From: Fibrobacteria bacterium
Lineage (GTDB): Bacteria > Fibrobacterota > Fibrobacteria > UBA11236
Direction: 5' to 3'
NCBI GenBank assembly: GCA_035275285.1
Contig: DATENA010000271.1
Coordinates: 53,354 to 117,353 of the forward strand
Length of the DNA stretch: 64,000 nucleotides
The position numbers and the translations under genes were made by a program. Below, in pieces: positions 1 through 64,000 of the stretch (position 1 is its first letter; each line of letters starts with the position of its first letter). The notes under the pieces were generated by a model that worked only from the letters and a program-made list of their open reading frames with translations, did not search any database and was not told the DNA's origin.

Positions 1-405
1 GTGAAATATGTATTGCTCCCCGCCTTGGCGGAGATCGCCAAGAAGAACGGGATTCCCAAGGCCCTGGGAGGCACCGGCGAGCCGCTCCCCGGCGGGCTTA
101 CCCTCACGTCCGCCGAGGCCGCCATGGCCGAGGCCCTGACCGAGGGGTACAATGCCTATTTGAAGGCCAAGGCCGAAGCCAACCCGGGCCGTCTCACCCT
201 GGTGGACATCAACGCCCTGCTCAAGGACCTCACCGCCGGCGGGATTCCCGGCCTCACGTCCGCCTTCATCGTGCTGGACCCGCAGCATTCGGCCTTCAGC
301 CTGGACGGTATCCATCCCAATGCCAAGGGGCAGAAGGAAATCGCGAACGCGTTCCTCACGGCCATCAACGGCGCCCTGGGCAGGAATTATCCGAAGGTGG
401 AATGA
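1..405 (+). CDS. SGNH/GDSL-family hydrolase, C-terminal fragment (5' end lies outside the window)
   Basis: ORF 1..405 contains the GDSL block V motif DGIHPNAKGQKEIANAF (DGxHP...). The reading frame is open at the window start. Confidence 0.6.
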   Translation: MKYVLLPALAEIAKKNGIPKALGGTGEPLPGGLTLTSAEAAMAEALTEGYNAYLKAKAEANPGRLTLVDINALLKDLTAGGIPGLTSAFIVLDPQHSAFSLDGIHPNAKGQKEIANAFLTAINGALGRNYPKVE

Positions 406-825
406 AGCGGGGAGCGGAAAGCCTGGGCGAGTCCGCCCTGGGACAAGCCGGGATCCTCTCGCAGGGCCTTGAACGTCTTCGCGGCCCTCTCCTTCATCGC
501 GTGACGGGCCCGCATCTCATCATAGCATAGTCAAGTTTTCTTCTGGCCGTGTTTCAAAAGGAATTTTTCCCAAGCTTCGAGGAAACCAGGACCTGGAGAC
601 GCCTCGGAATCCACCGCGGACCGGAATATGCGCTCGGCATATTCATCCAAGGTCAGGCCTTTCCCTGTTGGAGAAGAACCCGATCACCAGGGCGAAATTT
701 CCCCGCCTGGACGAAGACACCATGCTGTCCCTGGAAACTGAACGCGTGCCGGTGAACGATACCCCAAGGGCAACAGGCTGGGTCGATGGCTCCGGAAGCA
801 GAGGATCAAGCATACCCGGGGCACC

Positions 826-1554
826 TTGAAGAAGCCGTTCCAATCCAGGCTCCGGTCCATCGGGTTCCCCTTGAAACCCATCACTCGCCATCATGTCCTG
901 TGGCGGCAGCGGTTCCTGGCCTTGAAGGAATACCGGGAAAAGCATCCGGACCGGTGGCCGATCACCGGTGTTCTGGGCCGATGGTGCTTCTCCCAACGCA
1001 ACAGGCGCGTGACCGGCCGCTTGAACCGCCACCGGACCGGGTTGCTCAACAAGCTGGATTTCGACTGGAATACCAAGGAGACGCAATGGTTCCGACGCTG
1101 TGACCAATTGGCCGACTACATGCTCCGTCATGGGGGCGGCCTGCCCAGGGCGAGCAGCCCGGTTGAATCCGAGAGATTCTTGTCGAGTTGGTTGATACCT
1201 GGTGGAGAAGAACCAGCCCGCGCTTGCGATCCCGCGGTCCGGCCGCGAGGGTTATCCGGCCGGCTCCGCCGCTCCGCTAGGGGCCGGGGGACAAGGGGAT
1301 CACGCGGTGGTACGGGGCGAAGGCCCCGTTGCCAGAACTCACCGTCACCGACAGCATGCGCACCCCCTTGGGCAGCTTCCAGACCGTGCGCCCCGCGGGT
1401 GCGGCTTCGCCGTCTGCGGGCATGCCCACGGTGCGCCCCAGCGGATCGAGCCCGCGCAGGGTCACCAGGCCGGGTCCGGGCAGGTCGAGGGACAGGCGAT
1501 CGCCGGCGATGGCGTAGCCGGCCACCGAGCCGCGGGCCGCGACGGTTCCCGTGA
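826..1554 (+). pseudogene. Helicase-associated (HA) domain remnant; one complete repeat and one truncated repeat, probably a decayed gene
   Basis: WRQRFLALKEYREKHPDRWPITGVLGRWCFSQRNRRVTGRLNRHRTGLLNKLDFDWN fits the HA-domain pattern W..F..L..Y...HG...LG.W...QR...G.L...R...L..LGFxW. A second repeat (WFRRCDQLADYMLRHGG) is truncated. The frame then overlaps the convergent M64 peptidase gene, and the 400 bp upstream has no clean start or partner domain. Confidence 0.3.
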
Positions 1555-2689
1555 TCGGCGCCACATGGATCGTCCAAGCCACCGTATCGGCCAGGAGACC
1601 CTTGTTCTTCCGCACCTCCGGGGTCGTGTCGCGCACCAGGGCCGCGAGCTTGTGGTCCCCGGCGGCGAGATCCCCCAGGGTGAGGCGCCCGGGCGTAGCC
1701 GAGACCACGGCCTTTCCGTCCAGGAACCAATCCACGGCGATCGTGGCCACCGCCAGCGGCTTCACCCTGAACTCGCGGCGTTCCAGGGTCTGCATCGTCA
1801 CCGCGCCCGCCGGCGGGAAGGCCGAATCCACGGGGCGCACCCGCTGGTAGGCCTGCAGGATCATCTCCTCGCCGCAGACGCGGCAGAACTGCACCAGCTT
1901 GCCCTGATCGTAGCCCGTGTAGCTGTGCATGATGCAATCGGCCTGGGGGCGGTAGCAGCCATGCGACATGTAGCCGGCGCCTTCGAAGAGCCCCGTCACG
2001 CCCGCGGTGCCCGCCGGCGTGGGGATGGCCGTGGCGGCCAGCACCCACCGGTTCCATTTCAGGGCCTCGCGCCGCGTCTCGGCGGTGGTGTTGGGCGTCT
2101 CGGGGCAGACCTTGGTGCGACCGTCCTCGACGTACTCGTCCTCCAGATCGCCGAGGCTGTGCCCGAGTTCGTGCTTCACCACGTGGATGTAATCGCCCTC
2201 GGGCATGTAGATCGGTTCGCCGCCCGTCGCGCGCAGGCCGCCTTGATCGTTGAAGACCATGATCAGCGTGGTGTATTCAGGAAGGTACTTGGCCGCGGTC
2301 TTGAGCGCTTGCGAGCGGTTGCAGTTCCCCGTGGTCCAATCGCCCTCGAAGCTGCATCCGTAATAGGTATCGCGCGTGACCTTGCCCGGATGCGTCACCC
2401 CGCTCTGATTCGACGGCGTGCGGACGGCGAAGGCGTTGAACATGGACTTGTGGTCGATATAGAAGCGCGTCGGGTTCTTGGCCTCGAGGAAGAGGGAATC
2501 GAAGGCGGCCTTCGCCCAGTCCGAAAAGCGATCGAGCTCCTTGGGGGTGTAGCCGTCCCCCAGGAACACCAGGTTGATGCGGTTGGCGGTAGGGCCGTTC
2601 CAGGTCAGGGTATCGACCGTGACGGTCTGGGCCCGCAGGCCCGCGGCCAGGGAGAGGCAGGCGGAAAAGGCGGCGAGGCGGAGGCGCAT
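1277..2689 (-). CDS. Secreted zinc metallopeptidase, M64 (IgA-peptidase-like) family
   Basis: N-terminal signal peptide (MRLRLAAFSACLSLAAGLRAQ) and an HExxH zinc site (VVKHELGHSLGDLEDEY). 470 aa. Start codon at 2687-2689. Confidence 0.75.
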   Translation of the reverse strand: MRLRLAAFSACLSLAAGLRAQTVTVDTLTWNGPTANRINLVFLGDGYTPKELDRFSDWAKAAFDSLFLEAKNPTRFYIDHKSMFNAFAVRTPSNQSGVTHPGKVTRDTYYGCSFEGDWTTGNCNRSQALKTAAKYLPEYTTLIMVFNDQGGLRATGGEPIYMPEGDYIHVVKHELGHSLGDLEDEYVEDGRTKVCPETPNTTAETRREALKWNRWVLAATAIPTPAGTAGVTGLFEGAGYMSHGCYRPQADCIMHSYTGYDQGKLVQFCRVCGEEMILQAYQRVRPVDSAFPPAGAVTMQTLERREFRVKPLAVATIAVDWFLDGKAVVSATPGRLTLGDLAAGDHKLAALVRDTTPEVRKNKGLLADTVAWTIHVAPITGTVAARGSVAGYAIAGDRLSLDLPGPGLVTLRGLDPLGRTVGMPADGEAAPAGRTVWKLPKGVRMLSVTVSSGNGAFAPYHRVIPLSPGP

Positions 2690-2690
2690 G

Positions 2691-3158
2691 TCAGGGTCCC
2701 TCGGCGGCGGGAAGCTCGACCGAAAGGATGGGGACGGCGGCCACCTTGGCTCGGGGCGCGGGACCGGACACCGCGGGTCCGGCGGGGCGCGGCCGCAGGA
2801 AATCGGCGCGTAGGAAACCGGGACGGTACGGGATGCGCACCACCGCCAGGGAATCCTCCGCCTCGGGCCCGCCGTTCACGGCGTGGCGCGTGCGCGCGAA
2901 AGGATCGGCCAAGGCCCCGCTCCAAACCACGGTGCCCGCGGCGTTATGGACCGAGCAATCCCAGCGGCGCTCGGGGCGGATCTTGGCCGGGTCCCGCAGC
3001 ATCGGCGCGCGCCCGGGCACCACCGTCACGTCCAAGACGGCGAGGCTATCGCCCCGCTTCACCACCTGGATGAAGGCCATACGCTCGCCCGCGGAGACCT
3101 TCGCCGCAACGAGCAGGCAAAATGCAACGCACACGGCGCGCGCAGCCGCGATGATCAT
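2691..3158 (-). CDS. Hypothetical secreted protein, translationally coupled upstream of the M64 peptidase
   Basis: The ORF track extends to 3278, but the first ATG is followed by a signal-peptide-like segment (MIIAAARAVCVAFCLLVAAKVSA). Its stop codon (2691-2693) lies 1 nt from the peptidase start (2687-2689). Confidence 0.5.
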   Translation of the reverse strand: MIIAAARAVCVAFCLLVAAKVSAGERMAFIQVVKRGDSLAVLDVTVVPGRAPMLRDPAKIRPERRWDCSVHNAAGTVVWSGALADPFARTRHAVNGGPEAEDSLAVVRIPYRPGFLRADFLRPRPAGPAVSGPAPRAKVAAVPILSVELPAAEGP

Positions 3159-3357
3159 GCCGGAATCTCCCGTCCCCCCGGACCACGCCGCGCGTCCTGC
3201 GCGGGGCCCATGGGGTTCCCTCAAGTTAGGGCCGGACGCGGAAACGGCTTTGCGGGATTCGATTGGGTTTTTAACCATTCCGATTATATCGGCTGTTCCA
3301 ATACAGCGAAATCCTTTGAAGATCGCAAAAAAAAGCCCCCCATTTCTGGGAGGCTTT

Positions 3358-3433
3358 TGGAGCGGGTTAAGAGACTCGAACCCTCGACCTTCTCCTTGGC
3401 AAGGAGATGCTCTACCAACTGAGCTAAACCCGC
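3358..3433 (-). tRNA. tRNA-Gly (anticodon GCC)
   Basis: The reverse complement reads GCGGGTTTAGCTCAGTTGGTAGAGCATCTCCTTGCCAAGGAGAAGGTCGAGGGTTCGAGTCTCTTAACCCGCTCCA (76 nt, CCA encoded). Anticodon loop is TTGCCAA, and the T-arm is GGTTCGAGTCT. Confidence 0.9.
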
Positions 3434-3516
3434 ATGTCTCCTGGGCTTACGTCCGCCCTTGGTGAGGCGGAAATTCCCTGAAGAGCGTAATAGTTTAGAA
3501 AAAGGCGCCCGGGGCG

Positions 3517-5514
3517 TCAAGACAACCCCAGCATCTTCTTCAAATCTTCCTCGGAAATGACCTTCACCCCCAGCTTGTTGGCCTTTTCCAGCTTGGAGCC
3601 GGCCGCTTCCCCCGCCAATAGGAAGGAGGTTTTCTTGCTCACCGAGTCCGTGGTTTTGCCCCCGGCCTTCTCGATGAGCTCCTTGGCCTCGTCCCGGGAC
3701 CAGGTGGGCAGGGTCCCCGTGAGAACGAAGGTTTTGCCGGCCAATTCCTCCGAGCCTTCCGCGCCCTTGTATTCCAGGCTGACCCCCGCCTCGGCCAGGC
3801 GATCGATGAGGGCCTCCGTAACGGGGTTGCGGAAGAATTTGAAGATGCTTTCGGCCATGCGATCGCCGATTTCGTGGATGGCCAGCAGATCCTCCAGGGA
3901 GGCCGCGCGCAAGGCGTCCAGGGTCTTGAAACGGCGGGCCAGCAGGGTGGAGCTGGTCTTGCCGATGAAGCGGATGCCGAAGCCGTGGATCAGCCGGTCC
4001 AGGCCCCGGGTCTTGCTTTCCTGGATGGAATCGATCACGTTGGCGGCGGACTTCTCGGCCATGCGCTCCAGGTTCTCCAATTGATCCCGCTTCAGGAAAT
4101 ACAGATCGGCCACGGACTTGATCAGGCCGTCCTTGAGCAGGGTCTCCACCAGGGCCGGGCCGATATGCTCGATGTTCATGGCGGGACGGGCCGCGAAATG
4201 CAGGATGGAGCGGGTGACCTGGGCCGGGCATTGCAGGTTGTCGCAGCGGAGCGCCACCTCGTCTTCTCCCCTGGAGAGATCGAAGCCGCACACCGGGCAT
4301 TGCGCGGGCGGCTCGATGGCCTCGGCGTCGCGGGGACGCTTGGCTTCCACGACGGAAACCACCTTGGGGATGATCTCCCCGCCTTTTTCCACGATCACGT
4401 GGTCCTTGATCCTGAGGCCGAGCCGGCCGATTTCGTCGAAGTTGTGCAGGGTGGCGCGCTTGACCAGGGTGCCGCCCAGCAAGATGGGCTTGAGATGGGC
4501 CACCGGGGTAACCGCGCCGGTACGTCCCACCTGGTAGTTCACGGATTCCAGCACCGTTTCCGCCGCCTCCGTCTTGTACTTGTAGGCGATGACCCATTTG
4601 GGGCTCTTGGAGGTCCTGCCCAGCAGGATCTGCTGGCGCAGATCGTCGACCTTCACCACGACGCCGTCGATATTGTAAGGGATATCGTCGCGGATCCGCA
4701 GCCACTCGGCGCAGACCGCCATGATGCCGGCCACGTCCCTGGCCTTGGCCCGCTTGTCGTTGACGGGGAAGCCGGCCTTGGCCAGGGCGTCCAGGTTGCC
4801 CCAATGGGTGCCTTCCGGCTTGTCCACCAGGATGGCATAGGCGTAGAAATCCAGCTTGCGCAGGGCGCTTTCCTCCGGGTCCTTGAGCTTGAGGCTGCCG
4901 GCGGCGGTATTGCGGGGATTCTGCTGTTCCTTGCCGTAGGTCAGCAGGGAATATTCGTTGAAGGTCTTGAAGTTCCGCCGCGTCATGTAGATTTCCCCGC
5001 GCACTTCCACGCGCCCTTTGGGAAAGGAGGCCGGCAGTCTCACGGGGATGCTCTCGATGTTGCGGACGTTCCGGGTGACTTCGTCGCCCACGGTGCCGTC
5101 CCCGCGGGTGACCGCGAAGGCGAGCTCCCGGTCCTCGTAGACCAGGCTCATCGCCACGCCGTCGATTTTGAGTTCCACCACGTATTCCAGGTCGGCGGGA
5201 TCGATCTTTTCGGTGACCTGCCGGTGCCAATCCGCCAGTTCCCCTTCCGAATAGGTGTTCTGGATGCTGAGCATGGGGTATTTATGCTCGATCTTCCGGA
5301 AGCCCGGAGTCAGATCGCTGCCCACGGAAACGGTGGGCGAAGCTTCCGCGGCGAATTCGGGATGCTCGGCCTCCAGGGCGGCGAGCTCCTTCAGCTTGAG
5401 ATCGTAGTCCTCGTCGGACATGGGGGAACGGCCCAGCCGGTAATACTTGTCGTCGGCATCGGCGAGGACGGCCCGGAGTTCCCGGATTTTTTTCTGGACA
5501 TCCTTTTTGGTCAT
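3517..5514 (-). CDS. ligA: NAD-dependent DNA ligase LigA
   Basis: 665 aa with the hallmark LigA architecture: adenylation KxDG (ELKIDGVAMS), OB fold, a Zn finger (CPVCGFDL...C), HhH motifs and a C-terminal BRCT (GKTFVLTGTL). Confidence 0.95.
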   Translation of the reverse strand: MTKKDVQKKIRELRAVLADADDKYYRLGRSPMSDEDYDLKLKELAALEAEHPEFAAEASPTVSVGSDLTPGFRKIEHKYPMLSIQNTYSEGELADWHRQVTEKIDPADLEYVVELKIDGVAMSLVYEDRELAFAVTRGDGTVGDEVTRNVRNIESIPVRLPASFPKGRVEVRGEIYMTRRNFKTFNEYSLLTYGKEQQNPRNTAAGSLKLKDPEESALRKLDFYAYAILVDKPEGTHWGNLDALAKAGFPVNDKRAKARDVAGIMAVCAEWLRIRDDIPYNIDGVVVKVDDLRQQILLGRTSKSPKWVIAYKYKTEAAETVLESVNYQVGRTGAVTPVAHLKPILLGGTLVKRATLHNFDEIGRLGLRIKDHVIVEKGGEIIPKVVSVVEAKRPRDAEAIEPPAQCPVCGFDLSRGEDEVALRCDNLQCPAQVTRSILHFAARPAMNIEHIGPALVETLLKDGLIKSVADLYFLKRDQLENLERMAEKSAANVIDSIQESKTRGLDRLIHGFGIRFIGKTSSTLLARRFKTLDALRAASLEDLLAIHEIGDRMAESIFKFFRNPVTEALIDRLAEAGVSLEYKGAEGSEELAGKTFVLTGTLPTWSRDEAKELIEKAGGKTTDSVSKKTSFLLAGEAAGSKLEKANKLGVKVISEEDLKKMLGLS

Positions 5515-5651
5515 GCGGGGGCCTGGATTTTATGTGGCAAGGAAACGGCTTCAGCCGGGGAATCGATGCGAAAATAGCAATAATTACTATTTTGGAGACA
5601 TCCCGGAGGCCCGGCCTCCGATGCTTTCGGAAGCGAAGAGGACGGACCACG

Positions 5652-6530
5652 ATGACGCTACTGGACCTGGTCGGCAACACTCCCATGGCGGAGCTCAAGC
5701 GAATCAATCCCAATCCCGGCGTGAAGCTTTTCGCCAAGCTGGAAGGGAACAATCCCGGCGGATCCGTAAAGGACCGTCCCGCGCGCTCCATGATCCTCAA
5801 GGCCATGCAGCGGGGCACGCTCAAGCCGGGCATGAAGCTCATCGAGCCCACCAGCGGCAATACCGGCATCGCCCTGGCCATGATCGCGGCGGTGTCGGGC
5901 TTCGAAATGCACCTGGTGATGCCGGAAAGCGCCACCGCGGAACGCGTCAAGACCATGCGGGCCTACGGCGCCGTCGTGCACCTGACCCCTGCGGAAAAGG
6001 GCATGGAAGGCACCATCGACTACGCCCGCGCCAAGGTGGCCCAAGGCGGCTTCGTCATGCTCGATCAGTTCTCCAACCCGGACAACCCCGCCGCCCATTA
6101 CGAGACCACGGGCCCGGAGATCTGGAAGGACACGGAAGGGCGCGTTTCCCATTTCGTCTCCAGCATGGGCACCACCGGCACCATCATGGGCGTGTCCCGC
6201 TATCTCAAGGAGAAGAATCCCGGCGTGCGCATCATCGGAGCCCAGCCCACCGATGGCTCCTGCATCCCCGGCATCCGCCGCTGGCCGGAGGAATACCTGC
6301 CGAAAATCTACGACAAGAGCCGCGTGGACGAGATCCTGGACGTGAGCCAGGCCAATGCGGAATTCTGGACGCGCGAACTGTCCCACAAAGAGGGCGTATT
6401 CGCGGGGATTTCCTCCGGGGGCACCCTCTATTGCGCCATCGAGATCGCCAAGCGCATCAAGTCCGGGGTGATCGTCGCCATCGTCTGCGACCGCGGCGAT
6501 CGCTACCTTTCGGGGAACGTTTTCGCCTGA
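5652..6530 (+). CDS. cysK: Cysteine synthase (O-acetylserine sulfhydrylase), PLP-dependent CysK/CysM family
   Basis: VGNTPM near the N-terminus, the PLP-lysine region SVKDRPA, and a glycine-rich loop GTTGTIMG. The ATG at 5652 sits inside a longer ORF-track frame. Divergent from ligA. Confidence 0.85.
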   Translation: MTLLDLVGNTPMAELKRINPNPGVKLFAKLEGNNPGGSVKDRPARSMILKAMQRGTLKPGMKLIEPTSGNTGIALAMIAAVSGFEMHLVMPESATAERVKTMRAYGAVVHLTPAEKGMEGTIDYARAKVAQGGFVMLDQFSNPDNPAAHYETTGPEIWKDTEGRVSHFVSSMGTTGTIMGVSRYLKEKNPGVRIIGAQPTDGSCIPGIRRWPEEYLPKIYDKSRVDEILDVSQANAEFWTRELSHKEGVFAGISSGGTLYCAIEIAKRIKSGVIVAIVCDRGDRYLSGNVFA

Positions 6531-6543
6531 GACCGGGCGCCGT

Positions 6544-7218
6544 TCACAGGTGCTCGTCGGGGGCGGTGTCGTAACCCGGCGGCGCCTCCCGCGGCGGTTC
6601 GCCCCCGCCGGGACCGGGCGGATCCGCGTCCGGGGCGTTGATGCCTCCGTCTTCCAGATGCCTTCCCGGCCACGTGAAGAAGCGCTGCATGAGCATTTCC
6701 TTGTACTTGGCCACCTGTTCGACCATGTTGACGTGCACGGTTTCCTTCACGGCCTGCGGCACCACCACGTCGCCCGCCCAGGTATGCAGATAGGCGTCGG
6801 CCACCAGGAGGAACCGGGCGTCGGTTTGCGACCAGATCCCCGGCGGGAGCCGCGCGAACAGGGTATTGGGAAGGTCGAGGCTGGTGCGCACCAGCGCCGA
6901 GTCCTTGGCGGGTACGATCTTCCGCTCCGGGTTCCATCCGGAAAGCAGGGTGTCCGCCTGGTAGAGCAGGGCGTAGCGCATGCGCGTGAGGGTGACATCG
7001 CGGCCGTTGGGATTGGAAACGGCCACGTCCACCTGCCAATGCGTCCGGCCCGCGTCCATGCCCGTGAAGGTGAAGGTCTGGAAGCGGTACTGGCAGGATT
7101 TCAGCCCCTTGCCCGGGCGCGGGGAGCAGCCGCTGGACAGGAAGAGGGCGAGACCGGTGAGAAGGGTCGCAGCGGAAAGGGCGGTCCGGCGGGGGAATCG
7201 GTTGACTTTGGGACTCAT
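6544..7218 (-). CDS. Lipoprotein of unknown function
   Basis: Internal ATG at 7218 gives MSPKVNRFPRRTALSAATLLTGLALFLSSGC, a signal peptide with a lipobox (LSSGC). The C-terminus is proline/glycine-rich. Confidence 0.55.
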   Translation of the reverse strand: MSPKVNRFPRRTALSAATLLTGLALFLSSGCSPRPGKGLKSCQYRFQTFTFTGMDAGRTHWQVDVAVSNPNGRDVTLTRMRYALLYQADTLLSGWNPERKIVPAKDSALVRTSLDLPNTLFARLPPGIWSQTDARFLLVADAYLHTWAGDVVVPQAVKETVHVNMVEQVAKYKEMLMQRFFTWPGRHLEDGGINAPDADPPGPGGGEPPREAPPGYDTAPDEHL

Positions 7219-7265
7219 GGCGAATAACATACTCAAATAAACGATCCACCAGATAGCGAGCCGCA

Positions 7266-8561
7266 TTGCCTTCCCGCGAATTCTATCTCAACGCCGATTT
7301 CGACCTCAGCCTGCGCGGCCGTCCTTCCCTGCTGGAAACCTCCGATCCCACCTTCGTGCATGAAATGGCCTGGCATTTCCTGTTCGCGGGGGGGAGCGGG
7401 GATAGTTTGATCGTCCACCGGCCGCTCCCGGAGGATTTCCTGGAATATCTCCGCGGAAAAGGCCTGGGCCGGGACCTGCCGCGCCTGACGGTGCATCCGG
7501 GGTTCGACCCGGAGTCGGAGTTCACGCCTTTCGGGTGGAACGCCCATGCGGAAAGCCTGGCGCAGCGGTATTCCCGGCCGCCCGCCCACCCGGAGCCGCC
7601 GGCCGTGAAGACCGCGAACTCCCGGGCCTTCGGCTTGGAGCTGGAGCGGGAATGGGGGCGGATTAAAGGCCTGCACCGTCCCGGAGGACCGGAAGGCCGG
7701 GGCGATGGGGAAGGGTCACCGGAGGGCTACGGTAGCCTGTTTGCTTCCCTGGAAGGCCTGGAAAGCTTCCTGCGCGGCCGGACGGAACCGGGAGGCTGGG
7801 TGGTGAAGGGCGATCATGGCCATGCCGGCACCGCCAACCGGCGGGTGCCTTCCGGCATGCTCCCCGAAGAGAGCCGCAAGGCCTTGGCCGATCTGCTGGC
7901 CGGGCATGGGCGCGTGGTTGCGGAACCCTGGGATGAACGGCTGATGGACCTTTCCGTCAACTTCACGGTGGAAAAAGGCGGCTCCCTGCGGGATTTCCGC
8001 GGGCATGAATTGCTGAATTCGCGGGACGGGGCCTTTCTGGGGGTGAAGATCCATCCCTCCCGGCTGCCGCCGGATCCCTGGAGGGAGGAATTGTCCGCCT
8101 CCGCCGCCTTTGCGGCCATGACCCTGGACGCCCTGGGCTATTCCGGTCCCGTCAGCGTGGACGCCTACGTCCGCGCTACTCTCCAGGGCCCGCGTTTGCG
8201 CCCCTTGGTGGACGTGAACGCCCGCCATTCCATGGCCTTGCCCGCCCATGGCCTGGCCCGGCGCCTGCCGGGAAAGAGCCTGCTGTGGATGTGGGCCAAA
8301 CCCCGGAAGCTGGACCTCCCCGCGGACTATGCAGGCCTGGACGCACGCCTGGGCCCCCTGGCCTTCCAGGCCGCCACGGGCCTCGGCATCCTGGCGGCAT
8401 CACCCTTGCGCGCGTCGGACCGCTCGCAGGAGGGGACGGGGGCGGGACGGCGGCCCGACGCCGCCAGGCCGAAACGGGTGGGGTTCCTGTTCAGCGCCGC
8501 GGATGAAGGCGATCTGCGACGCCTGCAGGCGGGATTCGCCCAAGCCCTGGGGCGCGGCTGA
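7266..8561 (+). CDS. Hypothetical ATP-grasp-like enzyme, translationally coupled to miaA
   Basis: ATP-grasp-like motifs GWVVKGDHGHAGTANRRV, SVDAYV and LVDVNARHS. The start is ambiguous (TTG at 7266 or ATG at 7365). Its stop overlaps the miaA start in an ATGA at 8561. Confidence 0.5.
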   Translation: MPSREFYLNADFDLSLRGRPSLLETSDPTFVHEMAWHFLFAGGSGDSLIVHRPLPEDFLEYLRGKGLGRDLPRLTVHPGFDPESEFTPFGWNAHAESLAQRYSRPPAHPEPPAVKTANSRAFGLELEREWGRIKGLHRPGGPEGRGDGEGSPEGYGSLFASLEGLESFLRGRTEPGGWVVKGDHGHAGTANRRVPSGMLPEESRKALADLLAGHGRVVAEPWDERLMDLSVNFTVEKGGSLRDFRGHELLNSRDGAFLGVKIHPSRLPPDPWREELSASAAFAAMTLDALGYSGPVSVDAYVRATLQGPRLRPLVDVNARHSMALPAHGLARRLPGKSLLWMWAKPRKLDLPADYAGLDARLGPLAFQAATGLGILAASPLRASDRSQEGTGAGRRPDAARPKRVGFLFSAADEGDLRRLQAGFAQALGRG

Positions 8562-9496
8562 TGCATTTGCTGGTCCTGTGCGGACCCACCGCCACCGGCA
8601 AGACGGCCCTGGCCGCGGACCTGGCCCATCGCCTGGGGACGGAACTGATCTCCGCCGATTCCCGCCAGGTCTACCGGGGCCTGGATCTGGGCACCGGCAA
8701 GGATTTGGGGGAATACCGGAAGCACGCCCCTCCGGTGCGGTATCATCTGATCGATATCGTGGACCCGGAAGCGGGCTACAGCCTTTTCCAATACCAGCGG
8801 GATTGCTACCGGGTGATGGACCTGCGGGCGGGGGAGGGAGGCCCCGCCTCCCGGGTCATGGTCCTGGCGGGCGGCACGGGCATGTACATCGAAGCGGTGC
8901 TGAGACGGTACCGCATCGCCAACGTGCCGGAGAATCCCGCCTTGCGGGAAAGCCTGGCCGGCCGCTCCCGGGAGGAGCTGGAGGCCGAATTGAAACGCAA
9001 GGACGCGGCCCTGGCCGCGCGCTCGGACCTCAGCAGCGGCAAGCGCATCATCCGCGCCCTGGAGGTGTGGCAGGCGGGCCAGGCGCGCGCCGTGGAATAC
9101 AGCCGGCCGCCGGAGCGGGACTTTTCCTTCACCGTGTTCGGCACCCGCATGGACCGGGCCGCATTGCGGGCCCGCATCGATGCGCGCCTGGAGGCGCGGC
9201 TGGAGGCAGGGATGGTGGAAGAAGTGGCCGGCCTGCTCGCGCGGGGCGTGAGCCGGGAACGCATGCAGGTCCTGGGGATGGAATACCGGGAAATCACCCG
9301 TTACCTGACCGGCGAATGCACCCGGGAGGAGATGGCCGCGACCCTGCGCCATGAAATCCACATGCTGGCCAAGCGGCAGGAAACCTATTTCCGCGGGATG
9401 GAACGGCGCGGCGTTCCCATCACGTGGCTGGACCCGGAGCAAGGCGCGGACGCCCTGCTGCGATCCTGGGACGAGCGGAAAGCGTCCCATGGATGA
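8561..9496 (+). CDS. miaA: tRNA dimethylallyltransferase MiaA
   Basis: P-loop GPTATGKT at the N-terminus, ISADSRQVYRGLDLGTGK, 311 aa. Typical MiaA length and motifs. Confidence 0.9.
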   Translation: MHLLVLCGPTATGKTALAADLAHRLGTELISADSRQVYRGLDLGTGKDLGEYRKHAPPVRYHLIDIVDPEAGYSLFQYQRDCYRVMDLRAGEGGPASRVMVLAGGTGMYIEAVLRRYRIANVPENPALRESLAGRSREELEAELKRKDAALAARSDLSSGKRIIRALEVWQAGQARAVEYSRPPERDFSFTVFGTRMDRAALRARIDARLEARLEAGMVEEVAGLLARGVSRERMQVLGMEYREITRYLTGECTREEMAATLRHEIHMLAKRQETYFRGMERRGVPITWLDPEQGADALLRSWDERKASHG

Positions 9497-9950
9497 AGCC
9501 TCCGGCACGGTCCCGGTATCGGATCCCGGCGGCCCCCGGGAATTCGCGGCCGCCCTCATCGTGGACCGGGCCGGCGCGTTGCTCCTGCTCCGGCGCTCCC
9601 CTTCGACCCTGAGGTGGCCCGGCAAATGGGGGATAGCGGGAGGCGGAGTGGAAGCGGGCGAGACGCCCGAGCAGGGGTTGCGCCGGGAACTCCTGGAAGA
9701 GCTGGGAGCGGATATCCGCTTGCGGATCCTGCGCGGTCCCGATACCTTGAAGGCCATCGGCGGATACGGAGGCTTCATCCATCTCTGGCATATGCTGTGG
9801 GAAGGGGGGGACATCCGCCTGAGCGCGGAACACACCGAATACGCCTGGGTGGACCGGGCGGCCTACGCCGGCCTGGACATCATGCCCGGCGTCGACGAGG
9901 ATTTGACCCATTTCGGGATCTGGCCCGAGCGTGCGAAACGACCCGGTTGA
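9489..9950 (+). CDS. NUDIX hydrolase, overlapping the miaA 3' end
   Basis: Nudix box GGGVEAGETPEQGLRRELLEELG (Gx5Ex7REUxEExGU). The ATG at 9489 overlaps the miaA stop by 8 nt. Confidence 0.8.
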   Translation: MDEASGTVPVSDPGGPREFAAALIVDRAGALLLLRRSPSTLRWPGKWGIAGGGVEAGETPEQGLRRELLEELGADIRLRILRGPDTLKAIGGYGGFIHLWHMLWEGGDIRLSAEHTEYAWVDRAAYAGLDIMPGVDEDLTHFGIWPERAKRPG

Positions 9951-9988
9951 CCATGGTTGACTATATTTCCGCTACCGGAAGGAGCGCG

Positions 9989-10906
9989 ATGAAGATGAAC
10001 AGCAGCAGGGCGGACCGGGCCGCATCGGCGGTCCGCAACGGCGCCCTGATCGTGGCCGCCCTGGGCCTTTTCCAATGCGAGCGCACGGCGGTTTTCAACC
10101 CCAAGCCGCCGGACAAGGCGCATTACCGGGTCCATCACCTGGGCACCTACTCCAGCAAGCTCGACGAGGAAAAGGAAATCGAAGGGACCATCTTCCAGAC
10201 CACCCTTTCCTTCGATCTGGAAAGGCAGGGGACCGGTTGGACCCTGCGCCGCAAGCTGGATACCCTCATGGCCAGGGGCTACCACAAGTTCTCCATGCCC
10301 AATGAACTGGAGAAGAAGGTGGACCTGGTCCTCACCATGGATTCCACCCTCATCCCCGTGCGCGTGGACGGCTACGACTCCCTCAAAGCCGTTCTGGGCC
10401 GCATCCAGCAGAAAGAGGAATACCGGGCCGCCCTGCTCAAGTCCAGCGATACCGCCTTCTACCGCGCCGAGTGGCGCGATTGGTGGCGCATGAACCGGTT
10501 CCTGCCCATAGGGCGGAAGATCGAAGCCTTCCAGCCGCTTCCCGTGGACGCCCTCAACAAGACCCTGGAAACCCTGCAAACCGATTCCGCCCGCTTCGAC
10601 GGCCCCCGGCCGCGGCTCAAGAAGAATTGCCTGGACTATACCCTTTATTACCATCGCACGGACTCCCTGGCCTTGCTGATGGAGCAGTTCTATTTCTCCT
10701 CCATCCAGAACCGCAAGTACCGGAAATACTCCTGGGGCCCGTCCCTGATCAAGGGGACGTTGCAATTTTCCGTGGAACGGGAAACCGGCCTGCCTTGCTT
10801 CGCCTCCAAGTCCGAGATCTCCGATCTGCTGCTGGGGATGAAGGACGAGAAGGCCACCATGCCCATCCACCTCTATCGGTATGAAGAAGACCTGTACGAG
10901 TACTAG
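9989..10906 (+). CDS. Hypothetical secreted protein or lipoprotein
   Basis: RBS GGAAGGAG precedes the ATG at 9989. The N-terminus is MKMNSSRADRAASAVRNGALIVAALGLFQC (signal peptide, Cys after LFQ). No recognisable catalytic motif. Confidence 0.5.
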   Translation: MKMNSSRADRAASAVRNGALIVAALGLFQCERTAVFNPKPPDKAHYRVHHLGTYSSKLDEEKEIEGTIFQTTLSFDLERQGTGWTLRRKLDTLMARGYHKFSMPNELEKKVDLVLTMDSTLIPVRVDGYDSLKAVLGRIQQKEEYRAALLKSSDTAFYRAEWRDWWRMNRFLPIGRKIEAFQPLPVDALNKTLETLQTDSARFDGPRPRLKKNCLDYTLYYHRTDSLALLMEQFYFSSIQNRKYRKYSWGPSLIKGTLQFSVERETGLPCFASKSEISDLLLGMKDEKATMPIHLYRYEEDLYEY

Positions 10907-11306
10907 ACCGCTCTTCCGGCGCGGCGCGGTTCCGTTCCCGCTCGCCGCCCTTCTCCTGTTGTCCGCCTGCGCCTTCACCGAATACGGCAACCGCATCAAC
11001 CAGGAGCAGTTGGACATCGCGCGGCTGGAGGACAAGCGCCATACCCTGGAAACCCAGTACATCATCGTGCTCAACAACCTGGAGCTGCATCCCGACGAGG
11101 AAAAGCTCGTCAAGGAGCGGGACGAGGTGCGCGGCAAGCTCATCGACGTGGCCGGACTGATCGATCAGAAGCGGAAGATGCTGGATCAGTCCTACCGGGA
11201 ATGGGAGCAGAAAATCGTCGAGGAGAAGATCCAGAAGCAGATGATCGACAACGAGATCAGGGAAAACGACGGCAAGAACGAGGACGTCGAGTTCGAGAAC
11301 AAATAG
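10881..11306 (+). CDS. Small coiled-coil lipoprotein
   Basis: N-terminus is MKKTCTSTRPLFRRGAVPFPLAALLLLSAC (lipobox LLSAC), followed by a charged heptad-rich region. It overlaps the upstream gene by 26 nt. Confidence 0.5.
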   Translation: MKKTCTSTRPLFRRGAVPFPLAALLLLSACAFTEYGNRINQEQLDIARLEDKRHTLETQYIIVLNNLELHPDEEKLVKERDEVRGKLIDVAGLIDQKRKMLDQSYREWEQKIVEEKIQKQMIDNEIRENDGKNEDVEFENK

Positions 11307-11318
11307 GGCCGCGCCGCT

Positions 11319-12137
11319 TCAGATCCCGTAGATTTTCAGGGTGTTCTTCCGGGCCGCCGCGAAAATCACCTCCGTGGTCACGCCCTTCAACTCCGCGATT
11401 TTGGCCGCGATCAAAGGGATATGCCCGGGATGCGCGGGTTGGCCGCGATGGGGAACGGGCGCCAGGTAAGGCCCGTCGGTTTCCAGCAGCAGGCGATCCA
11501 GCGGCGTGGCCTTGGCCACCTGCTGCAATTCCAGCGCATTCTTGAACGTCACGATCCCGGTGAAACCCAGGCACAGGTTGGGGAACCCTTCCAGCAAGCG
11601 TTCCGCCATGTCGGGCGAAGACGTGAAGCAATGCACGTGTATTTTCCACTCCCGGGGCGCTTCCCGGCGCAGCACCTCCAGGGTGTCCGCCTCCGCCTCC
11701 CGGGTGTGGATGATGAGGGGCTTGCCGGCTTCCACCCCCAGGCGCACCTGCCGGGCGAAGACTTCGCGTTGCACCTCGGGCGGGGACATGTTGTAATGGT
11801 AATCCAGGCCGATTTCCCCCCAGGCCACGGTTTTCGGATCCGCCATGGCCGCTTTCAGCCTGGCTTCCAATTCCGGTCCGTAGGCCTTGGCGTCATGGGG
11901 ATGGATCCCGAAAGCGCCGTGGACCCCGTCTTCCCGCATCAAGGCCAGGGCCGGCCCGATGGAGTCCGGGTCGCAGGAAATGGTGATGCATCCGCCGAAC
12001 CGGGCCGGTTCCGCGCCCGCGCCGCTTCCCCCGGCCGAGGGGCCGGACAGGTAGGCCGATTTGAATTCCGGGAAGCCGGGGAGTTTCAGCCGCTCCAGGA
12101 TCTGGTCGAGATGGCAGTGGGTGTCGATGAAATCCAT
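11319..12137 (-). CDS. tatD: TatD-family metal-dependent DNase/hydrolase
   Basis: N-terminal DTHCHLD motif with conserved downstream His/Glu/Asp positions of the TatD family. 272 aa. Confidence 0.85.
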   Translation of the reverse strand: MDFIDTHCHLDQILERLKLPGFPEFKSAYLSGPSAGGSGAGAEPARFGGCITISCDPDSIGPALALMREDGVHGAFGIHPHDAKAYGPELEARLKAAMADPKTVAWGEIGLDYHYNMSPPEVQREVFARQVRLGVEAGKPLIIHTREAEADTLEVLRREAPREWKIHVHCFTSSPDMAERLLEGFPNLCLGFTGIVTFKNALELQQVAKATPLDRLLLETDGPYLAPVPHRGQPAHPGHIPLIAAKIAELKGVTTEVIFAAARKNTLKIYGI

Positions 12138-12237
12138 CCGGGAAAGATATATTTATCCGGAGCCGCCGCTTCGGCGCGCGGAACGCCTCCGGACGTCCAG
12201 GATCCGGAGGCCGCCCTTTTTCCGGAAGGATACGATC

Positions 12238-12714
12238 ATGGAAGGCATCGAGAAACGCTTGGAGGCCTTGGGGTTCCGCCTGCCGCCCATTCCCAAGCCG
12301 CAAGGATCCTACGTGCCCGCCGTCCGGACGGGGAACCTGGTGTTCGTCTCCGGGCAGTTGCCCATGCGGGACGGGCAGTTGGTCCATAAAGGCAAGGTGG
12401 GAAAGGACCTGGACCTGGAAAAGGCCCAGGACGCGGCCCGCATCTGCTTCCTGAACATCCTGGCGGCCCTGGCATCCACGGGCGTGCATCCGGATCAGGT
12501 AACCCGGGTAATACGGCTGGGCGGCTTCGTGCAATGCGTGGACGGCTTCCCGGAGCAGCCCAAGGTGATCAACGGCGCCTCGGACCTTTGCCGCGCCGTG
12601 TTCGGGGAAGCGGGAGCGCATGCGCGCGCCGCCGTGGGCGTGAACGCCCTGCCCCTGGACGCCGCCGTGGAGATCGAGGCGCTGTTCGAAGTGGGCGGAG
12701 GCCCGTCCGCTTGA
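12238..12714 (+). CDS. ridA: RidA/YjgF/TdcF-family protein
   Basis: 158 aa from the ATG at 12238 with RidA-like regions VFVSGQLP and GAHARAAVGVNALPLDAAVEIEALFEV. Confidence 0.75.
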   Translation: MEGIEKRLEALGFRLPPIPKPQGSYVPAVRTGNLVFVSGQLPMRDGQLVHKGKVGKDLDLEKAQDAARICFLNILAALASTGVHPDQVTRVIRLGGFVQCVDGFPEQPKVINGASDLCRAVFGEAGAHARAAVGVNALPLDAAVEIEALFEVGGGPSA

Positions 12715-13331
12715 TCCTTTTGATCTTCCCCTTCCAGCTGGAGCTGGAGGCGTTCCTTTCGGGCATGGGCGGCCGCGCCGAAGACAAGGTGCGCGGCATC
12801 CGGGTGTTCAGCCTGGCCGCGGAACCGGAGTGGCGCCTGGCGGTGTGCGGCCAAGGCAAGGTGGAGGCGGCCCTGGCCTGCCAGATATTGTCCGACGCCC
12901 TGGAACCGCGCACCGTGATGCTGCTGGGCTCGGCCACCGCTTTGGATCCGGAGCTCATCGTCGGGGACATCATCCTGGCGGATCCGGGCATCGAATGGGA
13001 TTTCGACGCGGACAAACCCCCGGAGTTCCGGCAGCGGAGGGCCTTTCCGGAATCGCGCCGCGTCATCCCCGGTCCCATCCTGTCCGGGGACAAGGACGTT
13101 TTCGACGCCGCGGAAAAGGCGGCTTTGTTCGAACGGTTCGCGGCCAAGGCTTTGGCCTGGGAGGGGGCGGGCTTCCACCGCTTCCTGAGGCGCAGCGGGA
13201 AAACGGGCTGGGAAGTCCGGGTGATCACGGAAGAAGCGAAAGAGGGGAGGCCCACCCTGGCTTTGCTCAAAGAGCGCATGGCCACGGATTTCCCGTCCCT
13301 GCGGCCGGTGGTGCGGGCGGCCCTTTTCTAG
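12711..13331 (+). CDS. PNP/UDP-phosphorylase-family nucleosidase (MTA/SAH nucleosidase-like or futalosine hydrolase-like)
   Basis: Motifs GKVEAALACQIL and LGSATALDPELIVGDII match the nucleoside phosphorylase fold. The likely TTG start at 12711 overlaps the ridA stop in a TTGA, preceded by GGCGGAGG. There is no in-frame ATG near the N-terminus. Confidence 0.5.
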   Translation: MILLIFPFQLELEAFLSGMGGRAEDKVRGIRVFSLAAEPEWRLAVCGQGKVEAALACQILSDALEPRTVMLLGSATALDPELIVGDIILADPGIEWDFDADKPPEFRQRRAFPESRRVIPGPILSGDKDVFDAAEKAALFERFAAKALAWEGAGFHRFLRRSGKTGWEVRVITEEAKEGRPTLALLKERMATDFPSLRPVVRAALF

Positions 13332-13344
13332 GGCCGGTCAGCCT

Positions 13345-13761
13345 TCAGCAGAATTGATCGAACGCTTCCGTCATCTCCGCGGCGATGTCCTGGGCGCTGC
13401 GTCCGGCGATATTGTGCCGCTCCAGCATGAACACCACCTCGCCGTCCTTCAGCAGCGCGATCTGCGGCGAAGAGGGCTGGTAGCCCACGAAATAGGAGCG
13501 GGCGCGGGCCGTGGCCTCCGCATCGTTGCCCGCGAAAACCGTGATGGCGTTGGCGGGGAGTTTCGCATGGCGCATGGCCAGGCTCACGGCGGGGCGGGCA
13601 TTGGCCGCGGCGCAGCCGCATACGGAGTTCACCACCACCAAGGTGGTGCCCTTGGGTTCCTTCAGGAAGGCATCCACCTCGGGAGCGGTGCGGGTTTCCT
13701 TGATGCCGAGTTCGGTGAGTTCTTCGCGCATCGGAGTGACCATTTCTTCATCGTACATCAT
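13345..13761 (-). CDS. Bacilliredoxin-family thiol-disulfide oxidoreductase (DUF1094, YphP/YqiW = BrxA/BrxB-like)
   Basis: 138 aa with TTLVVVNSVCGCAAANARPA ... VTVFAGND ... YQPSSPQIALLKDGEVVFM ... AFDQFC, matching Bacillus YphP almost motif for motif, including the CGC redox motif. Confidence 0.85.
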   Translation of the reverse strand: MMYDEEMVTPMREELTELGIKETRTAPEVDAFLKEPKGTTLVVVNSVCGCAAANARPAVSLAMRHAKLPANAITVFAGNDAEATARARSYFVGYQPSSPQIALLKDGEVVFMLERHNIAGRSAQDIAAEMTEAFDQFC

Positions 13762-13914
13762 GATTCCGTTTCCTTTGCTGGTCGTCTTCGGGGCCGCCCG
13801 GAACCTCGCTGATCCGCGGGAGGAAAGCCGGCCTTGGAACGATTGTACCTGGGTTTAGCCGACAATATAAAAAGTTTTCGGCCGCATTCACGGCCGCGGG
13901 CGGAAAAGCCGGCT

Positions 13915-15243
13915 TCAGGCCGGGTACAGGGCCGCGGGAGCCCGCTCCGGAAAGGGCCGGAAGCCCTCCAGCGCCTTCAGGCAATTTTCGATTTGCGCGC
14001 CTTTCTTGTCCTTTTTGGAAGCCGTCTCCACCTTGGGCAGCAGCCCGAAATTGAAATTCATGGGCTGGAAATCCGGATTCGCATCGGTCAGATGGCGCGT
14101 CAGGGCGCCCAGGCAGGTGGCCTCCGGCCAGGCGAAGCCGTCGTCCCCGCGGAGATGGGCCAGGATCATGGAAGCGGCGTACATGCCCGTCCCGATGGCC
14201 TCGGTGTAGCCTTCCGCGCCGGTCAGTTGGCCGGCGCAGAATACGCGCGTGCCTTTGATGCGCAAGGACGGTTCCAGCACCTGGGGCGAGTTGAGGAAGG
14301 TGTTGCGGTGCATGGCCCCGAAACGGGCGAAGGCCGCATTCCGCAAGGCCGGCACCAGGGAGAAGATCTCCTTTTGCGTGCCCCATTTGAGCCGTGTCTG
14401 GAAGCCCACCAGGTTGTACAGGGTGCGTTGCCGGTTTTCGGCCCGCAACTGGATCACGGCGAACGGCCTTTTGCCCGTGCGTGGATCGTGCAGCCCGATG
14501 GGCCGCATGGGTCCATAACGCAAGGTCTCCGGGCCCCTACGGGCCATTTCTTCCACGGGCAGGCAGCCTTCGAAGAGTTGGCCCTTTTCGAACGGCTTGG
14601 GTTCCACCGTATCCGCGAGGCGCAAGGCCTCGATGAATGCGAAATAGGTGTCTTTGTCCAGCGGGCAGTTGATGAAGTCCGGCTCGGCGCCTTTGTCCCA
14701 GCGGTTCTTGGCGAAGGTCTGGTCCAGGTCCAGGCTGTCGAACTCCACCACCGGAGCGATGGAGTCGAAGAAATACAGGCGTTCCGAACCGATCAGGGAG
14801 AACAGGGATCGGGTCAGCCGATCCGAGCTCAACGGGCCGGTGGCCAACAGGGTGAGTTCCCCGGGATCGAGATCCCCGGCTTCTTCCCGGCGCAGCGCGA
14901 TGCGCGGATGGGAGGCGATGGCCTTCTCCACCGCCGCGGAGAACAGATCCCGGTCGATGGCCAGGCTCTCGCCCGCGGGCACGCGGGACTCCATGGCCAG
15001 GGCGATGAGGCGCGATCCCATCCGCCGCAACTCTTCCTTGAAGATGCCATGGGCGGAAGTCAGGGCCAGGCCCTTGAACGAGTTGGAGCAGACCAGTTCG
15101 GCGAGGTTCCCGGTCTTATGGGCGGGCGTGGTCACCTGCGGGCGCATTTCCCACAATTCCACCTCGTGCCCCGCGTCCGCGAGCTGCAACGCGGCCTCGC
15201 ATCCCGACAATCCGCCACCGATGACCTTGACCGTCGTTGCCAT
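13915..15243 (-). CDS. trmFO: Methylenetetrahydrofolate--tRNA-(uracil54-C5)-methyltransferase TrmFO (Gid)
   Basis: FAD-binding N-terminus VKVIGGGLSGCEAALQLA, ELVCSNS, and a C-terminal GQLTGAEGYTEA. The ATG at 15243 sits inside a slightly longer ORF-track frame. Confidence 0.9.
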   Translation of the reverse strand: MATTVKVIGGGLSGCEAALQLADAGHEVELWEMRPQVTTPAHKTGNLAELVCSNSFKGLALTSAHGIFKEELRRMGSRLIALAMESRVPAGESLAIDRDLFSAAVEKAIASHPRIALRREEAGDLDPGELTLLATGPLSSDRLTRSLFSLIGSERLYFFDSIAPVVEFDSLDLDQTFAKNRWDKGAEPDFINCPLDKDTYFAFIEALRLADTVEPKPFEKGQLFEGCLPVEEMARRGPETLRYGPMRPIGLHDPRTGKRPFAVIQLRAENRQRTLYNLVGFQTRLKWGTQKEIFSLVPALRNAAFARFGAMHRNTFLNSPQVLEPSLRIKGTRVFCAGQLTGAEGYTEAIGTGMYAASMILAHLRGDDGFAWPEATCLGALTRHLTDANPDFQPMNFNFGLLPKVETASKKDKKGAQIENCLKALEGFRPFPERAPAALYPA

Positions 15244-15249
15244 CAGGAT

Positions 15250-15375
15250 GGAGTGCAAAGTGCAAAAGTCAAAGTGCAAAATTCAAAATCAAGAAACGAA
15301 ACAATACGCATGCACTCTCCCTGGGCGCTCCCCATTTTGCACTTTGACTTTTGCACTTTGACTTTTGAATTTTTC
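15250..15375. repeat. Low-GC inverted-repeat element, copy 1. The arms are built from a tandem CAAAGTGCAAAAGT core; the central spacer is unique
   Basis: Left arm 15250-15293 reads GAGTGCAAAGTGCAAAAGTCAAAGTGCAAAATTCAAAATCAAG. Right arm 15334-15375 reads ATTTTGCACTTTGACTTTTGCACTTTGACTTTTGAATTTTT. The core GTGCAAAAGTCAAAGTGCAAAA is perfectly inverted between arms. It lies between a hypothetical gene's 3' end and the trmFO start, both on the minus strand. Confidence 0.8.
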
Positions 15376-15391
15376 GCAGGGGAACGGCCGG

Positions 15392-15949
15392 CTAGTGGCT
15401 TGATCCCAATCCCTGCATTTCCAGGTTTTCCGAGAAGGCCCGCAAGGCCATCTTCCCGATCTGGACCCGGGTGGCGGGAAGCGAGGTCAGGAAGGCGCAG
15501 TTCTCGATCAATTGCTCCAATTGGGGCGGACCGATCAGGCCCAGGCGGTAGAGCTCCAGCAGATAATCGTAGGCTTCCACGGAGATGAACTCGCGTTCCA
15601 TGGGATGGAGCACGCGGATCTTCACGGGCGATTGCCGGCTTTGCTCCGCCTGGGATGCGGCCCAGGAAACCAGGGCATCCGCCGTGGTCTTGTGCAGTCC
15701 CAAACGGTCCAGGTCCGCCGCCAGGCTGTCCCATAGGGGCGAAGCGGCCACGGCCGGGGATTTCTCCGCGGCGGGCTTGCCGGCCCCGGCCTTCCCGGCG
15801 CCGGGTTTCCCGGCCGCGACCTTGCCGCGCGCGGGCTTGCCCCGGGGCGCGGGGGGGCCGGGAAAACGCTCCCCTTTCCGCTCCGCCTTCATGTGCAGCA
15901 GCAGCGCGTCGAAAATCTTCGACTGCAATTGCGGATTGATATCGATCAT
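15392..15949 (-). CDS. Hypothetical protein with a low-complexity Pro/Ala/Gly/Lys-rich linker
   Basis: 185 aa. An N-terminal helical segment is followed by the repetitive [34 protein letters not shown] and a conserved-looking C-terminal domain. No recognisable motif. Confidence 0.45.
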
Positions 15950-15961
15950 GCCGGCATGCCC

Positions 15962-17644
15962 TCAGTGGCGGAAATGCCGCGTTCCCGTGAAGACCATGGC
16001 CACGCCCAGCCTGTCCGCGGTGGCGATCACCTCCGGATCGCGCAGGGATCCGCCCGGCTGGAGGATATGGCGGATGCCGCCCTGGTGGGCGGCCACCACG
16101 TTGTCGTCGAAAGGGAAGAACGCGTCCGAGGCCATGACGCACTTGGAAAGGGCCGCGTTCACGTAGGCTTCGGCCTCCGCGCCCATGAGGCCGTTGCGCT
16201 CGGCCTGGCGCCCGAGGTTCTCGCGGGCGCGCGGCTGGCACAGCTTGAGATTGGAATCGATGCGGTTGGGCTGGCCCGGGCCCATGCCCACCAGGGTGAA
16301 CCGGCCGGGGGCGTATTCCTGCCCGATCACGATGGCGTTCGACTTGACGTGCTTGCAGGCCTTCCAAGTGAACAAGGCGAGGGCGTTCAGGTTCTCCGGG
16401 AGCTTGGACGCCGTGGGGGATTCCCATTTGCGGTTGAGCTCCACGTCCCGGTCCTGCACCAGCATTCCGCCCAATATGTGCTTGTAGACCTTGCGGTCCG
16501 CGGCCGGGACCAGGGTGCCGATGTCCAGCAGGCGGATGTCCTTGCTCTTCTTCTGCAGGTATTCCAGGGCCTCGGGGGCGAAGCCCGGTGCGATGAGCAA
16601 TTCCACGAAACGGCCCTTGAGCTTCTCGGCCGTGGCCAGGTCCACGGTGCGCGTCACCGCGATCACGGAACCGAACGCCGAGACGGGATCGCCTTCCCAG
16701 GCGGCTTCGAAAGCCTCGGCCAGGGTGGCGCCGGTGGCGTAGCCGCAGGGATTCATGTGCTTGATGATGGAGACGGCAGGGGACTCGCGCAGCTCGCGCG
16801 CCGATTCCAGCGCCGCGTCCGCGTCCACCAGGTTGTTGAAGCTGAGCTCTTTGCCGTGCAATTGCCTGGCCGAGCCGATGTTGGGCTCGCGGCCGGATCG
16901 GGCTTCCTTCTCGAGGAAGAACGTGGCCTTCTGATGGTCGTTCTCGCCGTAGCGCAGCGTCCTGCCTTCGACGAAGGACAGGCGCAGGGAAGGGGATTTC
17001 GCCAGGGTGGCCGACAGGTATTCGTCGATGGCGGAGTCGTAGTCCGCCGTATGGCGGAACACCTTCAGGGCCAAAGCCTGGCGGGTGGCGGGGGAGGTGT
17101 CGCCCTCGCGCTTGAGCTCCTGGACCACCTTGCCGTAATCGGCGGGATCGCAGACCACGGTCACGAAGCGGTGGTTCTTGGCGGAGGAACGCAGCATGGC
17201 GGGGCCGCCGATGTCGATGTTCTCGATGGCCTCTTCCAGCGCCACGTCCGGTTTGGCCACGGTTTCGCGGAAGGGGTAGAGGTTCACGGCCACGATGTCG
17301 ATGGATTCGATGCCGTGCTTGCGCATCTGCTCCCGGTGATCCGCGCTGTCGCGGATCCCGAGCAGGCCCCCGTGGATCTTGGGATGCAGGGTTTTCACCC
17401 GGCCGTCCAGGATTTCCGGCGAACCGGTGTATTCGGATATGGCCACGGCGGGCACGCCCTTTTCCCTCAGGAACTTCAGCGTGCCCCCGGTGCTGAGGAT
17501 GCGGACGTCCATGCCGGCCAGGGCCTGGGCGAACTCCGGCAATCCGGTCTTGTCGGAAACGCTGATCAAGGCGGTTTTCTTGGCGGCTTGTCGCTCGGGA
17601 GTCGCTGATGCAACTCCACGCTCCTCGCTATCAGGGTTGTTCAC
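15962..17644 (-). CDS. purH: Bifunctional AICAR transformylase / IMP cyclohydrolase PurH
   Basis: MGS-like N-terminal domain ([16 protein letters not shown]...GGTL) and the C-terminal AICARFT domain. 560 aa. Confidence 0.92.
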
Positions 17645-18530
17645 GAAATTCCTTTCCGGTCAGGAGCGCATAGGCTTCCAGGTATTTGCGGCGGGTGTTC
17701 TCCACCACCTCCGCGGGCAGCTCGGGACCGGGATAGGTCTTGCCCCAATCGAGCGTGTTGAGATAATCGCGCACGTACTGTTTGTCGAAGCTGTCCTGCT
17801 CGCGCCCTTCCGCATAGCCTGCGGCGGGCCAGAAGCGCGAGGAGTCCGGCGTCAGCACTTCGTCGATGAGGATGGTCTTGCCGTCCACCACCCCGAACTC
17901 GAACTTGGTGTCCGCCAGGATGACCCCTTTTCCCAGGGCATAGGCGCGCGCGCGGGAGTAGATGTCCAGGGTCAGGCCGCGCAGGCGGTCCGCATCGGCC
18001 GGGCCGATCATCTTTTCCATGGCCTTGAAATCGATGTTCTCATCGTGGCCGACGTCGTTCTTGGCGGCGGGGGTGAACAAGGGCGGATCCAGCTTGCCGC
18101 TCAGCTTGAGGCCGGGAGGGAGGGCATGGCCGCACACCGCTCCCGTGGCCTGGTAATCCTTCCAGCCCGACCCCGCCAGGTAGCCGCGCGCCACGCATTC
18201 CACGTCGAAGCGCTTGGCTTTTTTCACCAGCATGAAGCGGCCGCGGAGATAGTCGCGATGGCGATCCAGGGAGGCCGGCAGATCCTTCACGTCCGCGGAC
18301 AGGAAATGGCTGGGCACTCCCAGATGGTTGAACCAGAAAACCGACAGCTGGGTGAGGATCTTGCCTTTGTCCCGGATCGGGGTGGGCAAAACCACGTCGA
18401 AGGCGGAGAGGCGGTCGGTGGCCACCATCAGCAATTTGTCGCCCAAATCATAGACATCCCGCACCTTGCCCCGGGAAAACAGGGGGATTTCGGTAATGGG
18501 CGGAGGGCTCGAGGTGACCGGGTCATGCAT
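17631..18530 (-). CDS. purC: SAICAR synthetase PurC
   Basis: LLMVATDRLSAFD, ADTKFEFG. 299 aa. It overlaps the purH start by 14 nt. Confidence 0.9.
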   Translation of the reverse strand: MHDPVTSSPPPITEIPLFSRGKVRDVYDLGDKLLMVATDRLSAFDVVLPTPIRDKGKILTQLSVFWFNHLGVPSHFLSADVKDLPASLDRHRDYLRGRFMLVKKAKRFDVECVARGYLAGSGWKDYQATGAVCGHALPPGLKLSGKLDPPLFTPAAKNDVGHDENIDFKAMEKMIGPADADRLRGLTLDIYSRARAYALGKGVILADTKFEFGVVDGKTILIDEVLTPDSSRFWPAAGYAEGREQDSFDKQYVRDYLNTLDWGKTYPGPELPAEVVENTRRKYLEAYALLTGKEFREQP

Positions 18531-18609
18531 GGCCCAAAAATAGCCCCGTGGGGGAGGGGCGTCAATTTTGTCCGCGCAGGATCGAGAACGCCGCGGCCCG
18601 GAATGGGGC

Positions 18610-19602
18610 CTATTTGCGCAGGGTGCTGTCGGACGGGGCGGGAATCGATGGGGACCGGGCGCCGAAATGATACCACAGGTTCAGGGAGGCCTGAACGGCG
18701 GAGCTTTCCCAATGCGCGTTTCCCGCGGGAGCACTGTAACGCACGATATCGGTCCAAGGCCGCCGCGACTTGAAATCCTGGCGCAGGAAACCGATGGCTC
18801 CGGCCAATTGCCAGGGACCGGCGAGGGACTGCTGGATGCCGAATTGGATTTCATAGCCGGAGCCGTAGGGCCGGAAGCGCGCCGCGGCGGAACCGTAGGG
18901 CGTGTAGAGTTCCGTGCGGCCCAGGTTCCAGTACAGCACTCCTTGCGCGAACAGGCCCAACCCTCCCGTGACGGAAAGCAGGGCGGGCGGAACGTAATAG
19001 CGCAGGCCGGCGCCGCCGAGATTGGCCTGCACGGCGAACCATTCGTCTCCCACGTGGCGGGAGTTCTTGTCTCCCAGAATGGCCGTTTGTTTATACCAAT
19101 AGGAGTGGGTCTTGACCACCAAATCCACGTAGGCTCCCAGGGGCAGGATGGCTTGCAGGCCTATGGGAAAGGCCAGATGCACGGGATCATAGTCCTGCAA
19201 CACTTTGAGGCTGTCGTTGGCTCTTTCCGTTTCCAGGCCTTCCAGGGCGCTTTTGAAAACCTCTTTGGCGTCCAGATCGAAGAAATCGACCCCCAGGCAG
19301 GCCGAGACGGCGGGATGCCGCTTACGTAGCTTGGCAGTTACGGTGTCGGTCCGGGCCAGGCTGTCCGCGCGGGTCTTGGGCGCCGCGGCCGCGGCGGGAG
19401 CGGCGGACCAGGGCGAGGGCCCGGCCTCCACCTTTCTGAAGGGATCCTCCGCGGCGGAATCCGGCTTGAAGGCGGGCAGGGAGTCGGCCGCGGATTGCGC
19501 ATGGGAAATCCCGGCGGGAAGGGCGATGCAGGCCAGCGCCCAGAACAGGCCCAGGCGAGGGCGGCCGGTCCGGGGCGCGGCCGGCCCCGTCATCCCTTCC
19601 AT
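18610..19602 (-). CDS. Hypothetical secreted protein, possibly an outer-membrane beta-barrel
   Basis: Internal ATG at about 19602 gives MEGMTGPAAPRTGRPRLGLFWALACIALPAGISHAQ (signal peptide). The C-terminus is aromatic (HFGARSP...). The ORF-track extension upstream is probably spurious. Confidence 0.45.
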   Translation of the reverse strand: MEGMTGPAAPRTGRPRLGLFWALACIALPAGISHAQSAADSLPAFKPDSAAEDPFRKVEAGPSPWSAAPAAAAAPKTRADSLARTDTVTAKLRKRHPAVSACLGVDFFDLDAKEVFKSALEGLETERANDSLKVLQDYDPVHLAFPIGLQAILPLGAYVDLVVKTHSYWYKQTAILGDKNSRHVGDEWFAVQANLGGAGLRYYVPPALLSVTGGLGLFAQGVLYWNLGRTELYTPYGSAAARFRPYGSGYEIQFGIQQSLAGPWQLAGAIGFLRQDFKSRRPWTDIVRYSAPAGNAHWESSAVQASLNLWYHFGARSPSIPAPSDSTLRK

Positions 19603-19603
19603 C

Positions 19604-20197
19604 CTACGCGGCCCCCGGGGACCCGATTCCATACAGTCCGTGCTTGGCGATATAGGCGCGGATCTCAAGGAGCACGCCGGCCGCCTCCATGTCCCCGGTT
19701 TTCTCCAGGGTTTCCCGGATGAGCCGGGATTCTCCCGCCACGGGCGACATTTGCAATTCCTGCACGCCGTGGGGGATTTTGCTGCCCATGGCATGCCCTT
19801 GCCGGGGATAGACCAGCATGGTGACTTCCCGGAGCACGTCCTGCCAGCGATGCCAGGTGGGGAAGATGGCCCAGTTGTCGGAGCCGATCAGGAAGAACCA
19901 TTCATGGCCCGCGCCGTTCTCGTGCTTGAGGGCCTTGATGGTGTTGAGGGAGTAGGACGGGCTGGAAAGCTGGGCTTCCACGTCCGATACCGCGTTTCCG
20001 GGCATGCCGGCCACGGCCAGGCGCACCATCGCCAGGCGATGCTCGAAAGGGGTTCCCGGCTTCGATTTGTGGGGCGGATCCTGGGCGGGCACCCAGAGGA
20101 TCTTATCGAGCTGCAAGGCGGAAGCGGCGGATTCGGCCAGATGCCTGTGGCCCTCATGGGGGGGGTCGAAGGAACCGCCGAAAATGCAGTATTTCAC
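19604..20197 (-). CDS. nadD: Nicotinate-nucleotide adenylyltransferase NadD
   Basis: N-terminal IFGGSFDPPHEGH (the (H/T)xGH nucleotidyltransferase motif). The GTG start at 20195-20197 overlaps the bamD stop in a GTGA. About 197 aa. Confidence 0.8.
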   Translation of the reverse strand: MKYCIFGGSFDPPHEGHRHLAESAASALQLDKILWVPAQDPPHKSKPGTPFEHRLAMVRLAVAGMPGNAVSDVEAQLSSPSYSLNTIKALKHENGAGHEWFFLIGSDNWAIFPTWHRWQDVLREVTMLVYPRQGHAMGSKIPHGVQELQMSPVAGESRLIRETLEKTGDMEAAGVLLEIRAYIAKHGLYGIGSPGAA

Positions 20198-21060
20198 ATC
20201 GCTTCCTGGCGCTTGCCTTGCTCCTGCTCGTCTTTCTTCTGCCGGGCCAGCTTGATGCGGGCCTTCTCCAGGTCGCGGTAGGCATCCTTCACCTTTTCCT
20301 TGAACGGATCGTCCTTGGCGATGCCGTCGAATTTGCCGAGATAGGAATCGGCTTCGTCGAATTGGCCCATTTCGATGTAGCACAGCGCCAGGCGGAGATT
20401 GATATCGCGTTGGTTCACCCTTCCGCCGAACTCCTTGAGCAGGTTCTTGTAATAGATGGCGGCGGCTTGGGGTTCCCCCATGCGGCGGTAGAGCTTGGCG
20501 ATCATCATCTGCTTTTCCACCAGCAGGTCGCGCAACTTGTCCACCTCCGCCTTGGCGCTGTCGGCGCGCGGCCCGTCGGGATATTCGTCCAGGAAGTTCT
20601 CGTAGGCGGCGATGGCGTCCAGGGTCTTGGTCTGATCCCGGGACGGGGTCTCCACCTGTTTGGCGGCCACTTCCGCGCTGCGGTAGCCCGCCAGTTCCCC
20701 GTATTTCTTGGAGGAGGGGAACTCCTTGAGGAAGGAGGCGTATTCCTGCTCGGCTTCTTCCCATTCCTTGAGGCCGTAATGGGTTTCCCCCAGGTCGAAC
20801 AAGGCCTCTTCCGTGAACGGAGAGCCCGGGCAGGAGGTCACCAGTTCGGAGAGCAATTCCTTGGCCTGGACGTATTTCTTCTTGTCGAACTTCGGCTTGG
20901 CCTTGTCCCATTTTTCCTGGCAGGATTGCTCCTGGGTCAGCTTTTTGCCCGAGGAGCAGGCGAGGAGGGAGAAGGCGCCCAAAGCGGCGATGGCCAGGAC
21001 GGAGCATTTCCTTCCGGAAGGGAAAACCCCGGGTTTGGCTGAGTCAGCGGAAAAAGGCAT
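20194..21060 (-). CDS. bamD: Outer-membrane protein assembly factor BamD (TPR lipoprotein)
   Basis: From the ATG at 21060: MPFSADSAKPGVFPSGRKCSVLAIAALGAFSLLACSSG (lipobox LLACS), followed by TPR-like repeats and a charged C-terminal tail. The position beside nadD is typical. Confidence 0.75.
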   Translation of the reverse strand: MPFSADSAKPGVFPSGRKCSVLAIAALGAFSLLACSSGKKLTQEQSCQEKWDKAKPKFDKKKYVQAKELLSELVTSCPGSPFTEEALFDLGETHYGLKEWEEAEQEYASFLKEFPSSKKYGELAGYRSAEVAAKQVETPSRDQTKTLDAIAAYENFLDEYPDGPRADSAKAEVDKLRDLLVEKQMMIAKLYRRMGEPQAAAIYYKNLLKEFGGRVNQRDINLRLALCYIEMGQFDEADSYLGKFDGIAKDDPFKEKVKDAYRDLEKARIKLARQKKDEQEQGKRQEAM

Positions 21061-21104
21061 GTGGGCCCCGATTCGAGAATGCATGCGCTTGGCGCCTGCC
21101 CTGT

Positions 21105-22040
21105 TTATTCCAATTTGGCCAATTCTTCTTTAGCCCGTTCGGTATATTCGCTATCGGGGTACAAAGATACAACTTTTTTGAACTCCTCGGCAGCCAGCTT
21201 CTTCTCGCCCAACCGCAGGTAGCAATAGCCCAATTTGAGCTGGGCGTCGTCGGCTTTTTCCGTCTCCGGGAAGGCGAACACCTTGCGGAATCCGGTGATG
21301 GCCTTGGCGTAATTGCCTTGGGCGAATTGGCATTCCCCGATCCAATAATAACAGTTGTCCGCATAGGTGCTGGCGGGGAACTTCTTGAGCAACTCCTCGA
21401 AGCGCCCCACCGCCTGGCCATAGTCGCGCCCATAATAGAGATCGAAGGCTTTCTTGTAGAGCTGCGCTTCCGCATCGCTGGCCGGAGGTTTCCGGGCGGG
21501 CGCTTTGGGGGGGAAAGGCTTGAGGGTGATTTTCGGGGCCGCGTCGGGATCGGCGGGGGCCGTTTCCTTCGAGGCCGCGGAGGTGTCCAGGGAGGTGGGC
21601 GCGAAGGTGGCCATCCCTTTGGGAGCGGGCGCCCCCCGGGCCAGGCGATCTTCCAGGCCGCGCAATTGCTGGGTCATCAGGGCCATTTGCTGGGTGAGTT
21701 CATCGAGCTTGGACACGGGAAGATTGGCGAGCTCGTCCCCCAGGGAGGAAATGCGGCCTTCCAACTCGCGGACCTTGGAGGCGAGGGTCTGCAATTCGAG
21801 CTTGTTCTCCTGGGCCAGCTTGAGGGCTTCGTCCGAATTCTCCTTGAGCTGGAGCACGTCGATTTCCGGCAGAGAAGGATCGCCGGAGCGGGTCTTGGGG
21901 GCGGTGGCGCAAGCGCACAGGAACAGCAGGGCGGCGGCGGCGGAATACGGGCGGAGGGACGGGAAGGAAAGGCGCGCGCGCGGGCCACGAAACGGCGATT
22001 TCGTCGGTATCCGGTTCCCATTTCCCATGTTATATCGCAA
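21105..22040 (-). CDS. cpoB: Tol-Pal system protein CpoB/YbgF (coiled coil plus C-terminal TPR)
   Basis: Signal/lipoprotein-like N-terminus, a long N-terminal coiled coil (LASKVRELEGRISSLGDELANL ... LRGLEDRL), and a C-terminal TPR triplet (YKKAFDLYYGRDYGQAV ... YYWIGECQFAQGNYAKAI ... KLGYCYLRLGEKK). Confidence 0.7.
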   Translation of the reverse strand: MRYNMGNGNRIPTKSPFRGPRARLSFPSLRPYSAAAALLFLCACATAPKTRSGDPSLPEIDVLQLKENSDEALKLAQENKLELQTLASKVRELEGRISSLGDELANLPVSKLDELTQQMALMTQQLRGLEDRLARGAPAPKGMATFAPTSLDTSAASKETAPADPDAAPKITLKPFPPKAPARKPPASDAEAQLYKKAFDLYYGRDYGQAVGRFEELLKKFPASTYADNCYYWIGECQFAQGNYAKAITGFRKVFAFPETEKADDAQLKLGYCYLRLGEKKLAAEEFKKVVSLYPDSEYTERAKEELAKLE

Positions 22041-22080
22041 TCCTGTTTACTTACTTTAAGATGTAGTATATTCAACTGGA

Positions 22081-23487
22081 ATGATACTAGCAAGGTATAT
22101 CCTGAAGGAGCATGTCGCCCCTTTCTTTTATGCCTTGTTCGTGATCACCTTCCTCTTCCTGGTCGACTTCCTCATCCGCATCCTCTCCTCGATCCTCTCC
22201 AAGGGCCTGGGGTGGCGCGTGGTCCTGGAAATCCTGGTGCTGAACCTGGCCTGGATGTTGGCCCTTTCCATCCCCATGGCGGTCCTGGTCGCCACCCTCA
22301 TGGCCTTCGGGCGGTTCTCCTCGGACAACGAGATCACGGCCATGAAGTCCCTGGGGATATCGCCTTTCCGGGCCATGCTCCCGGCCCTGATCGTCGCCTG
22401 CCTGCTGGGGGCGGGCCTGGTCTATTTCAACAACGACATCCTTCCGGAAGCCAACTTCCGCGCGGCCGCCCTCCGCAACGACATCGGCCGCAAGAAACCC
22501 ACGGCCCTGATCACGCCCCGCACCCTGATCCGGGACTTCGAGAACTACCTCATCTGGATCGAAAGGCTGGACCAGGCCACGGGCCAGCTGGGCGGCGTGC
22601 GCATCTACAGCGTGGAACCGGGCAAGCCCGTGCGCTACACCTACGCGGATTCCGCCTCCATGGAATACGCCAACGGGGGCAAGAGCATCCTCATCCACCT
22701 CCAGGCGGGGGAGAACCATTTCGTGGATCCCAAGGAGACCGCCAACTACGTGCGCGTCCGCTTCCGCACCCAGGACGTGGCCATCGACAACGTGGACGCC
22801 ACCCTGGAGCGGCACCAGCGTTCCTACCGCACGGACCGGGAAATGTCCATCCAGGAAATGGCCGGCATCGTCAAGGCCAGCGAGAACCGCCTGACCGGGC
22901 TGCGCCAGGAGTACCGCGAGAAGATCTTCGACGAACTCCGGGCGCTGGACATCGTCCTTTCCGCCGATACCGTCAAGGACGTGCCGCCCCGCCTGCTGCA
23001 GGGGAAATGGTGGAAGGACGACCCCATCGGCACCATCGCCTATGCGGAGGTGAAACGCCAGGAGAAGGACAAGATCTACCTGATCGAGCGCTACGAGCGC
23101 CGGGAGGAGAACGAGCTCAAGGAGATCAGCCAGTTCATGGTGGAAATCCACAAGAAATTCTCCATCCCCGTGGCCTGCCTGGTGTTCGTATTCATCGGCG
23201 TGCCGCTCGGGATCATGGCGCGGCGCGGCGGCATCGGTACGGGCGTCATCTACAGCGTGGCGTTCTACCTGCTGTATTGGGTGTGCATGATCCGCGGGGA
23301 GGTGCTGGCCGACCGGCTCATCATCCGGCCCTGGGTGGCGATGTGGGCGCCCAACATCATCGTGGGGATGGGCGGCCTGTTCCTGGTCTTCCGCATGGCC
23401 CGGGAGAATTACCTCAACAACATCTCCCTGCCGCAGAAGCTCTTCCGCCTGGTCTGGCGCCGGAGCCCCAAGGGGACGGCCGCATGA
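22081..23487 (+). CDS. lptF: LPS export ABC permease, LptF/LptG (YjgP/YjgQ) family
   Basis: 468 aa. Multi-pass membrane N-terminus (ILARYILKEHVAPFFYALFVITFLF), a large periplasmic insert, and C-terminal TM helices. Paired with a second paralog immediately downstream. Confidence 0.8.
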   Translation: MILARYILKEHVAPFFYALFVITFLFLVDFLIRILSSILSKGLGWRVVLEILVLNLAWMLALSIPMAVLVATLMAFGRFSSDNEITAMKSLGISPFRAMLPALIVACLLGAGLVYFNNDILPEANFRAAALRNDIGRKKPTALITPRTLIRDFENYLIWIERLDQATGQLGGVRIYSVEPGKPVRYTYADSASMEYANGGKSILIHLQAGENHFVDPKETANYVRVRFRTQDVAIDNVDATLERHQRSYRTDREMSIQEMAGIVKASENRLTGLRQEYREKIFDELRALDIVLSADTVKDVPPRLLQGKWWKDDPIGTIAYAEVKRQEKDKIYLIERYERREENELKEISQFMVEIHKKFSIPVACLVFVFIGVPLGIMARRGGIGTGVIYSVAFYLLYWVCMIRGEVLADRLIIRPWVAMWAPNIIVGMGGLFLVFRMARENYLNNISLPQKLFRLVWRRSPKGTAA

Positions 23488-24563
23488 AGATCCATACCCG
23501 CCACGTGCTCAAGGCGTTCCTGGGCCTTCTGCTCCTGACCGTGATCTCCATCGTGGTGATCTTCGTGGTCATCGATTTCGTCGGCAACAGCAAGATCTGG
23601 CTGACCCGGACCCCGAAAGAGGTGTTCCGCTATTACCTGGACTTCCTCCCGCACATCCTCTACCTGATCCTGCCCATCGCCATGCTGCTGGCTTCCGTCT
23701 TCTCCATCGGGAACATGTCCCGGAACCTGGAGCTCGTGGCCCTGCGCGCGGCCGGCGTCCCGGTGGTGCGCATTTTGGCGCCGATCCTCCTGTTCGGATT
23801 GATCGCCAGCGGGGTGATGTTCTGGTTCGAGGACGCCGTCCTGCCGGATGCGAACCACCGCCGCTACGAGATCAACGAGCCCAAGTCCCAGGACGGGGAC
23901 CAGGGCGGCGATCCCCTGGAGAAGTTCAATTACCTCTTCACCGCCTCGGACGGCATGGTGCTGTATTTCGATTTCTACTCGGGCCACCGCAACACCGGGC
24001 AGGGCATCACCGTCATCACCCAGCCCAAGCACGGGCCCATGGAAATGCGCATCGACGCCCGTTCCATGGCCTGGGACAAGGATCGCTGGCTGCTGCGGGA
24101 CGGCACCAAGCGGGTCTTCTACAAGGGCGTGCTGGAATCCTTCCCGTTCAAGGAACTGCCCTTTCCGGAGTTCAAGGACAAGCCCATGGACCTGCTGGAC
24201 GACCGCTCCTATCCGGAGGAGATGGGCATCCAGGAACTGGATCGCCGCATCGCCATCCTCAAGCGGTCCGGGGAGTCTTCCCGCGTCCTGGAGACGGAGC
24301 GCCACTTCCGCTTTTCCAGCAGCCTGGTGAACCTGTTCATGGCCCTGATAGGCACCGCCATGTCCGTCCATACGGTGAAATCGGGGTTGGCCCGCAACTT
24401 CGGCGTCGCCCTGCTGATCACCTTCCTGTATTACGTGGCCCTGCGCCTGGGCCTGGTCATGGGCCAGAACGGAAGCCTGTCCCCGGTGATGGGCGCCTGG
24501 CTCGGCAATCTCATCTTCGCGCCCCTGGGATTCCTGCTCCTCTGGAAGGCGGCCCGCGTGTGA
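23484..24563 (+). CDS. lptG: LPS export ABC permease, LptF/LptG family (second paralog)
   Basis: MKIHTRHVLKAFLGLLLLTVISIVVIFVVIDFV. The ATG at 23484 overlaps the upstream stop in an ATGA. 359 aa. Confidence 0.8.
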   Translation: MKIHTRHVLKAFLGLLLLTVISIVVIFVVIDFVGNSKIWLTRTPKEVFRYYLDFLPHILYLILPIAMLLASVFSIGNMSRNLELVALRAAGVPVVRILAPILLFGLIASGVMFWFEDAVLPDANHRRYEINEPKSQDGDQGGDPLEKFNYLFTASDGMVLYFDFYSGHRNTGQGITVITQPKHGPMEMRIDARSMAWDKDRWLLRDGTKRVFYKGVLESFPFKELPFPEFKDKPMDLLDDRSYPEEMGIQELDRRIAILKRSGESSRVLETERHFRFSSSLVNLFMALIGTAMSVHTVKSGLARNFGVALLITFLYYVALRLGLVMGQNGSLSPVMGAWLGNLIFAPLGFLLLWKAARV

Positions 24564-26341
24564 GCGGGCCCTGGTTTTTCCTCGCGGGCGCGTTCGCCGG
24601 CTTGGGATTCCTGGGCGGAAACTGGCGGCTGGCTTTCGTACCCGCGGCGGCCTGCCTCGTGCTCGCCTGGACCGGCGGCCGCGCCGCCCTGGGCCGGAAG
24701 AAAAACGGCGGATCGCCCACCCGCAAGACCTCAGTGGTGCCCCAGCAAGCCTTTCCGGAACCCTCCACGGAGGAGCGCCGCCAGGACACCACCCGCGCGT
24801 TCCTCAAAGGCGATATGGCCTTGGTGGGCAGCGAGGCCCAGGCCCGGGAAGCCCGCAAGCTGGCCCTGCGCGAACTGGAAGACAACATCGACGGCGCCAT
24901 CTTCGACGGGCTCGCGCTCCTGAAGCAGGCCGTTCCGGGCGGGCACACCTACGCGGTGCTGTTCCCGGGGAAGAACGACGGGCTCTACCTGCGCGCCTGG
25001 ATCACGGACAGCGGATCCGTGATTGCCGGGGCCGTGCTGAACAGCAACCAGGGCCTGGTGGGGCAATTGAACAAGGACGGCGTGCGCCGGGTGCTGGAAG
25101 GCGACATCGTGGCCGATTCCGCCCAATTGCACTACTACTCCGGCCACGACGGCGTGCGCTCCCTGGCCGGCGTCCCCATCCTGGTCAAAGGCGTCCGGCG
25201 CGGGGCGGTCATCGTCGACAGCCTGCGGGAGAACGCCTTCGACGCCCGGACCATCGAACGCCTGGATTCCCTGGCCAACCTGCTGGGGCATCTGGCCTAC
25301 CACGCCTACATGGCTTTCGAGCATGCCTATCACAAGGAGCAATTGGCGGCCCTGACCAGCTACCAGCGCAAATTCCTGGAGAACATGTCGGTCGAGAACA
25401 TCGTCACCCACGTGCAGAATTACATGGCCGAATGCCTGGAGGGCGATCGCTTCCTGGTGGTGGAGCGCGTTTCCCGCCAGGGCGACGACGCGCGCATCGT
25501 GAGCTGCATCGGCGCGGACGACAAGGAGATGCAGGGTCTCGGGTTCCGCCTCTCGGAGAAAGGCCTGGCGGCCCTGGCCTTCGAGAAGGAGCAGATCATC
25601 AACCGCGCGTTCCCGCCCACGCCGCACGTGCCCCGCTTCAGCCCCAGGGAAAAGGCCCACGGGCGCATGGCCAGCCTGCTGGCCGTGCCGGTGCCCACGG
25701 ACCAGGGCGTGGACATGGTCCTGATGGTGGAATCCGTCCGCCCCCGGCGTTTTTCCGAGCACCACCAGAACCTGCTTTCCACCATCGCCCGCGCGGCCGG
25801 CTTCGCCCTGTCCCGCGCCCGCCTCTACCAGGAGAAGGAGCAGCTCGCCAGCCGCGACGGGCTCACCGGGGTGGAGAACCACCGCACCTTCCAGGAGCGT
25901 TTCCTCAACGAGATCCTGCGCGCCCAGCGGTACGCTCACCAACTGGCCGTGATGATGATGGACATCGATCTCTTCAAGAAGGTGAACGATACCTACGGCC
26001 ATCCGGTCGGCGACCAGGTCCTCAAGGAAGTGGCCCGGATCATCTCCCAGAACATCCGCGCGGGCACCGATCTGCTGGCGCGCTACGGCGGGGAGGAGTT
26101 CGTGGTCATGCTGGCGGATACGGACCGGACCCGGGCGGGAGAGACCGCGGAGCGGATCCGCGAGAGCATCGCCGCCAAGGTCTTCGAATCCGGCACCGTG
26201 CGCTTCCAGGTCACCATGAGCATCGGCGGGGCCATCTACCCTTCCGATTCCCGCCACGGGCGGGAGATCCTGGAGAAGGCGGACAAGGCTTTGTACCGGG
26301 CCAAGGAGACGGGGCGGAACAGGCTGGTGTTCTACAATTAA
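24560..26341 (+). CDS. Membrane-anchored GAF-GAF-GGDEF diguanylate cyclase
   Basis: GTG start overlaps the lptG stop (GTGTGA). Two N-terminal TM helices, two GAF-like domains, and a C-terminal GGDEF domain with an intact RYGGEEF active site. Confidence 0.85.
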   Translation: MSGPWFFLAGAFAGLGFLGGNWRLAFVPAAACLVLAWTGGRAALGRKKNGGSPTRKTSVVPQQAFPEPSTEERRQDTTRAFLKGDMALVGSEAQAREARKLALRELEDNIDGAIFDGLALLKQAVPGGHTYAVLFPGKNDGLYLRAWITDSGSVIAGAVLNSNQGLVGQLNKDGVRRVLEGDIVADSAQLHYYSGHDGVRSLAGVPILVKGVRRGAVIVDSLRENAFDARTIERLDSLANLLGHLAYHAYMAFEHAYHKEQLAALTSYQRKFLENMSVENIVTHVQNYMAECLEGDRFLVVERVSRQGDDARIVSCIGADDKEMQGLGFRLSEKGLAALAFEKEQIINRAFPPTPHVPRFSPREKAHGRMASLLAVPVPTDQGVDMVLMVESVRPRRFSEHHQNLLSTIARAAGFALSRARLYQEKEQLASRDGLTGVENHRTFQERFLNEILRAQRYAHQLAVMMMDIDLFKKVNDTYGHPVGDQVLKEVARIISQNIRAGTDLLARYGGEEFVVMLADTDRTRAGETAERIRESIAAKVFESGTVRFQVTMSIGGAIYPSDSRHGREILEKADKALYRAKETGRNRLVFYN

Positions 26342-26367
26342 GGCGGTCTGGGGGATCGAGGAGAGAG

Positions 26368-26499
26368 AATTCAAAGTGCAAAAGTCAAAGTTCAAAGTGC
26401 AAAATGAAGAAGGGGGAGGCGACGGCCGATGCCGTACTTCTTTGCGTGCGTTTGTCTTAAATTTCGACTTTTGCACTTTGAACTTTGACTTTTGAACTC
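26368..26499. repeat. Low-GC inverted-repeat element, copy 2 (same family as 15250-15375)
   Basis: Left arm ATTCAAAGTGCAAAAGTCAAAGTTCAAAGTGCAAAATGAAG. Right arm ATTTCGACTTTTGCACTTTGAACTTTGACTTTTGAACTC. The spacer is unique and about 50 nt. It lies between the GGDEF gene stop and the tadA start on the + strand. Confidence 0.8.
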
Positions 26500-26515
26500 C
26501 ACCCGAAAGACCACG

Positions 26516-27007
26516 ATGTTGCTCCCTCCCGACGACGAATACTTCATGCGCCAGGCCCTGCGCGAGGCGCAAGGCGCCTATGAAGAGGGTGAAGTGCCCA
26601 TCGGCTGCGTGATCGTGAAGGCGGGGAAGATCCTGGGCCGCGGCCGCAACCACATGGAAACCCTGCGGGACCCCACCGCGCACGCGGAGATCCTGGCCCT
26701 GGGCGCCGCCAGCGGGGCCCTGGACAATTGGCGCCTGGACGGCTGCACCCTGTACGCCACCCTGGAGCCTTGCCCCATGTGCGCCGGGGCCATCCTCAAC
26801 GGCCGCATCGCCAAGGTGGTCTACGGGTCCAAGGACAAGCGCCTGGGCGCCCTGGGGTCCGCCTACGATATCCTGACGGACAATCCCCTGAACCGCTCCA
26901 TCGAGGTGGTGGGCGGCGTGCTGGCGGAGGAATGCCTGGACCTGTTGCGGTCCTTTTTCCAGGAGAGGCGCAAGCGTCCGGCGAAATCCGCCCCCGAAGA
27001 AGGATAG
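26516..27007 (+). CDS. tadA: tRNA-specific adenosine deaminase TadA
   Basis: CMP/dCMP deaminase zinc motifs HAEILAL and PCPMCAGA. ATG at 26516; the ORF-track start at 26492 is a TTG lying inside the repeat arm. Confidence 0.88.
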   Translation: MLLPPDDEYFMRQALREAQGAYEEGEVPIGCVIVKAGKILGRGRNHMETLRDPTAHAEILALGAASGALDNWRLDGCTLYATLEPCPMCAGAILNGRIAKVVYGSKDKRLGALGSAYDILTDNPLNRSIEVVGGVLAEECLDLLRSFFQERRKRPAKSAPEEG

Positions 27008-27029
27008 GCGCGCAGGCGGGCGTCCAGCG

Positions 27030-27219
27030 CCGCCCGCACGTAGGCTTCCATGTCCCCGGGCCCGTCGACCCGGAAAGGCGCGAACCGCCAGATCTCCGGG
27101 TCGGCGCCGGCCAGGTACAAGGCGGGGGCATGGGCCATTTCCAACGGGACGAGCCGGACATGCCGGCCAGACAACCGGAGATGGGGATCGGACGGTCCGG
27201 GCATGGGAAAAAGGTGCAT
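27030..27219 (-). pseudogene. GNAT (RimL-like) N-acetyltransferase N-terminal remnant
   Basis: HVRLVPLEMAHAPALYLAGADPEIWRFAPF matches the Acetyltransf_3 N-terminal consensus (RLxLRPLxxxDAxALFxxxSDPEVxRY). The frame carries no acetyl-CoA-binding motifs and runs into the 3' end of tadA on the opposite strand. Confidence 0.3.
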
Positions 27220-27375
27220 TCCGGACCGGGGTGCCGCAAGCCTTGGGCGCCGGCCCGCCAATAGGTATATTGGCTCTGCTCATCCTGGAAGGCGCAGACC
27301 TCACGCAATTGACGCGAGCTGAACCCCGCCAGGACGAAAGTAGCAACGGTAGGCATCAACTCAATGTGCCGTGTC

Positions 27376-27475
27376 GAAGTCTGCCGCCAACCGGGATGAG
27401 CACCTCCTTTTAGAACATCCCGGTTGGCGCGCTGACCGGGATGAGCACCCCCTTCTAGAACATCCCGATCAGCGC
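27376..27475. repeat. Two tandem, near-identical hairpin units (13-15 bp stem, 17-nt loop) in the 630-bp region upstream of the hybrid kinase gene
   Basis: Unit 1 is GCCAACCGGGATG-agcacctccttttagaa-CATCCCGGTTGGC. Unit 2 is GCGCTGACCGGGATG-agcacccccttctagaa-CATCCCGATCAGCGC. They share the CCGGGATG / CATCCCGG core. Confidence 0.75.
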
Positions 27476-27641
27476 GCCGGCCGGCGCCTATCCTCCTCGC
27501 CGCATTCCGTTTTTCCTCTTTTGGGTTTTCCCCGGAGCTTTGGGATTCCATCCCCCGGTGAGGAATTTTTTTGTGCGGTCCGAAACGGAAAAAGAATAAT
27601 TAGGGCTTCAGGTCCCGACCCGGGTCCGCCGAAGGGGTTGA

Positions 27642-29579
27642 ATGGCGCTGGAAAGACGGAAACTGCTGCTTGTCGAGGATGAGGCCTTGGTGGCCCTGGA
27701 TTTGAAAAGGCGCTTGGAGGGAATGGGGTTCGAAGTCGCCGGGCAGGCGACCACGGGAGAGGAAGCCATCCAAAAGGCCCTGGCGATCCAGCCTTCCCTG
27801 GTCCTGATGGACATCCGGTTGGGGGGCCTGGTGGACGGGATCGAGGCCACGGAAATCATCCGCCGGCGCCTGGACGTTCCCGTGGTCTATCTCACGGCCA
27901 ATTCGGATGAAGCCACCTTGCGCCGCGCGCGCATCACGGAGCCCCATGGATTCGTCCTCAAGCCCATCCGGGATCGGGAATTGCGCATCGCCATCGAGAT
28001 GGCCCTGTACCGGTTCAGGGCCGAGGCCGCCATGCGCGAGAGCCGGGAGTGGTTTTCCGCCATGCTCAGCACCGTCAGCGAAGCCGTCATCGCCAACGAT
28101 AAGGACGGCGCCGTGCGGCATATGAACCATGCGGCCGAGCGATTGACGGGGTGGAGGGAAGAGGAGGCCCGGGGCCGGCCGCTGACCGAGGTGGTCCGTT
28201 TCCTGGATGAGTCCGCGCGCGCGCCGGCCCAGGAATCGGCTTCCGGGACCAGGATCATGGACCGCACCGTGGTGACCGCCCGGGACGGGGCCGTCCGCGC
28301 CGTCGAAGAGCGCTTCGAAACCGTGCGCGGCCTGGCGGCGGACGTGGAAGGAGGCGTGTCGGCCTTCCGCGACGTGAGCGAACGCCGCAACCTGGAAAGG
28401 CAACTGGCCCAGAAGCACAAGATGGAAGCCATCGGCCGGCTGGCGGCCGGGGTGGCCCACGATTTCAACAACCTGCTCACGGCCATCATCGGATACAGCA
28501 ACCTGGCCTTGCTGAAAGCCGGCGAGCGGGACGCGACGCGCGAAGACCTCTCCCAGATCAAGGAAGCCGGGGAAAGGGCCGCGGAACTGACCCAGCAATT
28601 GCTGGCCTTCAGCCGGCGGCAGATGCTGACTCCCACCGTGGTGGATCTGGGCGTGATGACCCGCAACATGGAAAAGCTCCTGCGGCGGCTCATCGGCGAG
28701 GACGTGGAGATCCTCACCAGCGGCGACCAGCCGCTCTGGGCGGTGATGGCGGATCTGGGCCAGATGGAACAGGTGCTCGTGAACCTGGCCGTGAACGCCC
28801 GCGACGCCATGCCGCAAGGCGGCAAGCTGGTCGTGGACACGCGGAACTTCCGCCTCGACGCGAACGCCGTGCCGCCCCAGGAGGACATGACCCCCGGGGA
28901 CTACGTGGTGCTGGGCGTCGCGGATACGGGCAGCGGGATGGACGAATCCACCCGTTCCCATCTGTTCGAACCCTTCTTCACCACCAAGGCCCCCGGAAAG
29001 GGCGCGGGGCTGGGACTGGCCACCGTGTATGGGATCGTCAAGCAAAGCGACGGTTATCTCACCGTGCAGTCCGAGCCGGAGCGCGGGTCCGTGTTCAAAA
29101 TCTTCCTGCACGCCACCTTCGAACCTGCCCGCCAATCGGCAGGCCCCCGGCCCCAGGCTCCGGCGCCGCGCACGGAGGGCAACGAGACCATCCTGGTGGT
29201 GGAGGACGAAAAAGCCGTGCGCAACTTCCTGCGGGATTCCCTGGAACGCAGCGGATACCGGGTGCTGGAGGCGGGTTGCGGGCAGGAAGCCCTGGAAAAG
29301 GCCGCGGAGGCGGCTTCGCGGGGTGGAACGCTCCCGGGCAACGAGGGCGAGATCCGCCTGCTGCTGACCGACGTGGTGATGGCCGGCCTGAACGGGCAGG
29401 AATTGGCGGAGGAGGTGCTCGGCCTGCTCCCCGGAGTCAAGGTGCTCTACATCTCGGGGTATACGAACCAGGGCATCGTCAACCGGGGTTCCCAGGGCGG
29501 CGGGCCGGACTTCCTGCGCAAACCCTTCACGCCCATGGAACTGTCCCGCAAGGTGAGGAACGTCCTGGACGGGCAGTGA
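27642..29579 (+). CDS. Hybrid sensor histidine kinase (REC - PAS - HisKA - HATPase_c - REC)
   Basis: N-terminal receiver domain (LLLVEDEALVALDL ... LMDIRL), a PAS region, an H-box (AHDFNNLLTAIIGYS), ATPase G-boxes (GSGMD, GLGLA), and a C-terminal receiver (ILVVEDEKAVR ... LLLTDVVM). Confidence 0.88.
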   Translation: MALERRKLLLVEDEALVALDLKRRLEGMGFEVAGQATTGEEAIQKALAIQPSLVLMDIRLGGLVDGIEATEIIRRRLDVPVVYLTANSDEATLRRARITEPHGFVLKPIRDRELRIAIEMALYRFRAEAAMRESREWFSAMLSTVSEAVIANDKDGAVRHMNHAAERLTGWREEEARGRPLTEVVRFLDESARAPAQESASGTRIMDRTVVTARDGAVRAVEERFETVRGLAADVEGGVSAFRDVSERRNLERQLAQKHKMEAIGRLAAGVAHDFNNLLTAIIGYSNLALLKAGERDATREDLSQIKEAGERAAELTQQLLAFSRRQMLTPTVVDLGVMTRNMEKLLRRLIGEDVEILTSGDQPLWAVMADLGQMEQVLVNLAVNARDAMPQGGKLVVDTRNFRLDANAVPPQEDMTPGDYVVLGVADTGSGMDESTRSHLFEPFFTTKAPGKGAGLGLATVYGIVKQSDGYLTVQSEPERGSVFKIFLHATFEPARQSAGPRPQAPAPRTEGNETILVVEDEKAVRNFLRDSLERSGYRVLEAGCGQEALEKAAEAASRGGTLPGNEGEIRLLLTDVVMAGLNGQELAEEVLGLLPGVKVLYISGYTNQGIVNRGSQGGGPDFLRKPFTPMELSRKVRNVLDGQ

Positions 29580-29624
29580 GGCCGCCGCTTCACGCAAGCC
29601 CGATGCAGGAGGAGAGATGCGCAT

Positions 29625-31169
29625 TTGCTGAAGCGTGAGCAATGGATGGATCTGGCGCGGAAACTGGATTGGAACTTTTCCTATGTCGAGGAAAAGGATG
29701 TCTATCCGGAGGAAGCCGCGGGAACCCCCTGGCTCCCCCAGCAGGCCTGGGCCGCTTGGGACGAACCCTATCGCACCTCCTACTCGGAGTACGTGAGGGG
29801 CCAAGCCGCCAAGGAAGCCTCGGTCAAGGCGGTCCGGGAGGCCATCGGCAGGCCGGAAGACTTCGAGCGCCTGCCGCGCCCGTGGCTCAGCGCGCTCAAG
29901 CTCCATGGCGCCACCTTGCCCCTGGCGGAATTCGCGGCCGTGATCGGGAACCTCCGGGCCGGCCGCTTCGCGCGCGCTTCGGCATGGCGCACCACGGCGG
30001 CTTTCGGGGCCCTGGACGAATTCCGCCATACCCAGATCCCTTTGCTGCTCATGCACGGACTGGTGCCATGGGACCGGCAATTCGACTGGACGCACAGGTT
30101 CTTCCATACCGGCAACTGGGTCGCCGTGGCCGGCCGCCATCTCGCGGATGAGCTCCTGCTCTGTTCCAATCCCATCGAATTCGCGGTGGGCACCAACTTC
30201 GTCTTCGAAACCGGCTTCACCAACATGCAATTCATCGGCTTGGGCTCCCTGGCGCGCCGGACCGGGGACCGGATGTTCGAACAGATGGTGAACAGCATCC
30301 AGACCGATGAGGCTCGGCATGCCCAGATCGGCCGGCCGGTGCTGGAAATCCTGAGGAAGCATGATCCGGCGTATGCGCAGCGCCTGGTGGATAAATGGTT
30401 CTGGCGGAGCTGGCATTTCTTCGCCGTGGTCACCGGTTTCGCCATGGATTATCTGACGCCCCTGGAGCACCGGACCGCCTCCTTCAAGGAATTCATGGAA
30501 GAATGGGTGCTGGATCAGTTCCAGCGCTCCCTGGACGAGGCGGGCCTGCGGAAGCCCTGGTATTGGAACGAATTCCTCGCATCCCTCGATCATTACCATC
30601 ACATGGTCTATGCGAGCGCGTACACCTATCGCGCCACCGTCTGGTTCGACATGGCGGTACCCTCGCCGGCCGAGCGGGAATGGCTGGCGGAGAAATACCC
30701 CGCGTCCTGGAGCCAATACGCCCCCATCTGGGATCGCATCGATCAGCGCTGGAAGGAAAGCGGACCGGGGGTGGAATGGCATACCCACGGCGCGACCCCG
30801 GTGGGCTTCTGCGACCTCTGCCAGATGGTGCTGTGCGCGGGCAGCCCGATGGCCAATTCGGCCCGGGTGGTGGGGCACGGAGGCCGGAAATACATCTTCT
30901 GCTCCGATCCTTGCAAGTGGATCTTCGAGGCGGAGCCGGAAAGATACGCTTCCCACAAGGACGTGGTGAAGCGGATCCTCTCCGGCGAGGCCCCGGCCAA
31001 CCTGCTCGAACTCATCAAGCATTTCGGATTGACCGCCGACGAGTGGGGAAAGGACGCGTACCGGGGAGGGTACCCCTGGATGCGCGGGACCGCGGGAAGA
31101 AAGAACGGCGGGGATGGCGACGGGGAGGGACGCTTGAACGGACGTCCCCAGAAGGTCCGGAAGGACTGA
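29625..31169 (+). CDS. tmoA: Soluble diiron monooxygenase hydroxylase alpha subunit (toluene-4-monooxygenase TmoA / alkene monooxygenase-like)
   Basis: Diiron ligand motifs DEFRH and TDEARHAQ, plus FETGFTNMQFIGL. Collinear matches to TmoA include WNFSYV, WDEPYRTSY, MDYLTPLEHRTASFKEFMEEW, KPWYW and the C-terminal KYIFCSDPCKWIFEAEPERY. A TTG at 29625 preceded by AGGAGGA is the likely start; an ATG at 29646 is the alternative. Confidence 0.85.
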   Translation: MLKREQWMDLARKLDWNFSYVEEKDVYPEEAAGTPWLPQQAWAAWDEPYRTSYSEYVRGQAAKEASVKAVREAIGRPEDFERLPRPWLSALKLHGATLPLAEFAAVIGNLRAGRFARASAWRTTAAFGALDEFRHTQIPLLLMHGLVPWDRQFDWTHRFFHTGNWVAVAGRHLADELLLCSNPIEFAVGTNFVFETGFTNMQFIGLGSLARRTGDRMFEQMVNSIQTDEARHAQIGRPVLEILRKHDPAYAQRLVDKWFWRSWHFFAVVTGFAMDYLTPLEHRTASFKEFMEEWVLDQFQRSLDEAGLRKPWYWNEFLASLDHYHHMVYASAYTYRATVWFDMAVPSPAEREWLAEKYPASWSQYAPIWDRIDQRWKESGPGVEWHTHGATPVGFCDLCQMVLCAGSPMANSARVVGHGGRKYIFCSDPCKWIFEAEPERYASHKDVVKRILSGEAPANLLELIKHFGLTADEWGKDAYRGGYPWMRGTAGRKNGGDGDGEGRLNGRPQKVRKD

Positions 31170-31180
31170 AGGACCGGGAG

Positions 31181-31435
31181 ATGCTGGTCCCCCTGTACGG
31201 ATTCATGCGCGGCGACTGCCTGGGACTGATCGTCCTGGTGCACGATACGGATCCGGTGGCCCACATCGCCGAGACCCTGGCCCAGGCCGCGGGCATGCGG
31301 GTGGTCCCGCGGCCGGGAGGCTCCGTGTACGCGGACGGCAAGCGCTTGGATCCGGGGCTCAGCGTGGCCCAGGCGGGACTGACCGCCTTGGACCGGGTGG
31401 ACGTGATCCCGGAGGAGCACGTGTGGCCTGGATGA
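31181..31435 (+). CDS. tmoB: Monooxygenase small subunit, TmoB-like (gamma)
   Basis: 84 aa. IVLVHDTDPVAHIAETLAQAAGMRVVPRPG ... GLTALDRVDVIPEE aligns with the TmoB pattern (VVVDLNDSMDQVAEKVAYHCVNRRVAPREG ... GLNPTEVIDVVFEE). Confidence 0.7.
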   Translation: MLVPLYGFMRGDCLGLIVLVHDTDPVAHIAETLAQAAGMRVVPRPGGSVYADGKRLDPGLSVAQAGLTALDRVDVIPEEHVWPG

Positions 31436-31752
31436 AAGCCGAAGGCATGGGGGATCTGTGGGACGGGGAAATGCGTCCGTGCCTGGTGCTGGGCATGCGC
31501 GTGCTGGTCCTGAAACAGGATGGGGTCGTCCATGCCTATGCGGACGCCTGCGCGCACCTGAAGGTCCCCCTCAGCGAAGGCCGCTTCGAAGGCGGCGTCC
31601 TCACGTGCCGCGCCCACGAATTCCGGTACGATGCCGCCACGGGCGCGGGACTGAACCCCAGGACGGCCAGGCTGGAACCCTATGCGGCGAAACTGGAAGG
31701 AGGCCAGGTGTGGATAGACCTGACCCTGGGAACGCCTCCGGCGCCTCCGTGA
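31432..31752 (+). CDS. tmoC: Rieske [2Fe-2S] ferredoxin component, TmoC-like
   Basis: Rieske CxH...CxxH motifs (CAHLKVPL and CRAHEFRYD). About 106 aa. ATGA overlap with the tmoB stop. Confidence 0.8.
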   Translation: MKAEGMGDLWDGEMRPCLVLGMRVLVLKQDGVVHAYADACAHLKVPLSEGRFEGGVLTCRAHEFRYDAATGAGLNPRTARLEPYAAKLEGGQVWIDLTLGTPPAPP

Positions 31753-32045
31753 CGGCCAAGGAAGGAAGCGGCGCGATCCGGGGACCGGGCCCGGTGCTGA
31801 TCGCCGGGGAAGCCTCCCAGGCGGTGCTGGAGGCGATGAAATCCCTCAACCGCAACCTCTCCGTGCTGGATAGGGGCTCCTATTGGCGCGTATCCTCCGC
31901 TTCCGGCTGCCGGCTCACGCGCGCGGCCGTCGAAAAGCGGCTCGGGAAACCGTTCCTCATGCCGGGCGATCTGGAAGCGCTGATGCCGTCCTTCTCGGGA
32001 CGTTTCCGCGTCACCGAAGAAGAGGCCCGGTGGGAGGAGGGATGA
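31749..32045 (+). CDS. tmoD: Monooxygenase effector/coupling protein, TmoD/MmoB family
   Basis: 98 aa. LTRAAVEKRLGKPFLMPGDLEALMPSFSGRF aligns with the TmoD [30 protein letters not shown]. The GTG start overlaps the tmoC stop in a GTGA. Confidence 0.7.
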   Translation: MTAKEGSGAIRGPGPVLIAGEASQAVLEAMKSLNRNLSVLDRGSYWRVSSASGCRLTRAAVEKRLGKPFLMPGDLEALMPSFSGRFRVTEEEARWEEG

Positions 32046-33019
32046 CGCCGCGCCGGACCTGGTGGAACCTGGAGAGTTCCGCGCGCAAGCCTTCGGACTA
32101 CGAGATCGCCTCCACGGATCTGCTGTACTATCCCAAGCTCGGCTTCGAAGTCAGGACCCCGCTGGAGGAGTGGCACCGCAAATTCCAAGCGGGGTCGCCC
32201 CTGGCTTGCGCCGATTGGGATCGCTTCCGCGATCCCGCCGAGCTGACCTATTCGCGTTACGTAGAAGCGCGCCGGGACAAGGAAATCTACGTGGACGGCC
32301 TCTTCAACGCCGCCGAGGCGACCGGTCACGATCATAAGCTGTCCGGAGAATGGCTGCAGCTGATGGATCGCCTCCTCTGCCCGTTGCGATACCCCTGGCA
32401 CGGGCTGCAGATGGCCTCCTCCTATCTCGGCAGCATGGCCCCGGGCGGGCGCATCGCCATCTGCTTCCTGCTGCAGACCGGCGACGAGATCCGCCGGATC
32501 CAGCGCATCGCCTACCGCATGCGGATGCTGATGGAAACGCGGCCGGGCCTGGGCGCGGAAAGCCGGTATTGCTGGGAATGGGAACCGGCATGGCAACCCC
32601 TGCGGCGCGCCATCGAGCGCCTCCTGGTGACCTACGACTGGGGGGAAGCGTTCGTGGCGCTGAACCTTTCCCTGAAGCCGGCGCTGGACGAAATGTTCCT
32701 GATCCATTTCGCCAGGGCCGCGGCCCGTTCCGGGGACGAGGTGCTGGGAAAGCTGTTCCTCTCCTTCCACGAAGATTCCCGCTGGCAAAGGGAGTGGAGC
32801 GCGGCCCTGGTGCGGATGCTGGTGGCCGGATCCCCCGAGAACGCGAAGTCGCTCCGGGAATGGATCGCCCGCTGGCATCCCATCGCCGAAACGGCCGCCC
32901 TGGCCTTCGCGCCCGCCCTGTGCGCCCCGGGACAGGACGCGGATTTCATCCGCGACGGGATCCGGGGCGCCTTGGGCGTGGCCGGCATGATGCCCAGGGA
33001 GGCGGTCCATGCGGCCTGA
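32042..33019 (+). CDS. tmoE: Monooxygenase hydroxylase beta subunit, TmoE-like
   Basis: 325 aa, all-helical, of typical beta-subunit size and in the position after the effector. The ATG at 32042 overlaps the tmoD stop in an ATGA. It lacks the full diiron ligand set, as expected for a beta subunit. Confidence 0.65.
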   Translation: MTPRRTWWNLESSARKPSDYEIASTDLLYYPKLGFEVRTPLEEWHRKFQAGSPLACADWDRFRDPAELTYSRYVEARRDKEIYVDGLFNAAEATGHDHKLSGEWLQLMDRLLCPLRYPWHGLQMASSYLGSMAPGGRIAICFLLQTGDEIRRIQRIAYRMRMLMETRPGLGAESRYCWEWEPAWQPLRRAIERLLVTYDWGEAFVALNLSLKPALDEMFLIHFARAAARSGDEVLGKLFLSFHEDSRWQREWSAALVRMLVAGSPENAKSLREWIARWHPIAETAALAFAPALCAPGQDADFIRDGIRGALGVAGMMPREAVHAA

Positions 33020-34730
33020 GGCGGGCATTCCGGAAAGCTCGGAAAGCGAGGCGCGCTTCCGCACCATGGCGGACTGCGCCCCCGTGCTCATTTGGATGGC
33101 CGGCGTGGACGCGGAATGCGTCTTCTTCAACCGGGGTTGGCTGGAGTTCACGGGCAGGCCCCTGGAGGCGGAACTGGGCGTGGGATGGGCGGAAGGCGTC
33201 CATTTCGAGGACTTCCAGAATTGCATGCAGGCGTACCTGGGCTCTTTCTCGGCCCGCAAACCCTTCCGCATGGAATACCGCATGCGGCGCGCGGACGGCC
33301 GGTTCCGCTGGGTGCTGGATACGGGCGTGCCCCGGTTCGAAACCGGCGGGATCTTCGCGGGATTCATCGGCTCCTGCATCGACATCACGGACATCCGCGA
33401 GGCCAACGAGGCCCTGTCGCGCAACGCCGGCCAGTTGGAGATACGGGTGCAGGACCGCAACCGCGAGCTGGAGGCCTCGAACCGGGAGTTGGAACGGTTC
33501 AACCGGTTGATGGTGAACCGGGAGCTGAAGATGATCGAGCTCAAGAAACAGGTGAACGCCCTGTCCGCGGAACTGGGACGCGCGGAGCCTTACGGGATCC
33601 CGGCGGACAAGGTTCCGGGCGGCGCGGTCCCGGAAGGGAACGCCCCGGAAGGAAAGGACGCGGCGGAAGAACTGGCCGCGCAAAGGGCCGCGGCCTTGAA
33701 CCTGGCGGGAGACGCCGAAGCCGCGCGCCAGAAAGCCGAGAAGGCCCAGGCCCAGTTCCGGGCCCTGCTGGAGGCCGCCCCGGACGCCATGGTGGTGGCG
33801 GATCGACGGGGGGATATCGTGCTCATCAACGGGCAGACCCGCCGCCTGTTCGGCTTCGAGCGGGAGGAATTGCTGGGCCGATCCGTGGAGCTGCTCATGC
33901 CGGAAAAGCCGCAAGGGGAGGGGAGGCAAGGCGGCCTTTTCAACCAGGCCAGGCTCAAGGAGATGGGAAGCGGCTACGAGGTGACCGCCCTCCGCAAGGA
34001 TGGGGGAGGCTTTCCCGCGGAAGTGTCCCTGAGCCCCATGGAGTCCGAGGACGGCATCCTCGTCATCGCCGCCATCCGGGACATGACGGAGCGCAAGAGC
34101 GCGGAGGAATCCATCCGCAAGTCCCTGCTCGAAAAGGAAGCGCTGCTCAAGGAGATCCACCACCGCGTCAAGAACAACCTGCAGATCATCTCCAGCCTGC
34201 TGCGCTTGCAGGCCGAACGCATCGTGGATAAAAGGGACCTGGCCATGCTCCGCGAGAGCGAGGAACGGGTGAATTCCATGTCCCTGATCCATGAAATGCT
34301 CTACCAGAGCAAGGACCTGGCGCGCGTGAATTTCGGGGGCTACGTCCGCAATCTCACCGCGGAGCTGCTCCAGACCTACGCCACCGGTTCGGCCCGCATC
34401 GATCTGGACCTGCAGGTGGAAACCCTGGAACTGGACATCAACCGGGCCATCCCCTTGGGCCTTATCATCAATGAACTGGTTTCCAACGCGCTCAAGTACG
34501 CTTTTCCCGGGACCCGCTCCGGCACCCTTTCCGTCCGGCTCGCCTCCGCCTCGGGGGAATTGACGCTGGAAGTCCGCGACGATGGCATCGGGCTGCCCCC
34601 GGATTTCCAGGAGCGCCGCAAGTCCTCCCTGGGCCTGCAGATAGTCGAATCCTTGTGCCGGCAAGTGGGCGGGCGGCATGCGTTCGAGGGGGAGAAAGGC
34701 ACGCGCTTCCGGATGAGCGCCCCGATCTGA
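33009..34730 (+). CDS. Cytoplasmic PAS-PAS sensor histidine kinase, HisKA_2/HWE-type
   Basis: Two PAS-like regions (LIWMAGVDAECVFFNRGW..., MVVADRRGDIVLINGQTRRLFGF), then an H-box IHHRVKNNLQIISSLLRLQ and an ATP-binding domain. No receiver or TM segment. Its start overlaps the tmoE 3' end by 11 nt. Confidence 0.85.
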   Translation: MRPEAGIPESSESEARFRTMADCAPVLIWMAGVDAECVFFNRGWLEFTGRPLEAELGVGWAEGVHFEDFQNCMQAYLGSFSARKPFRMEYRMRRADGRFRWVLDTGVPRFETGGIFAGFIGSCIDITDIREANEALSRNAGQLEIRVQDRNRELEASNRELERFNRLMVNRELKMIELKKQVNALSAELGRAEPYGIPADKVPGGAVPEGNAPEGKDAAEELAAQRAAALNLAGDAEAARQKAEKAQAQFRALLEAAPDAMVVADRRGDIVLINGQTRRLFGFEREELLGRSVELLMPEKPQGEGRQGGLFNQARLKEMGSGYEVTALRKDGGGFPAEVSLSPMESEDGILVIAAIRDMTERKSAEESIRKSLLEKEALLKEIHHRVKNNLQIISSLLRLQAERIVDKRDLAMLRESEERVNSMSLIHEMLYQSKDLARVNFGGYVRNLTAELLQTYATGSARIDLDLQVETLELDINRAIPLGLIINELVSNALKYAFPGTRSGTLSVRLASASGELTLEVRDDGIGLPPDFQERRKSSLGLQIVESLCRQVGGRHAFEGEKGTRFRMSAPI

Positions 34731-34744
34731 AGGCGGGAGCGCGC

Positions 34745-35296
34745 TCAGCGCGGAACGACGATGCCGGTGCGGGCGGTGAATTCTTCCAAGGTGATCAACG
34801 CCTCGCCCTTGTCCAGGCGCTCGGGATAGAGGATCCCTTCCAGGTGATCGAACTCGTGCTGGAACAGGCGCGCCGGGAATCCGCTGAACCGTTCCGTGCG
34901 CGCGAGCCCCCGGCGATCGGTGAAGGCCACGTCGATTTCGAAATGCCTGGGGACCCGGGCCCGGAACCCGGGGACGCTGAGGCAGCCTTCCCAGCCGGTC
35001 TCCTTCTCCTCCGAGACGCGCAGGATCTCCGGATTGACGATGGCGGTGGGTTCCATGAGAGGCGCGTCCGGATAACGCGGGTTCGGTTGCGGCGCCATGA
35101 TGAAAAGGCGGAGGGACTTTCCCACCTGGGGCGCGGCGATGCCGACGCCGAGGTTTTCCCGCCCGCAGCGGATCAACTCGTCGATGAATGCCTGGAAGTC
35201 CGGATCGGCGACGTCCAGGATGCGCCCGGCCTTGAAGGTCAGGCGTTCGTCCCCGCGGTCCAGCAGGGAAAGGGTCTTGATCGGTTCCACTCCCAT
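34745..35296 (-). CDS. def: Peptide deformylase
   Basis: All three Def motifs are present: GIAAPQVG, EGCLSVPG and HEFDHLEG. Confidence 0.92.
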   Translation of the reverse strand: MGVEPIKTLSLLDRGDERLTFKAGRILDVADPDFQAFIDELIRCGRENLGVGIAAPQVGKSLRLFIMAPQPNPRYPDAPLMEPTAIVNPEILRVSEEKETGWEGCLSVPGFRARVPRHFEIDVAFTDRRGLARTERFSGFPARLFQHEFDHLEGILYPERLDKGEALITLEEFTARTGIVVPR

Positions 35297-35369
35297 AATA
35301 TAAACAGTATAAACAGGCGCGCGCCGGCCCGGCAGCCCCGGGGTCCGCGCGGACCCCGTCGCGAGGGGC

Positions 35370-36407
35370 TCAATCCGGGGGAGGGACGGGCTTTACGCCC
35401 AGGCCGGGCAGGAAATTGGGTTGGATGCGGCCTTGCTCCAGGCTCAGGCCTTCGAAGGGATCGTCCCGCAGCAGCCAGCTTCCGTCCAGGTCCGCGTATT
35501 CGGCGTCCTGGGCCACCACGGCCCCGGCGGAAATGAGCAGGCTGCTTTCGAGCATGCAACCCACCATGATCTTGAGGCCCAGGCGCTTGCCTTCGCGCAG
35601 CATGGCCAGGCCCGGGGTGATGCCGCCGCATTTGACCAGCTTGATGTTGAACCCGCTGAACCGCCCCGGCAGCCGGGCGACGTCTTCCGGACCGGCGCAG
35701 CTTTCATCCGCGAAGATGGGCAGGCGCGAATCGCGCAGGATGGATTCCATGCGGGCGTCCTCCGCGGGCAAGAGCGGTTGTTCGATGAATTCCACGCCCA
35801 GGGATTCCAGCCGGGCGCTGATGGCGGCGATGTCCAATCCGGACCAGGCCCCGTTCGCATCCACCCGCAGCGCGGCTTGCGACCTTTGGCGGATGGCCCG
35901 GAGCAGTTCCGTATCGACGCCGGCGTCGAGCTTGACCTTGATCGCCGGGAACCCGGCCGCTTCCTCGATCCGCCCGGGCCACTCCTCGCGCGGGCAGATG
36001 CCCAAGGTGGCCGAGGTGGCGACCGCATGGGCCGGCCGGCCCATGGCCGCTTCCGCAGCGCTCTTGCCGATCGATTTGGAGTGGAGATCCCAAAGCGCCA
36101 CGTCCACGGCGCATTGGCAGGCCCGGGAAGGCGCCACGCGCTCCCAGATCTCGTTCCAGATGCGGCCTATGTCCTCGGGCCCCTCCAGGGTCTGCCTGCG
36201 GAAATAATCGTTGAGCCCTGCCAGGCGCATGTCGACGTCGCAGGCTTCCTCCCCGAAGAAGGCGTTGGGGGACGCTTCGCCGTACCCGAGCACGCCGTTC
36301 TGTTCCAGCACCAGGAACACGTTGTCGACCCGTGGGCGGCTGGCGCGGGAAATCCGGAACACGTGCCTGGGATGGAGAGCTTTGCCGACGTGATAGATGC
36401 GTATCAT
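35370..36407 (-). CDS. Enolase-superfamily enzyme, L-Ala-D/L-Glu epimerase (YcjG-like) or MR/MLE-type
   Basis: 345 aa with MR/MLE catalytic residue spacing (KVKLD, DANGAW, FIEQP, DES, KLVKCGG). It sits divergent to an MpaA-like amidase, the same pairing as E. coli ycjG/mpaA. Confidence 0.7.
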   Translation of the reverse strand: MIRIYHVGKALHPRHVFRISRASRPRVDNVFLVLEQNGVLGYGEASPNAFFGEEACDVDMRLAGLNDYFRRQTLEGPEDIGRIWNEIWERVAPSRACQCAVDVALWDLHSKSIGKSAAEAAMGRPAHAVATSATLGICPREEWPGRIEEAAGFPAIKVKLDAGVDTELLRAIRQRSQAALRVDANGAWSGLDIAAISARLESLGVEFIEQPLLPAEDARMESILRDSRLPIFADESCAGPEDVARLPGRFSGFNIKLVKCGGITPGLAMLREGKRLGLKIMVGCMLESSLLISAGAVVAQDAEYADLDGSWLLRDDPFEGLSLEQGRIQPNFLPGLGVKPVPPPD

Positions 36408-36505
36408 GGGTGCACTGGATCGACAGCTTGAATATACATCGAAATCCCTTTATCGCGATATGCGCTTTTTTATGATATTATGGACCGGGGAAGACACGAG
36501 AAGCC

Positions 36506-37339
36506 ATGCGCAGCATCATCGGCAGATCCGTCGAAGGCAGGGAAATGGTCCTGCTCGCCAACTTCCCCCTGCGCGGCGATCCCGCCGCCGTCCGCTCCGA
36601 TCCCCGGAGCACCCTGCTGATCGGGGGCACGCACGGGGACGAGCGCGCCACCGTGGCCATCCTGGACAACTTCGCCGCCTCCCGTCTCGGCCCCGGCGGC
36701 CTCGCCCATCCCGTCGCCGTCCTCAGCCTGCACAATCCGGACGGCCATGCCGCGGACATGCGCTACAACGCCCGCGGCGTGGATCTGAACCGCAACTTCA
36801 CGCATAACTGGAGCCCGGATTCGGAAGAACCCGCCGGGCCGGTGCCCCTCTCGGAACCGGAGACGGCGGCCCTGCACGCCTTCATCCTGGCCCGCCGTCC
36901 CGCGAAAATCGTGAGCCTGCATTGGGCCCTTTCCGAGATCGACGCGGACGGACCGCAAAGCACCGCCCTGGCGCTCGCCATGTGGGGGGCGCTTTCCGAG
37001 GAGGAGCGGAAACCCTACCGGCTCCGCGTGCACCGGCCGGAAGCGCCCGCCGCGTCTTTCTGTCCCGGATCCCTGGGGCAATGGTGCGGCAACGGACTGG
37101 TCTACCCGGACGGCAGCCGCCCTGCCATGGTAACCTTGGAGCTTCCGTATCACGCGCAGGCCTATGAGCGGCCGGATTCCCTGCCCGACGGCCATCTGGA
37201 AAGCGTGCGCGCCCTGTGGCGCGCGCGGCCGGAGGCCTATCTGGCCGGGGTGCAGGGCCCGGTCCATCGCATGCTGGAAGCCGCTTGCCGCCTGGGCCAC
37301 GCTTCCGGCGCGCCGGCCCCCGCGGCGGAAGCCGGTTGA
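36506..37339 (+). CDS. mpaA: M14-family zinc carboxypeptidase/amidase (MpaA-like murein peptide amidase)
   Basis: LLIGGTHGDERA and NPDGHA ... RYNARGVDLNRNF motifs of the succinylglutamate desuccinylase/aspartoacylase-type M14 fold. 277 aa. Confidence 0.7.
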   Translation: MRSIIGRSVEGREMVLLANFPLRGDPAAVRSDPRSTLLIGGTHGDERATVAILDNFAASRLGPGGLAHPVAVLSLHNPDGHAADMRYNARGVDLNRNFTHNWSPDSEEPAGPVPLSEPETAALHAFILARRPAKIVSLHWALSEIDADGPQSTALALAMWGALSEEERKPYRLRVHRPEAPAASFCPGSLGQWCGNGLVYPDGSRPAMVTLELPYHAQAYERPDSLPDGHLESVRALWRARPEAYLAGVQGPVHRMLEAACRLGHASGAPAPAAEAG

Positions 37340-38571
37340 TGCGCATCCTGATCTGCCCCTTGGATTGGGGCCTGGGGCATGCCACCCGCTGCATCCCCTT
37401 GATCCGCGCCCTGCTCGCCAACGGCCACCAGGTGCGCGTCGGCGCCGCGGGCGGGGGCTTGCGCCTGTTGCGGAACGAGTTCCCCGGCCTGGAAACGTTC
37501 GAATATCCGGGATACCCGGTGCGCTATTCCCGTTCCCCGGCCTGCTTCCTCCCCGTCCTGCTGGCGCAAGCGCCCCGCGTGCTGATCGGCCTGTTCGCGG
37601 AGTCGCGGCGGTTGCGCGGCATCCTGGCCGCCCACCCCTGCGACCTGATCATCTCGGACGGCCGCTACGGCGTATACGCTTCCGGCATTCCCGCCATTTT
37701 CATCACCCATCAGGTGTTCATCCGCGTCCCCGGCCGCTTCCCCGGAGCGGGTCTCGCCGAAAAGGCCATCCTGGCGCTGAACCTGCGCCTGTTGCGGCGG
37801 TACACGCGGGTGTGGGTCCCCGATTTCCCCGGCGCGGACTCCCTGTCCGGGGACTTGAGCCACAAACCCTGCGGCCTGGCGAACCTGGAGTTCATCCACC
37901 CCTTATCCCGCTTTTCCGGCCCGGGGCCTTCCGCCGGGACGGGAGCGGAAGGCGAGGCCGCCGCGTCCGGCGATCTTCCGGTTCCGTCCGTGGACATCCT
38001 GGCGGTGGTGAGCGGACCGGAACCGCAGCGCGGGCTTTTCGAAACCGCCTTGCGCGGGGAACTGCTCCGCTTGCAGGGGACCCGGGTCCTGGTGCGGGGA
38101 CTTCCCGGAGCGCAAGCGCCGGCCGCGGCCCCTGCCGGGCTCCTCTCCATCCGGCCCGGCGCCTTGACCGAGTTCGCCCATCTCTCCGGCGGGGAATTGT
38201 CCCGGCTCTTCGCGGGCGCGGCCCTGATCGTGGCCCGGTCCGGATACACGACGGTCATGGAACTGGCGGGATTGGGATGCCGCGCGGTGGTACTGGTCCC
38301 CACCCCCGGCCAATCGGAGCAGGAATACCTCGCCGATCACCTGGACCGGGCGGGGGCGGGGATCCGGATGGACCAGCATGCCCTGGACCTGGAGGGGGCG
38401 CGCGAACGCTTGCGGGACAGGCCCGGCTTCGCACGGTGGAAACGGGACGCGTGGAAGTCCCCGGAAGGCGGGGCGTTCTCCTTGTCCGGCTTCCTGTCCG
38501 GACATCCCGTATTTGCCGGAGCGGGCGCGTGGAAAGATGCGATGGACGTGCGGAAGGTCCGCCAACTATAG
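37339..38571 (+). CDS. Glycosyltransferase, GT1/GT28 (MurG/UDP-glycosyltransferase-like) family
   Basis: N-terminus MRILICPLDWGLGHATRCIPLIRAL (the GT-B G-loop). The C-terminal nucleotide-sugar-binding region reads ARSGYTTVMELAGLGCRAVVLVPTPGQSEQ. Confidence 0.7.
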   Translation: MRILICPLDWGLGHATRCIPLIRALLANGHQVRVGAAGGGLRLLRNEFPGLETFEYPGYPVRYSRSPACFLPVLLAQAPRVLIGLFAESRRLRGILAAHPCDLIISDGRYGVYASGIPAIFITHQVFIRVPGRFPGAGLAEKAILALNLRLLRRYTRVWVPDFPGADSLSGDLSHKPCGLANLEFIHPLSRFSGPGPSAGTGAEGEAAASGDLPVPSVDILAVVSGPEPQRGLFETALRGELLRLQGTRVLVRGLPGAQAPAAAPAGLLSIRPGALTEFAHLSGGELSRLFAGAALIVARSGYTTVMELAGLGCRAVVLVPTPGQSEQEYLADHLDRAGAGIRMDQHALDLEGARERLRDRPGFARWKRDAWKSPEGGAFSLSGFLSGHPVFAGAGAWKDAMDVRKVRQL

Positions 38572-38591
38572 TAGATTGTGCAAAGGGTTGC

Positions 38592-40382
38592 ATGAATTCC
38601 ATCCGCGTCCATAGATCCCCCCCGCGCCATTCCCCCCCGTGCTTCCGGCCACGCCTTTCCGCGGCCTTCTCCGCGCTCCGCTTGCTGGCGGCGCTGATCC
38701 TCCTGGGCGCGCACGGAGCCCATTGCGCGACGGCGGGGGAGAGGGGCGGCAAGACGGAGGATCGCCTCCGTTTCTACCAGGATCACCTCCGGAAGTACCT
38801 TTCCATCCTGCAGAAATCCGATTCCATCAAACCGTATTTCCTGGCCTACCGGATCAACGACACCTTGTACCATAGTTTCCTCGCCAACAACGGCGGCGTC
38901 ATCGAGGACAAGAGCGGCGCGTCCCGGTACCTGGGCGTGGAGGCGCGCGTCGGCACCGGCAAGTTCGACAATACCCATCCCATGCGGGAGAACCTCGACT
39001 TCACGGCCTGGGACGGCTACCAGAACATCCGCCTGCCCTTCGAGCCGGAAGGCAAGGCGGCCGAGCAGGCCTTGAAGGTGGCCACGGATTTCGCCTTCCG
39101 GGCCGCCAAGGATCAATTCATCAAGATCAAGGCCAACGTGGACGTGCGCCCCGCCGAGGACGATACCGGCCTCGATTTCGCTTCCGCCGCGCCCGTCCGG
39201 CACCGCGATCCGCCCTCCCTCCCGCCGCCGCCCCGGGACAGCCTGGACGGCCTTTACGCCAAGATCCGGAAAGCCTCCCTGCTTTTCGCCAACCGCCGGC
39301 ATCTTTACTCCAGCCAGATCGATTTCAACTACCGCAAGGTGAAGAAGCTGCTGGTCAATTCGGACGGCACGTCCCTGGCGCATACGGAAACCCTGGGCAA
39401 CATCGGCATTTACGTGGAGACCAAGGCCCAGGACGGGATGATCCTCTGGCTCACCAGGGATTTCTTCTTCAAAGAGGTCCCGCGGGATTTCCCGTACGAC
39501 ACCCTGGCGCAGGCCACGGAAGCCTTGTTGCGCCGCCTGGACACCTTGCGCGCCGCTCCCGTGATGGAAACCTACGTGGGCCCGGTCATCCTCCAGAACA
39601 TCGCCGCCGCCGTTTTCACCCACGAGGTCTTCGGCCATCGCGTGGAGGGCCATCGCCAGAAGGCGGTGGACGAGGGACAGACCTTCGTCACCAAGATCAA
39701 CCAAGGGCTCGCGGCGCCTTTCATCTCCATCCTGGACGATCCCACCCGGGAGTTCGCCGGCGGCGTTCCCCTGAACGGATATTACCGCTTCGACGATGAA
39801 GGCGTGCCTTCGCGCCCCACGCCGCTGATGGCAGAGGGCGTGTTCCGGGACTTCCTGTTCAGCCGTTCGGTGATTTCCCCCAAGGGCGCCTCCAACGGCC
39901 ACGGCCGCGGGGTGCTGGGCATGGCGCCCACCGCCCGCATGGGGAACACCATCCTGCAAGTCTCCCGCACCGTGCCCGCTTCCGCCCTGCGCGACAGCTT
40001 GCGGGCCCTCCTGAAGAAGTCCGGCAAGCCTTACGGCCTGCTTCTCCACGATATCTCCGGCGGTTTCACGTATACTGGCCGGGACCTGCCGCAATCCTTC
40101 CGCGTGGAACCCCTGTACGTCTCGCAGATTTTCGCCGATGGCCGTCCGGACAAGGTGGTGCGCGGCGTGGATGCGGTGGGTACGCCCCTGGTCAGCCTCC
40201 GGCAGGTGGCCCTGGCCGGGGACGATCCCGCCGTATTCAACGGGTACTGCGGCGCCGAATCGGGCTGGATCCCCGTATCCGCGGTCGCGCCTTCCCTCTT
40301 GCTGGAATCGATGGAATTCGAAAGCCGGGCCAAGGATCAGAACATGCCGCCCATCCTGCCGCCCCCGGAGGTCAGGCCATGA
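38592..40382 (+). CDS. tldD: Secreted TldD-like metallopeptidase
   Basis: HExxxH motif HEVFGHRVEGH as in TldD, a signal peptide (LRLLAALILLGAHGAHC), and a glycine-rich C-terminal region typical of PmbA/TldD. 596 aa. Confidence 0.75.
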   Translation: MNSIRVHRSPPRHSPPCFRPRLSAAFSALRLLAALILLGAHGAHCATAGERGGKTEDRLRFYQDHLRKYLSILQKSDSIKPYFLAYRINDTLYHSFLANNGGVIEDKSGASRYLGVEARVGTGKFDNTHPMRENLDFTAWDGYQNIRLPFEPEGKAAEQALKVATDFAFRAAKDQFIKIKANVDVRPAEDDTGLDFASAAPVRHRDPPSLPPPPRDSLDGLYAKIRKASLLFANRRHLYSSQIDFNYRKVKKLLVNSDGTSLAHTETLGNIGIYVETKAQDGMILWLTRDFFFKEVPRDFPYDTLAQATEALLRRLDTLRAAPVMETYVGPVILQNIAAAVFTHEVFGHRVEGHRQKAVDEGQTFVTKINQGLAAPFISILDDPTREFAGGVPLNGYYRFDDEGVPSRPTPLMAEGVFRDFLFSRSVISPKGASNGHGRGVLGMAPTARMGNTILQVSRTVPASALRDSLRALLKKSGKPYGLLLHDISGGFTYTGRDLPQSFRVEPLYVSQIFADGRPDKVVRGVDAVGTPLVSLRQVALAGDDPAVFNGYCGAESGWIPVSAVAPSLLLESMEFESRAKDQNMPPILPPPEVRP

Positions 40383-42193
40383 TCCGGCTTCCGATGAAGG
40401 TTTCCGCAATGGCCTGCATCCTGTCGCTGGCCGTCATGGCCCAGGCTTCCCCCAAGGCCAAGACCGCTCCGGCCCGCGCTCCCGGGCCCCACGTGCCCGT
40501 GGACGTGCCCGGCGTCCCGCCCATCCAGTCCCGCTCCAGCAACCTGTCCGATACCTCCGTGGCCTCGCTGGAGGCTTCGCCGGTGCTCAAGGCCATGGGA
40601 CATGAGCTCAAGCGATCCATGGACAGCCTGCGCATCAAGGGCCGTCCCCGGCCTTACTTCCTCTCCTACCTGCTCTGGGACGTGGAGTCCCACCATATGC
40701 AGGCCTCCCTGGGGTCCTGCGAGATGGCGGACGACGATCGCCAGCACATGGCGGAAATCGATCTGCGGGTGGGCGGCTTCGACGAGGACAACACCAATTT
40801 CCAGGGCGGCATCGTTTTCGGCCCGCGCCTGCGCCTTCCCTTGCCCCAGGAGAACGATACCAACCTCCTGCGCCTTTCCCTGTGGGCCGCCACGGACGCC
40901 AAATACAAGGTGGCGGTGGAAATGCTGGCCCAGAAGCGAGCCTTCCTGGCCAACCACAGCGGCCGGGACAGCCTCCCGGATTTCTCCCGGCAAAAGGTGC
41001 TGACGCGCTACCGCGCCGAGCCCAGGACGCCTCCGGACACCGCCCTGACCACCGCCCTGGGGAGGGATCTCAGCGGTTACCTGGCGGGCTTCCCCTGGCT
41101 GCTGGAGTCCCGCGTCGGCTACCAGTATTACTACACCACCTTCCATTACGTGGATTCGGACGGGGCCCGCTTCATCGAAACCGTGAAAGAGCATACCCTC
41201 ACCGTGGCCCTCTTCACCCAGGCCAAGGACGGTTCCCCCTTATGGGACTACCTGCGGATTTCCACCCGCGATCCGCTGGTCCTGGGCCAAGGCGCGGTGA
41301 GCCTCGCCGCGCTCAAGGATTCCCTGGCGCCGCTCCTCAAGCGCATGGACTATCTCCGCACCGCGGCCCCCTTGGCCAATTACCGCGGACCGGTGCTCTT
41401 CACGGGGCGGGCGGCGGGCGAACTGCTCAACAAATCCCTGCTGGCTCCGCAAGCGCGCCTGCGGGAGCCGGCCGGGACCGGAGCGGAACCCAATTTCATG
41501 ATCAGCCTCGCCGGCCGCAAATTGTTCCCCAGCGAGGTCACCGTCATCGACACGCCTTCCATGGCGGCCTGGCAGGGCCGCTCCCTGTTCGGGAATTACG
41601 TCCTCGATCAGCAGGGCCAGCCCGCGGAGGATATCGTGCTGGTCAAGGACGGACGCGTGAAGGATTTCTTCCAGGGCAAAGTGCCGGTGCTCAAGGCCAA
41701 GGGGCACAAGAGCAACGGGCATTGGCGCTACGGGGGAGGGTTCCCGGGAGTCACCCTGTTGCGGTCTTCCCATCCCCTTTCCGAAGCGGATCTGCGGAGC
41801 AGGCTGGGGGCCATGGGCGCCGACGAGGGCACCGGCTACGGCCTCATCGTTTCCAAGGTGGTGGACGAGGACGCGTTCAAGCTGTTGCGCCATCCCCTGG
41901 CGGCGCATTTGGCGGTCACGGACGGCCTGGACGGCCGCGGCTCGTTCTCCCTGGCGCCCCCCTGCGAGGTGGACATGTACGATTCGCGCACGGGCAAGGT
42001 CACCCCGGTGCGGGGGCTTTCCTTTCCGGTGCTGGACACCAAGTCCCTGCGCGATATCGCCGCGGTCGGCGATCGGCCCTTCCTGCACGAACCGCAGGCG
42101 GCCTATTCGGTCCTGTGCCCGTCCCTGCTTTTCACCTTGCTGGATCTCAAGGGCGGCCGCAACACCCAGCCGCGCCTGCCTTATCTTCCCTGA
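40379..42193 (+). CDS. Secreted PmbA/TldE-like partner protein (no HExxxH), coupled to the tldD-like gene
   Basis: Signal peptide MKVSAMACILSLAVMAQASP and the PmbA/TldD fold pattern, but no HExxxH. The start overlaps the tldD-like stop in an ATGA. Confidence 0.7.
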   Translation: MIRLPMKVSAMACILSLAVMAQASPKAKTAPARAPGPHVPVDVPGVPPIQSRSSNLSDTSVASLEASPVLKAMGHELKRSMDSLRIKGRPRPYFLSYLLWDVESHHMQASLGSCEMADDDRQHMAEIDLRVGGFDEDNTNFQGGIVFGPRLRLPLPQENDTNLLRLSLWAATDAKYKVAVEMLAQKRAFLANHSGRDSLPDFSRQKVLTRYRAEPRTPPDTALTTALGRDLSGYLAGFPWLLESRVGYQYYYTTFHYVDSDGARFIETVKEHTLTVALFTQAKDGSPLWDYLRISTRDPLVLGQGAVSLAALKDSLAPLLKRMDYLRTAAPLANYRGPVLFTGRAAGELLNKSLLAPQARLREPAGTGAEPNFMISLAGRKLFPSEVTVIDTPSMAAWQGRSLFGNYVLDQQGQPAEDIVLVKDGRVKDFFQGKVPVLKAKGHKSNGHWRYGGGFPGVTLLRSSHPLSEADLRSRLGAMGADEGTGYGLIVSKVVDEDAFKLLRHPLAAHLAVTDGLDGRGSFSLAPPCEVDMYDSRTGKVTPVRGLSFPVLDTKSLRDIAAVGDRPFLHEPQAAYSVLCPSLLFTLLDLKGGRNTQPRLPYLP

Positions 42194-42262
42194 GTCGCTC
42201 GCATTCCCGGGCCGCCGGCATTTCCCGGACCTTGCATTCCCTGGATTGCTCCCGGGCCCGGC

Positions 42263-44731
42263 CTATTCCCGCGTCGCGCCCGGTGCTTCCCACCAGCCCG
42301 CCAATTCCGGACTGATGGCCCACAGGCCCGGTTCCGTCAGGGAGCGGATGCGGGAAGCCTCCCCCCGTAACGCCTCCAATACCGGGGCCGATTCCGCGCG
42401 GGCCCAATCGCCTCCCATCACGGACACCACGTCCACTTCCCCGGCGGCGGAATAGGGCGCCACGTCCACGTTCCGGAGCGGGCCCAGCTTGGCGAGCCCG
42501 GCGGCCTCTTCCAGGGCGTCCTGCAGGCCTCCCAGGCGGTCCACCAGCCCGTTCCCCAGGGCCTGCGTCCCGGTGAAGATGCGGCCCTGGCCCAGGCTGT
42601 CCACCTCCGCCTTGGTCTTCTTGCGCCCGGCGGCGACCTTGGCGATGAAATCGTCGTAGAACCGATCCATGTGCTTCTGCAGCATTTCCGTTTCCGTCGA
42701 GTCCCAGGGGCGCGCCATGGAGTTGGCGTCCGCATGGGGCGAGGTCTTCACCGCTTCCGTATTCAAGCCCAGTTTTTCATACAGGCCCTTCAGCACGAAC
42801 TTACCCCAGAGCACGCCGATGCTCCCGACCACCGAGTTGGGCGCGGCGAGGATCCGGTCCGCGCCGCAGATCAGGTAGTAGCCGCCGGACGCCGCGTCAT
42901 GGCCCACCGAGGCCACCACGGGCTTGCCGGCTTTCTTCAGCAGTTCCACTTCCCGCCACATGATGTCCGCCGCCTGCGCGGATCCGCCCGGGGAATCCAC
43001 CCGCAGCACCACCGCTTTCACGGAAGGGGAAAGGCGGGCTTTGCGCAATTGGGCCGCCACGGTTTCCGAGCCCGCCAGGTCCGGACCCGCCAACCAGGCC
43101 CGCACGCTCTTGCCCAACACCATGTCCCCGGTCACGATCACCAGCGCGATCCGCGGAGGGATGTCCCAGGTCTCCCGGACGTTCGCCTCCGGGACGTCGT
43201 GGTTCAGCACCGCGTGCTTGCCGCCCGCCAGCTTCAGCGCCTGATCCTGATAGATGAGGGTGTCGATCAGGCCGGCCTGCACCGCGTGCTCCAGGCCTAT
43301 CTCCCCGGACTCCAGGGCCGCGCGCAGCATGTCCTTGGGCATGCCCCGGCCCTGGGCCACCGCGTCCAGGTAATGGTCCCAGAGCGCGTCCAGGAGGCTT
43401 TCCAGGTCGGCCCGCATGGGCGCGGACATCTCCTTGCGGGTGAAGGGCTCCTCGAAGGATTTGTATTTCCCGTGGCGCAGGAATTGCGGCTCCACGCCCA
43501 GCTTGTCCAGCAGCCCGCGGTAGAACATCACCTCGGCGGCGAACCCGTTCACGGCGAAAAAGCCCCGGGGCTGCATCGCCACCACGTCCGCGGCGGAGGC
43601 CAGGAAATAGTTGAGCGGAGAGACCTGCTCCAGGTACGCCGTCACGCGGATCTTCCGGTCGCGCAGGCGCAGGATGCGCCCGCGGATCTCCTCGCCCATG
43701 GCCCATCCGCACCGGGCCTTTCCCAGCTTGATCAGCACGGCCTTGATGCGGGGATTGGATTCTATCACGTCGAAGCGCTTCTGCACGTCCAGGAAACCGA
43801 TCCGGCCGCCGGCGGCCAGCCAGCCCGCCGGCGTCCCTCCCTCCACGATGGTGCGGTTGAGGTCGATCTCCGCGACGTTTCCGGCCGAGACCAGGAAAGG
43901 CGTTTTCTGATCGACGCGGAATTGCAGGGACGCTTGCCGGTGTCCTTTGTCGGCCAGGCCCGAAGCCAGGCGGCCTTCCATCCCACCCGTCCCCTGGGAA
44001 CCGCCCTTGGCCCATCCGAAGGCCCCCGCCACCCGCGGGAAAGCCTGCAGGCTCAGGCCCAGGAAACCTTCCCGGTGCCATAGGTCCACTTGCGATTCGA
44101 GCTTGAAGCCCAAGCCCAAGGGCACTTGGGTGAACAGGAAACCGCGGCGTTTCCCCCCTTCCTCCTTTTCCAGGCCCAGGCCCAGGTTGAAATCCCCCAA
44201 GGCGCCCGGGCGGGAACCCCAGGGCCGCACGGCGGCGGCGAACCGGTGCACCCTGTTTTCGTCGCTGCCCGACCACAGGTTCTCCCCCCAATATCCGGCC
44301 AGCAACCGAGGCAAGGGGCGGAAGTCGAGGCCTGCGTCCAAAAGCAGATGATCCGGTCCGGCTCCGTCCCAGACGAAGGCAGGGCGCACTCCCGGTGAAA
44401 ACAATCCCAACACATTGCCGGCCAGGGCCAGGTCGAAACGCGCCAGATATGGCCCCTTTCCTTCCCAATAGCGGAAGCCCTCCGCATGGCCGGGCCCCTG
44501 GTTCTGCGCGGCCCAGAGGCGTTGCGGCCCGCCGGTAAGCGCCTCCCATTCCGACCAGCCCAGGTCGACCCGATCGTCGGATCCGAACGCGGCGGCGGCG
44601 GGATTGGCGAAGGCGGCCAGCCCCGTATTGGCGGCGATACCGTTCGAAAAGGGTAAAGCGGAATCCCAGGCCTGGAGGACCGCGGGCAGCAGGGCGAGGG
44701 ACGTTAAAAGCGGACTAAACCGGAATTTCAT
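42263..44731 (-). CDS. sppA: Signal peptide peptidase SppA (S49, two-domain 67K type) with an extra roughly 290-aa N-terminal secreted domain
   Basis: The C-terminal 520 aa carry tandem S49/ClpP-fold domains (IKAVLIKLG ..., KAVVLRVDSPGGSA ..., VASVGHDAASGGYYL). The N-terminal 300 aa, after the signal peptide MKFRFSPLLTSLALLPAVLQA, has no recognisable family but is Gly/Trp/Phe-rich. Confidence 0.8.
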   Translation of the reverse strand: MKFRFSPLLTSLALLPAVLQAWDSALPFSNGIAANTGLAAFANPAAAAFGSDDRVDLGWSEWEALTGGPQRLWAAQNQGPGHAEGFRYWEGKGPYLARFDLALAGNVLGLFSPGVRPAFVWDGAGPDHLLLDAGLDFRPLPRLLAGYWGENLWSGSDENRVHRFAAAVRPWGSRPGALGDFNLGLGLEKEEGGKRRGFLFTQVPLGLGFKLESQVDLWHREGFLGLSLQAFPRVAGAFGWAKGGSQGTGGMEGRLASGLADKGHRQASLQFRVDQKTPFLVSAGNVAEIDLNRTIVEGGTPAGWLAAGGRIGFLDVQKRFDVIESNPRIKAVLIKLGKARCGWAMGEEIRGRILRLRDRKIRVTAYLEQVSPLNYFLASAADVVAMQPRGFFAVNGFAAEVMFYRGLLDKLGVEPQFLRHGKYKSFEEPFTRKEMSAPMRADLESLLDALWDHYLDAVAQGRGMPKDMLRAALESGEIGLEHAVQAGLIDTLIYQDQALKLAGGKHAVLNHDVPEANVRETWDIPPRIALVIVTGDMVLGKSVRAWLAGPDLAGSETVAAQLRKARLSPSVKAVVLRVDSPGGSAQAADIMWREVELLKKAGKPVVASVGHDAASGGYYLICGADRILAAPNSVVGSIGVLWGKFVLKGLYEKLGLNTEAVKTSPHADANSMARPWDSTETEMLQKHMDRFYDDFIAKVAAGRKKTKAEVDSLGQGRIFTGTQALGNGLVDRLGGLQDALEEAAGLAKLGPLRNVDVAPYSAAGEVDVVSVMGGDWARAESAPVLEALRGEASRIRSLTEPGLWAISPELAGWWEAPGATRE

Positions 44732-44888
44732 CGATTATACTCATTTTCCCGAAAAAAAGATCGTGTCCGACCCTTCTACTTCGTAAATTAAAGGATAGAG
44801 GGTTTACGTTTATTGGAGCCCAGGAAAATCCGCCCAGGCTCTTGGATTTTGCCGCTATTTTTCTTTCTTTGAAAAAAGAGGAACCAAA

Positions 44889-45140
44889 TTGGATAACGAA
44901 AAAGCCAAACTAATCAAGGGAATTATCGCCGAGGTGGTGGGCTTCGATCTCGAAGACATCAGTGACGAAGATAAGTTCATTGTCGACTATAAGATCACCT
45001 ATGGCGAACGCAAAGCCTTGCTGGAAAAGCTGAATCAGACTTTCCAAAAAGAGTTCGGTTTTGATGAGTTCTGCAAAATGGACAAAGTGGCCGATGTTAT
45101 TGAAGCCTACAATGTCAGCTCGGTAGGCCAGTCAGGCTGA
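44889..45140 (+). CDS. Small acidic ACP-fold (acyl-carrier-protein-like) protein lacking the conserved Ser; encoded in a roughly 45%-GC islet
   Basis: TTG start with the SD AAGAGG 6 nt upstream. IIAEVVGFDLEDISDEDKFIVDYKITYGERKALLEKLNQTFQKEFGFDEFCKMDKVADVIEAY aligns with the ACP IIAEQLGV...[45 protein letters not shown], with DSL replaced by TYG. Codon usage is AT-rich, unlike the neighbouring genes. Confidence 0.55.
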   Translation: MDNEKAKLIKGIIAEVVGFDLEDISDEDKFIVDYKITYGERKALLEKLNQTFQKEFGFDEFCKMDKVADVIEAYNVSSVGQSG

Positions 45141-45159
45141 ATTTCCCCGCTTCCGGTCT

Positions 45160-45927
45160 TCATCGGCCGGAATCCTTCCCCACTCCCGGTTTTCCGACTT
45201 CTTGCGAAGCTGGCTCCCCAGGGTAGGGCTGCGATTTATCAGTGTCCGGTTTTCCGCCACCCTCCTTCTGCGAGGCCGTTTTGAGCCGCAGGAAATCCGC
45301 GCACTCGAGCGGTTCCAGCCTTCCCGCATATCCGGCTTTGCGCTGCACCGTGGTCGGCCCCGATTCGACGGTGTAACATAAGGATTTCTCCCCCCCTATG
45401 TCCAGGGGAATGTCCAGTTTGATGATGCGCAGCCGTTCCGTGGCGTTTTCCGGGAAGAACTCGCAATAGTCCAGCTTGGATTTGATGAAGGTGCGCCGCT
45501 TCTTCTCATCGAAAAGCAATTTGCCCCCCAAGTCCGGCGGCAGGCCGATCGGGAGGGTGTTCTGCAACCGCAGTTCGAGCTCCTGGCCCTTGCGCACGAT
45601 TTTGGCGCCCTTGGGCAGCAGGAGATTGCGATGCTCGGGGATGTTCTTATAGGCGCGGTAATTGCGGGTCTGCACTCCGCATTCCTTCTTGATGTCCGCG
45701 CCGGCCTGGTTGAAATCGATGTCCTGGCAGATCTCGGGCATGTCCTCGGGGGCGTAGACTTTGGGCTGGGAGGAGGATGGGGCTGCGCCGCCGCAACCCG
45801 TCAGCGCCACCGAACAGGCGAGAACGCTCCAGAATCCGGTTGCATGCCTAGCGTATCGATCGATCAGACCGCACTCCCCCGGTGAAGCGTTGCATGGGAA
45901 AAATGAGCTAAATTGGAAATATAACAA
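45160..45927 (-). CDS. Lipoprotein of unknown function
   Basis: Signal/lipobox ATGFWSVLACSVALTGCGG. The only in-frame start upstream of the signal peptide is a TTG at 45927 with no SD, so the true start is uncertain. Convergent with the ACP-like gene. Confidence 0.4.
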   Translation of the reverse strand: MLYFQFSSFFPCNASPGECGLIDRYARHATGFWSVLACSVALTGCGGAAPSSSQPKVYAPEDMPEICQDIDFNQAGADIKKECGVQTRNYRAYKNIPEHRNLLLPKGAKIVRKGQELELRLQNTLPIGLPPDLGGKLLFDEKKRRTFIKSKLDYCEFFPENATERLRIIKLDIPLDIGGEKSLCYTVESGPTTVQRKAGYAGRLEPLECADFLRLKTASQKEGGGKPDTDKSQPYPGEPASQEVGKPGVGKDSGR

Positions 45928-45941
45928 GCGAAAGGAGGGGC

Positions 45942-46514
45942 ATGTCCGACGAACGGCACCGCGCGCTCAAACGCTGGGAGCGGGCCAGGCAACTCGCCGG
46001 CGTCCGCGGCGATCCGGACCTGGTGGGTCCGCCGGCCTATTGCCGGGTGCGCACCGCCTCGGGCGGGCCCGATCGGATCGCCGTCTTCCTCGTCGCCCTG
46101 TTCGCCAAGGATTTGACCTGCGTCAAGGCCTGCCGCGAGCCCCTTCCGGAAGGCATGCGGAACGCGTGGTGGCTGGTGCGCGGAGGCATCCGCTGGGAGG
46201 AATACCTGCGCGGCGTGGTGCGCCATTACGGCGCCGGCCTGCCGGTGCCGGCCCAATTCCAGCCCTTGCGGAAAATCGGCTCCGGAATCGTGGACCAGCT
46301 CGCGTCCCTGCCCGACGCGGCATTGCCTTCCGTATTCGCCAAAATGCGGGATTCGGGCCTGCTTCCCGCCCTTCCCGCCCTCAGCCGGGAAACCTGCCCG
46401 CAAGCCCTTCCCTGGGAGCATATCCGCGCCTGTTTCCAGGACTTCGCCGGGGAAGAAGCGACCGGGAGCCCCGCGGAGACGCCAGCGGGGATTAAGGATA
46501 GTCCACCTCGATGA
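45942..46514 (+). CDS. Hypothetical protein
   Basis: Strong SD AAAGGAGGGG sits 4 nt before the ATG at 45942. 190 aa with several Cys; no recognisable motif. Confidence 0.5.
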   Translation: MSDERHRALKRWERARQLAGVRGDPDLVGPPAYCRVRTASGGPDRIAVFLVALFAKDLTCVKACREPLPEGMRNAWWLVRGGIRWEEYLRGVVRHYGAGLPVPAQFQPLRKIGSGIVDQLASLPDAALPSVFAKMRDSGLLPALPALSRETCPQALPWEHIRACFQDFAGEEATGSPAETPAGIKDSPPR

Positions 46515-46962
46515 TGTCGTAGGCCACCGGTCCTTTCGGGGTCTGGACTTCAACGCGCCCTTCGGGCGGCATCCCCATCAGGGATTTGCCGATGGGTGAA
46601 TCCATGGAAATGCGCCCTTCCACCGGATTGATTTCGTCGACGCCGACGATTTGCACCACCATTTCCCTTCCATCCGCGCGGCGCAACCGGATGCGCGCCC
46701 CGAACACGATCTTGCCCGTTTCCCGGCCGCCCTCGACGACGGTGCTCCGGGAGATTTTCTCATCCAATTGCCGCAGGCGCCGATCGATTTCCCGCAACTT
46801 GCGCTTTCCATAGATATACTCGGCGTTCTCCGAGCGATCCCCTTGCGCGGCGGCCGCGGCGATTTCTTCCAGGAGTTTGGGACGGACCTCCCGCCAGAGA
46901 TGCTCCCACTCCTGTTTCAGGCTTTCCATGCCGTCCGGGCTGATAGGTCTCGATGCAGTCAT
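46492..46962 (-). CDS. greA: Transcription elongation factor GreA
   Basis: 156 aa with an N-terminal coiled-coil finger (MTASRPISPDGMESLKQEWEHLWREVRPKLLEEIAAAAAQGDRSENAEY) and a C-terminal FKBP-like domain. Confidence 0.9.
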   Translation of the reverse strand: MTASRPISPDGMESLKQEWEHLWREVRPKLLEEIAAAAAQGDRSENAEYIYGKRKLREIDRRLRQLDEKISRSTVVEGGRETGKIVFGARIRLRRADGREMVVQIVGVDEINPVEGRISMDSPIGKSLMGMPPEGRVEVQTPKGPVAYDIIEVDYP

Positions 46963-47097
46963 GGGTTTCCGTTCGGGAAGGAGGCGCCGTCACCGGGAAA
47001 TGGTAGTCTTGAAGAGTCGCCTAAGACAAGAGCCGCGCGCATGGAAGTATCGACGGGGGGGAGCCGTTCCGGCGGGAAGGGAGGAAAAAATTTTAGC

Positions 47098-47173
<76 letters not shown>

Positions 47174-47269
47174 ATCAGCGGGACAAAATTTAAGCCAAGC
47201 CGGCGCCTATGTCAACGATTCCCTGCGAATAGGCCGGATCCGGCGTCCGGAAAACCGGCAATCGGGGGC

Positions 47270-47869
47270 TCAACCCTTATGCGCGGCATGCTTGGGCAAG
47301 CGGAAATGGATTAAGGTGCGGTCCAGGGTGTCCCTGAACCTGAGATCCGCTTTTTCATGCATGAAAAGCGTCAGCCGGACCATGCGCTTGATGCGGGCCG
47401 GCCCGGCGACTCCCGCCTTGGCATTGCCGTCTTTGTAATAGAACTCGTCCACGGAGCTGGCTTCCACCGCGCCTCCGCGGATTTTGGACAAGCGCATGGA
47501 AGGCTTGCCGGTATCGAGGAAGTCGATCTCCACCCGGTCGGAGAGCATGCGCACCGCCCGGTCCGAGGGCTTTCCGCGGAACAGGACCTGCACCATGTAG
47601 GATTCGTATTCGCCTTTGTCCTGGCGGTCCAGGAGCACTTGCACCACCTGGCTGGAGGGATCATCGATGGTTTCCCCCGGCTTGGGAAGGAAGGTGCGGA
47701 AGCTGCGCGGCCGGACTTTCGGGGGCGCATGGTCCACCGCACCGGGCGCGGGCTTGGGAGCGGCGGGCGTATCGGTTTTGCCGTCCCCGGCGCGGGCGAA
47801 GCCGGCAGGCAGGATGGACAAAGCCGCCAGGATCCAAAGGGCCCTGAAGGGCTTTGGGATTAGGGCCAT
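47270..47869 (-). CDS. Hypothetical secreted protein
   Basis: Internal ATG at 47869 gives MALIPKPFRALWILAALSILPAGFARA (signal peptide), then a proline-rich linker and a beta-rich C-terminal domain. Confidence 0.5.
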   Translation of the reverse strand: MALIPKPFRALWILAALSILPAGFARAGDGKTDTPAAPKPAPGAVDHAPPKVRPRSFRTFLPKPGETIDDPSSQVVQVLLDRQDKGEYESYMVQVLFRGKPSDRAVRMLSDRVEIDFLDTGKPSMRLSKIRGGAVEASSVDEFYYKDGNAKAGVAGPARIKRMVRLTLFMHEKADLRFRDTLDRTLIHFRLPKHAAHKG

Positions 47870-48047
47870 CGTCGATACTCCGCGAAAGTCGAATCCGTCC
47901 GAAAAATCCCGAGGGAGTCCGATTATATACATTTTTAGGTGCGGGGAGGCTAGGAAGCCCGGCTCGGCTTGGAGCCCGGGCGCGCAGGCATGGCGGGACG
48001 AAAAAACCGCCGCCCCGCAACAAGATGATTACACTGCAACGGGACCC

Positions 48048-48812
48048 ATGGGCATAGCGATTCAAAACATGTTCGACGGCATCGCCCGCCGCTACGACTT
48101 TCTCAACCACTTCCTCAGCGCCGGACGCGATAAGGCCTGGCGCCGCAAGGCCGCCGGCTGCCTGCGGGGAGGCGGCTCGCTCAAGGTATTGGATCTATGC
48201 GGCGGCACCGGGGACTTCTGGAAAACCTGGCATGACCTGCACTCCGGATCCGCGGGAGGAACCCGCGGGACCCGGCCGGGAGCGGAGGATCAAAAATCCC
48301 AAGCCGTAATCGCGGATTTCTCCTTGGGCATGCTCCTGCAGGCGCGCAAAAAGTTCCGCTCGCCCGCGGCGGAAGGAGAGGCCGCGGCCTTCCCCGCACA
48401 CGGACCCGCCCTGGTGCGCATGGACGCCCTCAAGCCTTGCTTCAAGGAAGGAAGCTTCGATGCCGTCCTGTGCGCGTACGGCATGCGCAACCTGGATTCC
48501 ATCGCATCCGGCATCGATGAGATAGGACGATTGCTCAAGCCGGGAGGGATGTTCGTCACCTTGGAATTCTTCCGGCCCACCACGGCGTTCACGCGCCTCT
48601 TCTACAACGGCCTGGCCCCGCTTTCCATCCCGTTCCTGGGCTGGTTCTTCTCGTCGCGCCGGCAGGCCTACGCGTACCTGGTGCAATCCATCCGGGGGTT
48701 CAAATCGGTGGGGGAGTACCGCGAATGTTTCCGGGACCGCGGCTTCCGCGACGTGGACGTCATCCCCTGCGACTTCGGCATTTCCCACATCGTCACCGCA
48801 GTGAAAGGCTAG
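48048..48812 (+). CDS. ubiE: Demethylmenaquinone/ubiquinone C-methyltransferase UbiE/MenG
   Basis: N-terminal FDGIARRYDFLN signature of UbiE and SAM motif I VLDLCGGTGD. There is a 25-aa insertion after motif I. Confidence 0.8.
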   Translation: MGIAIQNMFDGIARRYDFLNHFLSAGRDKAWRRKAAGCLRGGGSLKVLDLCGGTGDFWKTWHDLHSGSAGGTRGTRPGAEDQKSQAVIADFSLGMLLQARKKFRSPAAEGEAAAFPAHGPALVRMDALKPCFKEGSFDAVLCAYGMRNLDSIASGIDEIGRLLKPGGMFVTLEFFRPTTAFTRLFYNGLAPLSIPFLGWFFSSRRQAYAYLVQSIRGFKSVGEYRECFRDRGFRDVDVIPCDFGISHIVTAVKG

Positions 48813-48818
48813 GCGCGC

Positions 48819-49373
48819 ATGGGGCGTTACGTCATCGGAGTGACCGGAGCCTCCGGCGCCGTCTACGCGGACCGGCTGGTTTCCCACCTCAAGGATCTGG
48901 ATCAGGAAGTGCATCTGGTCCTCACCGACATGGGCAAGAAGGTGTGCGCCTACGAGGGCTTCCCGGACCTGGCCAAGCGGGCCGACAGGGTGTACGACAA
49001 CAGGGACTTCTTCGCGCCGATTTCCAGCGGCTCTTATCTCCACCAGGGAATGGCCGTCGTGCCCTGTTCCATGGGGACCCTGGGAAAGATGGCCCACGGC
49101 ATAGGGGACTCGCTCCTGACCCGCGCCGCGGACGTTTGCCTGAAGGAGAAGCGGAAACTGATCATCGTGCCCCGGGAAACCCCCATGAGCGCGTTGCACC
49201 TCCAGAACCAGAAGACCCTGGCCGAGTACGGCGGCGTCATCATTCCCGCCAATCCGTCCTTCTACCACAAGCCGGCGACCATCGAGGAGCTGGTGGATAC
49301 GGTTCTGGCCCGGGTGCTGGACCACCTCGGGCTGGAGCGGCACCAGGTGGGGAAACGCTGGAAAGATCCCTAG
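48819..49373 (+). CDS. ubiX: Flavin prenyltransferase UbiX (or MqnL-like)
   Basis: YVIGVTGASGAVYA ... AVVPCSMGTLGKMAHGIGDSLLTRAADVCLKEKRKLIIVPRETP, matching the UbiX/Pad1 flavoprotein signature. 184 aa. Confidence 0.85.
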   Translation: MGRYVIGVTGASGAVYADRLVSHLKDLDQEVHLVLTDMGKKVCAYEGFPDLAKRADRVYDNRDFFAPISSGSYLHQGMAVVPCSMGTLGKMAHGIGDSLLTRAADVCLKEKRKLIIVPRETPMSALHLQNQKTLAEYGGVIIPANPSFYHKPATIEELVDTVLARVLDHLGLERHQVGKRWKDP

Positions 49374-49624
49374 CACACCCATGCGCTCCGGGCCTTCCCC
49401 GGGGCCGGAAACGCCATATTTGGTTTTCATTCCGAAAACGACCGGAACGCGCGCCTTCCGGGTCCGTTTCCATAACACCTTGTTCATTGGATAGTTATGG
49501 GAACTTTGGAATCCAAGAGTTTTCAACCGGCATCGTAAATGCCCCGGTTGATGTCCCATGCTGAAAACGCCTGCCCAAGAGGTGGATTGGGGGGTAGATT
49601 GGAACAGGGGATGGAGAGCGGCAT

Positions 49625-50464
49625 ATGGTGAACATCTTCGAATACATGGACTACCGGCAGTTCCTGCAGGAGTATTACACCGAACGCAAGGCCCAGAATC
49701 CCGCTTTCTCCTACGAGGTGTTCGCCCGCAAGGCCGGGTTCAAATCCAAGGGCTTCCTCCACCATATCCTGACGGGCAAACGCAACCTGTCGAAGAACGC
49801 CATGTTCGCCATCTCGACGGCCATGGGATTGGATGAAAAGGCCTTCTCCTTCTTCCAGAACATGGTCGCGTTCAATCAGGCCAAATCCCAAGGCGAGAAG
49901 GCTTTCTTCTTCAAGAAGCTCATGGAAACGAGCCCCAAAAGCCCCGCCAAGCTCCTGCAGGAAGGCTTTTACGAATTCTATTCGCATTGGTATTACAACA
50001 CCGTTCGGGAATTGATTACCTTGGTACGGTTCAAAGAGGACTACGCGCTTTTGGGAAGCCTGCTCAACCCGCCTATTTCCGCCGCCCAGGCCAAGAAAGC
50101 CGTGCAGCTCCTGCTCCAATTGGGGTTGGTGGAAAAGACCCGCACCGGATACAACGCCACCCATCAGGCCATCACCACGGGCGACGAGGCCCAAACCATG
50201 GCCACGCGGGACTTCCACGGCCAGAACATGGACCTGGCCAGGACGGCCATGGACACGGCGGATCCGGAGGAGCGCGATCTGTCCTGCCTGATAGTCGCCC
50301 TGCCGGAAGCGGGATTCCAATCCTTGAAATCCGAGATCCAGGCCTTCCGCAAGAAGCTCATGCGCATGGCGGACGGAATGACCGGCCCCAACCGCATCTA
50401 CCATATCAACTTCCAGTTTTTCCCCACCACCAAGAACCTGGCGGGCAAAGAGGGAGGGTCATGA
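49625..50464 (+). CDS. TIGR02147-family protein (Fibrobacter succinogenes major paralogous family-like)
   Basis: N-terminus MVNIFEYMDYRQFLQEYYTERKAQNPAFSYEVFARKAGFKSKGFLHHILTGKRNLS matches my recollection of the family's opening block (IFxYxDYRxFLxDYY...FSYRxFxxKAGFxS). 279 aa. Confidence 0.55.
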   Translation: MVNIFEYMDYRQFLQEYYTERKAQNPAFSYEVFARKAGFKSKGFLHHILTGKRNLSKNAMFAISTAMGLDEKAFSFFQNMVAFNQAKSQGEKAFFFKKLMETSPKSPAKLLQEGFYEFYSHWYYNTVRELITLVRFKEDYALLGSLLNPPISAAQAKKAVQLLLQLGLVEKTRTGYNATHQAITTGDEAQTMATRDFHGQNMDLARTAMDTADPEERDLSCLIVALPEAGFQSLKSEIQAFRKKLMRMADGMTGPNRIYHINFQFFPTTKNLAGKEGGS

Positions 50465-52182
50465 AAAGGAGCTTCCTTTCCCGGGCTTTCCGCCCGCGGG
50501 CCCTCGCCTGGACGGGAGCCGCTTTGCTCCTCGCCTGCGGTTCGGACCGGCTCGCCTCGTCCGAAATCGGGAACCCTCCCAAACGCGGCACGGTCTTGGG
50601 GATCATCTACAAGGAGAACGGGGAACCCGCGCCCGGGACGCGCGTGGGGCTGCTCCGCACCAACTACGATCCGGTCCGGGACACGGGATCCCGCATCCGG
50701 TTCGATACCACGGACGAGGAAGGGGCCTTCTCGATCGATAGCGTGGATTCCGGCAGCTACAATATCCAGGCCCTCCAGCTTTCCGCCCGCACCCGGCTGC
50801 TCATCCAGGGCGTGGAGGTGCGTTCCGACACCACCGTGGCCTCCGCGCGCCGGTACCTGCAGGAGCCCGGCACCATCTCGATCCTGATCCCGGACTCGGT
50901 TCCGACCAAGAATGCCTATGTCTACCTGCAGGGAACCGATGTATACGCGCCCACCTCATCCTTGAAGGGGGAATCCCGCCTGGTCCTTCTGGATTCGGTG
51001 CCCGCGGGCATGAGTCCCGAGATCACCTACCGCTCTTCCCCCGCGGACTCCGCGGCGCCGGGCAACCGCGTCCGCCTTTCCGAAGGCGTGAACGTGATGT
51101 CCGGAGACACCGTTCCGGCCTCGATCCTGCAGGAATGGCCTTACTCCTCCCGTATCTTCCTCAACACCACTTCCACGGGCGCGAACATGAAGACCTTGCC
51201 CGTCCACGGCTTTCCCGCCCTCGTGCGCCTTGGGCCGGGCGCTTCGGTCTTCGCCGCGGCGGCCGAAGACGGCCGCGACGTCCGCTTCACGAAACCGGAC
51301 GGGGCGTCGCTCCGCCATGAGATCGAAAGCTGGGACAGGGCCGCTTCCCAGGCGGCCATCTGGGTCTGGCTGGATACGGTCCGGCACAACGACAGCGGCC
51401 AGTATATCCGCATGTACTGGGGCAACCCCTCCGCTCCTGCGCCCGCGATGAAGCCGGTGTTCGACACGGCTTCCGGCTATCAGAGCGTCTGGCACATGGA
51501 GGCCATGAAGGCGGGGAGCCCGCCCACGCTCAGGGACCATTCCCCTTCCGGAAACACGCTTTCGGCCGGGGGCGGACTGTCCGCGGCGAACCTGACCGCG
51601 TCGCCCATGGGAACGGGCCTGGAACTGAGCGGGGATTCCACCACCCTGTACACGTCCAAGAGTTTCGAAAGTCCCCGGTTTTTCACCATTTCCTTGTGGT
51701 TCAAGACCGCCACCAGCGGCGGGGGAAAGCTGATCGGATTCGGGGAGGACCCCTTGATGGTCGATACGTCCCGGGACCGCCATCTCTGGATGGACACCTT
51801 GGGCAAGGTCCATTTCGGCGTCTATTCCAAGGTGGGCAAAGGGCCGCCGGACATCCTCAGCGGCTCCAAGGCCCTCAATGACGGCCAATGGCACATGGTG
51901 GCCGGGGTGCTCTGGCCCGGAGGCATGGTGCTTTACGTGGACGGGAACAAGGCAGAGGAGACTCCGGACGTGACCTCCGCGCAAGCGTACCCCAGGGGAT
52001 ATTGGAAGCTGGGTTTCGATTTCAAATTCTACGATTGGCCCTTCGCCCCCAAGGATCTGTATTTCAAAGGCGTCCTGGACGAGGTGCGCGTGACCAACAA
52101 GTCGCTTCCCAAGGAGTGGTTCAAACTGGCCTACGAAAGCCAAAAGCCGGACAGCCGTTTCCTGCGTTTCGATAAACGCTGA
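50461..52182 (+). CDS. Lipoprotein with a carboxypeptidase-regulatory-like Ig domain and a C-terminal LamG/concanavalin-like domain
   Basis: ATG at 50461 in an ATGA overlap with the TIGR02147 gene stop. Signal/lipobox ALLLACGS, then GTVLGIIYKENGEPAPGTRVGLL (CarbopepD_reg-like). The C-terminal roughly 200 aa resembles a LamG/DUF2341-type jelly-roll (GGGKLIGFG ... WHMVAGVL ... LYVDGN). Confidence 0.6.
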   Translation: MKRSFLSRAFRPRALAWTGAALLLACGSDRLASSEIGNPPKRGTVLGIIYKENGEPAPGTRVGLLRTNYDPVRDTGSRIRFDTTDEEGAFSIDSVDSGSYNIQALQLSARTRLLIQGVEVRSDTTVASARRYLQEPGTISILIPDSVPTKNAYVYLQGTDVYAPTSSLKGESRLVLLDSVPAGMSPEITYRSSPADSAAPGNRVRLSEGVNVMSGDTVPASILQEWPYSSRIFLNTTSTGANMKTLPVHGFPALVRLGPGASVFAAAAEDGRDVRFTKPDGASLRHEIESWDRAASQAAIWVWLDTVRHNDSGQYIRMYWGNPSAPAPAMKPVFDTASGYQSVWHMEAMKAGSPPTLRDHSPSGNTLSAGGGLSAANLTASPMGTGLELSGDSTTLYTSKSFESPRFFTISLWFKTATSGGGKLIGFGEDPLMVDTSRDRHLWMDTLGKVHFGVYSKVGKGPPDILSGSKALNDGQWHMVAGVLWPGGMVLYVDGNKAEETPDVTSAQAYPRGYWKLGFDFKFYDWPFAPKDLYFKGVLDEVRVTNKSLPKEWFKLAYESQKPDSRFLRFDKR

Positions 52183-52204
52183 GGGGAATGCTACTTTTCC
52201 GCCC

Positions 52205-53065
52205 ATGCCCATCGCCAACGCCCTGAACCCCAGGCATTACCTGGGGCTCGTCCGCTTTTCCCACACCCTCTTCGCCATGCCGTTCGCCCTGGCCTCCATG
52301 GTCTGGGCGGCCCAAGGCCTCCCGACCCTGCGGGTCTTCCTGCTCATCGTGCTCTGCATGATCACGTGCCGCAACGCCGCCATGGCCTTCAACCGCCTCA
52401 TCGACGCGGACATCGACAAGGACAATCCCCGCACCGCCCGGCGCCATCTGCCCGCCGGCATCCTGAGCCGGGGCCAGGTCGCGGCGTTCCTCGTCCTCAA
52501 TGCCCTGGTCTTCATCGCCGCCACCTGGTTCGTGAACCGGCTCGCCTTCGCCCTGGCCGTTCCCGCCTTGATCGTCGTATGCGGGTATTCCCTCACCAAA
52601 CGGTTCACGTCCCTGTCCCACTTCTTCCTGGGACTGGCCATCGGCATTTCCCCGGTGGGGGCGTGGATAGCCGTCCGGGGAGGCTTCGCCTGGGAGCCCA
52701 TTCTCCTGTGCCTGGCCCTGCTGCTGTGGATCGGCGGGTTCGACATCATCTACGCCACCCAGGATCATGAATTCGACAAGCAACGGGGACTGCACTCCCT
52801 GGTGGTCCGCTTCGGAGTGAAGGGGGGGCTCCTGGTTTCCAAGCTGTCCCATTCGGCGATGTGGGGGGTGCTGCTCGGCTTGGGTTGGTACGGAGGCTTG
52901 GGCATGCCGTATCGCATCTGCCTGGCGGTGGTGGGGGCCATGCTCCTCTATCTCCACCTGTTCCGCCGCAGCGATTCCCTGGACTCGATGAACCAGGATT
53001 TCTTCCTGGCCAATATCGCCGTGAGCCTGTGCGTGATGGTGGGAATCGGGGGGTGTTTCCTTTAG
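52205..53065 (+). CDS. UbiA-family aromatic prenyltransferase (UbiA/MenA/MqnP-like)
   Basis: Asp-rich motifs NRLIDADIDKDNPRTARR and YATQDHEFD, and about 8 predicted TM helices. 286 aa. Confidence 0.8.
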   Translation: MPIANALNPRHYLGLVRFSHTLFAMPFALASMVWAAQGLPTLRVFLLIVLCMITCRNAAMAFNRLIDADIDKDNPRTARRHLPAGILSRGQVAAFLVLNALVFIAATWFVNRLAFALAVPALIVVCGYSLTKRFTSLSHFFLGLAIGISPVGAWIAVRGGFAWEPILLCLALLLWIGGFDIIYATQDHEFDKQRGLHSLVVRFGVKGGLLVSKLSHSAMWGVLLGLGWYGGLGMPYRICLAVVGAMLLYLHLFRRSDSLDSMNQDFFLANIAVSLCVMVGIGGCFL

Positions 53066-53183
53066 ACCGGTCTTGTATAAGACCTACAGTCCAAAGAGCG
53101 GTTGGATCGGAAACGTTGTCACTTCGTCAGGGTGATCCCGTCGGGAGTACGGGCCAGGCCCTGGTATCGCTGCTGCGCCCCTC

Positions 53184-53285
53184 GGAGTCGGGAGTCGGGA
53201 GTTGAAGAAAAGAGAAAGCATGCCGGGCATGCTCCCAGGCCGGTTTTCACGGCCTCTTTTCTTCAACTCCCGACCCCCGACTCCC
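53184..53285. terminator. Very long imperfect hairpin (about 31-bp stem, 39-nt loop with an inner palindrome) between convergent genes
   Basis: Left arm GGAGTCGGGAGTCGGGAGTTGAAGAAAAGAG (53184-53214). Right arm CTCTTTTCTTCAACTCCCGACCCCCGACTCCC (53254-53285). There is one mismatch, and the loop contains GCATGCCGGGCATGC. It lies between the ubiA-family gene (+) and a small outer-membrane-protein (OMP) gene (-). Confidence 0.45.
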
Positions 53286-53349
53286 GACTTGATGCCGCCC
53301 CAAGCTCCAGCTTCTCACTCCCCCAACAAGCTTCCCACATGGCTCTCTT

Positions 53350-53895
53350 TCAGAATGGGATTCCCACCGCAAAATGCCCCATCGGCACCAACCCGCTGGT
53401 GTGGTTGTCCCGGGAGCTCCAATTCCCCCGCGTGACATCGGCCTTGTAGAAGGCCATGCCGACTCCCGTTTCCATGGCGGCCACGCTCCAGCGCCATTTG
53501 TAGCCCATGCGCAGGCTGGGGACGGCCACCACCAGGTTCGCGGGTTCATCGGGGCCCGAGGCGAAGCGATGGATGTTGACGACTTCGATTTCCGGCGATA
53601 CGAAGGTGCCTTTCCCCGCGTCCACCAGGTAGCGGCGCACGCCGAACCCGGAACCGGTGAACAAGGTGGCGTTATCGTAGACGCGCTCGGAGTACCCCAG
53701 GTAGAAGGGGATTTCCATGGCCCAGCGATCGTCGCCGAAGGATTTCTCATAGGCCACGTGCAGGCCGGAAATGGCCAGGCTCAGGATGGGATGCACCATG
53801 AAGGCATCGGTCTTGGGCTGCGCGGCCCCAGGGGAGGCCAGCAGGCCGGCCAGGGCGGTGGCGGAGAACAGGGAACTGAGGGGATGCATATTCAT
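53350..53895 (-). CDS. Small outer-membrane beta-barrel-like protein (paralog A)
   Basis: From the ATG at 53895: MNMHPLSSLFSATALAGLLASPGAAQ (signal peptide). Alternating hydrophobic strands and an aromatic C-terminus (HFAVGIPF). About 181 aa. Confidence 0.55.
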   Translation of the reverse strand: MNMHPLSSLFSATALAGLLASPGAAQPKTDAFMVHPILSLAISGLHVAYEKSFGDDRWAMEIPFYLGYSERVYDNATLFTGSGFGVRRYLVDAGKGTFVSPEIEVVNIHRFASGPDEPANLVVAVPSLRMGYKWRWSVAAMETGVGMAFYKADVTRGNWSSRDNHTSGLVPMGHFAVGIPF

Positions 53896-53912
53896 TGCCT
53901 TTCCTGCGGATC

Positions 53913-54512
53913 CTAGAAGCCGAACGTTTGCGCGCTGAAAGGGAAGCCTACGTTGGCGGAGCCGATGAAGTTGGTGTACTTCTCGGCATCCTGGGCATAG
54001 AAAGCGCCGCCACCGCTCAGGTCCAGCGTGAATTGCCGCCAACCCCATTTGTATCCGAAGGAGAGCTGGGTGATGGACAGGAAGTCCCTTTTGACGGAAT
54101 TGCCGTCGGGATGGTAGATGGAATTGCCGTTGATGTCGTACGAGTAATAGCCGCCGTCATGGTTGCGCGCGTAGCTTTTGATGTAATCCGTCTGGCCCGT
54201 GATATAGCTGCCCTTGAAGGGGTTGCCGAAGTATTTGCGGATGCCCAGGCCGGCGCCGATCCCCACGTCCTTTTCGAACTCGTCTTCCAGGTATCCCGCG
54301 TGCAATGGAATGAGCAGGGAGTACCCGCTTTCCGAGAGGGAGCGTTCGTAGGCCACCGAGATGATGGGGAAGTCCAGCATTCCCGAACTCGCGAACATGG
54401 TGAGCGGAGACGCGAAGATGGCGTTCCGGTTGTTGTCCGGGACCGCCTCGCCGAACGCCATCGCCGAACATACGGTGAGGGCGGCGAGGGGGGAAATCAG
54501 CTTGAGTTTCAT
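53913..54512 (-). CDS. Small outer-membrane beta-barrel-like protein (paralog B)
   Basis: From the ATG at 54512: MKLKLISPLAALTVCSAMAFGE (signal peptide). It shares blocks with paralog A (SFGYKWGW vs RMGYKWRW) and has a C-terminal Phe. Confidence 0.55.
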   Translation of the reverse strand: MKLKLISPLAALTVCSAMAFGEAVPDNNRNAIFASPLTMFASSGMLDFPIISVAYERSLSESGYSLLIPLHAGYLEDEFEKDVGIGAGLGIRKYFGNPFKGSYITGQTDYIKSYARNHDGGYYSYDINGNSIYHPDGNSVKRDFLSITQLSFGYKWGWRQFTLDLSGGGAFYAQDAEKYTNFIGSANVGFPFSAQTFGF

Positions 54513-54714
54513 GGGAACTCTCCTTCTGGAGGGAAAGGCAATGCAAATGCCGGGCCAGGCCGAATCCGGCGCGCCTCGGCCCGGAATGAAGGAATCCGGA
54601 GCGGCGCCGGAAGCGACTGCGCAGGGATTTGCGCGCTCCGGGCAGATTCGGTAAAGGGTATTGCGCAATACGGACCGGGGTGTCCGGTTGTCCCGGCAGA
54701 CCGCCGTCCCGGAA

Positions 54715-55521
54715 TCAAGCCGCCGGCTGCCAGCCCCGCTGCCGCTTGTAGTTGATCCATTTCATATAGCCCTGGGCGATGACCTTCCAGCCGATGACGC
54801 CCATTTCCGCCGCGCCCAGGGAACGGCCCGCTACCCGGGCGCGGCCGGCCTTGATGGCCCGCAGGATGCTGACGGCATCTTTGGCGCATTCCACCTCGCT
54901 CCAGGTCTTGCCGAATTGCTCCAGGGTATGGGTGTCCGAGTTGCCGACCAGGGGCAGGCCGAGCGTGCGGGCGGCCGCCACCGCCTTGGCATTGGGGTTC
55001 CAATAGCGGTGGAAGAAACCGGATACCTCCACGGCATCGAACAGCTCCTTGTGGTCCCAGAACTTCTCCTGCAGGGCCACGCCGCTGGGGAAGAAGGGAT
55101 GAGGGGCGATGACCAGGCTCTCCGGCGCGCCCGAACGGGCCAGCTCGGCCTTGACCCGGGCCAGGTCCGCGAAGGTGCGGATGCCTTCGGAAGCCTCCCG
55201 GGGGAAATTGAGGAGCAGGACATGGCTGTTCTCGATATCCTGCTCCACTCCGGGGACGAGAAGGATGCCGCGCTCGGAAGCATATCGCTCCGCCTCACGG
55301 CTGTAAAACTGCCTGGTATGCAGGGTTATGGACAAGGCATCATATCCCAGTCCGGCCGCTTTGTCCAAAAGTTCGAAAACCGTATGGTACACGTGATGAT
55401 CGACGGGATCGTCCAAAGTGTGCAGGTGGAAATCGAATTTGAGGCGCTTTGGGGTGGATACCGGGGGTGCCAAGACGTCCAAGGCTCCGGCAGGCGCTTC
55501 CGGAGGGGGCGATCCGCTCAT
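54715..55521 (-). CDS. PHP-domain metal-dependent phosphoesterase
   Basis: N-terminal HxH metal site (FDFHLHTLDD), the further conserved His/Asp residues of the PHP fold, and NSDTHTLE near the C-terminus. Confidence 0.7.
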   Translation of the reverse strand: MSGSPPPEAPAGALDVLAPPVSTPKRLKFDFHLHTLDDPVDHHVYHTVFELLDKAAGLGYDALSITLHTRQFYSREAERYASERGILLVPGVEQDIENSHVLLLNFPREASEGIRTFADLARVKAELARSGAPESLVIAPHPFFPSGVALQEKFWDHKELFDAVEVSGFFHRYWNPNAKAVAAARTLGLPLVGNSDTHTLEQFGKTWSEVECAKDAVSILRAIKAGRARVAGRSLGAAEMGVIGWKVIAQGYMKWINYKRQRGWQPAA

Positions 55522-55553
55522 ATGCGTTTCAAATCTATTTTATAAGACGAGCA

Positions 55554-55582
55554 TTGCCAATAACTTAATGAAGGTATAAATT
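55554..55582 (+). promoter_or_regulatory. Candidate sigma70-type promoter (TTGCCA-17-TAAATT) abutting the der start; possibly a leaderless transcript
   Basis: TTGCCA at 55554-55559, a 17-nt spacer, TAAATT at 55577-55582. The der ATG is at 55590 with no SD in between, in an AT-rich patch within GC-rich DNA. Confidence 0.35.
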
Positions 55583-55589
55583 TTCCGCC

Positions 55590-57239
55590 ATGAATCTCGC
55601 AACCGTCGTTATCGTGGGCCGTCCCAACGTGGGCAAGTCCAGCTTTTTCAACCGCGTCCTGGGCAGAAGGGCGGCCGTCGTCGCCAATCGCGAAGGCGTG
55701 ACCCGCGATCGGCACTACCAAACCGCCGAATGGAACGGGGTGCATTTCCAGATCGTGGATACCGGCGGGTTCCTGTCCAAGGACCTGGATGCTCTCAACG
55801 CCTCCGTGCGGGATCAGATCCTGGTCGCCGTGGAAGAAGCCGATCTGGTCCTCTTCCTGGTGGACGGCCGCGTAGGCATCACGGAAATGGATCTGAATTT
55901 CGCCCGCCTGATCCAGAAGACCGGCCAACCCACCTTGCTGGTGGTGAACAAGGCCGAATCCCGTTCCGTGGCCCTGGAAGCCTCGCAATACTGGTCCCTG
56001 GGCCTGGGCGAACCGCTTCCCATCTCCGCCCTGCAGGGCGACAATGTGGCCGACCTGCTGGACGCGGTGGTGGAACGCCTGCCGAGCAAGCCCCGCCACG
56101 TGGCCAGGGAAGACAAGATCCGGGTCGCCATCCTGGGGCGTCCCAACGCGGGCAAGAGCACCATGGTGAACTCCTTGGTGGGGGAGGAGCGGGTCATCAC
56201 CTCGGAGATCGCCGGCACCACCCGGGACGCCATCGATACGGAGTTCGAATACCAGGGGCACAAGATCGTCCTCACCGATACCGCCGGCCTGCGCCGCAAG
56301 GCGCGGGTCAAGGACGAGGTGGAGTATTTCTCCAACATGCGGGCCCTGGAGGCGATACGGCGCAGCGACGTATGCGTGCTTCTGGTGGACGCCAAACGCG
56401 GCATGGAAATCCAGGACTTCCGCATTTGCACCATGATCCAGGAAATCGGCAAGGGCCTGATCATCGCGCTGAACAAATGGGACATCATGGAGCCGGACAG
56501 CAAGACCTTCGACCACGTGGTCAAGGAACTGCGCACCAAGAACCCCGATCTGGCGGAGTTCCCCTTTCTCTCCACTTCGGCGCTGACGGGCAAGAGGCTG
56601 GTCCGCGTCCTGGACGAGATCGTCAAGGTGAAGGCCAACCTGTCCAGGGTGCTGGGCCGCGACAACGTCATCAAGTTCTTCGAAGAAGCCATCGTAAAGC
56701 ATCCCCATCCCGCCACGTCCCTGGGTCCCGTCATCCTCACCCGCTGCTGCCAGGTGCTGGTCAATCCGCCCGCCCTGGCCTTCGAAGTGAGCCACCCGGA
56801 GCGGGTCACCACCAGCTATACCCGCTATCTGCGCCGCCAGGCCTACGATTTCTTCCAATTGGAAGGCGCGCCGCTCCGCATCTGGTTCCGGAGCCGCTTC
56901 AAGCTGCGCACCGATGAGGACCTGTTGTCCTGGATCCATTGGGGCGACGTGCCCGCCGAACTCAAGGAAGAATGGTTGGGCGAAGAGGGAGACCACGAGG
57001 AAGCGGACCTGGACGAGGGGGATGAATTGGAAGCCGAGGAAGCCGTGGCGGAAACCGGCGCATCCGTGAAAGCCGATGGCGATACCCCGGCCAAACCGGA
57101 TCCGAAGCCGCGGAGTCCGAAGGCGCAAGGTCCGAAAAAGCCGGAACCGGAAGCGGAGGCGGAAAAAAACGGGGACGACGACGAGGAGGATTTCTGGGAA
57201 GATGAGCTCCCCGAGAACGAAATCGGGGACGCCAGGTAA
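55590..57239 (+). CDS. der: Ribosome-biogenesis GTPase Der (EngA) with a roughly 100-aa acidic/Lys-Pro-rich C-terminal extension
   Basis: Two tandem GTPase domains (GRPNVGKSSFFN ... DTGG; GRPNAGKSTMVN ... DTAG) and a KH-like domain. The C-terminal tail EEGDHEEADLDEGDELEAEEA ... KPDPKPRSPKAQGPKKPEPEAEAEKNGDDDEEDFWEDEL is atypical. Confidence 0.9.
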   Translation: MNLATVVIVGRPNVGKSSFFNRVLGRRAAVVANREGVTRDRHYQTAEWNGVHFQIVDTGGFLSKDLDALNASVRDQILVAVEEADLVLFLVDGRVGITEMDLNFARLIQKTGQPTLLVVNKAESRSVALEASQYWSLGLGEPLPISALQGDNVADLLDAVVERLPSKPRHVAREDKIRVAILGRPNAGKSTMVNSLVGEERVITSEIAGTTRDAIDTEFEYQGHKIVLTDTAGLRRKARVKDEVEYFSNMRALEAIRRSDVCVLLVDAKRGMEIQDFRICTMIQEIGKGLIIALNKWDIMEPDSKTFDHVVKELRTKNPDLAEFPFLSTSALTGKRLVRVLDEIVKVKANLSRVLGRDNVIKFFEEAIVKHPHPATSLGPVILTRCCQVLVNPPALAFEVSHPERVTTSYTRYLRRQAYDFFQLEGAPLRIWFRSRFKLRTDEDLLSWIHWGDVPAELKEEWLGEEGDHEEADLDEGDELEAEEAVAETGASVKADGDTPAKPDPKPRSPKAQGPKKPEPEAEAEKNGDDDEEDFWEDELPENEIGDAR

Positions 57240-57865
57240 TGGACGGGATGCCGGGGTTCCGGATAGGCGCGGCCTTGGCGGCGGCCTATTTCCTGGGTTC
57301 GCTGCCTTTCGCGGCCTGGGTCGCCCGCCTGCACGGAGTGGACATCACCAAGGTGGGCAGCGGCAATCCCGGCATGACGAACGTCTGGCGCACCCTGGGC
57401 TGGAAACCCGCCCTGCCCGTGGCCCTGCTCGATGCGGGCAAAGGCTATCTGGCCGCCTGGCTGGCCATGTACCTCACCGGTTCCCTGAACTGGGCCCTGG
57501 CTGCGGGCCTGGTCGCCGTCCTGGGCCATTCCTTCACTTGTTTCGCCGCCTTCAAGGGCGGCAAGGGCGTGCTCACCGGGTTCGGCGTGTTCCTGTACTT
57601 CACGCCCCTGAGCGCTTTGGCGGGGCTGGCCGCCTGGGCCGCCGTGGTGGCCAAGACCCGTTACGTGAGCTTGGGATCGATCATCGCCTCCGTGGTGATG
57701 CCCATGGGGATCTTCCTGGAAGCCCTTTACCGCCGCAATGGCGAATTGTATCCCGCATTGACGGTGGCCATCCTCGTGGGAGTCTTCGTACTTTACCGTC
57801 ACCGCGCCAACATCGCCCGGCTGACGCAAGGGACCGAAAACAAGATAGGGAGCAAGGCCGGATGA
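57239..57865 (+). CDS. plsY: Glycerol-3-phosphate acyltransferase PlsY
   Basis: [12 protein letters not shown] signature, [15 protein letters not shown], and 5 TM helices. The der-plsY arrangement is common. Confidence 0.9.
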
Positions 57866-58347
57866 CCAAAGCGAACTTGAAAAGGCTCGAAGAAGGCAAG
57901 CTTTACTACTCCATTTCCGAAGTCTGCTCCATGACCGGATTGGAACAGCACGTGCTCCGCTATTGGGAATCCGAGTTCCCCCAATTGCGGCCCAAGAAGA
58001 ACCGCTCCGGGAACCGCGCGTACCGCGCGAAGGAGATCAAGATCATCCGCTACATCAAATACCTCCTGTACGAGGAGATGTACACCATTCCCGGCGCCAA
58101 GAAGAAAATGGCCGACGCCGACATGTCGGACCTGGACGGGCAATTGACCTTGCTGCGCGTTCCGCCCACGCCGCAACCGGTCCCGGCCCCGCAGGCGGTT
58201 TCCGGGCCCGCTCCCGCCCCGGAAGATTCCGCGCCCGTCAATGGGCGCGCCGCCGCGGACAGGCTGAGGGAGGAATTGAAGCGCGTCAAGCAGGAGTTGC
58301 AATCCCTGCTCACGGCCCTGGCGACGTCGGGGAGGGAATCCCCCTGA
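57862..58347 (+). CDS. MerR-family transcriptional regulator
   Basis: N-terminal HTH (YYSISEVCSMTGLEQHVLRYWESEF) and a C-terminal coiled coil. The start overlaps the plsY stop in an ATGA. Confidence 0.7.
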   Translation: MTKANLKRLEEGKLYYSISEVCSMTGLEQHVLRYWESEFPQLRPKKNRSGNRAYRAKEIKIIRYIKYLLYEEMYTIPGAKKKMADADMSDLDGQLTLLRVPPTPQPVPAPQAVSGPAPAPEDSAPVNGRAAADRLREELKRVKQELQSLLTALATSGRESP

Positions 58348-59705
58348 ACCTGCTTCCCGCTTCGCACCTGGTATCCACCCATATCCAGGGTCTGGGCTAC
58401 GCCCTGTTCCACGTCCGCGACAACCGGCTCGAATTCCGCCGCCGTTCCGCGGATGAATTCGCCGTGGACGGCGCCTGGATCAACAAGACCGGCCTGGTCG
58501 CGGAAGGCCTGGCCCGCAAACCTTACATCCATCTCGACATCCGCACGCCTTTCGGCGAAACCGTGGGCGAGAGCCAGGTGCAGGAAGCCCTGGCGGAAAG
58601 CCTTGGCCCGCGCAAGGACAAATACCGCCTCGGGGGCTGGCACATCCAGTTCGTCGAAGACACCAATCTGGGCTCCAACCATCGCGTCTTCGCGGATTTG
58701 ATCGAGACCACCGCCTCCTCCGGGGGGCTTGCGGGCATGGACGCGGGCCTGTCCCTGGAACTGGCCATCGAAGCCTTGGGCGAGCTGGTCGCGGCGGAGA
58801 AGGGCGAGCAGAACTTCCAGCTTCTCTACGGGGGGGCGCAATTCTGCTACTCCCTGCTCTACCTCAACGGGTCGCCGTTCCACGTCCTGCGCGTGGACGA
58901 AGGCGCCGGAGACAAGGCCGCCGCGCGCCTGCGCCGGCACCGGGAATTCGCCCCCGGGAACCGGGATTCGGCCCAGACCAACGGCCGTTCAGGCCTGAAG
59001 ACTTTCCTTCCGGAAGGCGATCCGCTCCGGGAAACGGCCACGGTCCGGGATCTGCGCCCTGACGCGATCGGATTGGGGGCCGCGGACGGCTCCGCCGAAA
59101 CCGGCAATGCCTGGCCGCTGCATCTGGGCCTGGCCCATGCGGCGCGGCAAAGGGATTTCTCCCCGCACAACCGCGTCGCCGCGGACGCCCGGCGGCGCAA
59201 CGAAGGGATCCGCACCCGTTTCCGGTTCTTCCTGGCGATGGGGGCCGCCGCCGTCCTATGCGCCCTGGCCGCGGCCGTTTTCGCCATCGCCATCCACCGT
59301 TCCCAATCCGAGTTGCGCACCCTGAAAGAGAAGGCTTCGGCCTACCAGGCCCAGGTGGATTCCATCCGCGCCTTGCGCAAGGAACGGGCCCGCCTCGAAG
59401 CCGCCGTCGGGGATCTCCAGCCCTTGTGGCATGGAGCCATGGACTGGAATTCCGTGCTGGGATCCATCGCTTCCGCCTTGCCCAAAGAGGCGGGCATGGA
59501 CGGCTTGTCCGTTTCCCGGCAGGCGGACGGCAGCCTGGAGCTTTCCTTCCGCGCCTGGGTGCGGGATTGGAACCAGGTGCAGGGGATCCAGAAAAAGCTT
59601 TCCGCCTCGCGCCGGTTTTCCGGCGTCACGCTTTCGGAACAGCGCAAAGACATGCAGACCGGGGTCGTCGTCTTCCACGTCACCGGCAAGTTGGGGAGGG
59701 ACTGA
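58344..59705 (+). CDS. GspL-like / PilM-PilN fusion-like assembly protein (cytoplasmic domain, single TM helix, periplasmic coiled coil); start codon unresolved
   Basis: A roughly 290-aa cytoplasmic domain, one TM helix (FFLAMGAAAVLCALAAAVFAIAI), then a PilN/GspL-like periplasmic coiled coil (LRTLKEKASAYQAQVDSIRALRKERARLEAA). The frame is open from upstream of the merR stop, but there is no in-frame ATG/GTG/TTG before 58480; the first GTG falls at FAVDG. Confidence 0.5.
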   Translation: MNLLPASHLVSTHIQGLGYALFHVRDNRLEFRRRSADEFAVDGAWINKTGLVAEGLARKPYIHLDIRTPFGETVGESQVQEALAESLGPRKDKYRLGGWHIQFVEDTNLGSNHRVFADLIETTASSGGLAGMDAGLSLELAIEALGELVAAEKGEQNFQLLYGGAQFCYSLLYLNGSPFHVLRVDEGAGDKAAARLRRHREFAPGNRDSAQTNGRSGLKTFLPEGDPLRETATVRDLRPDAIGLGAADGSAETGNAWPLHLGLAHAARQRDFSPHNRVAADARRRNEGIRTRFRFFLAMGAAAVLCALAAAVFAIAIHRSQSELRTLKEKASAYQAQVDSIRALRKERARLEAAVGDLQPLWHGAMDWNSVLGSIASALPKEAGMDGLSVSRQADGSLELSFRAWVRDWNQVQGIQKKLSASRRFSGVTLSEQRKDMQTGVVVFHVTGKLGRD

Positions 59706-60271
59706 TGGAACACGGCCTGCCCACCCGCATCTGGGAGGATCGCTGGCGCATCCTCGCCTGGGTGCTTCCGGCCTGCCTGCTGGTGCTGTTCGCGGACCGG
59801 GTGGCCTTGCCCTTGGCGGTGCGGCTCCGGGACTCCCGCTCCCAACTGGCTTCGTTGCGGGAAAACACCTATGAGCCTGCCTGGCTCGACTCGACGCGGG
59901 ACGCGCTGCGGAAGGACGTGGAGGCTCTGCGGGCCTTCCAGGTTTCCCGCGAAGGCGCCCTCAACCGGGACAGCAGCATCCAGGCCACCGTGGACCGCGT
60001 GCGACGCCTGGCCCAGGGTTCCGGAATGGAAGTGGTGAAGACCACGCCCATCCTGGCCAAAGCCGATTCCCTCCGGTTGCTCAAGGTCCGGATCGAAGGA
60101 TTCTCCCGCTATGCGGGCCTGATGGAGCTTTTCCGCGTCCTCAAGGACGGCCATCCCGATCTCTTTCCCGAGGAAATGCTGATCCGCCAGGGCGGCGATC
60201 GCGCCGACGGACGGCTGGAAGGGCAATTGGTCATCCACGTCTACGATCGCAGGAAGGACGGCGCCCCATGA
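59704..60271 (+). CDS. GspM / PilO-like inner-membrane pilus or secretion assembly protein
   Basis: ATGA overlap with the upstream stop. N-terminal TM helix (WRILAWVLPACLLVLFA) and a periplasmic domain with an N-terminal coiled coil. 189 aa. Confidence 0.55.
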
Positions 60272-60729
60272 AGGAAAGGCTCTGGGATTGGTGGCCGGCC
60301 TTGCCGGCCTGCCTGATCCTCTACCTGGGCGGGGCTTCTTTCCTGGAGAAATATCCCCAGGCCACCGAGCGCCGCGCGGATCGCTTCGCCGGCGCGGGCG
60401 GCCCCGATTCCCTGCTGGCCTTCGTCCGCAAGGGAACCGATCCGGCCGCGTCCCGTGATTCCGCCGCCGCGGACAATCCCTTCCGGCCCATCCGGGCGCC
60501 CCTGTCCGAGTCCCGGGGCCAGGCCGTCAAGGCCGAACCCCCGCCCAGGCGTTACGTGCTGAAAGGCACCGTCGGGACCAACGTGGCCACCATCGCCAAC
60601 AATTCCGGATTGAAGCAGATCGTAAAGGTAGGGGACAGCATCGATTCCGCCGAAGTGGTCTCCATCGAGACCAACAAGGTCGTTCTCAGGGATCGCGGCG
60701 GCAAGTTCGAACTCATTTTCCAGAAGTGA
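60268..60729 (+). CDS. PilP / GspC-like periplasmic protein
   Basis: N-terminal TM helix and a C-terminal beta domain (RYVLKGTVGTNVATIANNSGLKQIVKVGDSIDSAEVVSIETNKVVLRDRGGKFELIF), matching the PilP/GspC HR-domain pattern. ATGA overlap. Confidence 0.55.
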   Translation: MKERLWDWWPALPACLILYLGGASFLEKYPQATERRADRFAGAGGPDSLLAFVRKGTDPAASRDSAAADNPFRPIRAPLSESRGQAVKAEPPPRRYVLKGTVGTNVATIANNSGLKQIVKVGDSIDSAEVVSIETNKVVLRDRGGKFELIFQK

Positions 60730-62126
60730 TGGGACGGATGCGGGTGCGCGCGCGGGGGGAAAGGGGCGCGGCCCTGCTCACCGTGCTCACCGTATTGGCG
60801 GTTCTCGGCATCGCCGTTTCCATCCTCATCGATCGCACCCGGGGCGACATCAAGCCCTGGGCCCGGGAAATGGAGACCACCCAGGCGGTGTACGCGGCCG
60901 AATCCGGCATCGCCTTCCAATTGTACCTGGAGCGCTTCTCCGATTCCGCGGAACCGTCGTTCGGAAGCAAGGCGGCGGATAGCGGGGCGGATCCGTTCCT
61001 GCGCCCCGCCGCTCCCACGGACACCTTCGCATACCGCCTGGACACCTCCCTGGGAGTGCCGGAAGTCCGGGTGGACCGCACGCACGCCTTCCTGGACATC
61101 ACGTCCAAGGCCGTGTACCGCGGCACGGAAGCCATCGTCTTCGCCCGTTTCGGCAAAGCGCTGGACGACAGCATTTTCGGCCCGGCCCTGACCATGGAGA
61201 ACAACGAACCCCTGGAGCCTTTCCCGCCCGATCGCATATTCGGCGCCGTCAGGTTGAGGACCCCTTCCGAAAACATCCCCAGCGTTCCCTGGCCCCAAGG
61301 GTTTTCCATGGCCGCCTACACGGCCGAATTCACGGACAAGAAATACTACGCCCTGGAATCCCTGCTGCAGAAGAAGCTGGGGGAACAGGGAGGGCAGAGC
61401 GGCAACGGCAACTATTCGCCTTCCGACCCTCCGGACTTCCGGAAATCGGAAGACATCTTCTTCCCCCTGGGCAGCGCGGAACTGATCAACGATGGCGACC
61501 GGCCCTGGGTCATCAAAGGGCCCGGCCGCATCTTCTGCGAAGGGGCGATCCGCGTCAAGGGACTGATCCGCCTGGAAAACGTCCAGCTCCTCTCCGCCAA
61601 GGAAATCACCTTCGAGGACAGCGTCACCGGGGACGGGATTTCCGTCTTCGCGCGCAAAAGCGTCTTCATCAACGACCGTTGCAAACTGGGCATCGAGGCG
61701 TTGGCGGGCAAGGATATCATTCTCCGGGACAAGGCCCAGACCACCCTGGGTTCGGTGCTCCTGTCCGTGGGAGGCAAGAACGCGGCCAAGGGGCCGGACT
61801 CCCTGAACGCCATCCGCATCGTAAACCAGGCGGTGGCGCGGGGATTCCTGATCGCCGGGGGCGCGAACGGGCGCATCGCCCTGGCCACGCCGGAGAACGT
61901 GGTGGAAGGGGTGGTCATGGCCGCTTCGGTCTGGCTGGCCGGGGAAGTGCGGGGTCCGGTCCTGACCGGCAAGCTCCTGTGCGAAGGCACCAATACCCAT
62001 AATTGCCTGGGCACGGGGAAAATCGATCGCAGCCGCCTCCCCGCCAATTTCGTGCAGCCCCTGCAGCTGGGTTCGCAGGACCGCCGCCAGTACACTTTCA
62101 AGCTGCTGGAATGGAAGCGGTCATGA
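60726..62126 (+). CDS. GspK-like minor pseudopilin (large)
   Basis: N-terminus RGERGAALLTVLTVLAVLGIAVSILI resembles the GspK pseudopilin-like helix (GxALLxVLxxxALL). 466 aa with a large periplasmic body. GTG/ATG start overlaps the upstream stop. Confidence 0.5.
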   Translation: MMGRMRVRARGERGAALLTVLTVLAVLGIAVSILIDRTRGDIKPWAREMETTQAVYAAESGIAFQLYLERFSDSAEPSFGSKAADSGADPFLRPAAPTDTFAYRLDTSLGVPEVRVDRTHAFLDITSKAVYRGTEAIVFARFGKALDDSIFGPALTMENNEPLEPFPPDRIFGAVRLRTPSENIPSVPWPQGFSMAAYTAEFTDKKYYALESLLQKKLGEQGGQSGNGNYSPSDPPDFRKSEDIFFPLGSAELINDGDRPWVIKGPGRIFCEGAIRVKGLIRLENVQLLSAKEITFEDSVTGDGISVFARKSVFINDRCKLGIEALAGKDIILRDKAQTTLGSVLLSVGGKNAAKGPDSLNAIRIVNQAVARGFLIAGGANGRIALATPENVVEGVVMAASVWLAGEVRGPVLTGKLLCEGTNTHNCLGTGKIDRSRLPANFVQPLQLGSQDRRQYTFKLLEWKRS

Positions 62127-62722
62127 GCGCTTCGCGAATGACCGCCGCGTTCCTGAGCGCCTCGCGAATGACCGCCTCGGTCACGGCGCCTGCGGGCCTT
62201 AGGCGCGAACGGGGCTTCACGGTGGTGGAAATCGTCATGGCCCTGACCGTCCTGTCCGCCGGATCCGCCGTCCTCTGGTACGGCTTGCGCTCCTCGGCGA
62301 AAATGGACCGGCTGAACCGGTTGCACCATGCCGCCGCCCTGGTGGCGCGTTCGGACCTGGAGTCCCTCCGCAGCGTTCCCAAGGAAGACATCCACGACAC
62401 CCTGTACCTGTCCTCCGGAGGCAGCGGGGAATCCCTGCTGGTGGTGCGCCGCGTGATGGACAGCGCCCGCATCGTGAACACCCTGGAAGAGGTGGTGCTG
62501 GACGACAAGCTGGCTCCCAAGGAGGCTAAAAAGCCCCTGGAAGTGCGGGTGAAGGTCTATCGCCTCCCATTGCGCGAAGAGGGCGAGGCCCCGGACCCGT
62601 CCATGCTCAGGGATCCGGAGGACGATCGGGACGAAGCGCCCCCGGACGAGGACGGAGGGGACGGAAAGCCGCGCAACCTGGCCACTTTCGTCCTCAAGCT
62701 CCCGGAGTACAAATGGTACTGA
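62123..62722 (+). CDS. Pseudopilin with a type IV prepilin-like N-terminus
   Basis: GFTVVEIVMALTVLSAGSAVL follows a short basic leader (class III signal). The 5' end has a 30-nt tandem duplication (SASRMTAAFL / SASRMTASVT). ATGA overlap. Confidence 0.6.
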   Translation: MSASRMTAAFLSASRMTASVTAPAGLRRERGFTVVEIVMALTVLSAGSAVLWYGLRSSAKMDRLNRLHHAAALVARSDLESLRSVPKEDIHDTLYLSSGGSGESLLVVRRVMDSARIVNTLEEVVLDDKLAPKEAKKPLEVRVKVYRLPLREEGEAPDPSMLRDPEDDRDEAPPDEDGGDGKPRNLATFVLKLPEYKWY

Positions 62723-63390
62723 AACGGGGGAGGCGCGCCCCCCGCGCACGCGGCCCCGGGGGTAGCCCGGGTGTTACCTTGATCGAACTCTTGATCGCCA
62801 TCTCCCTGTCCGCCATGATCGTCGGCATGGCCATGGCCCTGTTCAAGGACGCGGGGACCGCCGCGCGGCTGGGGCGGAACCGCCGCGACGCCGCCTTCCA
62901 GGCCCAGGCCATGTTCGTCTCCCTGAGCAACAACCTCATGGCCGGGCGCGGCATCTTGCGCCTGGGACCCGGGCGCCTGGACGTCCTGAACGCGCGCAAC
63001 CGCAGGGTGGAATATGCCTGGGAGGACTCCACTTTGACCGTGAACGGCAAGCCCTGGAATTTCCGTCTGGCTTCCCTGGCGGTGGAACCGGAGGGTCCCA
63101 TGCGGCCAGATTGGAAGGGGTTTGCCGGAGAGTCGCCCTGGGACCTGGACAGCCTGGACGGAAACCGGGACGGCGCCATCGATTTCGAGGAACTGGACCG
63201 GGACCGCAGCGGCCAATTGGAACCGGAGGAGTGCCGTTTCATCGCCCGCATCCGGATCACCCTGATCACGGTGAATCGAGGCGTCACGGCGACGCAGACC
63301 TGCGTGGTCCACCCTCGCAACCGCGTTCCCGCGGCGGCCGGAGAAGAGGCCGAAGAGGTCCTGGAGTCCGGAGGGATTCCCGAACCCTAG
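62713..63390 (+). CDS. Pseudopilin with paired EF-hand-like calcium-binding loops
   Basis: Prepilin motif PGVTLIELLIAISLSAMIVGMA. The C-terminal region has two consecutive 12-residue loops, DGNRDGAIDFEE and DRDRSGQLEPEE, both matching the DxNxDGxIxxxE EF-hand/dockerin-like consensus. Confidence 0.6.
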   Translation: MVLKRGRRAPRARGPGGSPGVTLIELLIAISLSAMIVGMAMALFKDAGTAARLGRNRRDAAFQAQAMFVSLSNNLMAGRGILRLGPGRLDVLNARNRRVEYAWEDSTLTVNGKPWNFRLASLAVEPEGPMRPDWKGFAGESPWDLDSLDGNRDGAIDFEELDRDRSGQLEPEECRFIARIRITLITVNRGVTATQTCVVHPRNRVPAAAGEEAEEVLESGGIPEP

Positions 63391-63549
63391 CGCCGTCCCG
63401 CCGTTTCCCGGCGTAACCATCGGCTGAACCCTGCCTTGAAATGCCCGGAACGGGGTTCATCTGTCCGATTTTTGTTATTTTCCGGGGGCTTTCAAAGTCC
63501 GGCCTGCGCCCCGCGTTCTCCGATGCGCTGCGACCCTGGAAGGAAAGGA

Positions 63550-64000
63550 TTGTCCGCATTGGATGAATTGGCTCTCAACCCGGCCTTGCTCGACGAAGTG
63601 GGACGGGATATCTGCATCCGCTGCCGGACCTATCCCGTGGCGTCCGCCGGCAACGTATTGTTCTTCGCGGCCCAGAACGTGAACGATGAGCTGCTGCGGG
63701 AAGCGCTGCAATTGCGCTCCGGCAAGGACGTGGAATTCCGCAAAGCGGACGGCCCGACCCTGGAATACCAGATCAAACGGATCAGCGGCAAGGCGGGGGC
63801 CCTGGAAGAAGGCGGCATCCTCTCGGATCTGATCAAATCCGAGGTGTCCATCCAGGAAGGTTCCTCCCTGGAGGAAATCAAGAAGAAGAGCCAGAGCGAA
63901 CCCGTCATCAAGCTGGTCAACAACCTGGTGAACCAGGCCATCCTGGAAATCGCCACGGACATCCATATCGAACCGGGCGAGAACCTGGTGAAGGTCCGCT
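63550..64000 (+). CDS. Type II secretion / type IV pilus assembly ATPase (GspE/PilB family), N-terminal part; 3' end outside the window
   Basis: TTG at 63550 (or 63559), with GGAAGGAAAGGA immediately upstream. The translation contains EPVIKLVNNLVNQAILEIATDIHIEPGENLVKVR, the conserved T2SSE N-domain block (PVVKLVN...A...ASDIHIEP). The frame is open to the window end. Confidence 0.7.
   Translation, partial: MSALDELALNPALLDEVGRDICIRCRTYPVASAGNVLFFAAQNVNDELLREALQLRSGKDVEFRKADGPTLEYQIKRISGKAGALEEGGILSDLIKSEVSIQEGSSLEEIKKKSQSEPVIKLVNNLVNQAILEIATDIHIEPGENLVKVR

Follow-up and report, generated by a model that had tools for sequence, protein, structure and literature searches.

Organization of the locus

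The contig, from the MAG of a 'Fibrobacteria bacterium' (soil or groundwater, Fibrobacteria lineage), is 171,655 bp long, and the window analysed here covers 64 kb of it. Its central part, positions 27642–34730, harbors seven consecutive genes:

27642..29579, + strand: HK1, hybrid histidine kinase, 645 aa (Pfam Response_reg, PAS, HisKA, HATPase_c, Response_reg)
29625..31169, + strand: hydroxylase alpha subunit, 514 aa, TTG start (Pfam Phenol_Hydrox, 192 bits, and YHS)
31181..31435, + strand: TmoB-like (gamma) hydroxylase subunit, 84 aa (Pfam TmoB, 46 bits)
31432..31752, + strand: Rieske-type [2Fe-2S] ferredoxin, TmoC-like, 106 aa (Pfam Rieske, 57 bits)
31710 (or 31749)..32045, + strand: effector/coupling protein of the MmoB/DmpM family (Pfam MmoB_DmpM, 61 bits)
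32042..33019, + strand: hydroxylase beta subunit, 325 aa (Pfam Phenol_Hydrox, 218 bits)
33009..34730, + strand: HK2, soluble kinase, 573 aa (Pfam PAS_3, PAS, HisKA_2, HATPase_c)
33042..33413, + strand: N-terminal PAS_3 sensor domain of HK2, residues 12–135, conserved beside the operon across the clade described below

A public gene call made independently for the window DNA contains the same genes. In an initial annotation, the five genes between 29625 and 33019 had been read as coding for the alpha and beta subunits, a TmoB-like protein, a Rieske ferredoxin and an effector, with which coordinates, strand and Pfam assignments agree. Taken together, these genes are predicted to encode a soluble diiron monooxygenase of the TMO family, in which the full set of hydroxylase subunits (alpha, beta, TmoB/gamma) is accompanied by a Rieske ferredoxin and an effector. 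Their order, established by Pfam for each product, is conserved in the clade loci, where the TmoB-like gene takes the same position.

The genes are tightly packed. ATGA overlaps connect the Rieske ferredoxin gene with the TmoB gene and the beta gene with the effector gene. The effector gene starts with GTG at 31710, with AGGAGG located 6 nt upstream; an alternative start is the GTG at 31749, which would create a GTGA overlap. At the downstream end, the beta and HK2 genes overlap by 11 nt, and HK2 occupies the position held by tmoF in canonical operons. This overlap, the PAS-PAS HisKA_2/HWE architecture of HK2 and the REC-PAS-HK-REC hybrid kinase (27642–29579) preceding the operon had been described initially and are reproduced by coordinates and Pfam. 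The whole region 27642–34730 is probably co-transcribed as one seven-gene unit, in which two cytoplasmic kinases enclose the enzyme genes. The neighbouring genes of the window (LptF/G, LigA, MiaA, PurH, PurC, Def, SppA, UbiA/E/X, Der) are housekeeping and cell-envelope genes according to Pfam scans, as had likewise been noted.

Diiron site and selection

The alpha subunit matches the alpha structures of ToMO and T4MO over the whole length (392 bits). The motifs DEFRH and TDEARH, recognized already in the initial annotation, are present in the translation, and the six diiron ligands Glu104, Glu134, His137, Glu197, Glu231 and His234 have aligned counterparts in TouA and TmoA, which also share Thr201, Asn202 and Gln228. 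A check of the ligands, as originally proposed, found all of them intact; together with Thr201, Asn202 and Gln228 they are invariant in 65 of 65 alpha sequences of the clade. The C-terminus of the alpha subunit had been described as TmoA-like, but its YHS domain actually displays a full Cys4 site (Cys396, Cys399, Cys426 and Cys430), which is invariant in the clade, whereas the second Cys pair is lost in TmoA and TouA. In the 106-aa ferredoxin, the Rieske ligands are found as CAH(x17)CRAH, corresponding to the CxH...CxxH pattern.

Comparison with a syntenic relative gave dN/dS ratios of 0.10–0.21 for six of the seven genes (alpha 0.10, beta 0.18, HK2 0.20; HK1 0.16 against locus L085), while dS was saturated for the effector gene, so that no ratio was obtained. 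Frameshifts were not detected in the window. The diiron site and the catalytic and effector-side residues are hence intact and under purifying selection.

Relationship to known monooxygenases

TMO-family monooxygenases serve as markers and catalysts for oxidising hydrocarbons and pollutants. The order alpha, TmoB, Rieske ferredoxin, effector, beta is shared with TmoABCDEF of Pseudomonas mendocina KR1 and TouABCDEF of P. stutzeri OX1, and the same five components follow each other in XamoABCDEF of Xanthobacter autotrophicus Py2 and in Mycobacterium sp. ELW1 (isoA in RefSeq). The alpha subunit is about 40% identical to TmoA, TouA, XamoA and the ELW1 enzyme, compared with 58–84% to the members of its own clade. 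In neighbour-joining analysis, the only tree method used throughout, it falls into a separate clade, to which the XamoA and ELW1 alpha subunits are not the sister group. This clade consists exclusively of MAGs, all from uncultured bacteria and distributed over at least eight phyla, including Acidobacteriota, Myxococcota, Bdellovibrionota, Planctomycetota, Pseudomonadota, Verrucomicrobiota, Chloroflexota and Fibrobacterota, with no cultured member among the loci recovered, and is abundant in metagenomes of soil, peat and groundwater. The clade set comprised 152 loci (2.0 Mb); for loci other than that of the window, 10-kb flanks were read.

A 2025 review of soluble diiron monooxygenases (SDIMOs) describes TMO operons as six genes with the reductase last and nowhere mentions histidine kinases (PMC11825192). 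The taxon make-up of its uncharacterised TMO subgroups A and B matches the present clade and its actinobacterial sister clade, suggesting that the clade may correspond to one of these subgroups.

Absence of a linked reductase

That known tmo, tou and xamo operons consist of six genes and end with a reductase gene, as stated in the initial annotation, is in line with the review (PMC11825192) and with the control operons of Py2 and ELW1, in both of which the reductase was found. In these controls, reductase and aldehyde dehydrogenase directly follow the beta gene, while the clade has neither. The lack of a reductase gene at the locus, also part of the initial annotation, held up in searches of the 64-kb window: tblastn and phmmer with three TMO-family reductases and Pfam scans of the other ORFs revealed no reductase of the Fer2/FAD_binding_6/NAD_binding_1 type. 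As a positive control, the three queries find each other with E-values of 1e-39 to 1e-66. No reductase was found across the 152 clade loci, 98 of which are informative downstream; in these 98 loci, with at least 1.2 kb after the beta gene, a TmoF-type reductase was detected in none, and the eight clade loci annotated with Pfam lack it as well. The NADH oxidoreductase (Fer2, FAD_binding_6 and NAD_binding_1) that forms the sixth gene of canonical TMO-family operons is missing from the window and from the clade loci alike. A motif scan showed no Pyr_redox_2-type ferredoxin reductase near the clade operons and, apart from the kinase, no conserved gene stands in place of the reductase. In two loci (L086 and L114), the Rieske ferredoxin gene is missing too, while hydroxylase, effector and kinases are kept. 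In another (L089), genes for a bc1-like Rieske protein and a cytochrome b are located divergently upstream.

The initial annotation had considered an unusual electron supply. Most simply, this would be a reductase encoded elsewhere in the genome, and supply in trans is assumed in the following. Unlinked or shared reductases are common among Rieske-ferredoxin-dependent oxygenases, and T4MO stays active in E. coli without tmoF. Moreover, a reductase within 10 kb is also missing from other branches of the TMO family covered by the scan (Scytonema, Streptomyces humicola, Bacillus benzoevorans, Acidimicrobiia); unlinking is thus a widespread feature and no peculiarity of the clade. The same observations, together with the lack of any conserved substitute other than the kinase, argue against a complete loss of FNR-type reductases from the clade, with electrons reaching the Rieske ferredoxin from another kind of partner such as a respiratory or low-potential ferredoxin route. 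Such a route would fit the loss of the reductase near 152 loci that keep the other components (except for the ferredoxin gene in L086 and L114), the fixed sixth position of the reductase in the XamoA and ELW1 operons, the bc1-like genes of L089 and the absence of Pyr_redox_2-type candidates near the operons; we nevertheless regard it as improbable.

A further possibility is that the locus represents the decaying, non-functional remnant of a tmo operon after loss of the reductase. Its sole support is the missing sixth gene, together with the fact that L086 and L114 have lost the ferredoxin gene as well. The low dN/dS ratios of six of the seven genes, the invariance of all ligands in 65 sequences from many phyla, the preserved overlaps of start and stop codons and the uninterrupted reading frames of the window speak against decay, which is strongly disfavoured and the least credible of the explanations considered.

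This branch would be overlooked by annotation pipelines and by surveys of marker genes in which tmoABCDEF is required, and for heterologous expression of its enzymes a surrogate reductase would be needed.

Sensor kinases HK1 and HK2

HK2 is composed of the PAS_3 domain, a coiled-coil/low-complexity linker, a second PAS domain, HisKA_2 and HATPase_c. Pfam scores of 100.5 bits for HisKA_2, 26.4 bits for HWE_HK and 55 bits for HATPase_c, together with an HRVKNN H-box, assign it by prediction to the HisKA_2/HWE-type histidine kinases. It is not a PhyK, since it reaches 145 bits in NCBIfam NF051872 against a cutoff of 750, with similarity limited to the kinase core. Among PDB entries, 3mr0 (33 bits) matched best, and none of the relatives detected has a known ligand. 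The N-terminal receiver of HK1 resembles PhyR-type receivers. HK1 is likewise no CckA: scores of 418 and 328 bits remain below the NCBIfam cutoff of 1000, and the likeness is confined to the architecture.

Regulation of an oxygenase operon by a sensor kinase encoded next to it is familiar from TodS/TodT, TmoS/TmoT and MmoS/MmoQ, whose histidine kinases also contain PAS domains and are thought to couple oxygenase expression to substrate or redox state. In the TodS/TmoS type, two PAS-kinase modules with a receiver in between form one polypeptide of about 970 aa. Neither HK1 nor HK2 belongs to this type, since each contains a single kinase core, which is combined with two receivers in HK1 and with none in HK2; the clade kinases in general are small and soluble, in contrast to these double kinases. 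A second difference from the TodST, TmoST and MmoSQ systems is that the HK2 gene overlaps the beta gene, and that the partner in the sub-clade of the window is a REC-PAS-HK-REC hybrid instead of a DNA-binding regulator.

A PAS_3 kinase adjoins the operon in 77 of the 83 clade loci in which both flanks are available, with domain identities of 45–64%, and it overlaps or is tightly coupled with the beta gene where it is arranged downstream. Only one of 107 matches to the PAS_3 domain is not adjacent to an operon. Pairwise distances of the domain track those of the alpha subunits (r = 0.935), indicating co-divergence. Most PAS_3 kinases of the clade contain a single PAS domain and have 370–410 aa; the domain is fused to HisKA (37 members), HisKA_3 (5), HisKA_2 (2) and, in one member, to a sigma-54 activator. 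A PAS_3 domain 61% identical to that of HK2 occurs in an unrelated context (P0126), and the domain is thus not exclusive to the operons. HK1-like hybrids adjoin the PAS_3 kinase in L004, L062, L085, L086, L087, L089 and the P0037 locus, in three gene orders. The kinases are thus co-inherited with the operon. According to the initial annotation, its reading would fall if the alpha subunit belonged to an ordinary characterised tmo/tou clade in which the kinase neighbour is common. The kinase neighbour is indeed common, but the clade is an uncharacterised one.

The lack of a linked reductase gene and the presence of a kinase neighbour are the rule for a large uncultured and uncharacterised clade from soil and groundwater and not a quirk of this genome. 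This large TMO-family branch possesses a stable different architecture, in which the five enzyme genes are joined by a co-inherited PAS sensor kinase and not by a reductase gene.

Proposed function

In our view, the locus probably encodes a working monooxygenase that receives electrons from an unlinked reductase and is served by dedicated PAS-kinase signalling. The diiron center would activate O2, with electrons arriving via the operon's own Rieske ferredoxin, which in turn would be reduced by a shared or housekeeping reductase encoded elsewhere, and a small hydrophobic substrate would be hydroxylated or epoxidised. HK2 may detect substrate, product or redox state and phosphorylate the N-terminal receiver of HK1; this relay might then govern how the unit is expressed, or some other output of the cell. 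The conserved kinase could provide an experimental handle on the substrate.

The outputs found beside the clade operons differ. The L010–L016 sub-clade combines a divergent PAS_3-HisKA_3 kinase with a REC-GerE (NarL-type) regulator, a canonical arrangement. In the sub-clade to which the window belongs, the operon has no linked response regulator with a DNA-binding domain, and elsewhere the linked outputs are heterogeneous, namely another kinase, single REC proteins or a REC-GGDEF protein (L090). Since PAS kinases are paired with a NarL-type regulator in L010–L016 and one PAS domain is fused to a sigma-54 activator, dedicated control of the operon through its kinases would be a more economical assumption than a hydroxylase embedded in a signalling circuit.

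The latter alternative, also raised in the initial annotation, appears unlikely to us. The monooxygenase would then belong to a signalling module instead of opening a catabolic pathway: it would convert a volatile hydrocarbon, for example ethylene, to a product detected by the PAS_3 kinase, or the kinase would monitor turnover, with the relay driving c-di-GMP signalling or other kinases and not primarily transcription of the operon. Consistent with such a role, conserved downstream catabolic genes are missing around the operon in the 152 clade loci and the context in the window is purely housekeeping; to our knowledge, however, the T4MO operon likewise has no adjacent downstream pathway genes. 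The kinase at the tmoF position, overlapping beta, suits a sensor, but kinases beside oxygenase operons are, as outlined above, familiar as their regulators. In the sub-clade of the window, the outputs are kinases and receivers without DNA-binding domains, and L090 offers the REC-GGDEF protein; against this stand the NarL-type partner of one sub-clade and the sigma-54 fusion of one member. An ETR1_N hybrid kinase clustered with the operon in three loci and the retention of hydroxylase, effector and kinases without a ferredoxin gene in L086 and L114 would fit as well, but a six-polypeptide O2-activating enzyme would be a costly sensor.

Substrate pocket and genomic context

The pocket of the alpha subunit, with positions that we take to be equivalent to those in the T4MO structures, is lined by the clade-specific residues Phe105, Thr138, Pro141, Phe188, Thr192, Leu211 and Ala232. 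Three of these positions, 138, 192 and 232, are occupied by Thr, Thr and Ala as in XamoA and not by Gly, Leu and Ser as in TmoA and TouA. The ETR1_N (ethylene-binding-type) hybrid kinase mentioned above lies in the same tight cluster in L057, L084 and L094, and in another sub-lineage an epoxide hydrolase gene is found beside the operon. The remodelled pocket and these two contexts weakly favour an alkene over toluene.

Combining these hints, one may speculate about a widespread, previously unrecognised system of uncultured bacteria in soil and groundwater that oxidises or senses alkenes, possibly ethylene, in which a reductase-less diiron epoxidase is wired to a dedicated PAS kinase relay. Turnover or product would serve as the signal, in some lineages next to a kinase with a genuine ethylene-binding domain, and the enzyme would have a role beyond simply supplying a catabolic pathway; on present evidence we consider this unlikely. 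If the hints hold true, the organisms could join the poorly understood biological soil sink for plant-derived volatile alkenes.

Organization of the monooxygenase locus

Gene identification in the window by ORF listing, translation and scans against Pfam and NCBIfam confirmed seven genes on the forward strand, in which a TMO-family soluble diiron monooxygenase is placed between two histidine kinases, HK1 and HK2:

27642–29579, forward: HK1, hybrid kinase of the architecture REC-PAS-HisKA-HATPase_c-REC
29625–31169, forward: alpha subunit, Phenol_Hydrox and YHS domains
31181–31435, forward: TmoB
31432–31752, forward: Rieske ferredoxin
31710 or 31749 to 32045, forward: MmoB/DmpM effector
32042–33019, forward: beta subunit
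33009–34730, forward: HK2, kinase composed of PAS_3, a linker, PAS, HisKA_2 and HATPase_c

Gaps of 45 nt and 11 nt separate HK1 from the alpha gene and the alpha gene from TmoB, respectively. TmoB and the Rieske gene as well as effector and beta are joined by ATGA overlaps, the Rieske and effector genes overlap, and the beta gene shares 11 nt with HK2, which is followed by a convergent peptide deformylase gene. The same genes are present in an independent public gene call on identical DNA, and the encoded proteins match the NCBI entries HKP97661–HKP97667 (TPA MAG 'Fibrobacteria bacterium') exactly. A sigma-70 promoter scan revealed no promoter-like sites, and the number of terminator-like sites equalled background. 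Since none above background lies between the seven genes, they likely form a single transcription unit.

Phylogenetic position and conserved residues of the alpha subunit

Relatives of the window alpha subunit form a cloud at 67–84% identity in metagenomes, and 270 were found among GTDB species representatives. A neighbour-joining tree of alpha subunits divides into three groups. The first unites TmoA and TouA with XamoA and the ELW1 enzyme, together with a Bacillus/Scytonema/Chloroflexia group, the second is actinobacterial, and the third is the clade of the window, whose alpha subunit is about 40% identical to TmoA, TouA, XamoA and the ELW1 enzyme. This clade consists of MAGs only, with Acidobacteriota in the majority, accompanied by Myxococcota, Bdellovibrionota, Planctomycetota, Burkholderiaceae and other Pseudomonadota, Verrucomicrobiota, Chloroflexota and the Fibrobacteria-lineage genome of the window. 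A 2025 review lists uncharacterised MAG enzymes as TMO subgroups A and B, the phyla of which match this set (PMC11825192).

Invariant within the clade are the six diiron ligands and Thr201, Asn202, Gln204, Phe205 and Gln228 of the alpha subunit. Clade-specific residues are Pro141, Thr192, Phe188, Phe105, Ala232, Thr138 and Leu211, which we take to be positions lining the pocket or channel of T4MO. Thr138, Thr192 and Ala232 are the residues of XamoA, whereas TmoA and TouA differ at these positions. Because the sister groups carry Leu192, Thr192 looks convergent with the alkene enzyme.

The YHS region of the alpha subunit contains a Cys4 site of the pattern CxxC...CxxxC (Cys396, Cys399, Cys426 and Cys430; window 30810–30914, residues 396–430), which is invariant in the clade and its sister groups. 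In TmoA and TouA the second cysteine pair is lost; the complete site of the window clade is closer to phenol hydroxylase than to T4MO. Since phenol hydroxylase structures contain a comparable Cys4 zinc site, the site is probably structural rather than an electron carrier.

Lack of a linked reductase

In the 2025 review TMO operons are described as six genes with the reductase last, and histidine kinases are nowhere mentioned in it (PMC11825192). The window covers 64 kb of the 171,655-bp contig. A relaxed motif search of the fetched monooxygenase loci for a TmoF-type NADH:ferredoxin oxidoreductase matched only in L077, a Chloroflexia locus outside the clade; verified by Pfam, this is the one fetched locus with a genuine TMO-family reductase. 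In the control operons of Xanthobacter autotrophicus Py2 (xamoABCDEF) and Mycobacterium sp. ELW1 the reductase gene is located immediately 3' of beta. These three verified reductases, used as queries for tblastn and phmmer, detect one another by phmmer at E-values of 1e-39 to 1e-66. No other phmmer match was obtained in a set of 8,385 ORFs drawn from the window and 90 loci, and tblastn gave zero matches across 80 additional metagenome loci. In total, a reductase was found in none of the 98 clade loci with at least 1.2 kb of sequence after beta (of 152 loci, 2.0 Mb). Ferredoxin reductases of the Pyr_redox_2 type were also considered as neighbours of the operons, and the motif scan yielded just an NDH-2-like ORF in the acidobacterial locus L010 and unrelated matches.

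An operon with two kinases and without a linked reductase, as described in the initial annotation, is thus confirmed by the domain scans and the reductase searches. The absence of the sixth gene might be accounted for by a truly non-canonical electron donor, which we regard as quite improbable. The most economical reading, and to us a reasonably probable one, is a working TMO-family monooxygenase with a reductase encoded elsewhere and a dedicated, co-inherited PAS kinase system.

Outside the clade, TMO-family operons without a TmoF-type reductase within 10 kb were observed as well, cultured organisms included: Scytonema (L074–L076), Streptomyces humicola (L064), Bacillus benzoevorans (L080) and Acidimicrobiia (L059–L072). 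Unlinked reductases may be commoner in the TMO family than the textbook layout of six genes suggests. Within the clade, the electron-transfer genes of the operon are labile in evolution. The Rieske ferredoxin gene is absent from locus L086 (11535–12055), where the effector start is overlapped by the TmoB stop, and from locus L114 (TmoB near 2458, effector near 2748), and in locus L089 (11751–12347) the gene call shows a 198-residue fusion of Rieske and MmoB.

Association with PAS_3 kinases

Architectures were counted across the clade in 152 loci (2.0 Mb). An adjacent PAS_3 gene is present in 77 of the 83 clade loci with both flanks, and the N-termini of these neighbours are 45–69% identical to residues 12–135 of HK2. 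Only one of 107 matches to the HK2-type PAS domain lies off the operon, and none of 15 non-clade loci contains the domain. Outside the Acidobacteriota, clade members have the kinase downstream on the same strand, usually with a 4-nt overlap with beta, and in most Acidobacteriota loci it is positioned divergently upstream of the operon. The transmitter partners of PAS_3 vary (HisKA in 37 members, HisKA_3 in 5, HisKA_2 in 2 and a sigma-54 activator in 1). Pairwise distances of PAS and alpha are correlated with r = 0.935, a value as high being reached in none of 2000 Mantel permutations.

HK1-like REC-PAS-HK(-REC) hybrids are likewise kept in the sub-clade of the window, in three gene orders. With ABCDE denoting the genes from alpha to beta, these are HK1-ABCDE-HK2 (window and L085), ABCDE-HK2-HK1 (L004, L086, L087, L089 and the P0037 locus) and HK1-HK2-ABCDE (L062). 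Retention of the hybrids despite rearrangement argues for a functional linkage of both kinases. A further alternative is an enzyme-coupled sensing module, which we consider unlikely; a working monooxygenase with a dedicated kinase system remains the preferred reading.

The initial annotation had stressed the absent reductase and the two kinases as unusual. This view is supported in part, because both traits are real oddities in comparison with characterised systems, yet they are not specific to this genome and constitute the norm across an uncharacterised clade. Neither the enzyme family nor the notion of oxygenase operons linked to kinases is new. No description of a reductase-less or kinase-linked architecture was found in the literature searched, and the five-gene, reductase-less, PAS_3-kinase-linked architecture of this large uncultured clade appears to be undescribed there.

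The PAS_3 domain is not exclusive to monooxygenase operons, as illustrated by P0126 (L082/L083, 8001–8822), which is 61% identical to the sensor domain of HK2 and found in an unrelated PAS-REC context: a stand-alone PAS_3 protein of 185 residues, encoded beside a small receiver and away from any monooxygenase. Comparison of PAS_3 with solved structures gave 3mr0, a structural-genomics PAS domain, as sole match (33 bits) and offered no clue to a ligand. In locus L090 (13309–16127) genes for a single-domain receiver and for a diguanylate cyclase of the REC-GGDEF type come after that of the PAS_3 kinase, so that the linked output there would be c-di-GMP and not a DNA-binding regulator.

Lineage-specific neighbours

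Three loci share the order REC, PAS_3 kinase, ABCDE, REC, REC and a hybrid histidine kinase that carries an ethylene-binding-type ETR1_N domain at its N-terminus (127–130 bits versus a cutoff of 27); in L084 the genes of the cluster overlap by 4 nt:

L057, 13689–16130: ETR1_N hybrid histidine kinase
L084, 13336–16221: ETR1_N hybrid histidine kinase
L094, near 8784: ETR1_N hybrid histidine kinase

The motif ACGTGH in this kinase matches what we take to be the copper-ligand Cys/His pair of plant ETR1. A connection between bacterial ethylene receptors and diiron monooxygenases was not found in the literature searched.

In an acidobacterial sub-clade (Terriglobia/Bryobacterales, L010–L016), a microsomal-type epoxide hydrolase (EHN and Abhydrolase_1) is encoded on the same strand directly downstream of the operon:

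L010, 13969–15300: epoxide hydrolase
L014, 18987–20273: epoxide hydrolase
L015 and L016, 13927–15165 and 17927–19195: epoxide hydrolase

Next come genes for an enoyl-CoA hydratase-like protein and a cytochrome c, and these loci also contain a divergent PAS_3-HisKA_3 kinase and a REC-GerE regulator. The position of the hydrolase directly 3' of the operon suggests that the monooxygenase of this sub-clade makes an epoxide. Neither the ETR1_N kinase nor the epoxide hydrolase is a clade-wide feature, each being confined to one sub-lineage; from these lineage-restricted hints, an alkene-to-epoxide reaction is plausible. Conserved catabolic neighbours were not recovered, as all-vs-all ORF clustering gave only ABCDE and the kinases as clade-wide. 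Other neighbours, such as aldo-keto reductases, DUF3300 and a cytochrome c peroxidase-like gene, occur in acidobacterial sub-groups only, at variable positions.

Inheritance and genomic context

The remainder of the window encodes housekeeping functions (LigA, a PALP enzyme, MiaA, TatD, TrmFO-like GIDA, PurH, PurC, LptF/G, PmbA/TldD, SppA, UbiE/X/A and Der). Full synteny with the window is seen in two relatives (alpha subunits 79% and 84% identical), which share the order LptF/G, GAF-GGDEF, cytidine deaminase, HK1, ABCDE, HK2, Def, MR_MLE. Against the 79% relative, six genes of the unit have dN/dS values from 0.10 to 0.21; in the seventh, which encodes the effector, dS is saturated and the ratio unobtainable. 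Synteny and dN/dS together indicate that the unit is vertically maintained and functional, and a decaying relic is thus hardly credible. Recent horizontal acquisition was rejected on account of the same synteny and of the GC content, which displays no anomaly at the locus.

The interval from the cytidine deaminase gene to HK1 contains a bacterial small SRP RNA gene (27292–27389, forward; Rfam RF00169, 42.8 bits versus a gathering score of 40). Directly after it come two tandem 45-nt units (27385–27474, forward), each of them a hairpin with a 14-bp stem and a loop of 17 nt. Stem changes from one copy to the other are compensatory, the fold z-score is -6.9, and the units are followed by a T-rich stretch. 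They may represent terminator or processing hairpins of ffs, or else a regulatory element ahead of HK1. A GAF-GAF-GGDEF protein (24560–26341, forward), encoded two genes before HK1 and syntenic in the two closest relatives, could possibly be linked to the kinase relay. The window further contains two tRNA genes detected by Rfam (3361–3433 and 47101–47173, both reverse) and, at 47601–53065, a ubiquinone/menaquinone-related set of UbiE, a UbiX-type flavoprotein and UbiA, which is interrupted by a DUF4423 protein.

Follow-up and report, generated by a model that had tools for sequence, protein, structure and literature searches.

The 64,000-nucleotide stretch of Fibrobacteria DNA analysed here (the window) ends in seven + strand genes (58344-64000) that recall both type II secretion systems (T2SS) and type IV pili (T4P), and the locus raises the question of what machine these genes build. 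The initial annotation described a non-canonical module of seven co-directional, overlapping genes, a description that holds: all seven lie on the + strand and are mostly overlapping, the window is 100% identical to the public ENA contig ERZ27257057:k141_1024522 across 13,733 bases, and the order is kept across related loci. Because of this identity and conservation, the gene run is not a chance ORF pattern. The features of the locus are as follows.

55590-57239, + strand: der, EngA GTPase of 549 aa ending in a long charged tail, assigned by Pfam domains
57239-57865, + strand: plsY, glycerol-3-phosphate acyltransferase (PF02660)
57862-58347, + strand: merR, MerR-family HTH protein, 161 aa (PF13411, E = 8.6e-19)
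58344-59705, + strand: L-like, GspL-type bitopic assembly-platform protein, 453 aa
59705-60271, + strand: M-like, GspM/PilO-type bitopic protein, 188 aa
60268-60729, + strand: C/PilP-like, GspC-HR/PilP-type protein, 153 aa
60729-62126, + strand: K-like, large pilin in the GspK position, 465 aa
62138-62722, + strand: P1, minor prepilin, 194 aa, G|FTVVE
62713-63390, + strand: P2, minor prepilin, 225 aa, G|VTLIE, two EF-hand loops
63471-63483, + strand: promoter-like motif TTTG(C/T)TATTTTCC, upstream of the ATPase gene
63559-64000 and past the window edge, + strand: GspE/PilB-class ATPase (E), TTG start, N-terminal 147 codons inside the window

The genes are tightly packed. merR and L overlap by 4 nt (CTGA), the TGA stop of merR running into the CTG start of L; overlaps of 1 nt (L/M), 4 nt (M/C) and 1 nt (C/K), a gap of 11 nt (K/P1) and an overlap of 10 nt (P1/P2) follow, and the 168 nt between P2 and E form the sole real intergenic gap of the run. 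The start of L at 58344 proved right though its codon is CTG. Homologues align from there, beginning with M, V or L at this position, the CTG is kept in ten loci, a GGGAG Shine-Dalgarno sequence lies 8-11 nt upstream, and residues 8-35 form confident beta-strands in the AF2 model; on these grounds we take 58344 as the true start of L, which the public annotation places at a GTG 40 codons later (58464).

Reading the identical ENA contig past the window edge revealed that the E gene ends 1,043 bases further on, giving a full-length protein of 494 aa, and that its stop codon is overlapped by a gene encoding a secretin (D, 810 aa). The absence of a secretin from the module was thus a window-edge artefact. 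A SprT-like gene follows D, and no GspF or major pseudopilin gene was found in this extension.

E, D, L, M, C, K, P1 and P2 are a conserved eight-gene module of Fibrobacterota, present in uncultured soil Fibrobacteria. The window order is found in 17 of 18 loci, over whatever part each contig covers. Each covered gene follows it in 16 Fibrobacteria MAG loci from GTDB (31-97% amino-acid identity), several of whose contigs are short fragments, and a 3.75-Mb contig has the same gene order. The locus of one distant or sister lineage (L029) reads E-D-L-M-C-K-P1-P2 and is devoid of der-plsY-merR, so the order with the platform first and the ATPase last, earlier listed as differing from canonical operons, is not fixed. 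Among the 16 GTDB loci, E is 84-97% identical, save the divergent locus L020 (70%), compared with 39-79% for L; the intact gene set and an identity of E well above that of L argue for a functional machine under purifying selection. That the cluster is what is left of an ancestral T2SS/T4P locus, nonfunctional and decaying after the loss of F, G and O, is hardly credible and was already disfavoured. The core genes missing from the cluster and the six of eight proteins that score below family thresholds fit such decay; the ORFs, however, are intact in short-read assemblies, with the apparent frameshifts of a single locus (L023), which may be assembly errors, as the sole exception, and the high identity of the ATPase, the invariant motifs, the confident folds in L, K and P2, and the conserved RBS and overlap structure all speak against it.

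Profile searches placed the module in the T2SS/T4P class, far from canonical members, in agreement with the initial annotation. Curated Pfam cut-offs were passed by E and D only (T2SSE, Secretin and STN), and neither of the two reaches any NCBIfam cut-off; L, M, C, K, P1 and P2 are below all cut-offs or match via the N-terminal prepilin helix only. Full-length E (from locus L001) matches PF00437 at 3.8e-130, its translation contains the Walker A and CxxC...CxxC motifs, and its TTG start is preceded by a conserved RBS. E scores 520.5 bits against TIGR02533 GspE (cut-off 630) and 500.6 bits against TIGR02538 PilB (cut-off 675.7), and the PDB sequences of Vibrio GspE and Geobacter PilB score equally, at 385 bits each. 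D contains a PF00263 Secretin domain (8.5e-41), one Secretin_N match and three tandem STN/N0-type stretches, which is not the N0-N1-N2-N3 series of GspD. Its score is 204 bits against PilQ TIGR02515 (cut-off 284) and 143 against TIGR02517 GspD (cut-off 351); the HofQ profile also matches, and a Pfam search found no AMIN domains in D.

In the AF2 model of L (pLDDT 87.5), the cytoplasmic domain has the PilM/FtsA fold, a TM/coiled helix spans model residues 280-356, and the periplasmic domain is homologous to PilN. Foldseek matched the model to PilM (8.5e-9), the PulL cytoplasmic domain (8e-4) and PilO (1.4e-3). In profile searches, the C-terminal half of L alone reaches bona fide PilN proteins (PF05137), and the matches of L include a PilM_2 + PilN fusion protein (P0348); none of the Pfam and NCBIfam profiles gave a GspL match by sequence, and the GspL architecture is recognised by fold. 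The fused L had been listed as a departure from canonical operons, which it is not, as a PilM-fold domain, one TM segment and a PilN-like domain are what a normal GspL contains. M matches NCBIfam GspM_XpsM over its full length (E = 2.3e-12, 47 bits against a cut-off of 60), as do all 15 of the 15 M family members analysed, and Pfam T2SSM_b at 0.012; no PilO profile match was found for M. C starts with a TM segment, continues with a linker and ends in a beta domain that is conserved across the family, and a profile search detected no PDZ domain in the protein. It matches Pfam T2SSC at 2e-4, NCBIfam GspC_delta is matched by 14/14 members at about 1e-5 through the HR-type domain only, and the PilP family profile is matched by 11 of the 14.

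K has a GspK-type, prepilin-like N-terminus (G|AALLTVL) without Glu5, and the GspK profile matches 20 of 26 K N-termini in an alignment that covers 54 N-terminal residues only. Its AF2 model predicts an N-terminal pilin helix, a small pilin sheet, a right-handed beta-solenoid (~228-434) and a terminal strand. The top three Foldseek matches were ComZ chains, followed by ice-binding proteins, at marginal scores (E = 3e-4, TM ~0.16), and a K homologue weakly matches Pfam Ice_binding (0.006); the solenoid also resembles adhesins and cellulose-binding tapirins. On these marginal scores, the modelled K resembles a ComZ-like pilin fold with an inserted ice-binding-type beta-solenoid. P1 reaches the thresholds of PF07963 and TIGR02532 through its N-methylation helix only, and its prepilin N-terminus is conserved in the family alignment. 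P2 contains two tandem canonical EF-hand Ca2+ loops, DGNRDGAIDFEE and DRDRSGQLEPEE, whose Ca-ligand positions are invariant across 12 species; it matches the N_methyl and EF-hand_5/EF-hand_1 profiles and, weakly, PDB profiles of pilins and of lanmodulin/EF-hand proteins. The module thus has three prepilin-type genes, versus four (H-I-J-K) in the T2SS minor pseudopilin set.

T2SS-type profiles are the best matches of M, C and the K N-terminus and, marginally, of E (520 vs 501 bits). We think it fairly probable that the region holds the first seven of eight module genes building an envelope machine of the type IV filament class with a T2SS-like composition. The class III signal motifs of K, P1 and P2 speak for it, and so do T2SS clusters of Bacteroidota, whose L/M/C and minor pseudopilins are likewise devoid of Pfam matches (PMC5553014). 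Against this reading, GspF/PilC, a GspG-type major pilin and a prepilin peptidase were not found in the ~450 kb of DNA read, D scores higher as PilQ, L is more like PilM/PilN than GspL, and the T2SS-family matches of L, M, C and K are all below curated cut-offs; the closest structural relative of K, as modelled, would be a competence-pilus tip pilin.

The same observations leave a smaller though appreciable chance that the genes encode a surface type IVa-like pilus, with L-M-C as PilMN-PilO-PilP, D as PilQ and E as PilB, in which K-P1-P2 would cap an extracellular pilus and the ligand of the solenoid tip would be either DNA, as with Thermus ComZ, or polysaccharide fibres, in line with proposals on Fibrobacter adhesion. 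T4P tip proteins such as PilY1 are known to have EF-hand Ca2+ sites, which the EF-hands of P2 would parallel. The pilus assignment is further favoured by the PilQ score of D (204 vs 143 bits) together with its HofQ match and single N1-type domain, by the match of the L cytoplasmic domain to PilM (8.5e-9) over PulL (8e-4), by the reach of the L periplasmic half to PF05137 PilN proteins, and by ComZ as the best structural match of K, whose solenoid is like those of adhesins and cellulose-binding tapirins (PMC6561018). It is opposed by the T2SS profiles that best match M, C and the K N-terminus, by a secretin without AMIN domains, and by the size of E, which at 494 aa with a single N-terminal domain is GspE-sized, whereas source-labelled PilB proteins among the matches listed are mostly 540-580 aa. 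PilT, PilC and a major pilin, moreover, are not encoded in cis.

The absence of GspF/PilC from the cluster, pointed out in the initial annotation, extends to every locus read: neither GspF/PilC nor a GspG-type major pilin nor a prepilin peptidase was found in the 64-kb window or in the ~450 kb examined over all loci, which comprise +/-10 kb around each. PilT was likewise not found in cis at the loci read, and the ~450 kb contained no further prepilin motif beyond those of K, P1 and P2. Could the eight genes then be the whole system, a self-sufficient minimal machine without a dedicated GspF-type platform or major pilin, in which K-P1-P2 as the sole pilins form a short plug or piston displaying the solenoid in the secretin? 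These eight genes, with no others, occur together in two arrangements and genomic contexts, and the lack of a further prepilin motif in the ~450 kb points the same way. To our knowledge, however, every type IV filament machine characterised so far depends on a prepilin peptidase and on a polytopic platform protein; the canonical cleavage motifs with Glu5 retained by P1 and P2 imply that a peptidase gene lies elsewhere; T2SS/T4P loci are often split; and the DNA read reaches only 10 kb to either side of each locus. We therefore regard such a machine as very unlikely. There is a slim chance that the eight genes are complete in a more specific sense, the K-P1-P2 cap being the sole filament, a Ca2+-switched beta-solenoid plug or probe moved by the ATPase into and out of a secretin with three N0-type domains. 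In a weaker version of this idea, the solenoid tip may be the pilus adhesin, long sought, by which Fibrobacterota attach to polysaccharide fibres.

For the T2SS-like machine, a working scheme can be drawn from the assigned homologies and established T2SS/T4P biology. The GspE-class hexameric ATPase would dock on the PilM-fold cytoplasmic domain of L, which would pair with the GspM-type protein in the inner membrane and periplasm, and the short GspC/PilP-type protein would connect the platform thus formed with the secretin through the N0-type domains of the latter. K, P1 and P2 would make up the complex that primes the filament and forms its tip, the counterpart of GspK-I-J, with the beta-solenoid of K at the very tip and a Ca2+-dependent element contributed by P2. 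For the GspF/PilC platform, the prepilin peptidase and the polymerising major (pseudo)pilin, genes elsewhere in the genome are assumed. The filament would then either push folded exoproteins through the secretin or show the solenoid tip at the cell surface, and we lean towards the former, secretion-type reading. In this clade the module would belong to a der-plsY-merR-...-sprT operon in which a second promoter, internal to the operon, precedes E-D.

The co-directional, overlapping run leading into the module opens with der, which has a promoter-like site just upstream and keeps its position wherever a same-order locus extends far enough (15 of the 16 GTDB loci and L024; L017 and L022 do not reach der). 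plsY overlaps the der stop and the merR start in conserved synteny, and merR lies directly upstream of L, usually overlapping it, in every same-order locus covering the junction. The MerR-like protein had been suggested as the regulator of the module. Since der-plsY is as tightly linked to the module as merR within the clade, and the permuted locus L029 is without merR, regulation by MerR remains an inference; merR also lies inside the operon, not divergent from it. The TTTG(C/T) motif occurs in the P2-E spacer of at least ten loci, where the spacer varies from 54 to 215 nt, and ligA and der are preceded by a similar element, from which we infer that the spacer motif may act as a promoter.

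Among known systems, the Xps or deltaproteobacterial T2SS (XpsE-N,D of Xanthomonas; GspC_delta) shares with the module a protein of GspL architecture, an XpsM-homologous GspM, a short HR-domain protein that is like GspC/XpsN and has no PDZ, a GspK-type N-terminus without Glu5, a GspE-sized ATPase with the tetracysteine motif, and a secretin. The module differs in several ways: its cluster is without F, G, H and O, its matches are all below equivalog cut-offs, its gene order is L-M-C-K-P-P-E-D, its secretin is PilQ-like and has three tandem STN/N0-type repeats and a single N1 domain instead of N0-N3, and its K has a beta-solenoid in place of the GspK alpha-domain. Bacteroidota belong to the same FCB superphylum as Fibrobacterota. 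The putative Bacteroidota T2SS (CHU_3191-3201 of Cytophaga hutchinsonii) has L/M/C candidates and minor pseudopilins without Pfam matches, and these clusters have a gene order unlike that of Proteobacteria, with E and D adjacent and F, G and prepilin peptidase beside E-D (PMC5553014). Compared by description rather than by sequence, the two are alike in the adjacency of E and D, in a gene order that departs from the proteobacterial one and in diverged L/M/C and minor pilins, whereas the Fibrobacterota module is without the neighbouring F, G and peptidase.

On the pilus side, the folds and roles of type IVa PilM-PilN-PilO-PilP-PilQ and PilB correspond to L (PilM and PilN), M (PilO), C (PilP), D and E; unlike these pili, the module has PilM and PilN fused, an M that matches GspM rather than PilO profiles, and neither AMIN domains nor PilC, PilT or PilA nearby. 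MshI of the MSH pilus combines PilM-like and PilN-like parts in one polypeptide, encoded before PilO- and PilP-like genes. L likewise unites both parts ahead of PilO/PilP-like genes, but the best match of the secretin is not MshL-type, MshM/N are absent, and no sequence match to MshI was obtained. ComZ-PilA2 of Thermus thermophilus forms a competence-pilus tip (PDB 6qvi; PMC6561018). By the order of secondary structure, ComZ has, as K does, a GspK-like pilin framework with an ice-binding-type solenoid before the last C-terminal strand, and for both, genes for small minor pilins lie alongside and a place at the filament tip is argued. The similarity of the folds is, however, marginal in Foldseek, with no detectable sequence similarity, and genomic context and host phylum differ.

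Knowledge of T2SS and T4P rests almost wholly on Proteobacteria and a few other phyla. The module blurs the boundary between the two through its PilM-PilN fusion, XpsM-like M, PilQ-like secretin with three tandem N0-type domains, ComZ-like K and EF-hand pilin, and most of its parts are missed or truncated by the profile libraries and annotations now in use. Pili and 'type II secretion' have been invoked in Fibrobacterota for cellulose adhesion and enzyme export without defined machinery (PMC4668043). The module provides a concrete conserved gene set for testing these ideas and, if a platform protein, a major pilin and a peptidase were absent genome-wide, would challenge the minimal parts list assumed for the superfamily.

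The seven co-directional plus-strand genes that the initial annotation had placed between positions 58344 and 64000 are present, with boundaries refined as follows:

58344-59705, plus strand, GspL-like protein (L)
59705-60271, plus strand, GspM/PilO-like protein (M)
60268-60729, plus strand, GspC/PilP-like protein (C)
60729-62126, plus strand, GspK-like protein (K)
62138-62722, plus strand, minor prepilin P1
62713-63390, plus strand, minor prepilin P2
63559 to past the window end, plus strand, GspE/PilB-class ATPase (E)

Junctions within the module overlap or nearly abut, the sole exception being a 168-nt spacer 5′ of the ATPase gene. Upstream, the overlaps continue from der through plsY and a MerR-family gene into L. 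A sigma-70-like site is located just 5′ of der, and no terminator-like hairpin was found between the genes of the der-to-ATPase run, so that the whole run reads as one operon. Der/EngA itself (55590-57239, 549 aa) bears a Lys/Glu/Asp-rich C-terminal extension of ~90 residues that appears variable, most relatives aligning only to about residue 465-490 in tblastn.

The window derives from a soil MAG deposited at NCBI (locus tags VJ385_18260 and VJ385_18275), and the ENA contig ERZ27257057:k141_1024522 (L001) is identical to it across 13,733 bases before extending beyond its end. On this contig the full ATPase comprises 494 aa, and its stop codon overlaps the start of an 810-aa secretin (D; PF00263 match, 8.5e-41). 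The absence of a secretin, which had been counted as a departure from canonical operons, is thus an artefact of the window end. The secretin stop is in turn overlapped by a SprT-like gene (336 aa, L001 17202-18212, 3.2 kb past the window end) with an HExxH motif (YHECLH), 3′ of which lie trmB, on the opposite strand, and gatB.

Sixteen loci of GTDB species representatives share this arrangement; they come from Fibrobacteria/Fibrobacterota MAGs, apart from two with no phylum label or a mislabel. Over the part covered, several contigs being short fragments, each reads PHP (minus strand), der, plsY, merR, L, M, C, K, P1, P2, E, D, sprT-like, trmB (minus strand). This order also recurs on the 3.75-Mb contig ERZ25039538:contig_2699, from a lineage with just 72% ATPase identity. 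Assemblies bearing the module also include that of the 713-kb contig ERZ25039476:contig_7418. In GCA_050293925.1 (ATPase 56% identical) the order is E-D-L-M-C-K-P1-P2, without der, plsY and merR; tblastn confirmed L, K, P1 and P2 there as homologues, and profile comparison did so for M and C (hhalign probability 95-96%). The eight genes occur together in two arrangements, which defines E, D, L, M, C, K, P1 and P2 as the conserved unit, and the order with the platform first and the ATPase last, noted initially, is one of at least two. That the module is a decaying relic is very improbable, given its intact ORFs, its invariant motifs and ATPase identities of 84-97% among the 16 GTDB loci, the divergent L020 (70%) excepted. 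The SprT-like gene is kept in every locus of the window's order whose contig extends far enough and is missing from the permuted locus; it is possibly a ninth, accessory gene of the operon.

Two further ATPases (P0191 and P0198, 54-56% identical) were rejected as members of the module, being a separate orphan paralogue. In the loci of other Fibrobacteria genomes that carry this GspE-like paralogue (L025-L027, 7773-11500), genes for a rhomboid protease and for a 449-aa protein without a Pfam match invariably lie in front of it, and neither secretin nor pilins were found near it; this is a separate, uncharacterised ATPase module. In another Fibrobacterota lineage (L028, 287-13650), a lone E-D pair immediately follows the genes of two giant proteins that may be substrates or cargo: one of 1,506 aa with PA14/Ig repeats and one of 1,500 aa with M4-peptidase/ASH domains.

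The MerR-like protein had been proposed as regulator of the module. In the same-order clade merR, der and plsY are all tightly tied to the module; because der and plsY are equally linked and the permuted lineage has no merR, such regulation is plausible but unproven. The spacer 5′ of E carries the motif TTTG(C/T)TATTTTCC at 63471-63483, conserved in at least 10 loci, which looks like an internal promoter for E-D-sprT. Similar elements precede ligA (5569-5581, minus strand) and der (55570-55590), and the element may be the housekeeping promoter -10/-7 element of the clade. When 20 kb around the module were scanned with Rfam, neither riboswitches nor known RNAs turned up. Convergent ubiA and a small outer-membrane-like gene are separated, at ~53167-53302 (L001 2900-3035), by a ~110-nt hairpin of very high stability (-77.7 kcal/mol, z = -9.1), which probably acts as a bidirectional terminator; matches of miRNA models to it in the Rfam scan of both strands were dismissed as chance.

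Curated profile HMMs assigned none of the proteins to standard families except the ATPase and the secretin, which were recognised in Pfam but scored below every NCBIfam cut-off; the remaining proteins were classed by family-wide scans and predicted structures. The ATPase, which carries Walker A and tetracysteine motifs, scored 520 bits against GspE and 501 against PilB, whereas the secretin, with only one Secretin_N domain, scored 204 bits against PilQ and 143 against GspD. By PDB similarity, E was tied between T2SS and T4P, and the margin for D was slight. A c-di-GMP-binding MshEN domain in E was discarded, the match being weak and the N-terminal sequence having no RLG-type motif. The N-domain architecture of the secretin (L001 14773-17205) is unusual, with three tandem STN/N0-type repeats (residues ~131-205, ~218-290 and ~315-388); the protein also has an N-terminal linker rich in Pro and, at its C-terminus, a tail of ~100 aa rich in Pro, Ala and Lys.

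M matched NCBIfam GspM_XpsM over its full length (2.3e-12, below the equivalog cut-off), as did 15/15 family members. In C, a TM segment at the N-terminus is combined with a conserved beta domain at the C-terminus, the latter recognised as GspC_delta in 14/14 members and by the PilP family in 11/14, and no PDZ domain was found in it. Its assignment as a lipoprotein (LPAC) was dropped, since the Cys lies inside the hydrophobic TM segment.

AlphaFold models were made for L and K. Profile searches against PDB chains with L, K, M, P1 and P2 returned nothing significant past the pilin N-terminal helix, the EF-hand loops and PilN at E ~0.2, leaving only fold comparison informative. In the L model (pLDDT 87.5), an actin-like N-terminal domain resembling PilM (E = 8.5e-9), also FtsA and, more weakly, the PulL cytoplasmic domain (8e-4) is followed by a long TM/coiled helix and a ferredoxin-like C-terminal domain. 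Among 1.84 billion representative proteins, searched exhaustively with a profile of L, only 32 relatives reached E <= 1e-30; further matches were ~180-aa proteins aligning via the C-terminal half of L only, and the five scanned were all bona fide PilN (PF05137). A PilM fold, a TM segment and a PilN homologue make up the usual GspL architecture, and the fusion once read as a peculiarity of this protein is therefore none. The merR stop codon (TGA, 58345-58347) overlaps the first codon of L, a CTG (58344-58346) kept in ten loci (the window, L007-L012, L016, L018 and L019) with a GGGAG Shine-Dalgarno sequence 8-11 nt upstream; in other lineages ATG, GTG or TTG occurs at this position or within two codons of it. 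The public annotation starts L at GTG 58464, 40 codons later, and the 40 residues after the CTG fold confidently in the model. Conservation of the codon, the Shine-Dalgarno sequence and the folded N-terminus together indicate that L most likely initiates at the CTG, coupled to merR translation, and that the public call appears 40 codons short, cutting off a confidently folded N-terminus.

K starts with a GspK-type prepilin-like segment without Glu5, GspK being matched by 20/26 members over ~54 residues. In its model (pLDDT 82), a pilin helix is followed by a small sheet, then by a right-handed beta-solenoid and a terminal strand, and its best Foldseek matches were the three Thermus ComZ chains, ahead of ice-binding proteins. 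ComZ has been described as a GspK-like pilin that bears a solenoid of the ice-binding type and was assigned to a competence-pilus tip (PMC6561018). P1 (G/FTVVE) and P2 (G/VTLIE, the slash marking the cleavage site) have canonical class III signal motifs, and P2 contains canonical EF-hand loops, two in tandem, with Ca-ligand positions that do not vary across 12 species. K (62100-62123, FKLLEWKRS) and P1 (62696-62719, LKLPEYKWY) end in similar motifs, conserved within the P1 family, which may form a common last beta-strand for tip-complex assembly.

The module is thus a mosaic, its inner-membrane and K profiles leaning towards T2SS and its secretin and L domains towards T4P. Overall, we consider a T2SS-like role in secretion or display moderately probable, and a surface T4a-like pilus, towards which the secretin and L domains point, a less probable alternative.

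The lack of GspF/PilC in the visible part, recorded initially, was borne out: no GspF/PilC platform protein (F), GspG-type (G) or other further prepilin, or prepilin peptidase (O) was found in the cluster, in the labelled parts of the window or in ~450 kb of related DNA. The search included a prepilin-motif scan of all fetched loci and four more distant ATPase relatives; nearly the whole window was annotated by matching identical contigs, ~15.5-19.7 kb and 39.6-44.2 kb being without Pfam labels. A self-sufficient machine of eight genes, consistent with this absence, is nevertheless improbable: P1 and P2 keep their peptidase cleavage motifs, so that a peptidase is expected elsewhere in the genome. 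The same annotation revealed a soluble di-iron monooxygenase cluster at 29625-33019 (Phenol_Hydrox alpha, TmoB, Rieske ferredoxin, MmoB/DmpM and Phenol_Hydrox beta), with PAS histidine kinases on either side; a monooxygenase of the toluene/phenol/alkene type is not expected in a Fibrobacteria MAG.

For the favoured T2SS-like role, homologies and established T2SS/T4P biology suggest how the parts might work together. E would dock onto the cytoplasmic domain of L, which with M would form the inner-membrane platform, and C would bridge this platform to the N0-type domains of the secretin. K, P1 and P2 would constitute a priming tip corresponding to GspK-I-J; the solenoid would sit at the top, and P2 would contribute a Ca2+-binding element. 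A platform protein, major subunit and peptidase encoded elsewhere would complete the machine.

The closest known systems are the Xps/delta-type T2SS, the T4aP PilMNOPQ-PilB set, the ComZ tip pilin and the Bacteroidota T2SS of Cytophaga hutchinsonii. The last shares with the Fibrobacterota module the lack of Pfam matches for L/M/C and the minor pseudopilins, but unlike it retains F, G and O in the cluster (PMC5553014). No description of the Fibrobacterota module was found in the literature, where studies of Fibrobacter succinogenes refer to pilins and type II secretion in generic terms only (PMC4668043). The module is a variant within known kinds of machine and no new category. Its notable features are a solenoid-bearing and an EF-hand pilin, a secretin with three N0-type domains in tandem, a consistent lack of F, G and O in cis, its embedding in a housekeeping operon and its conserved CTG start.
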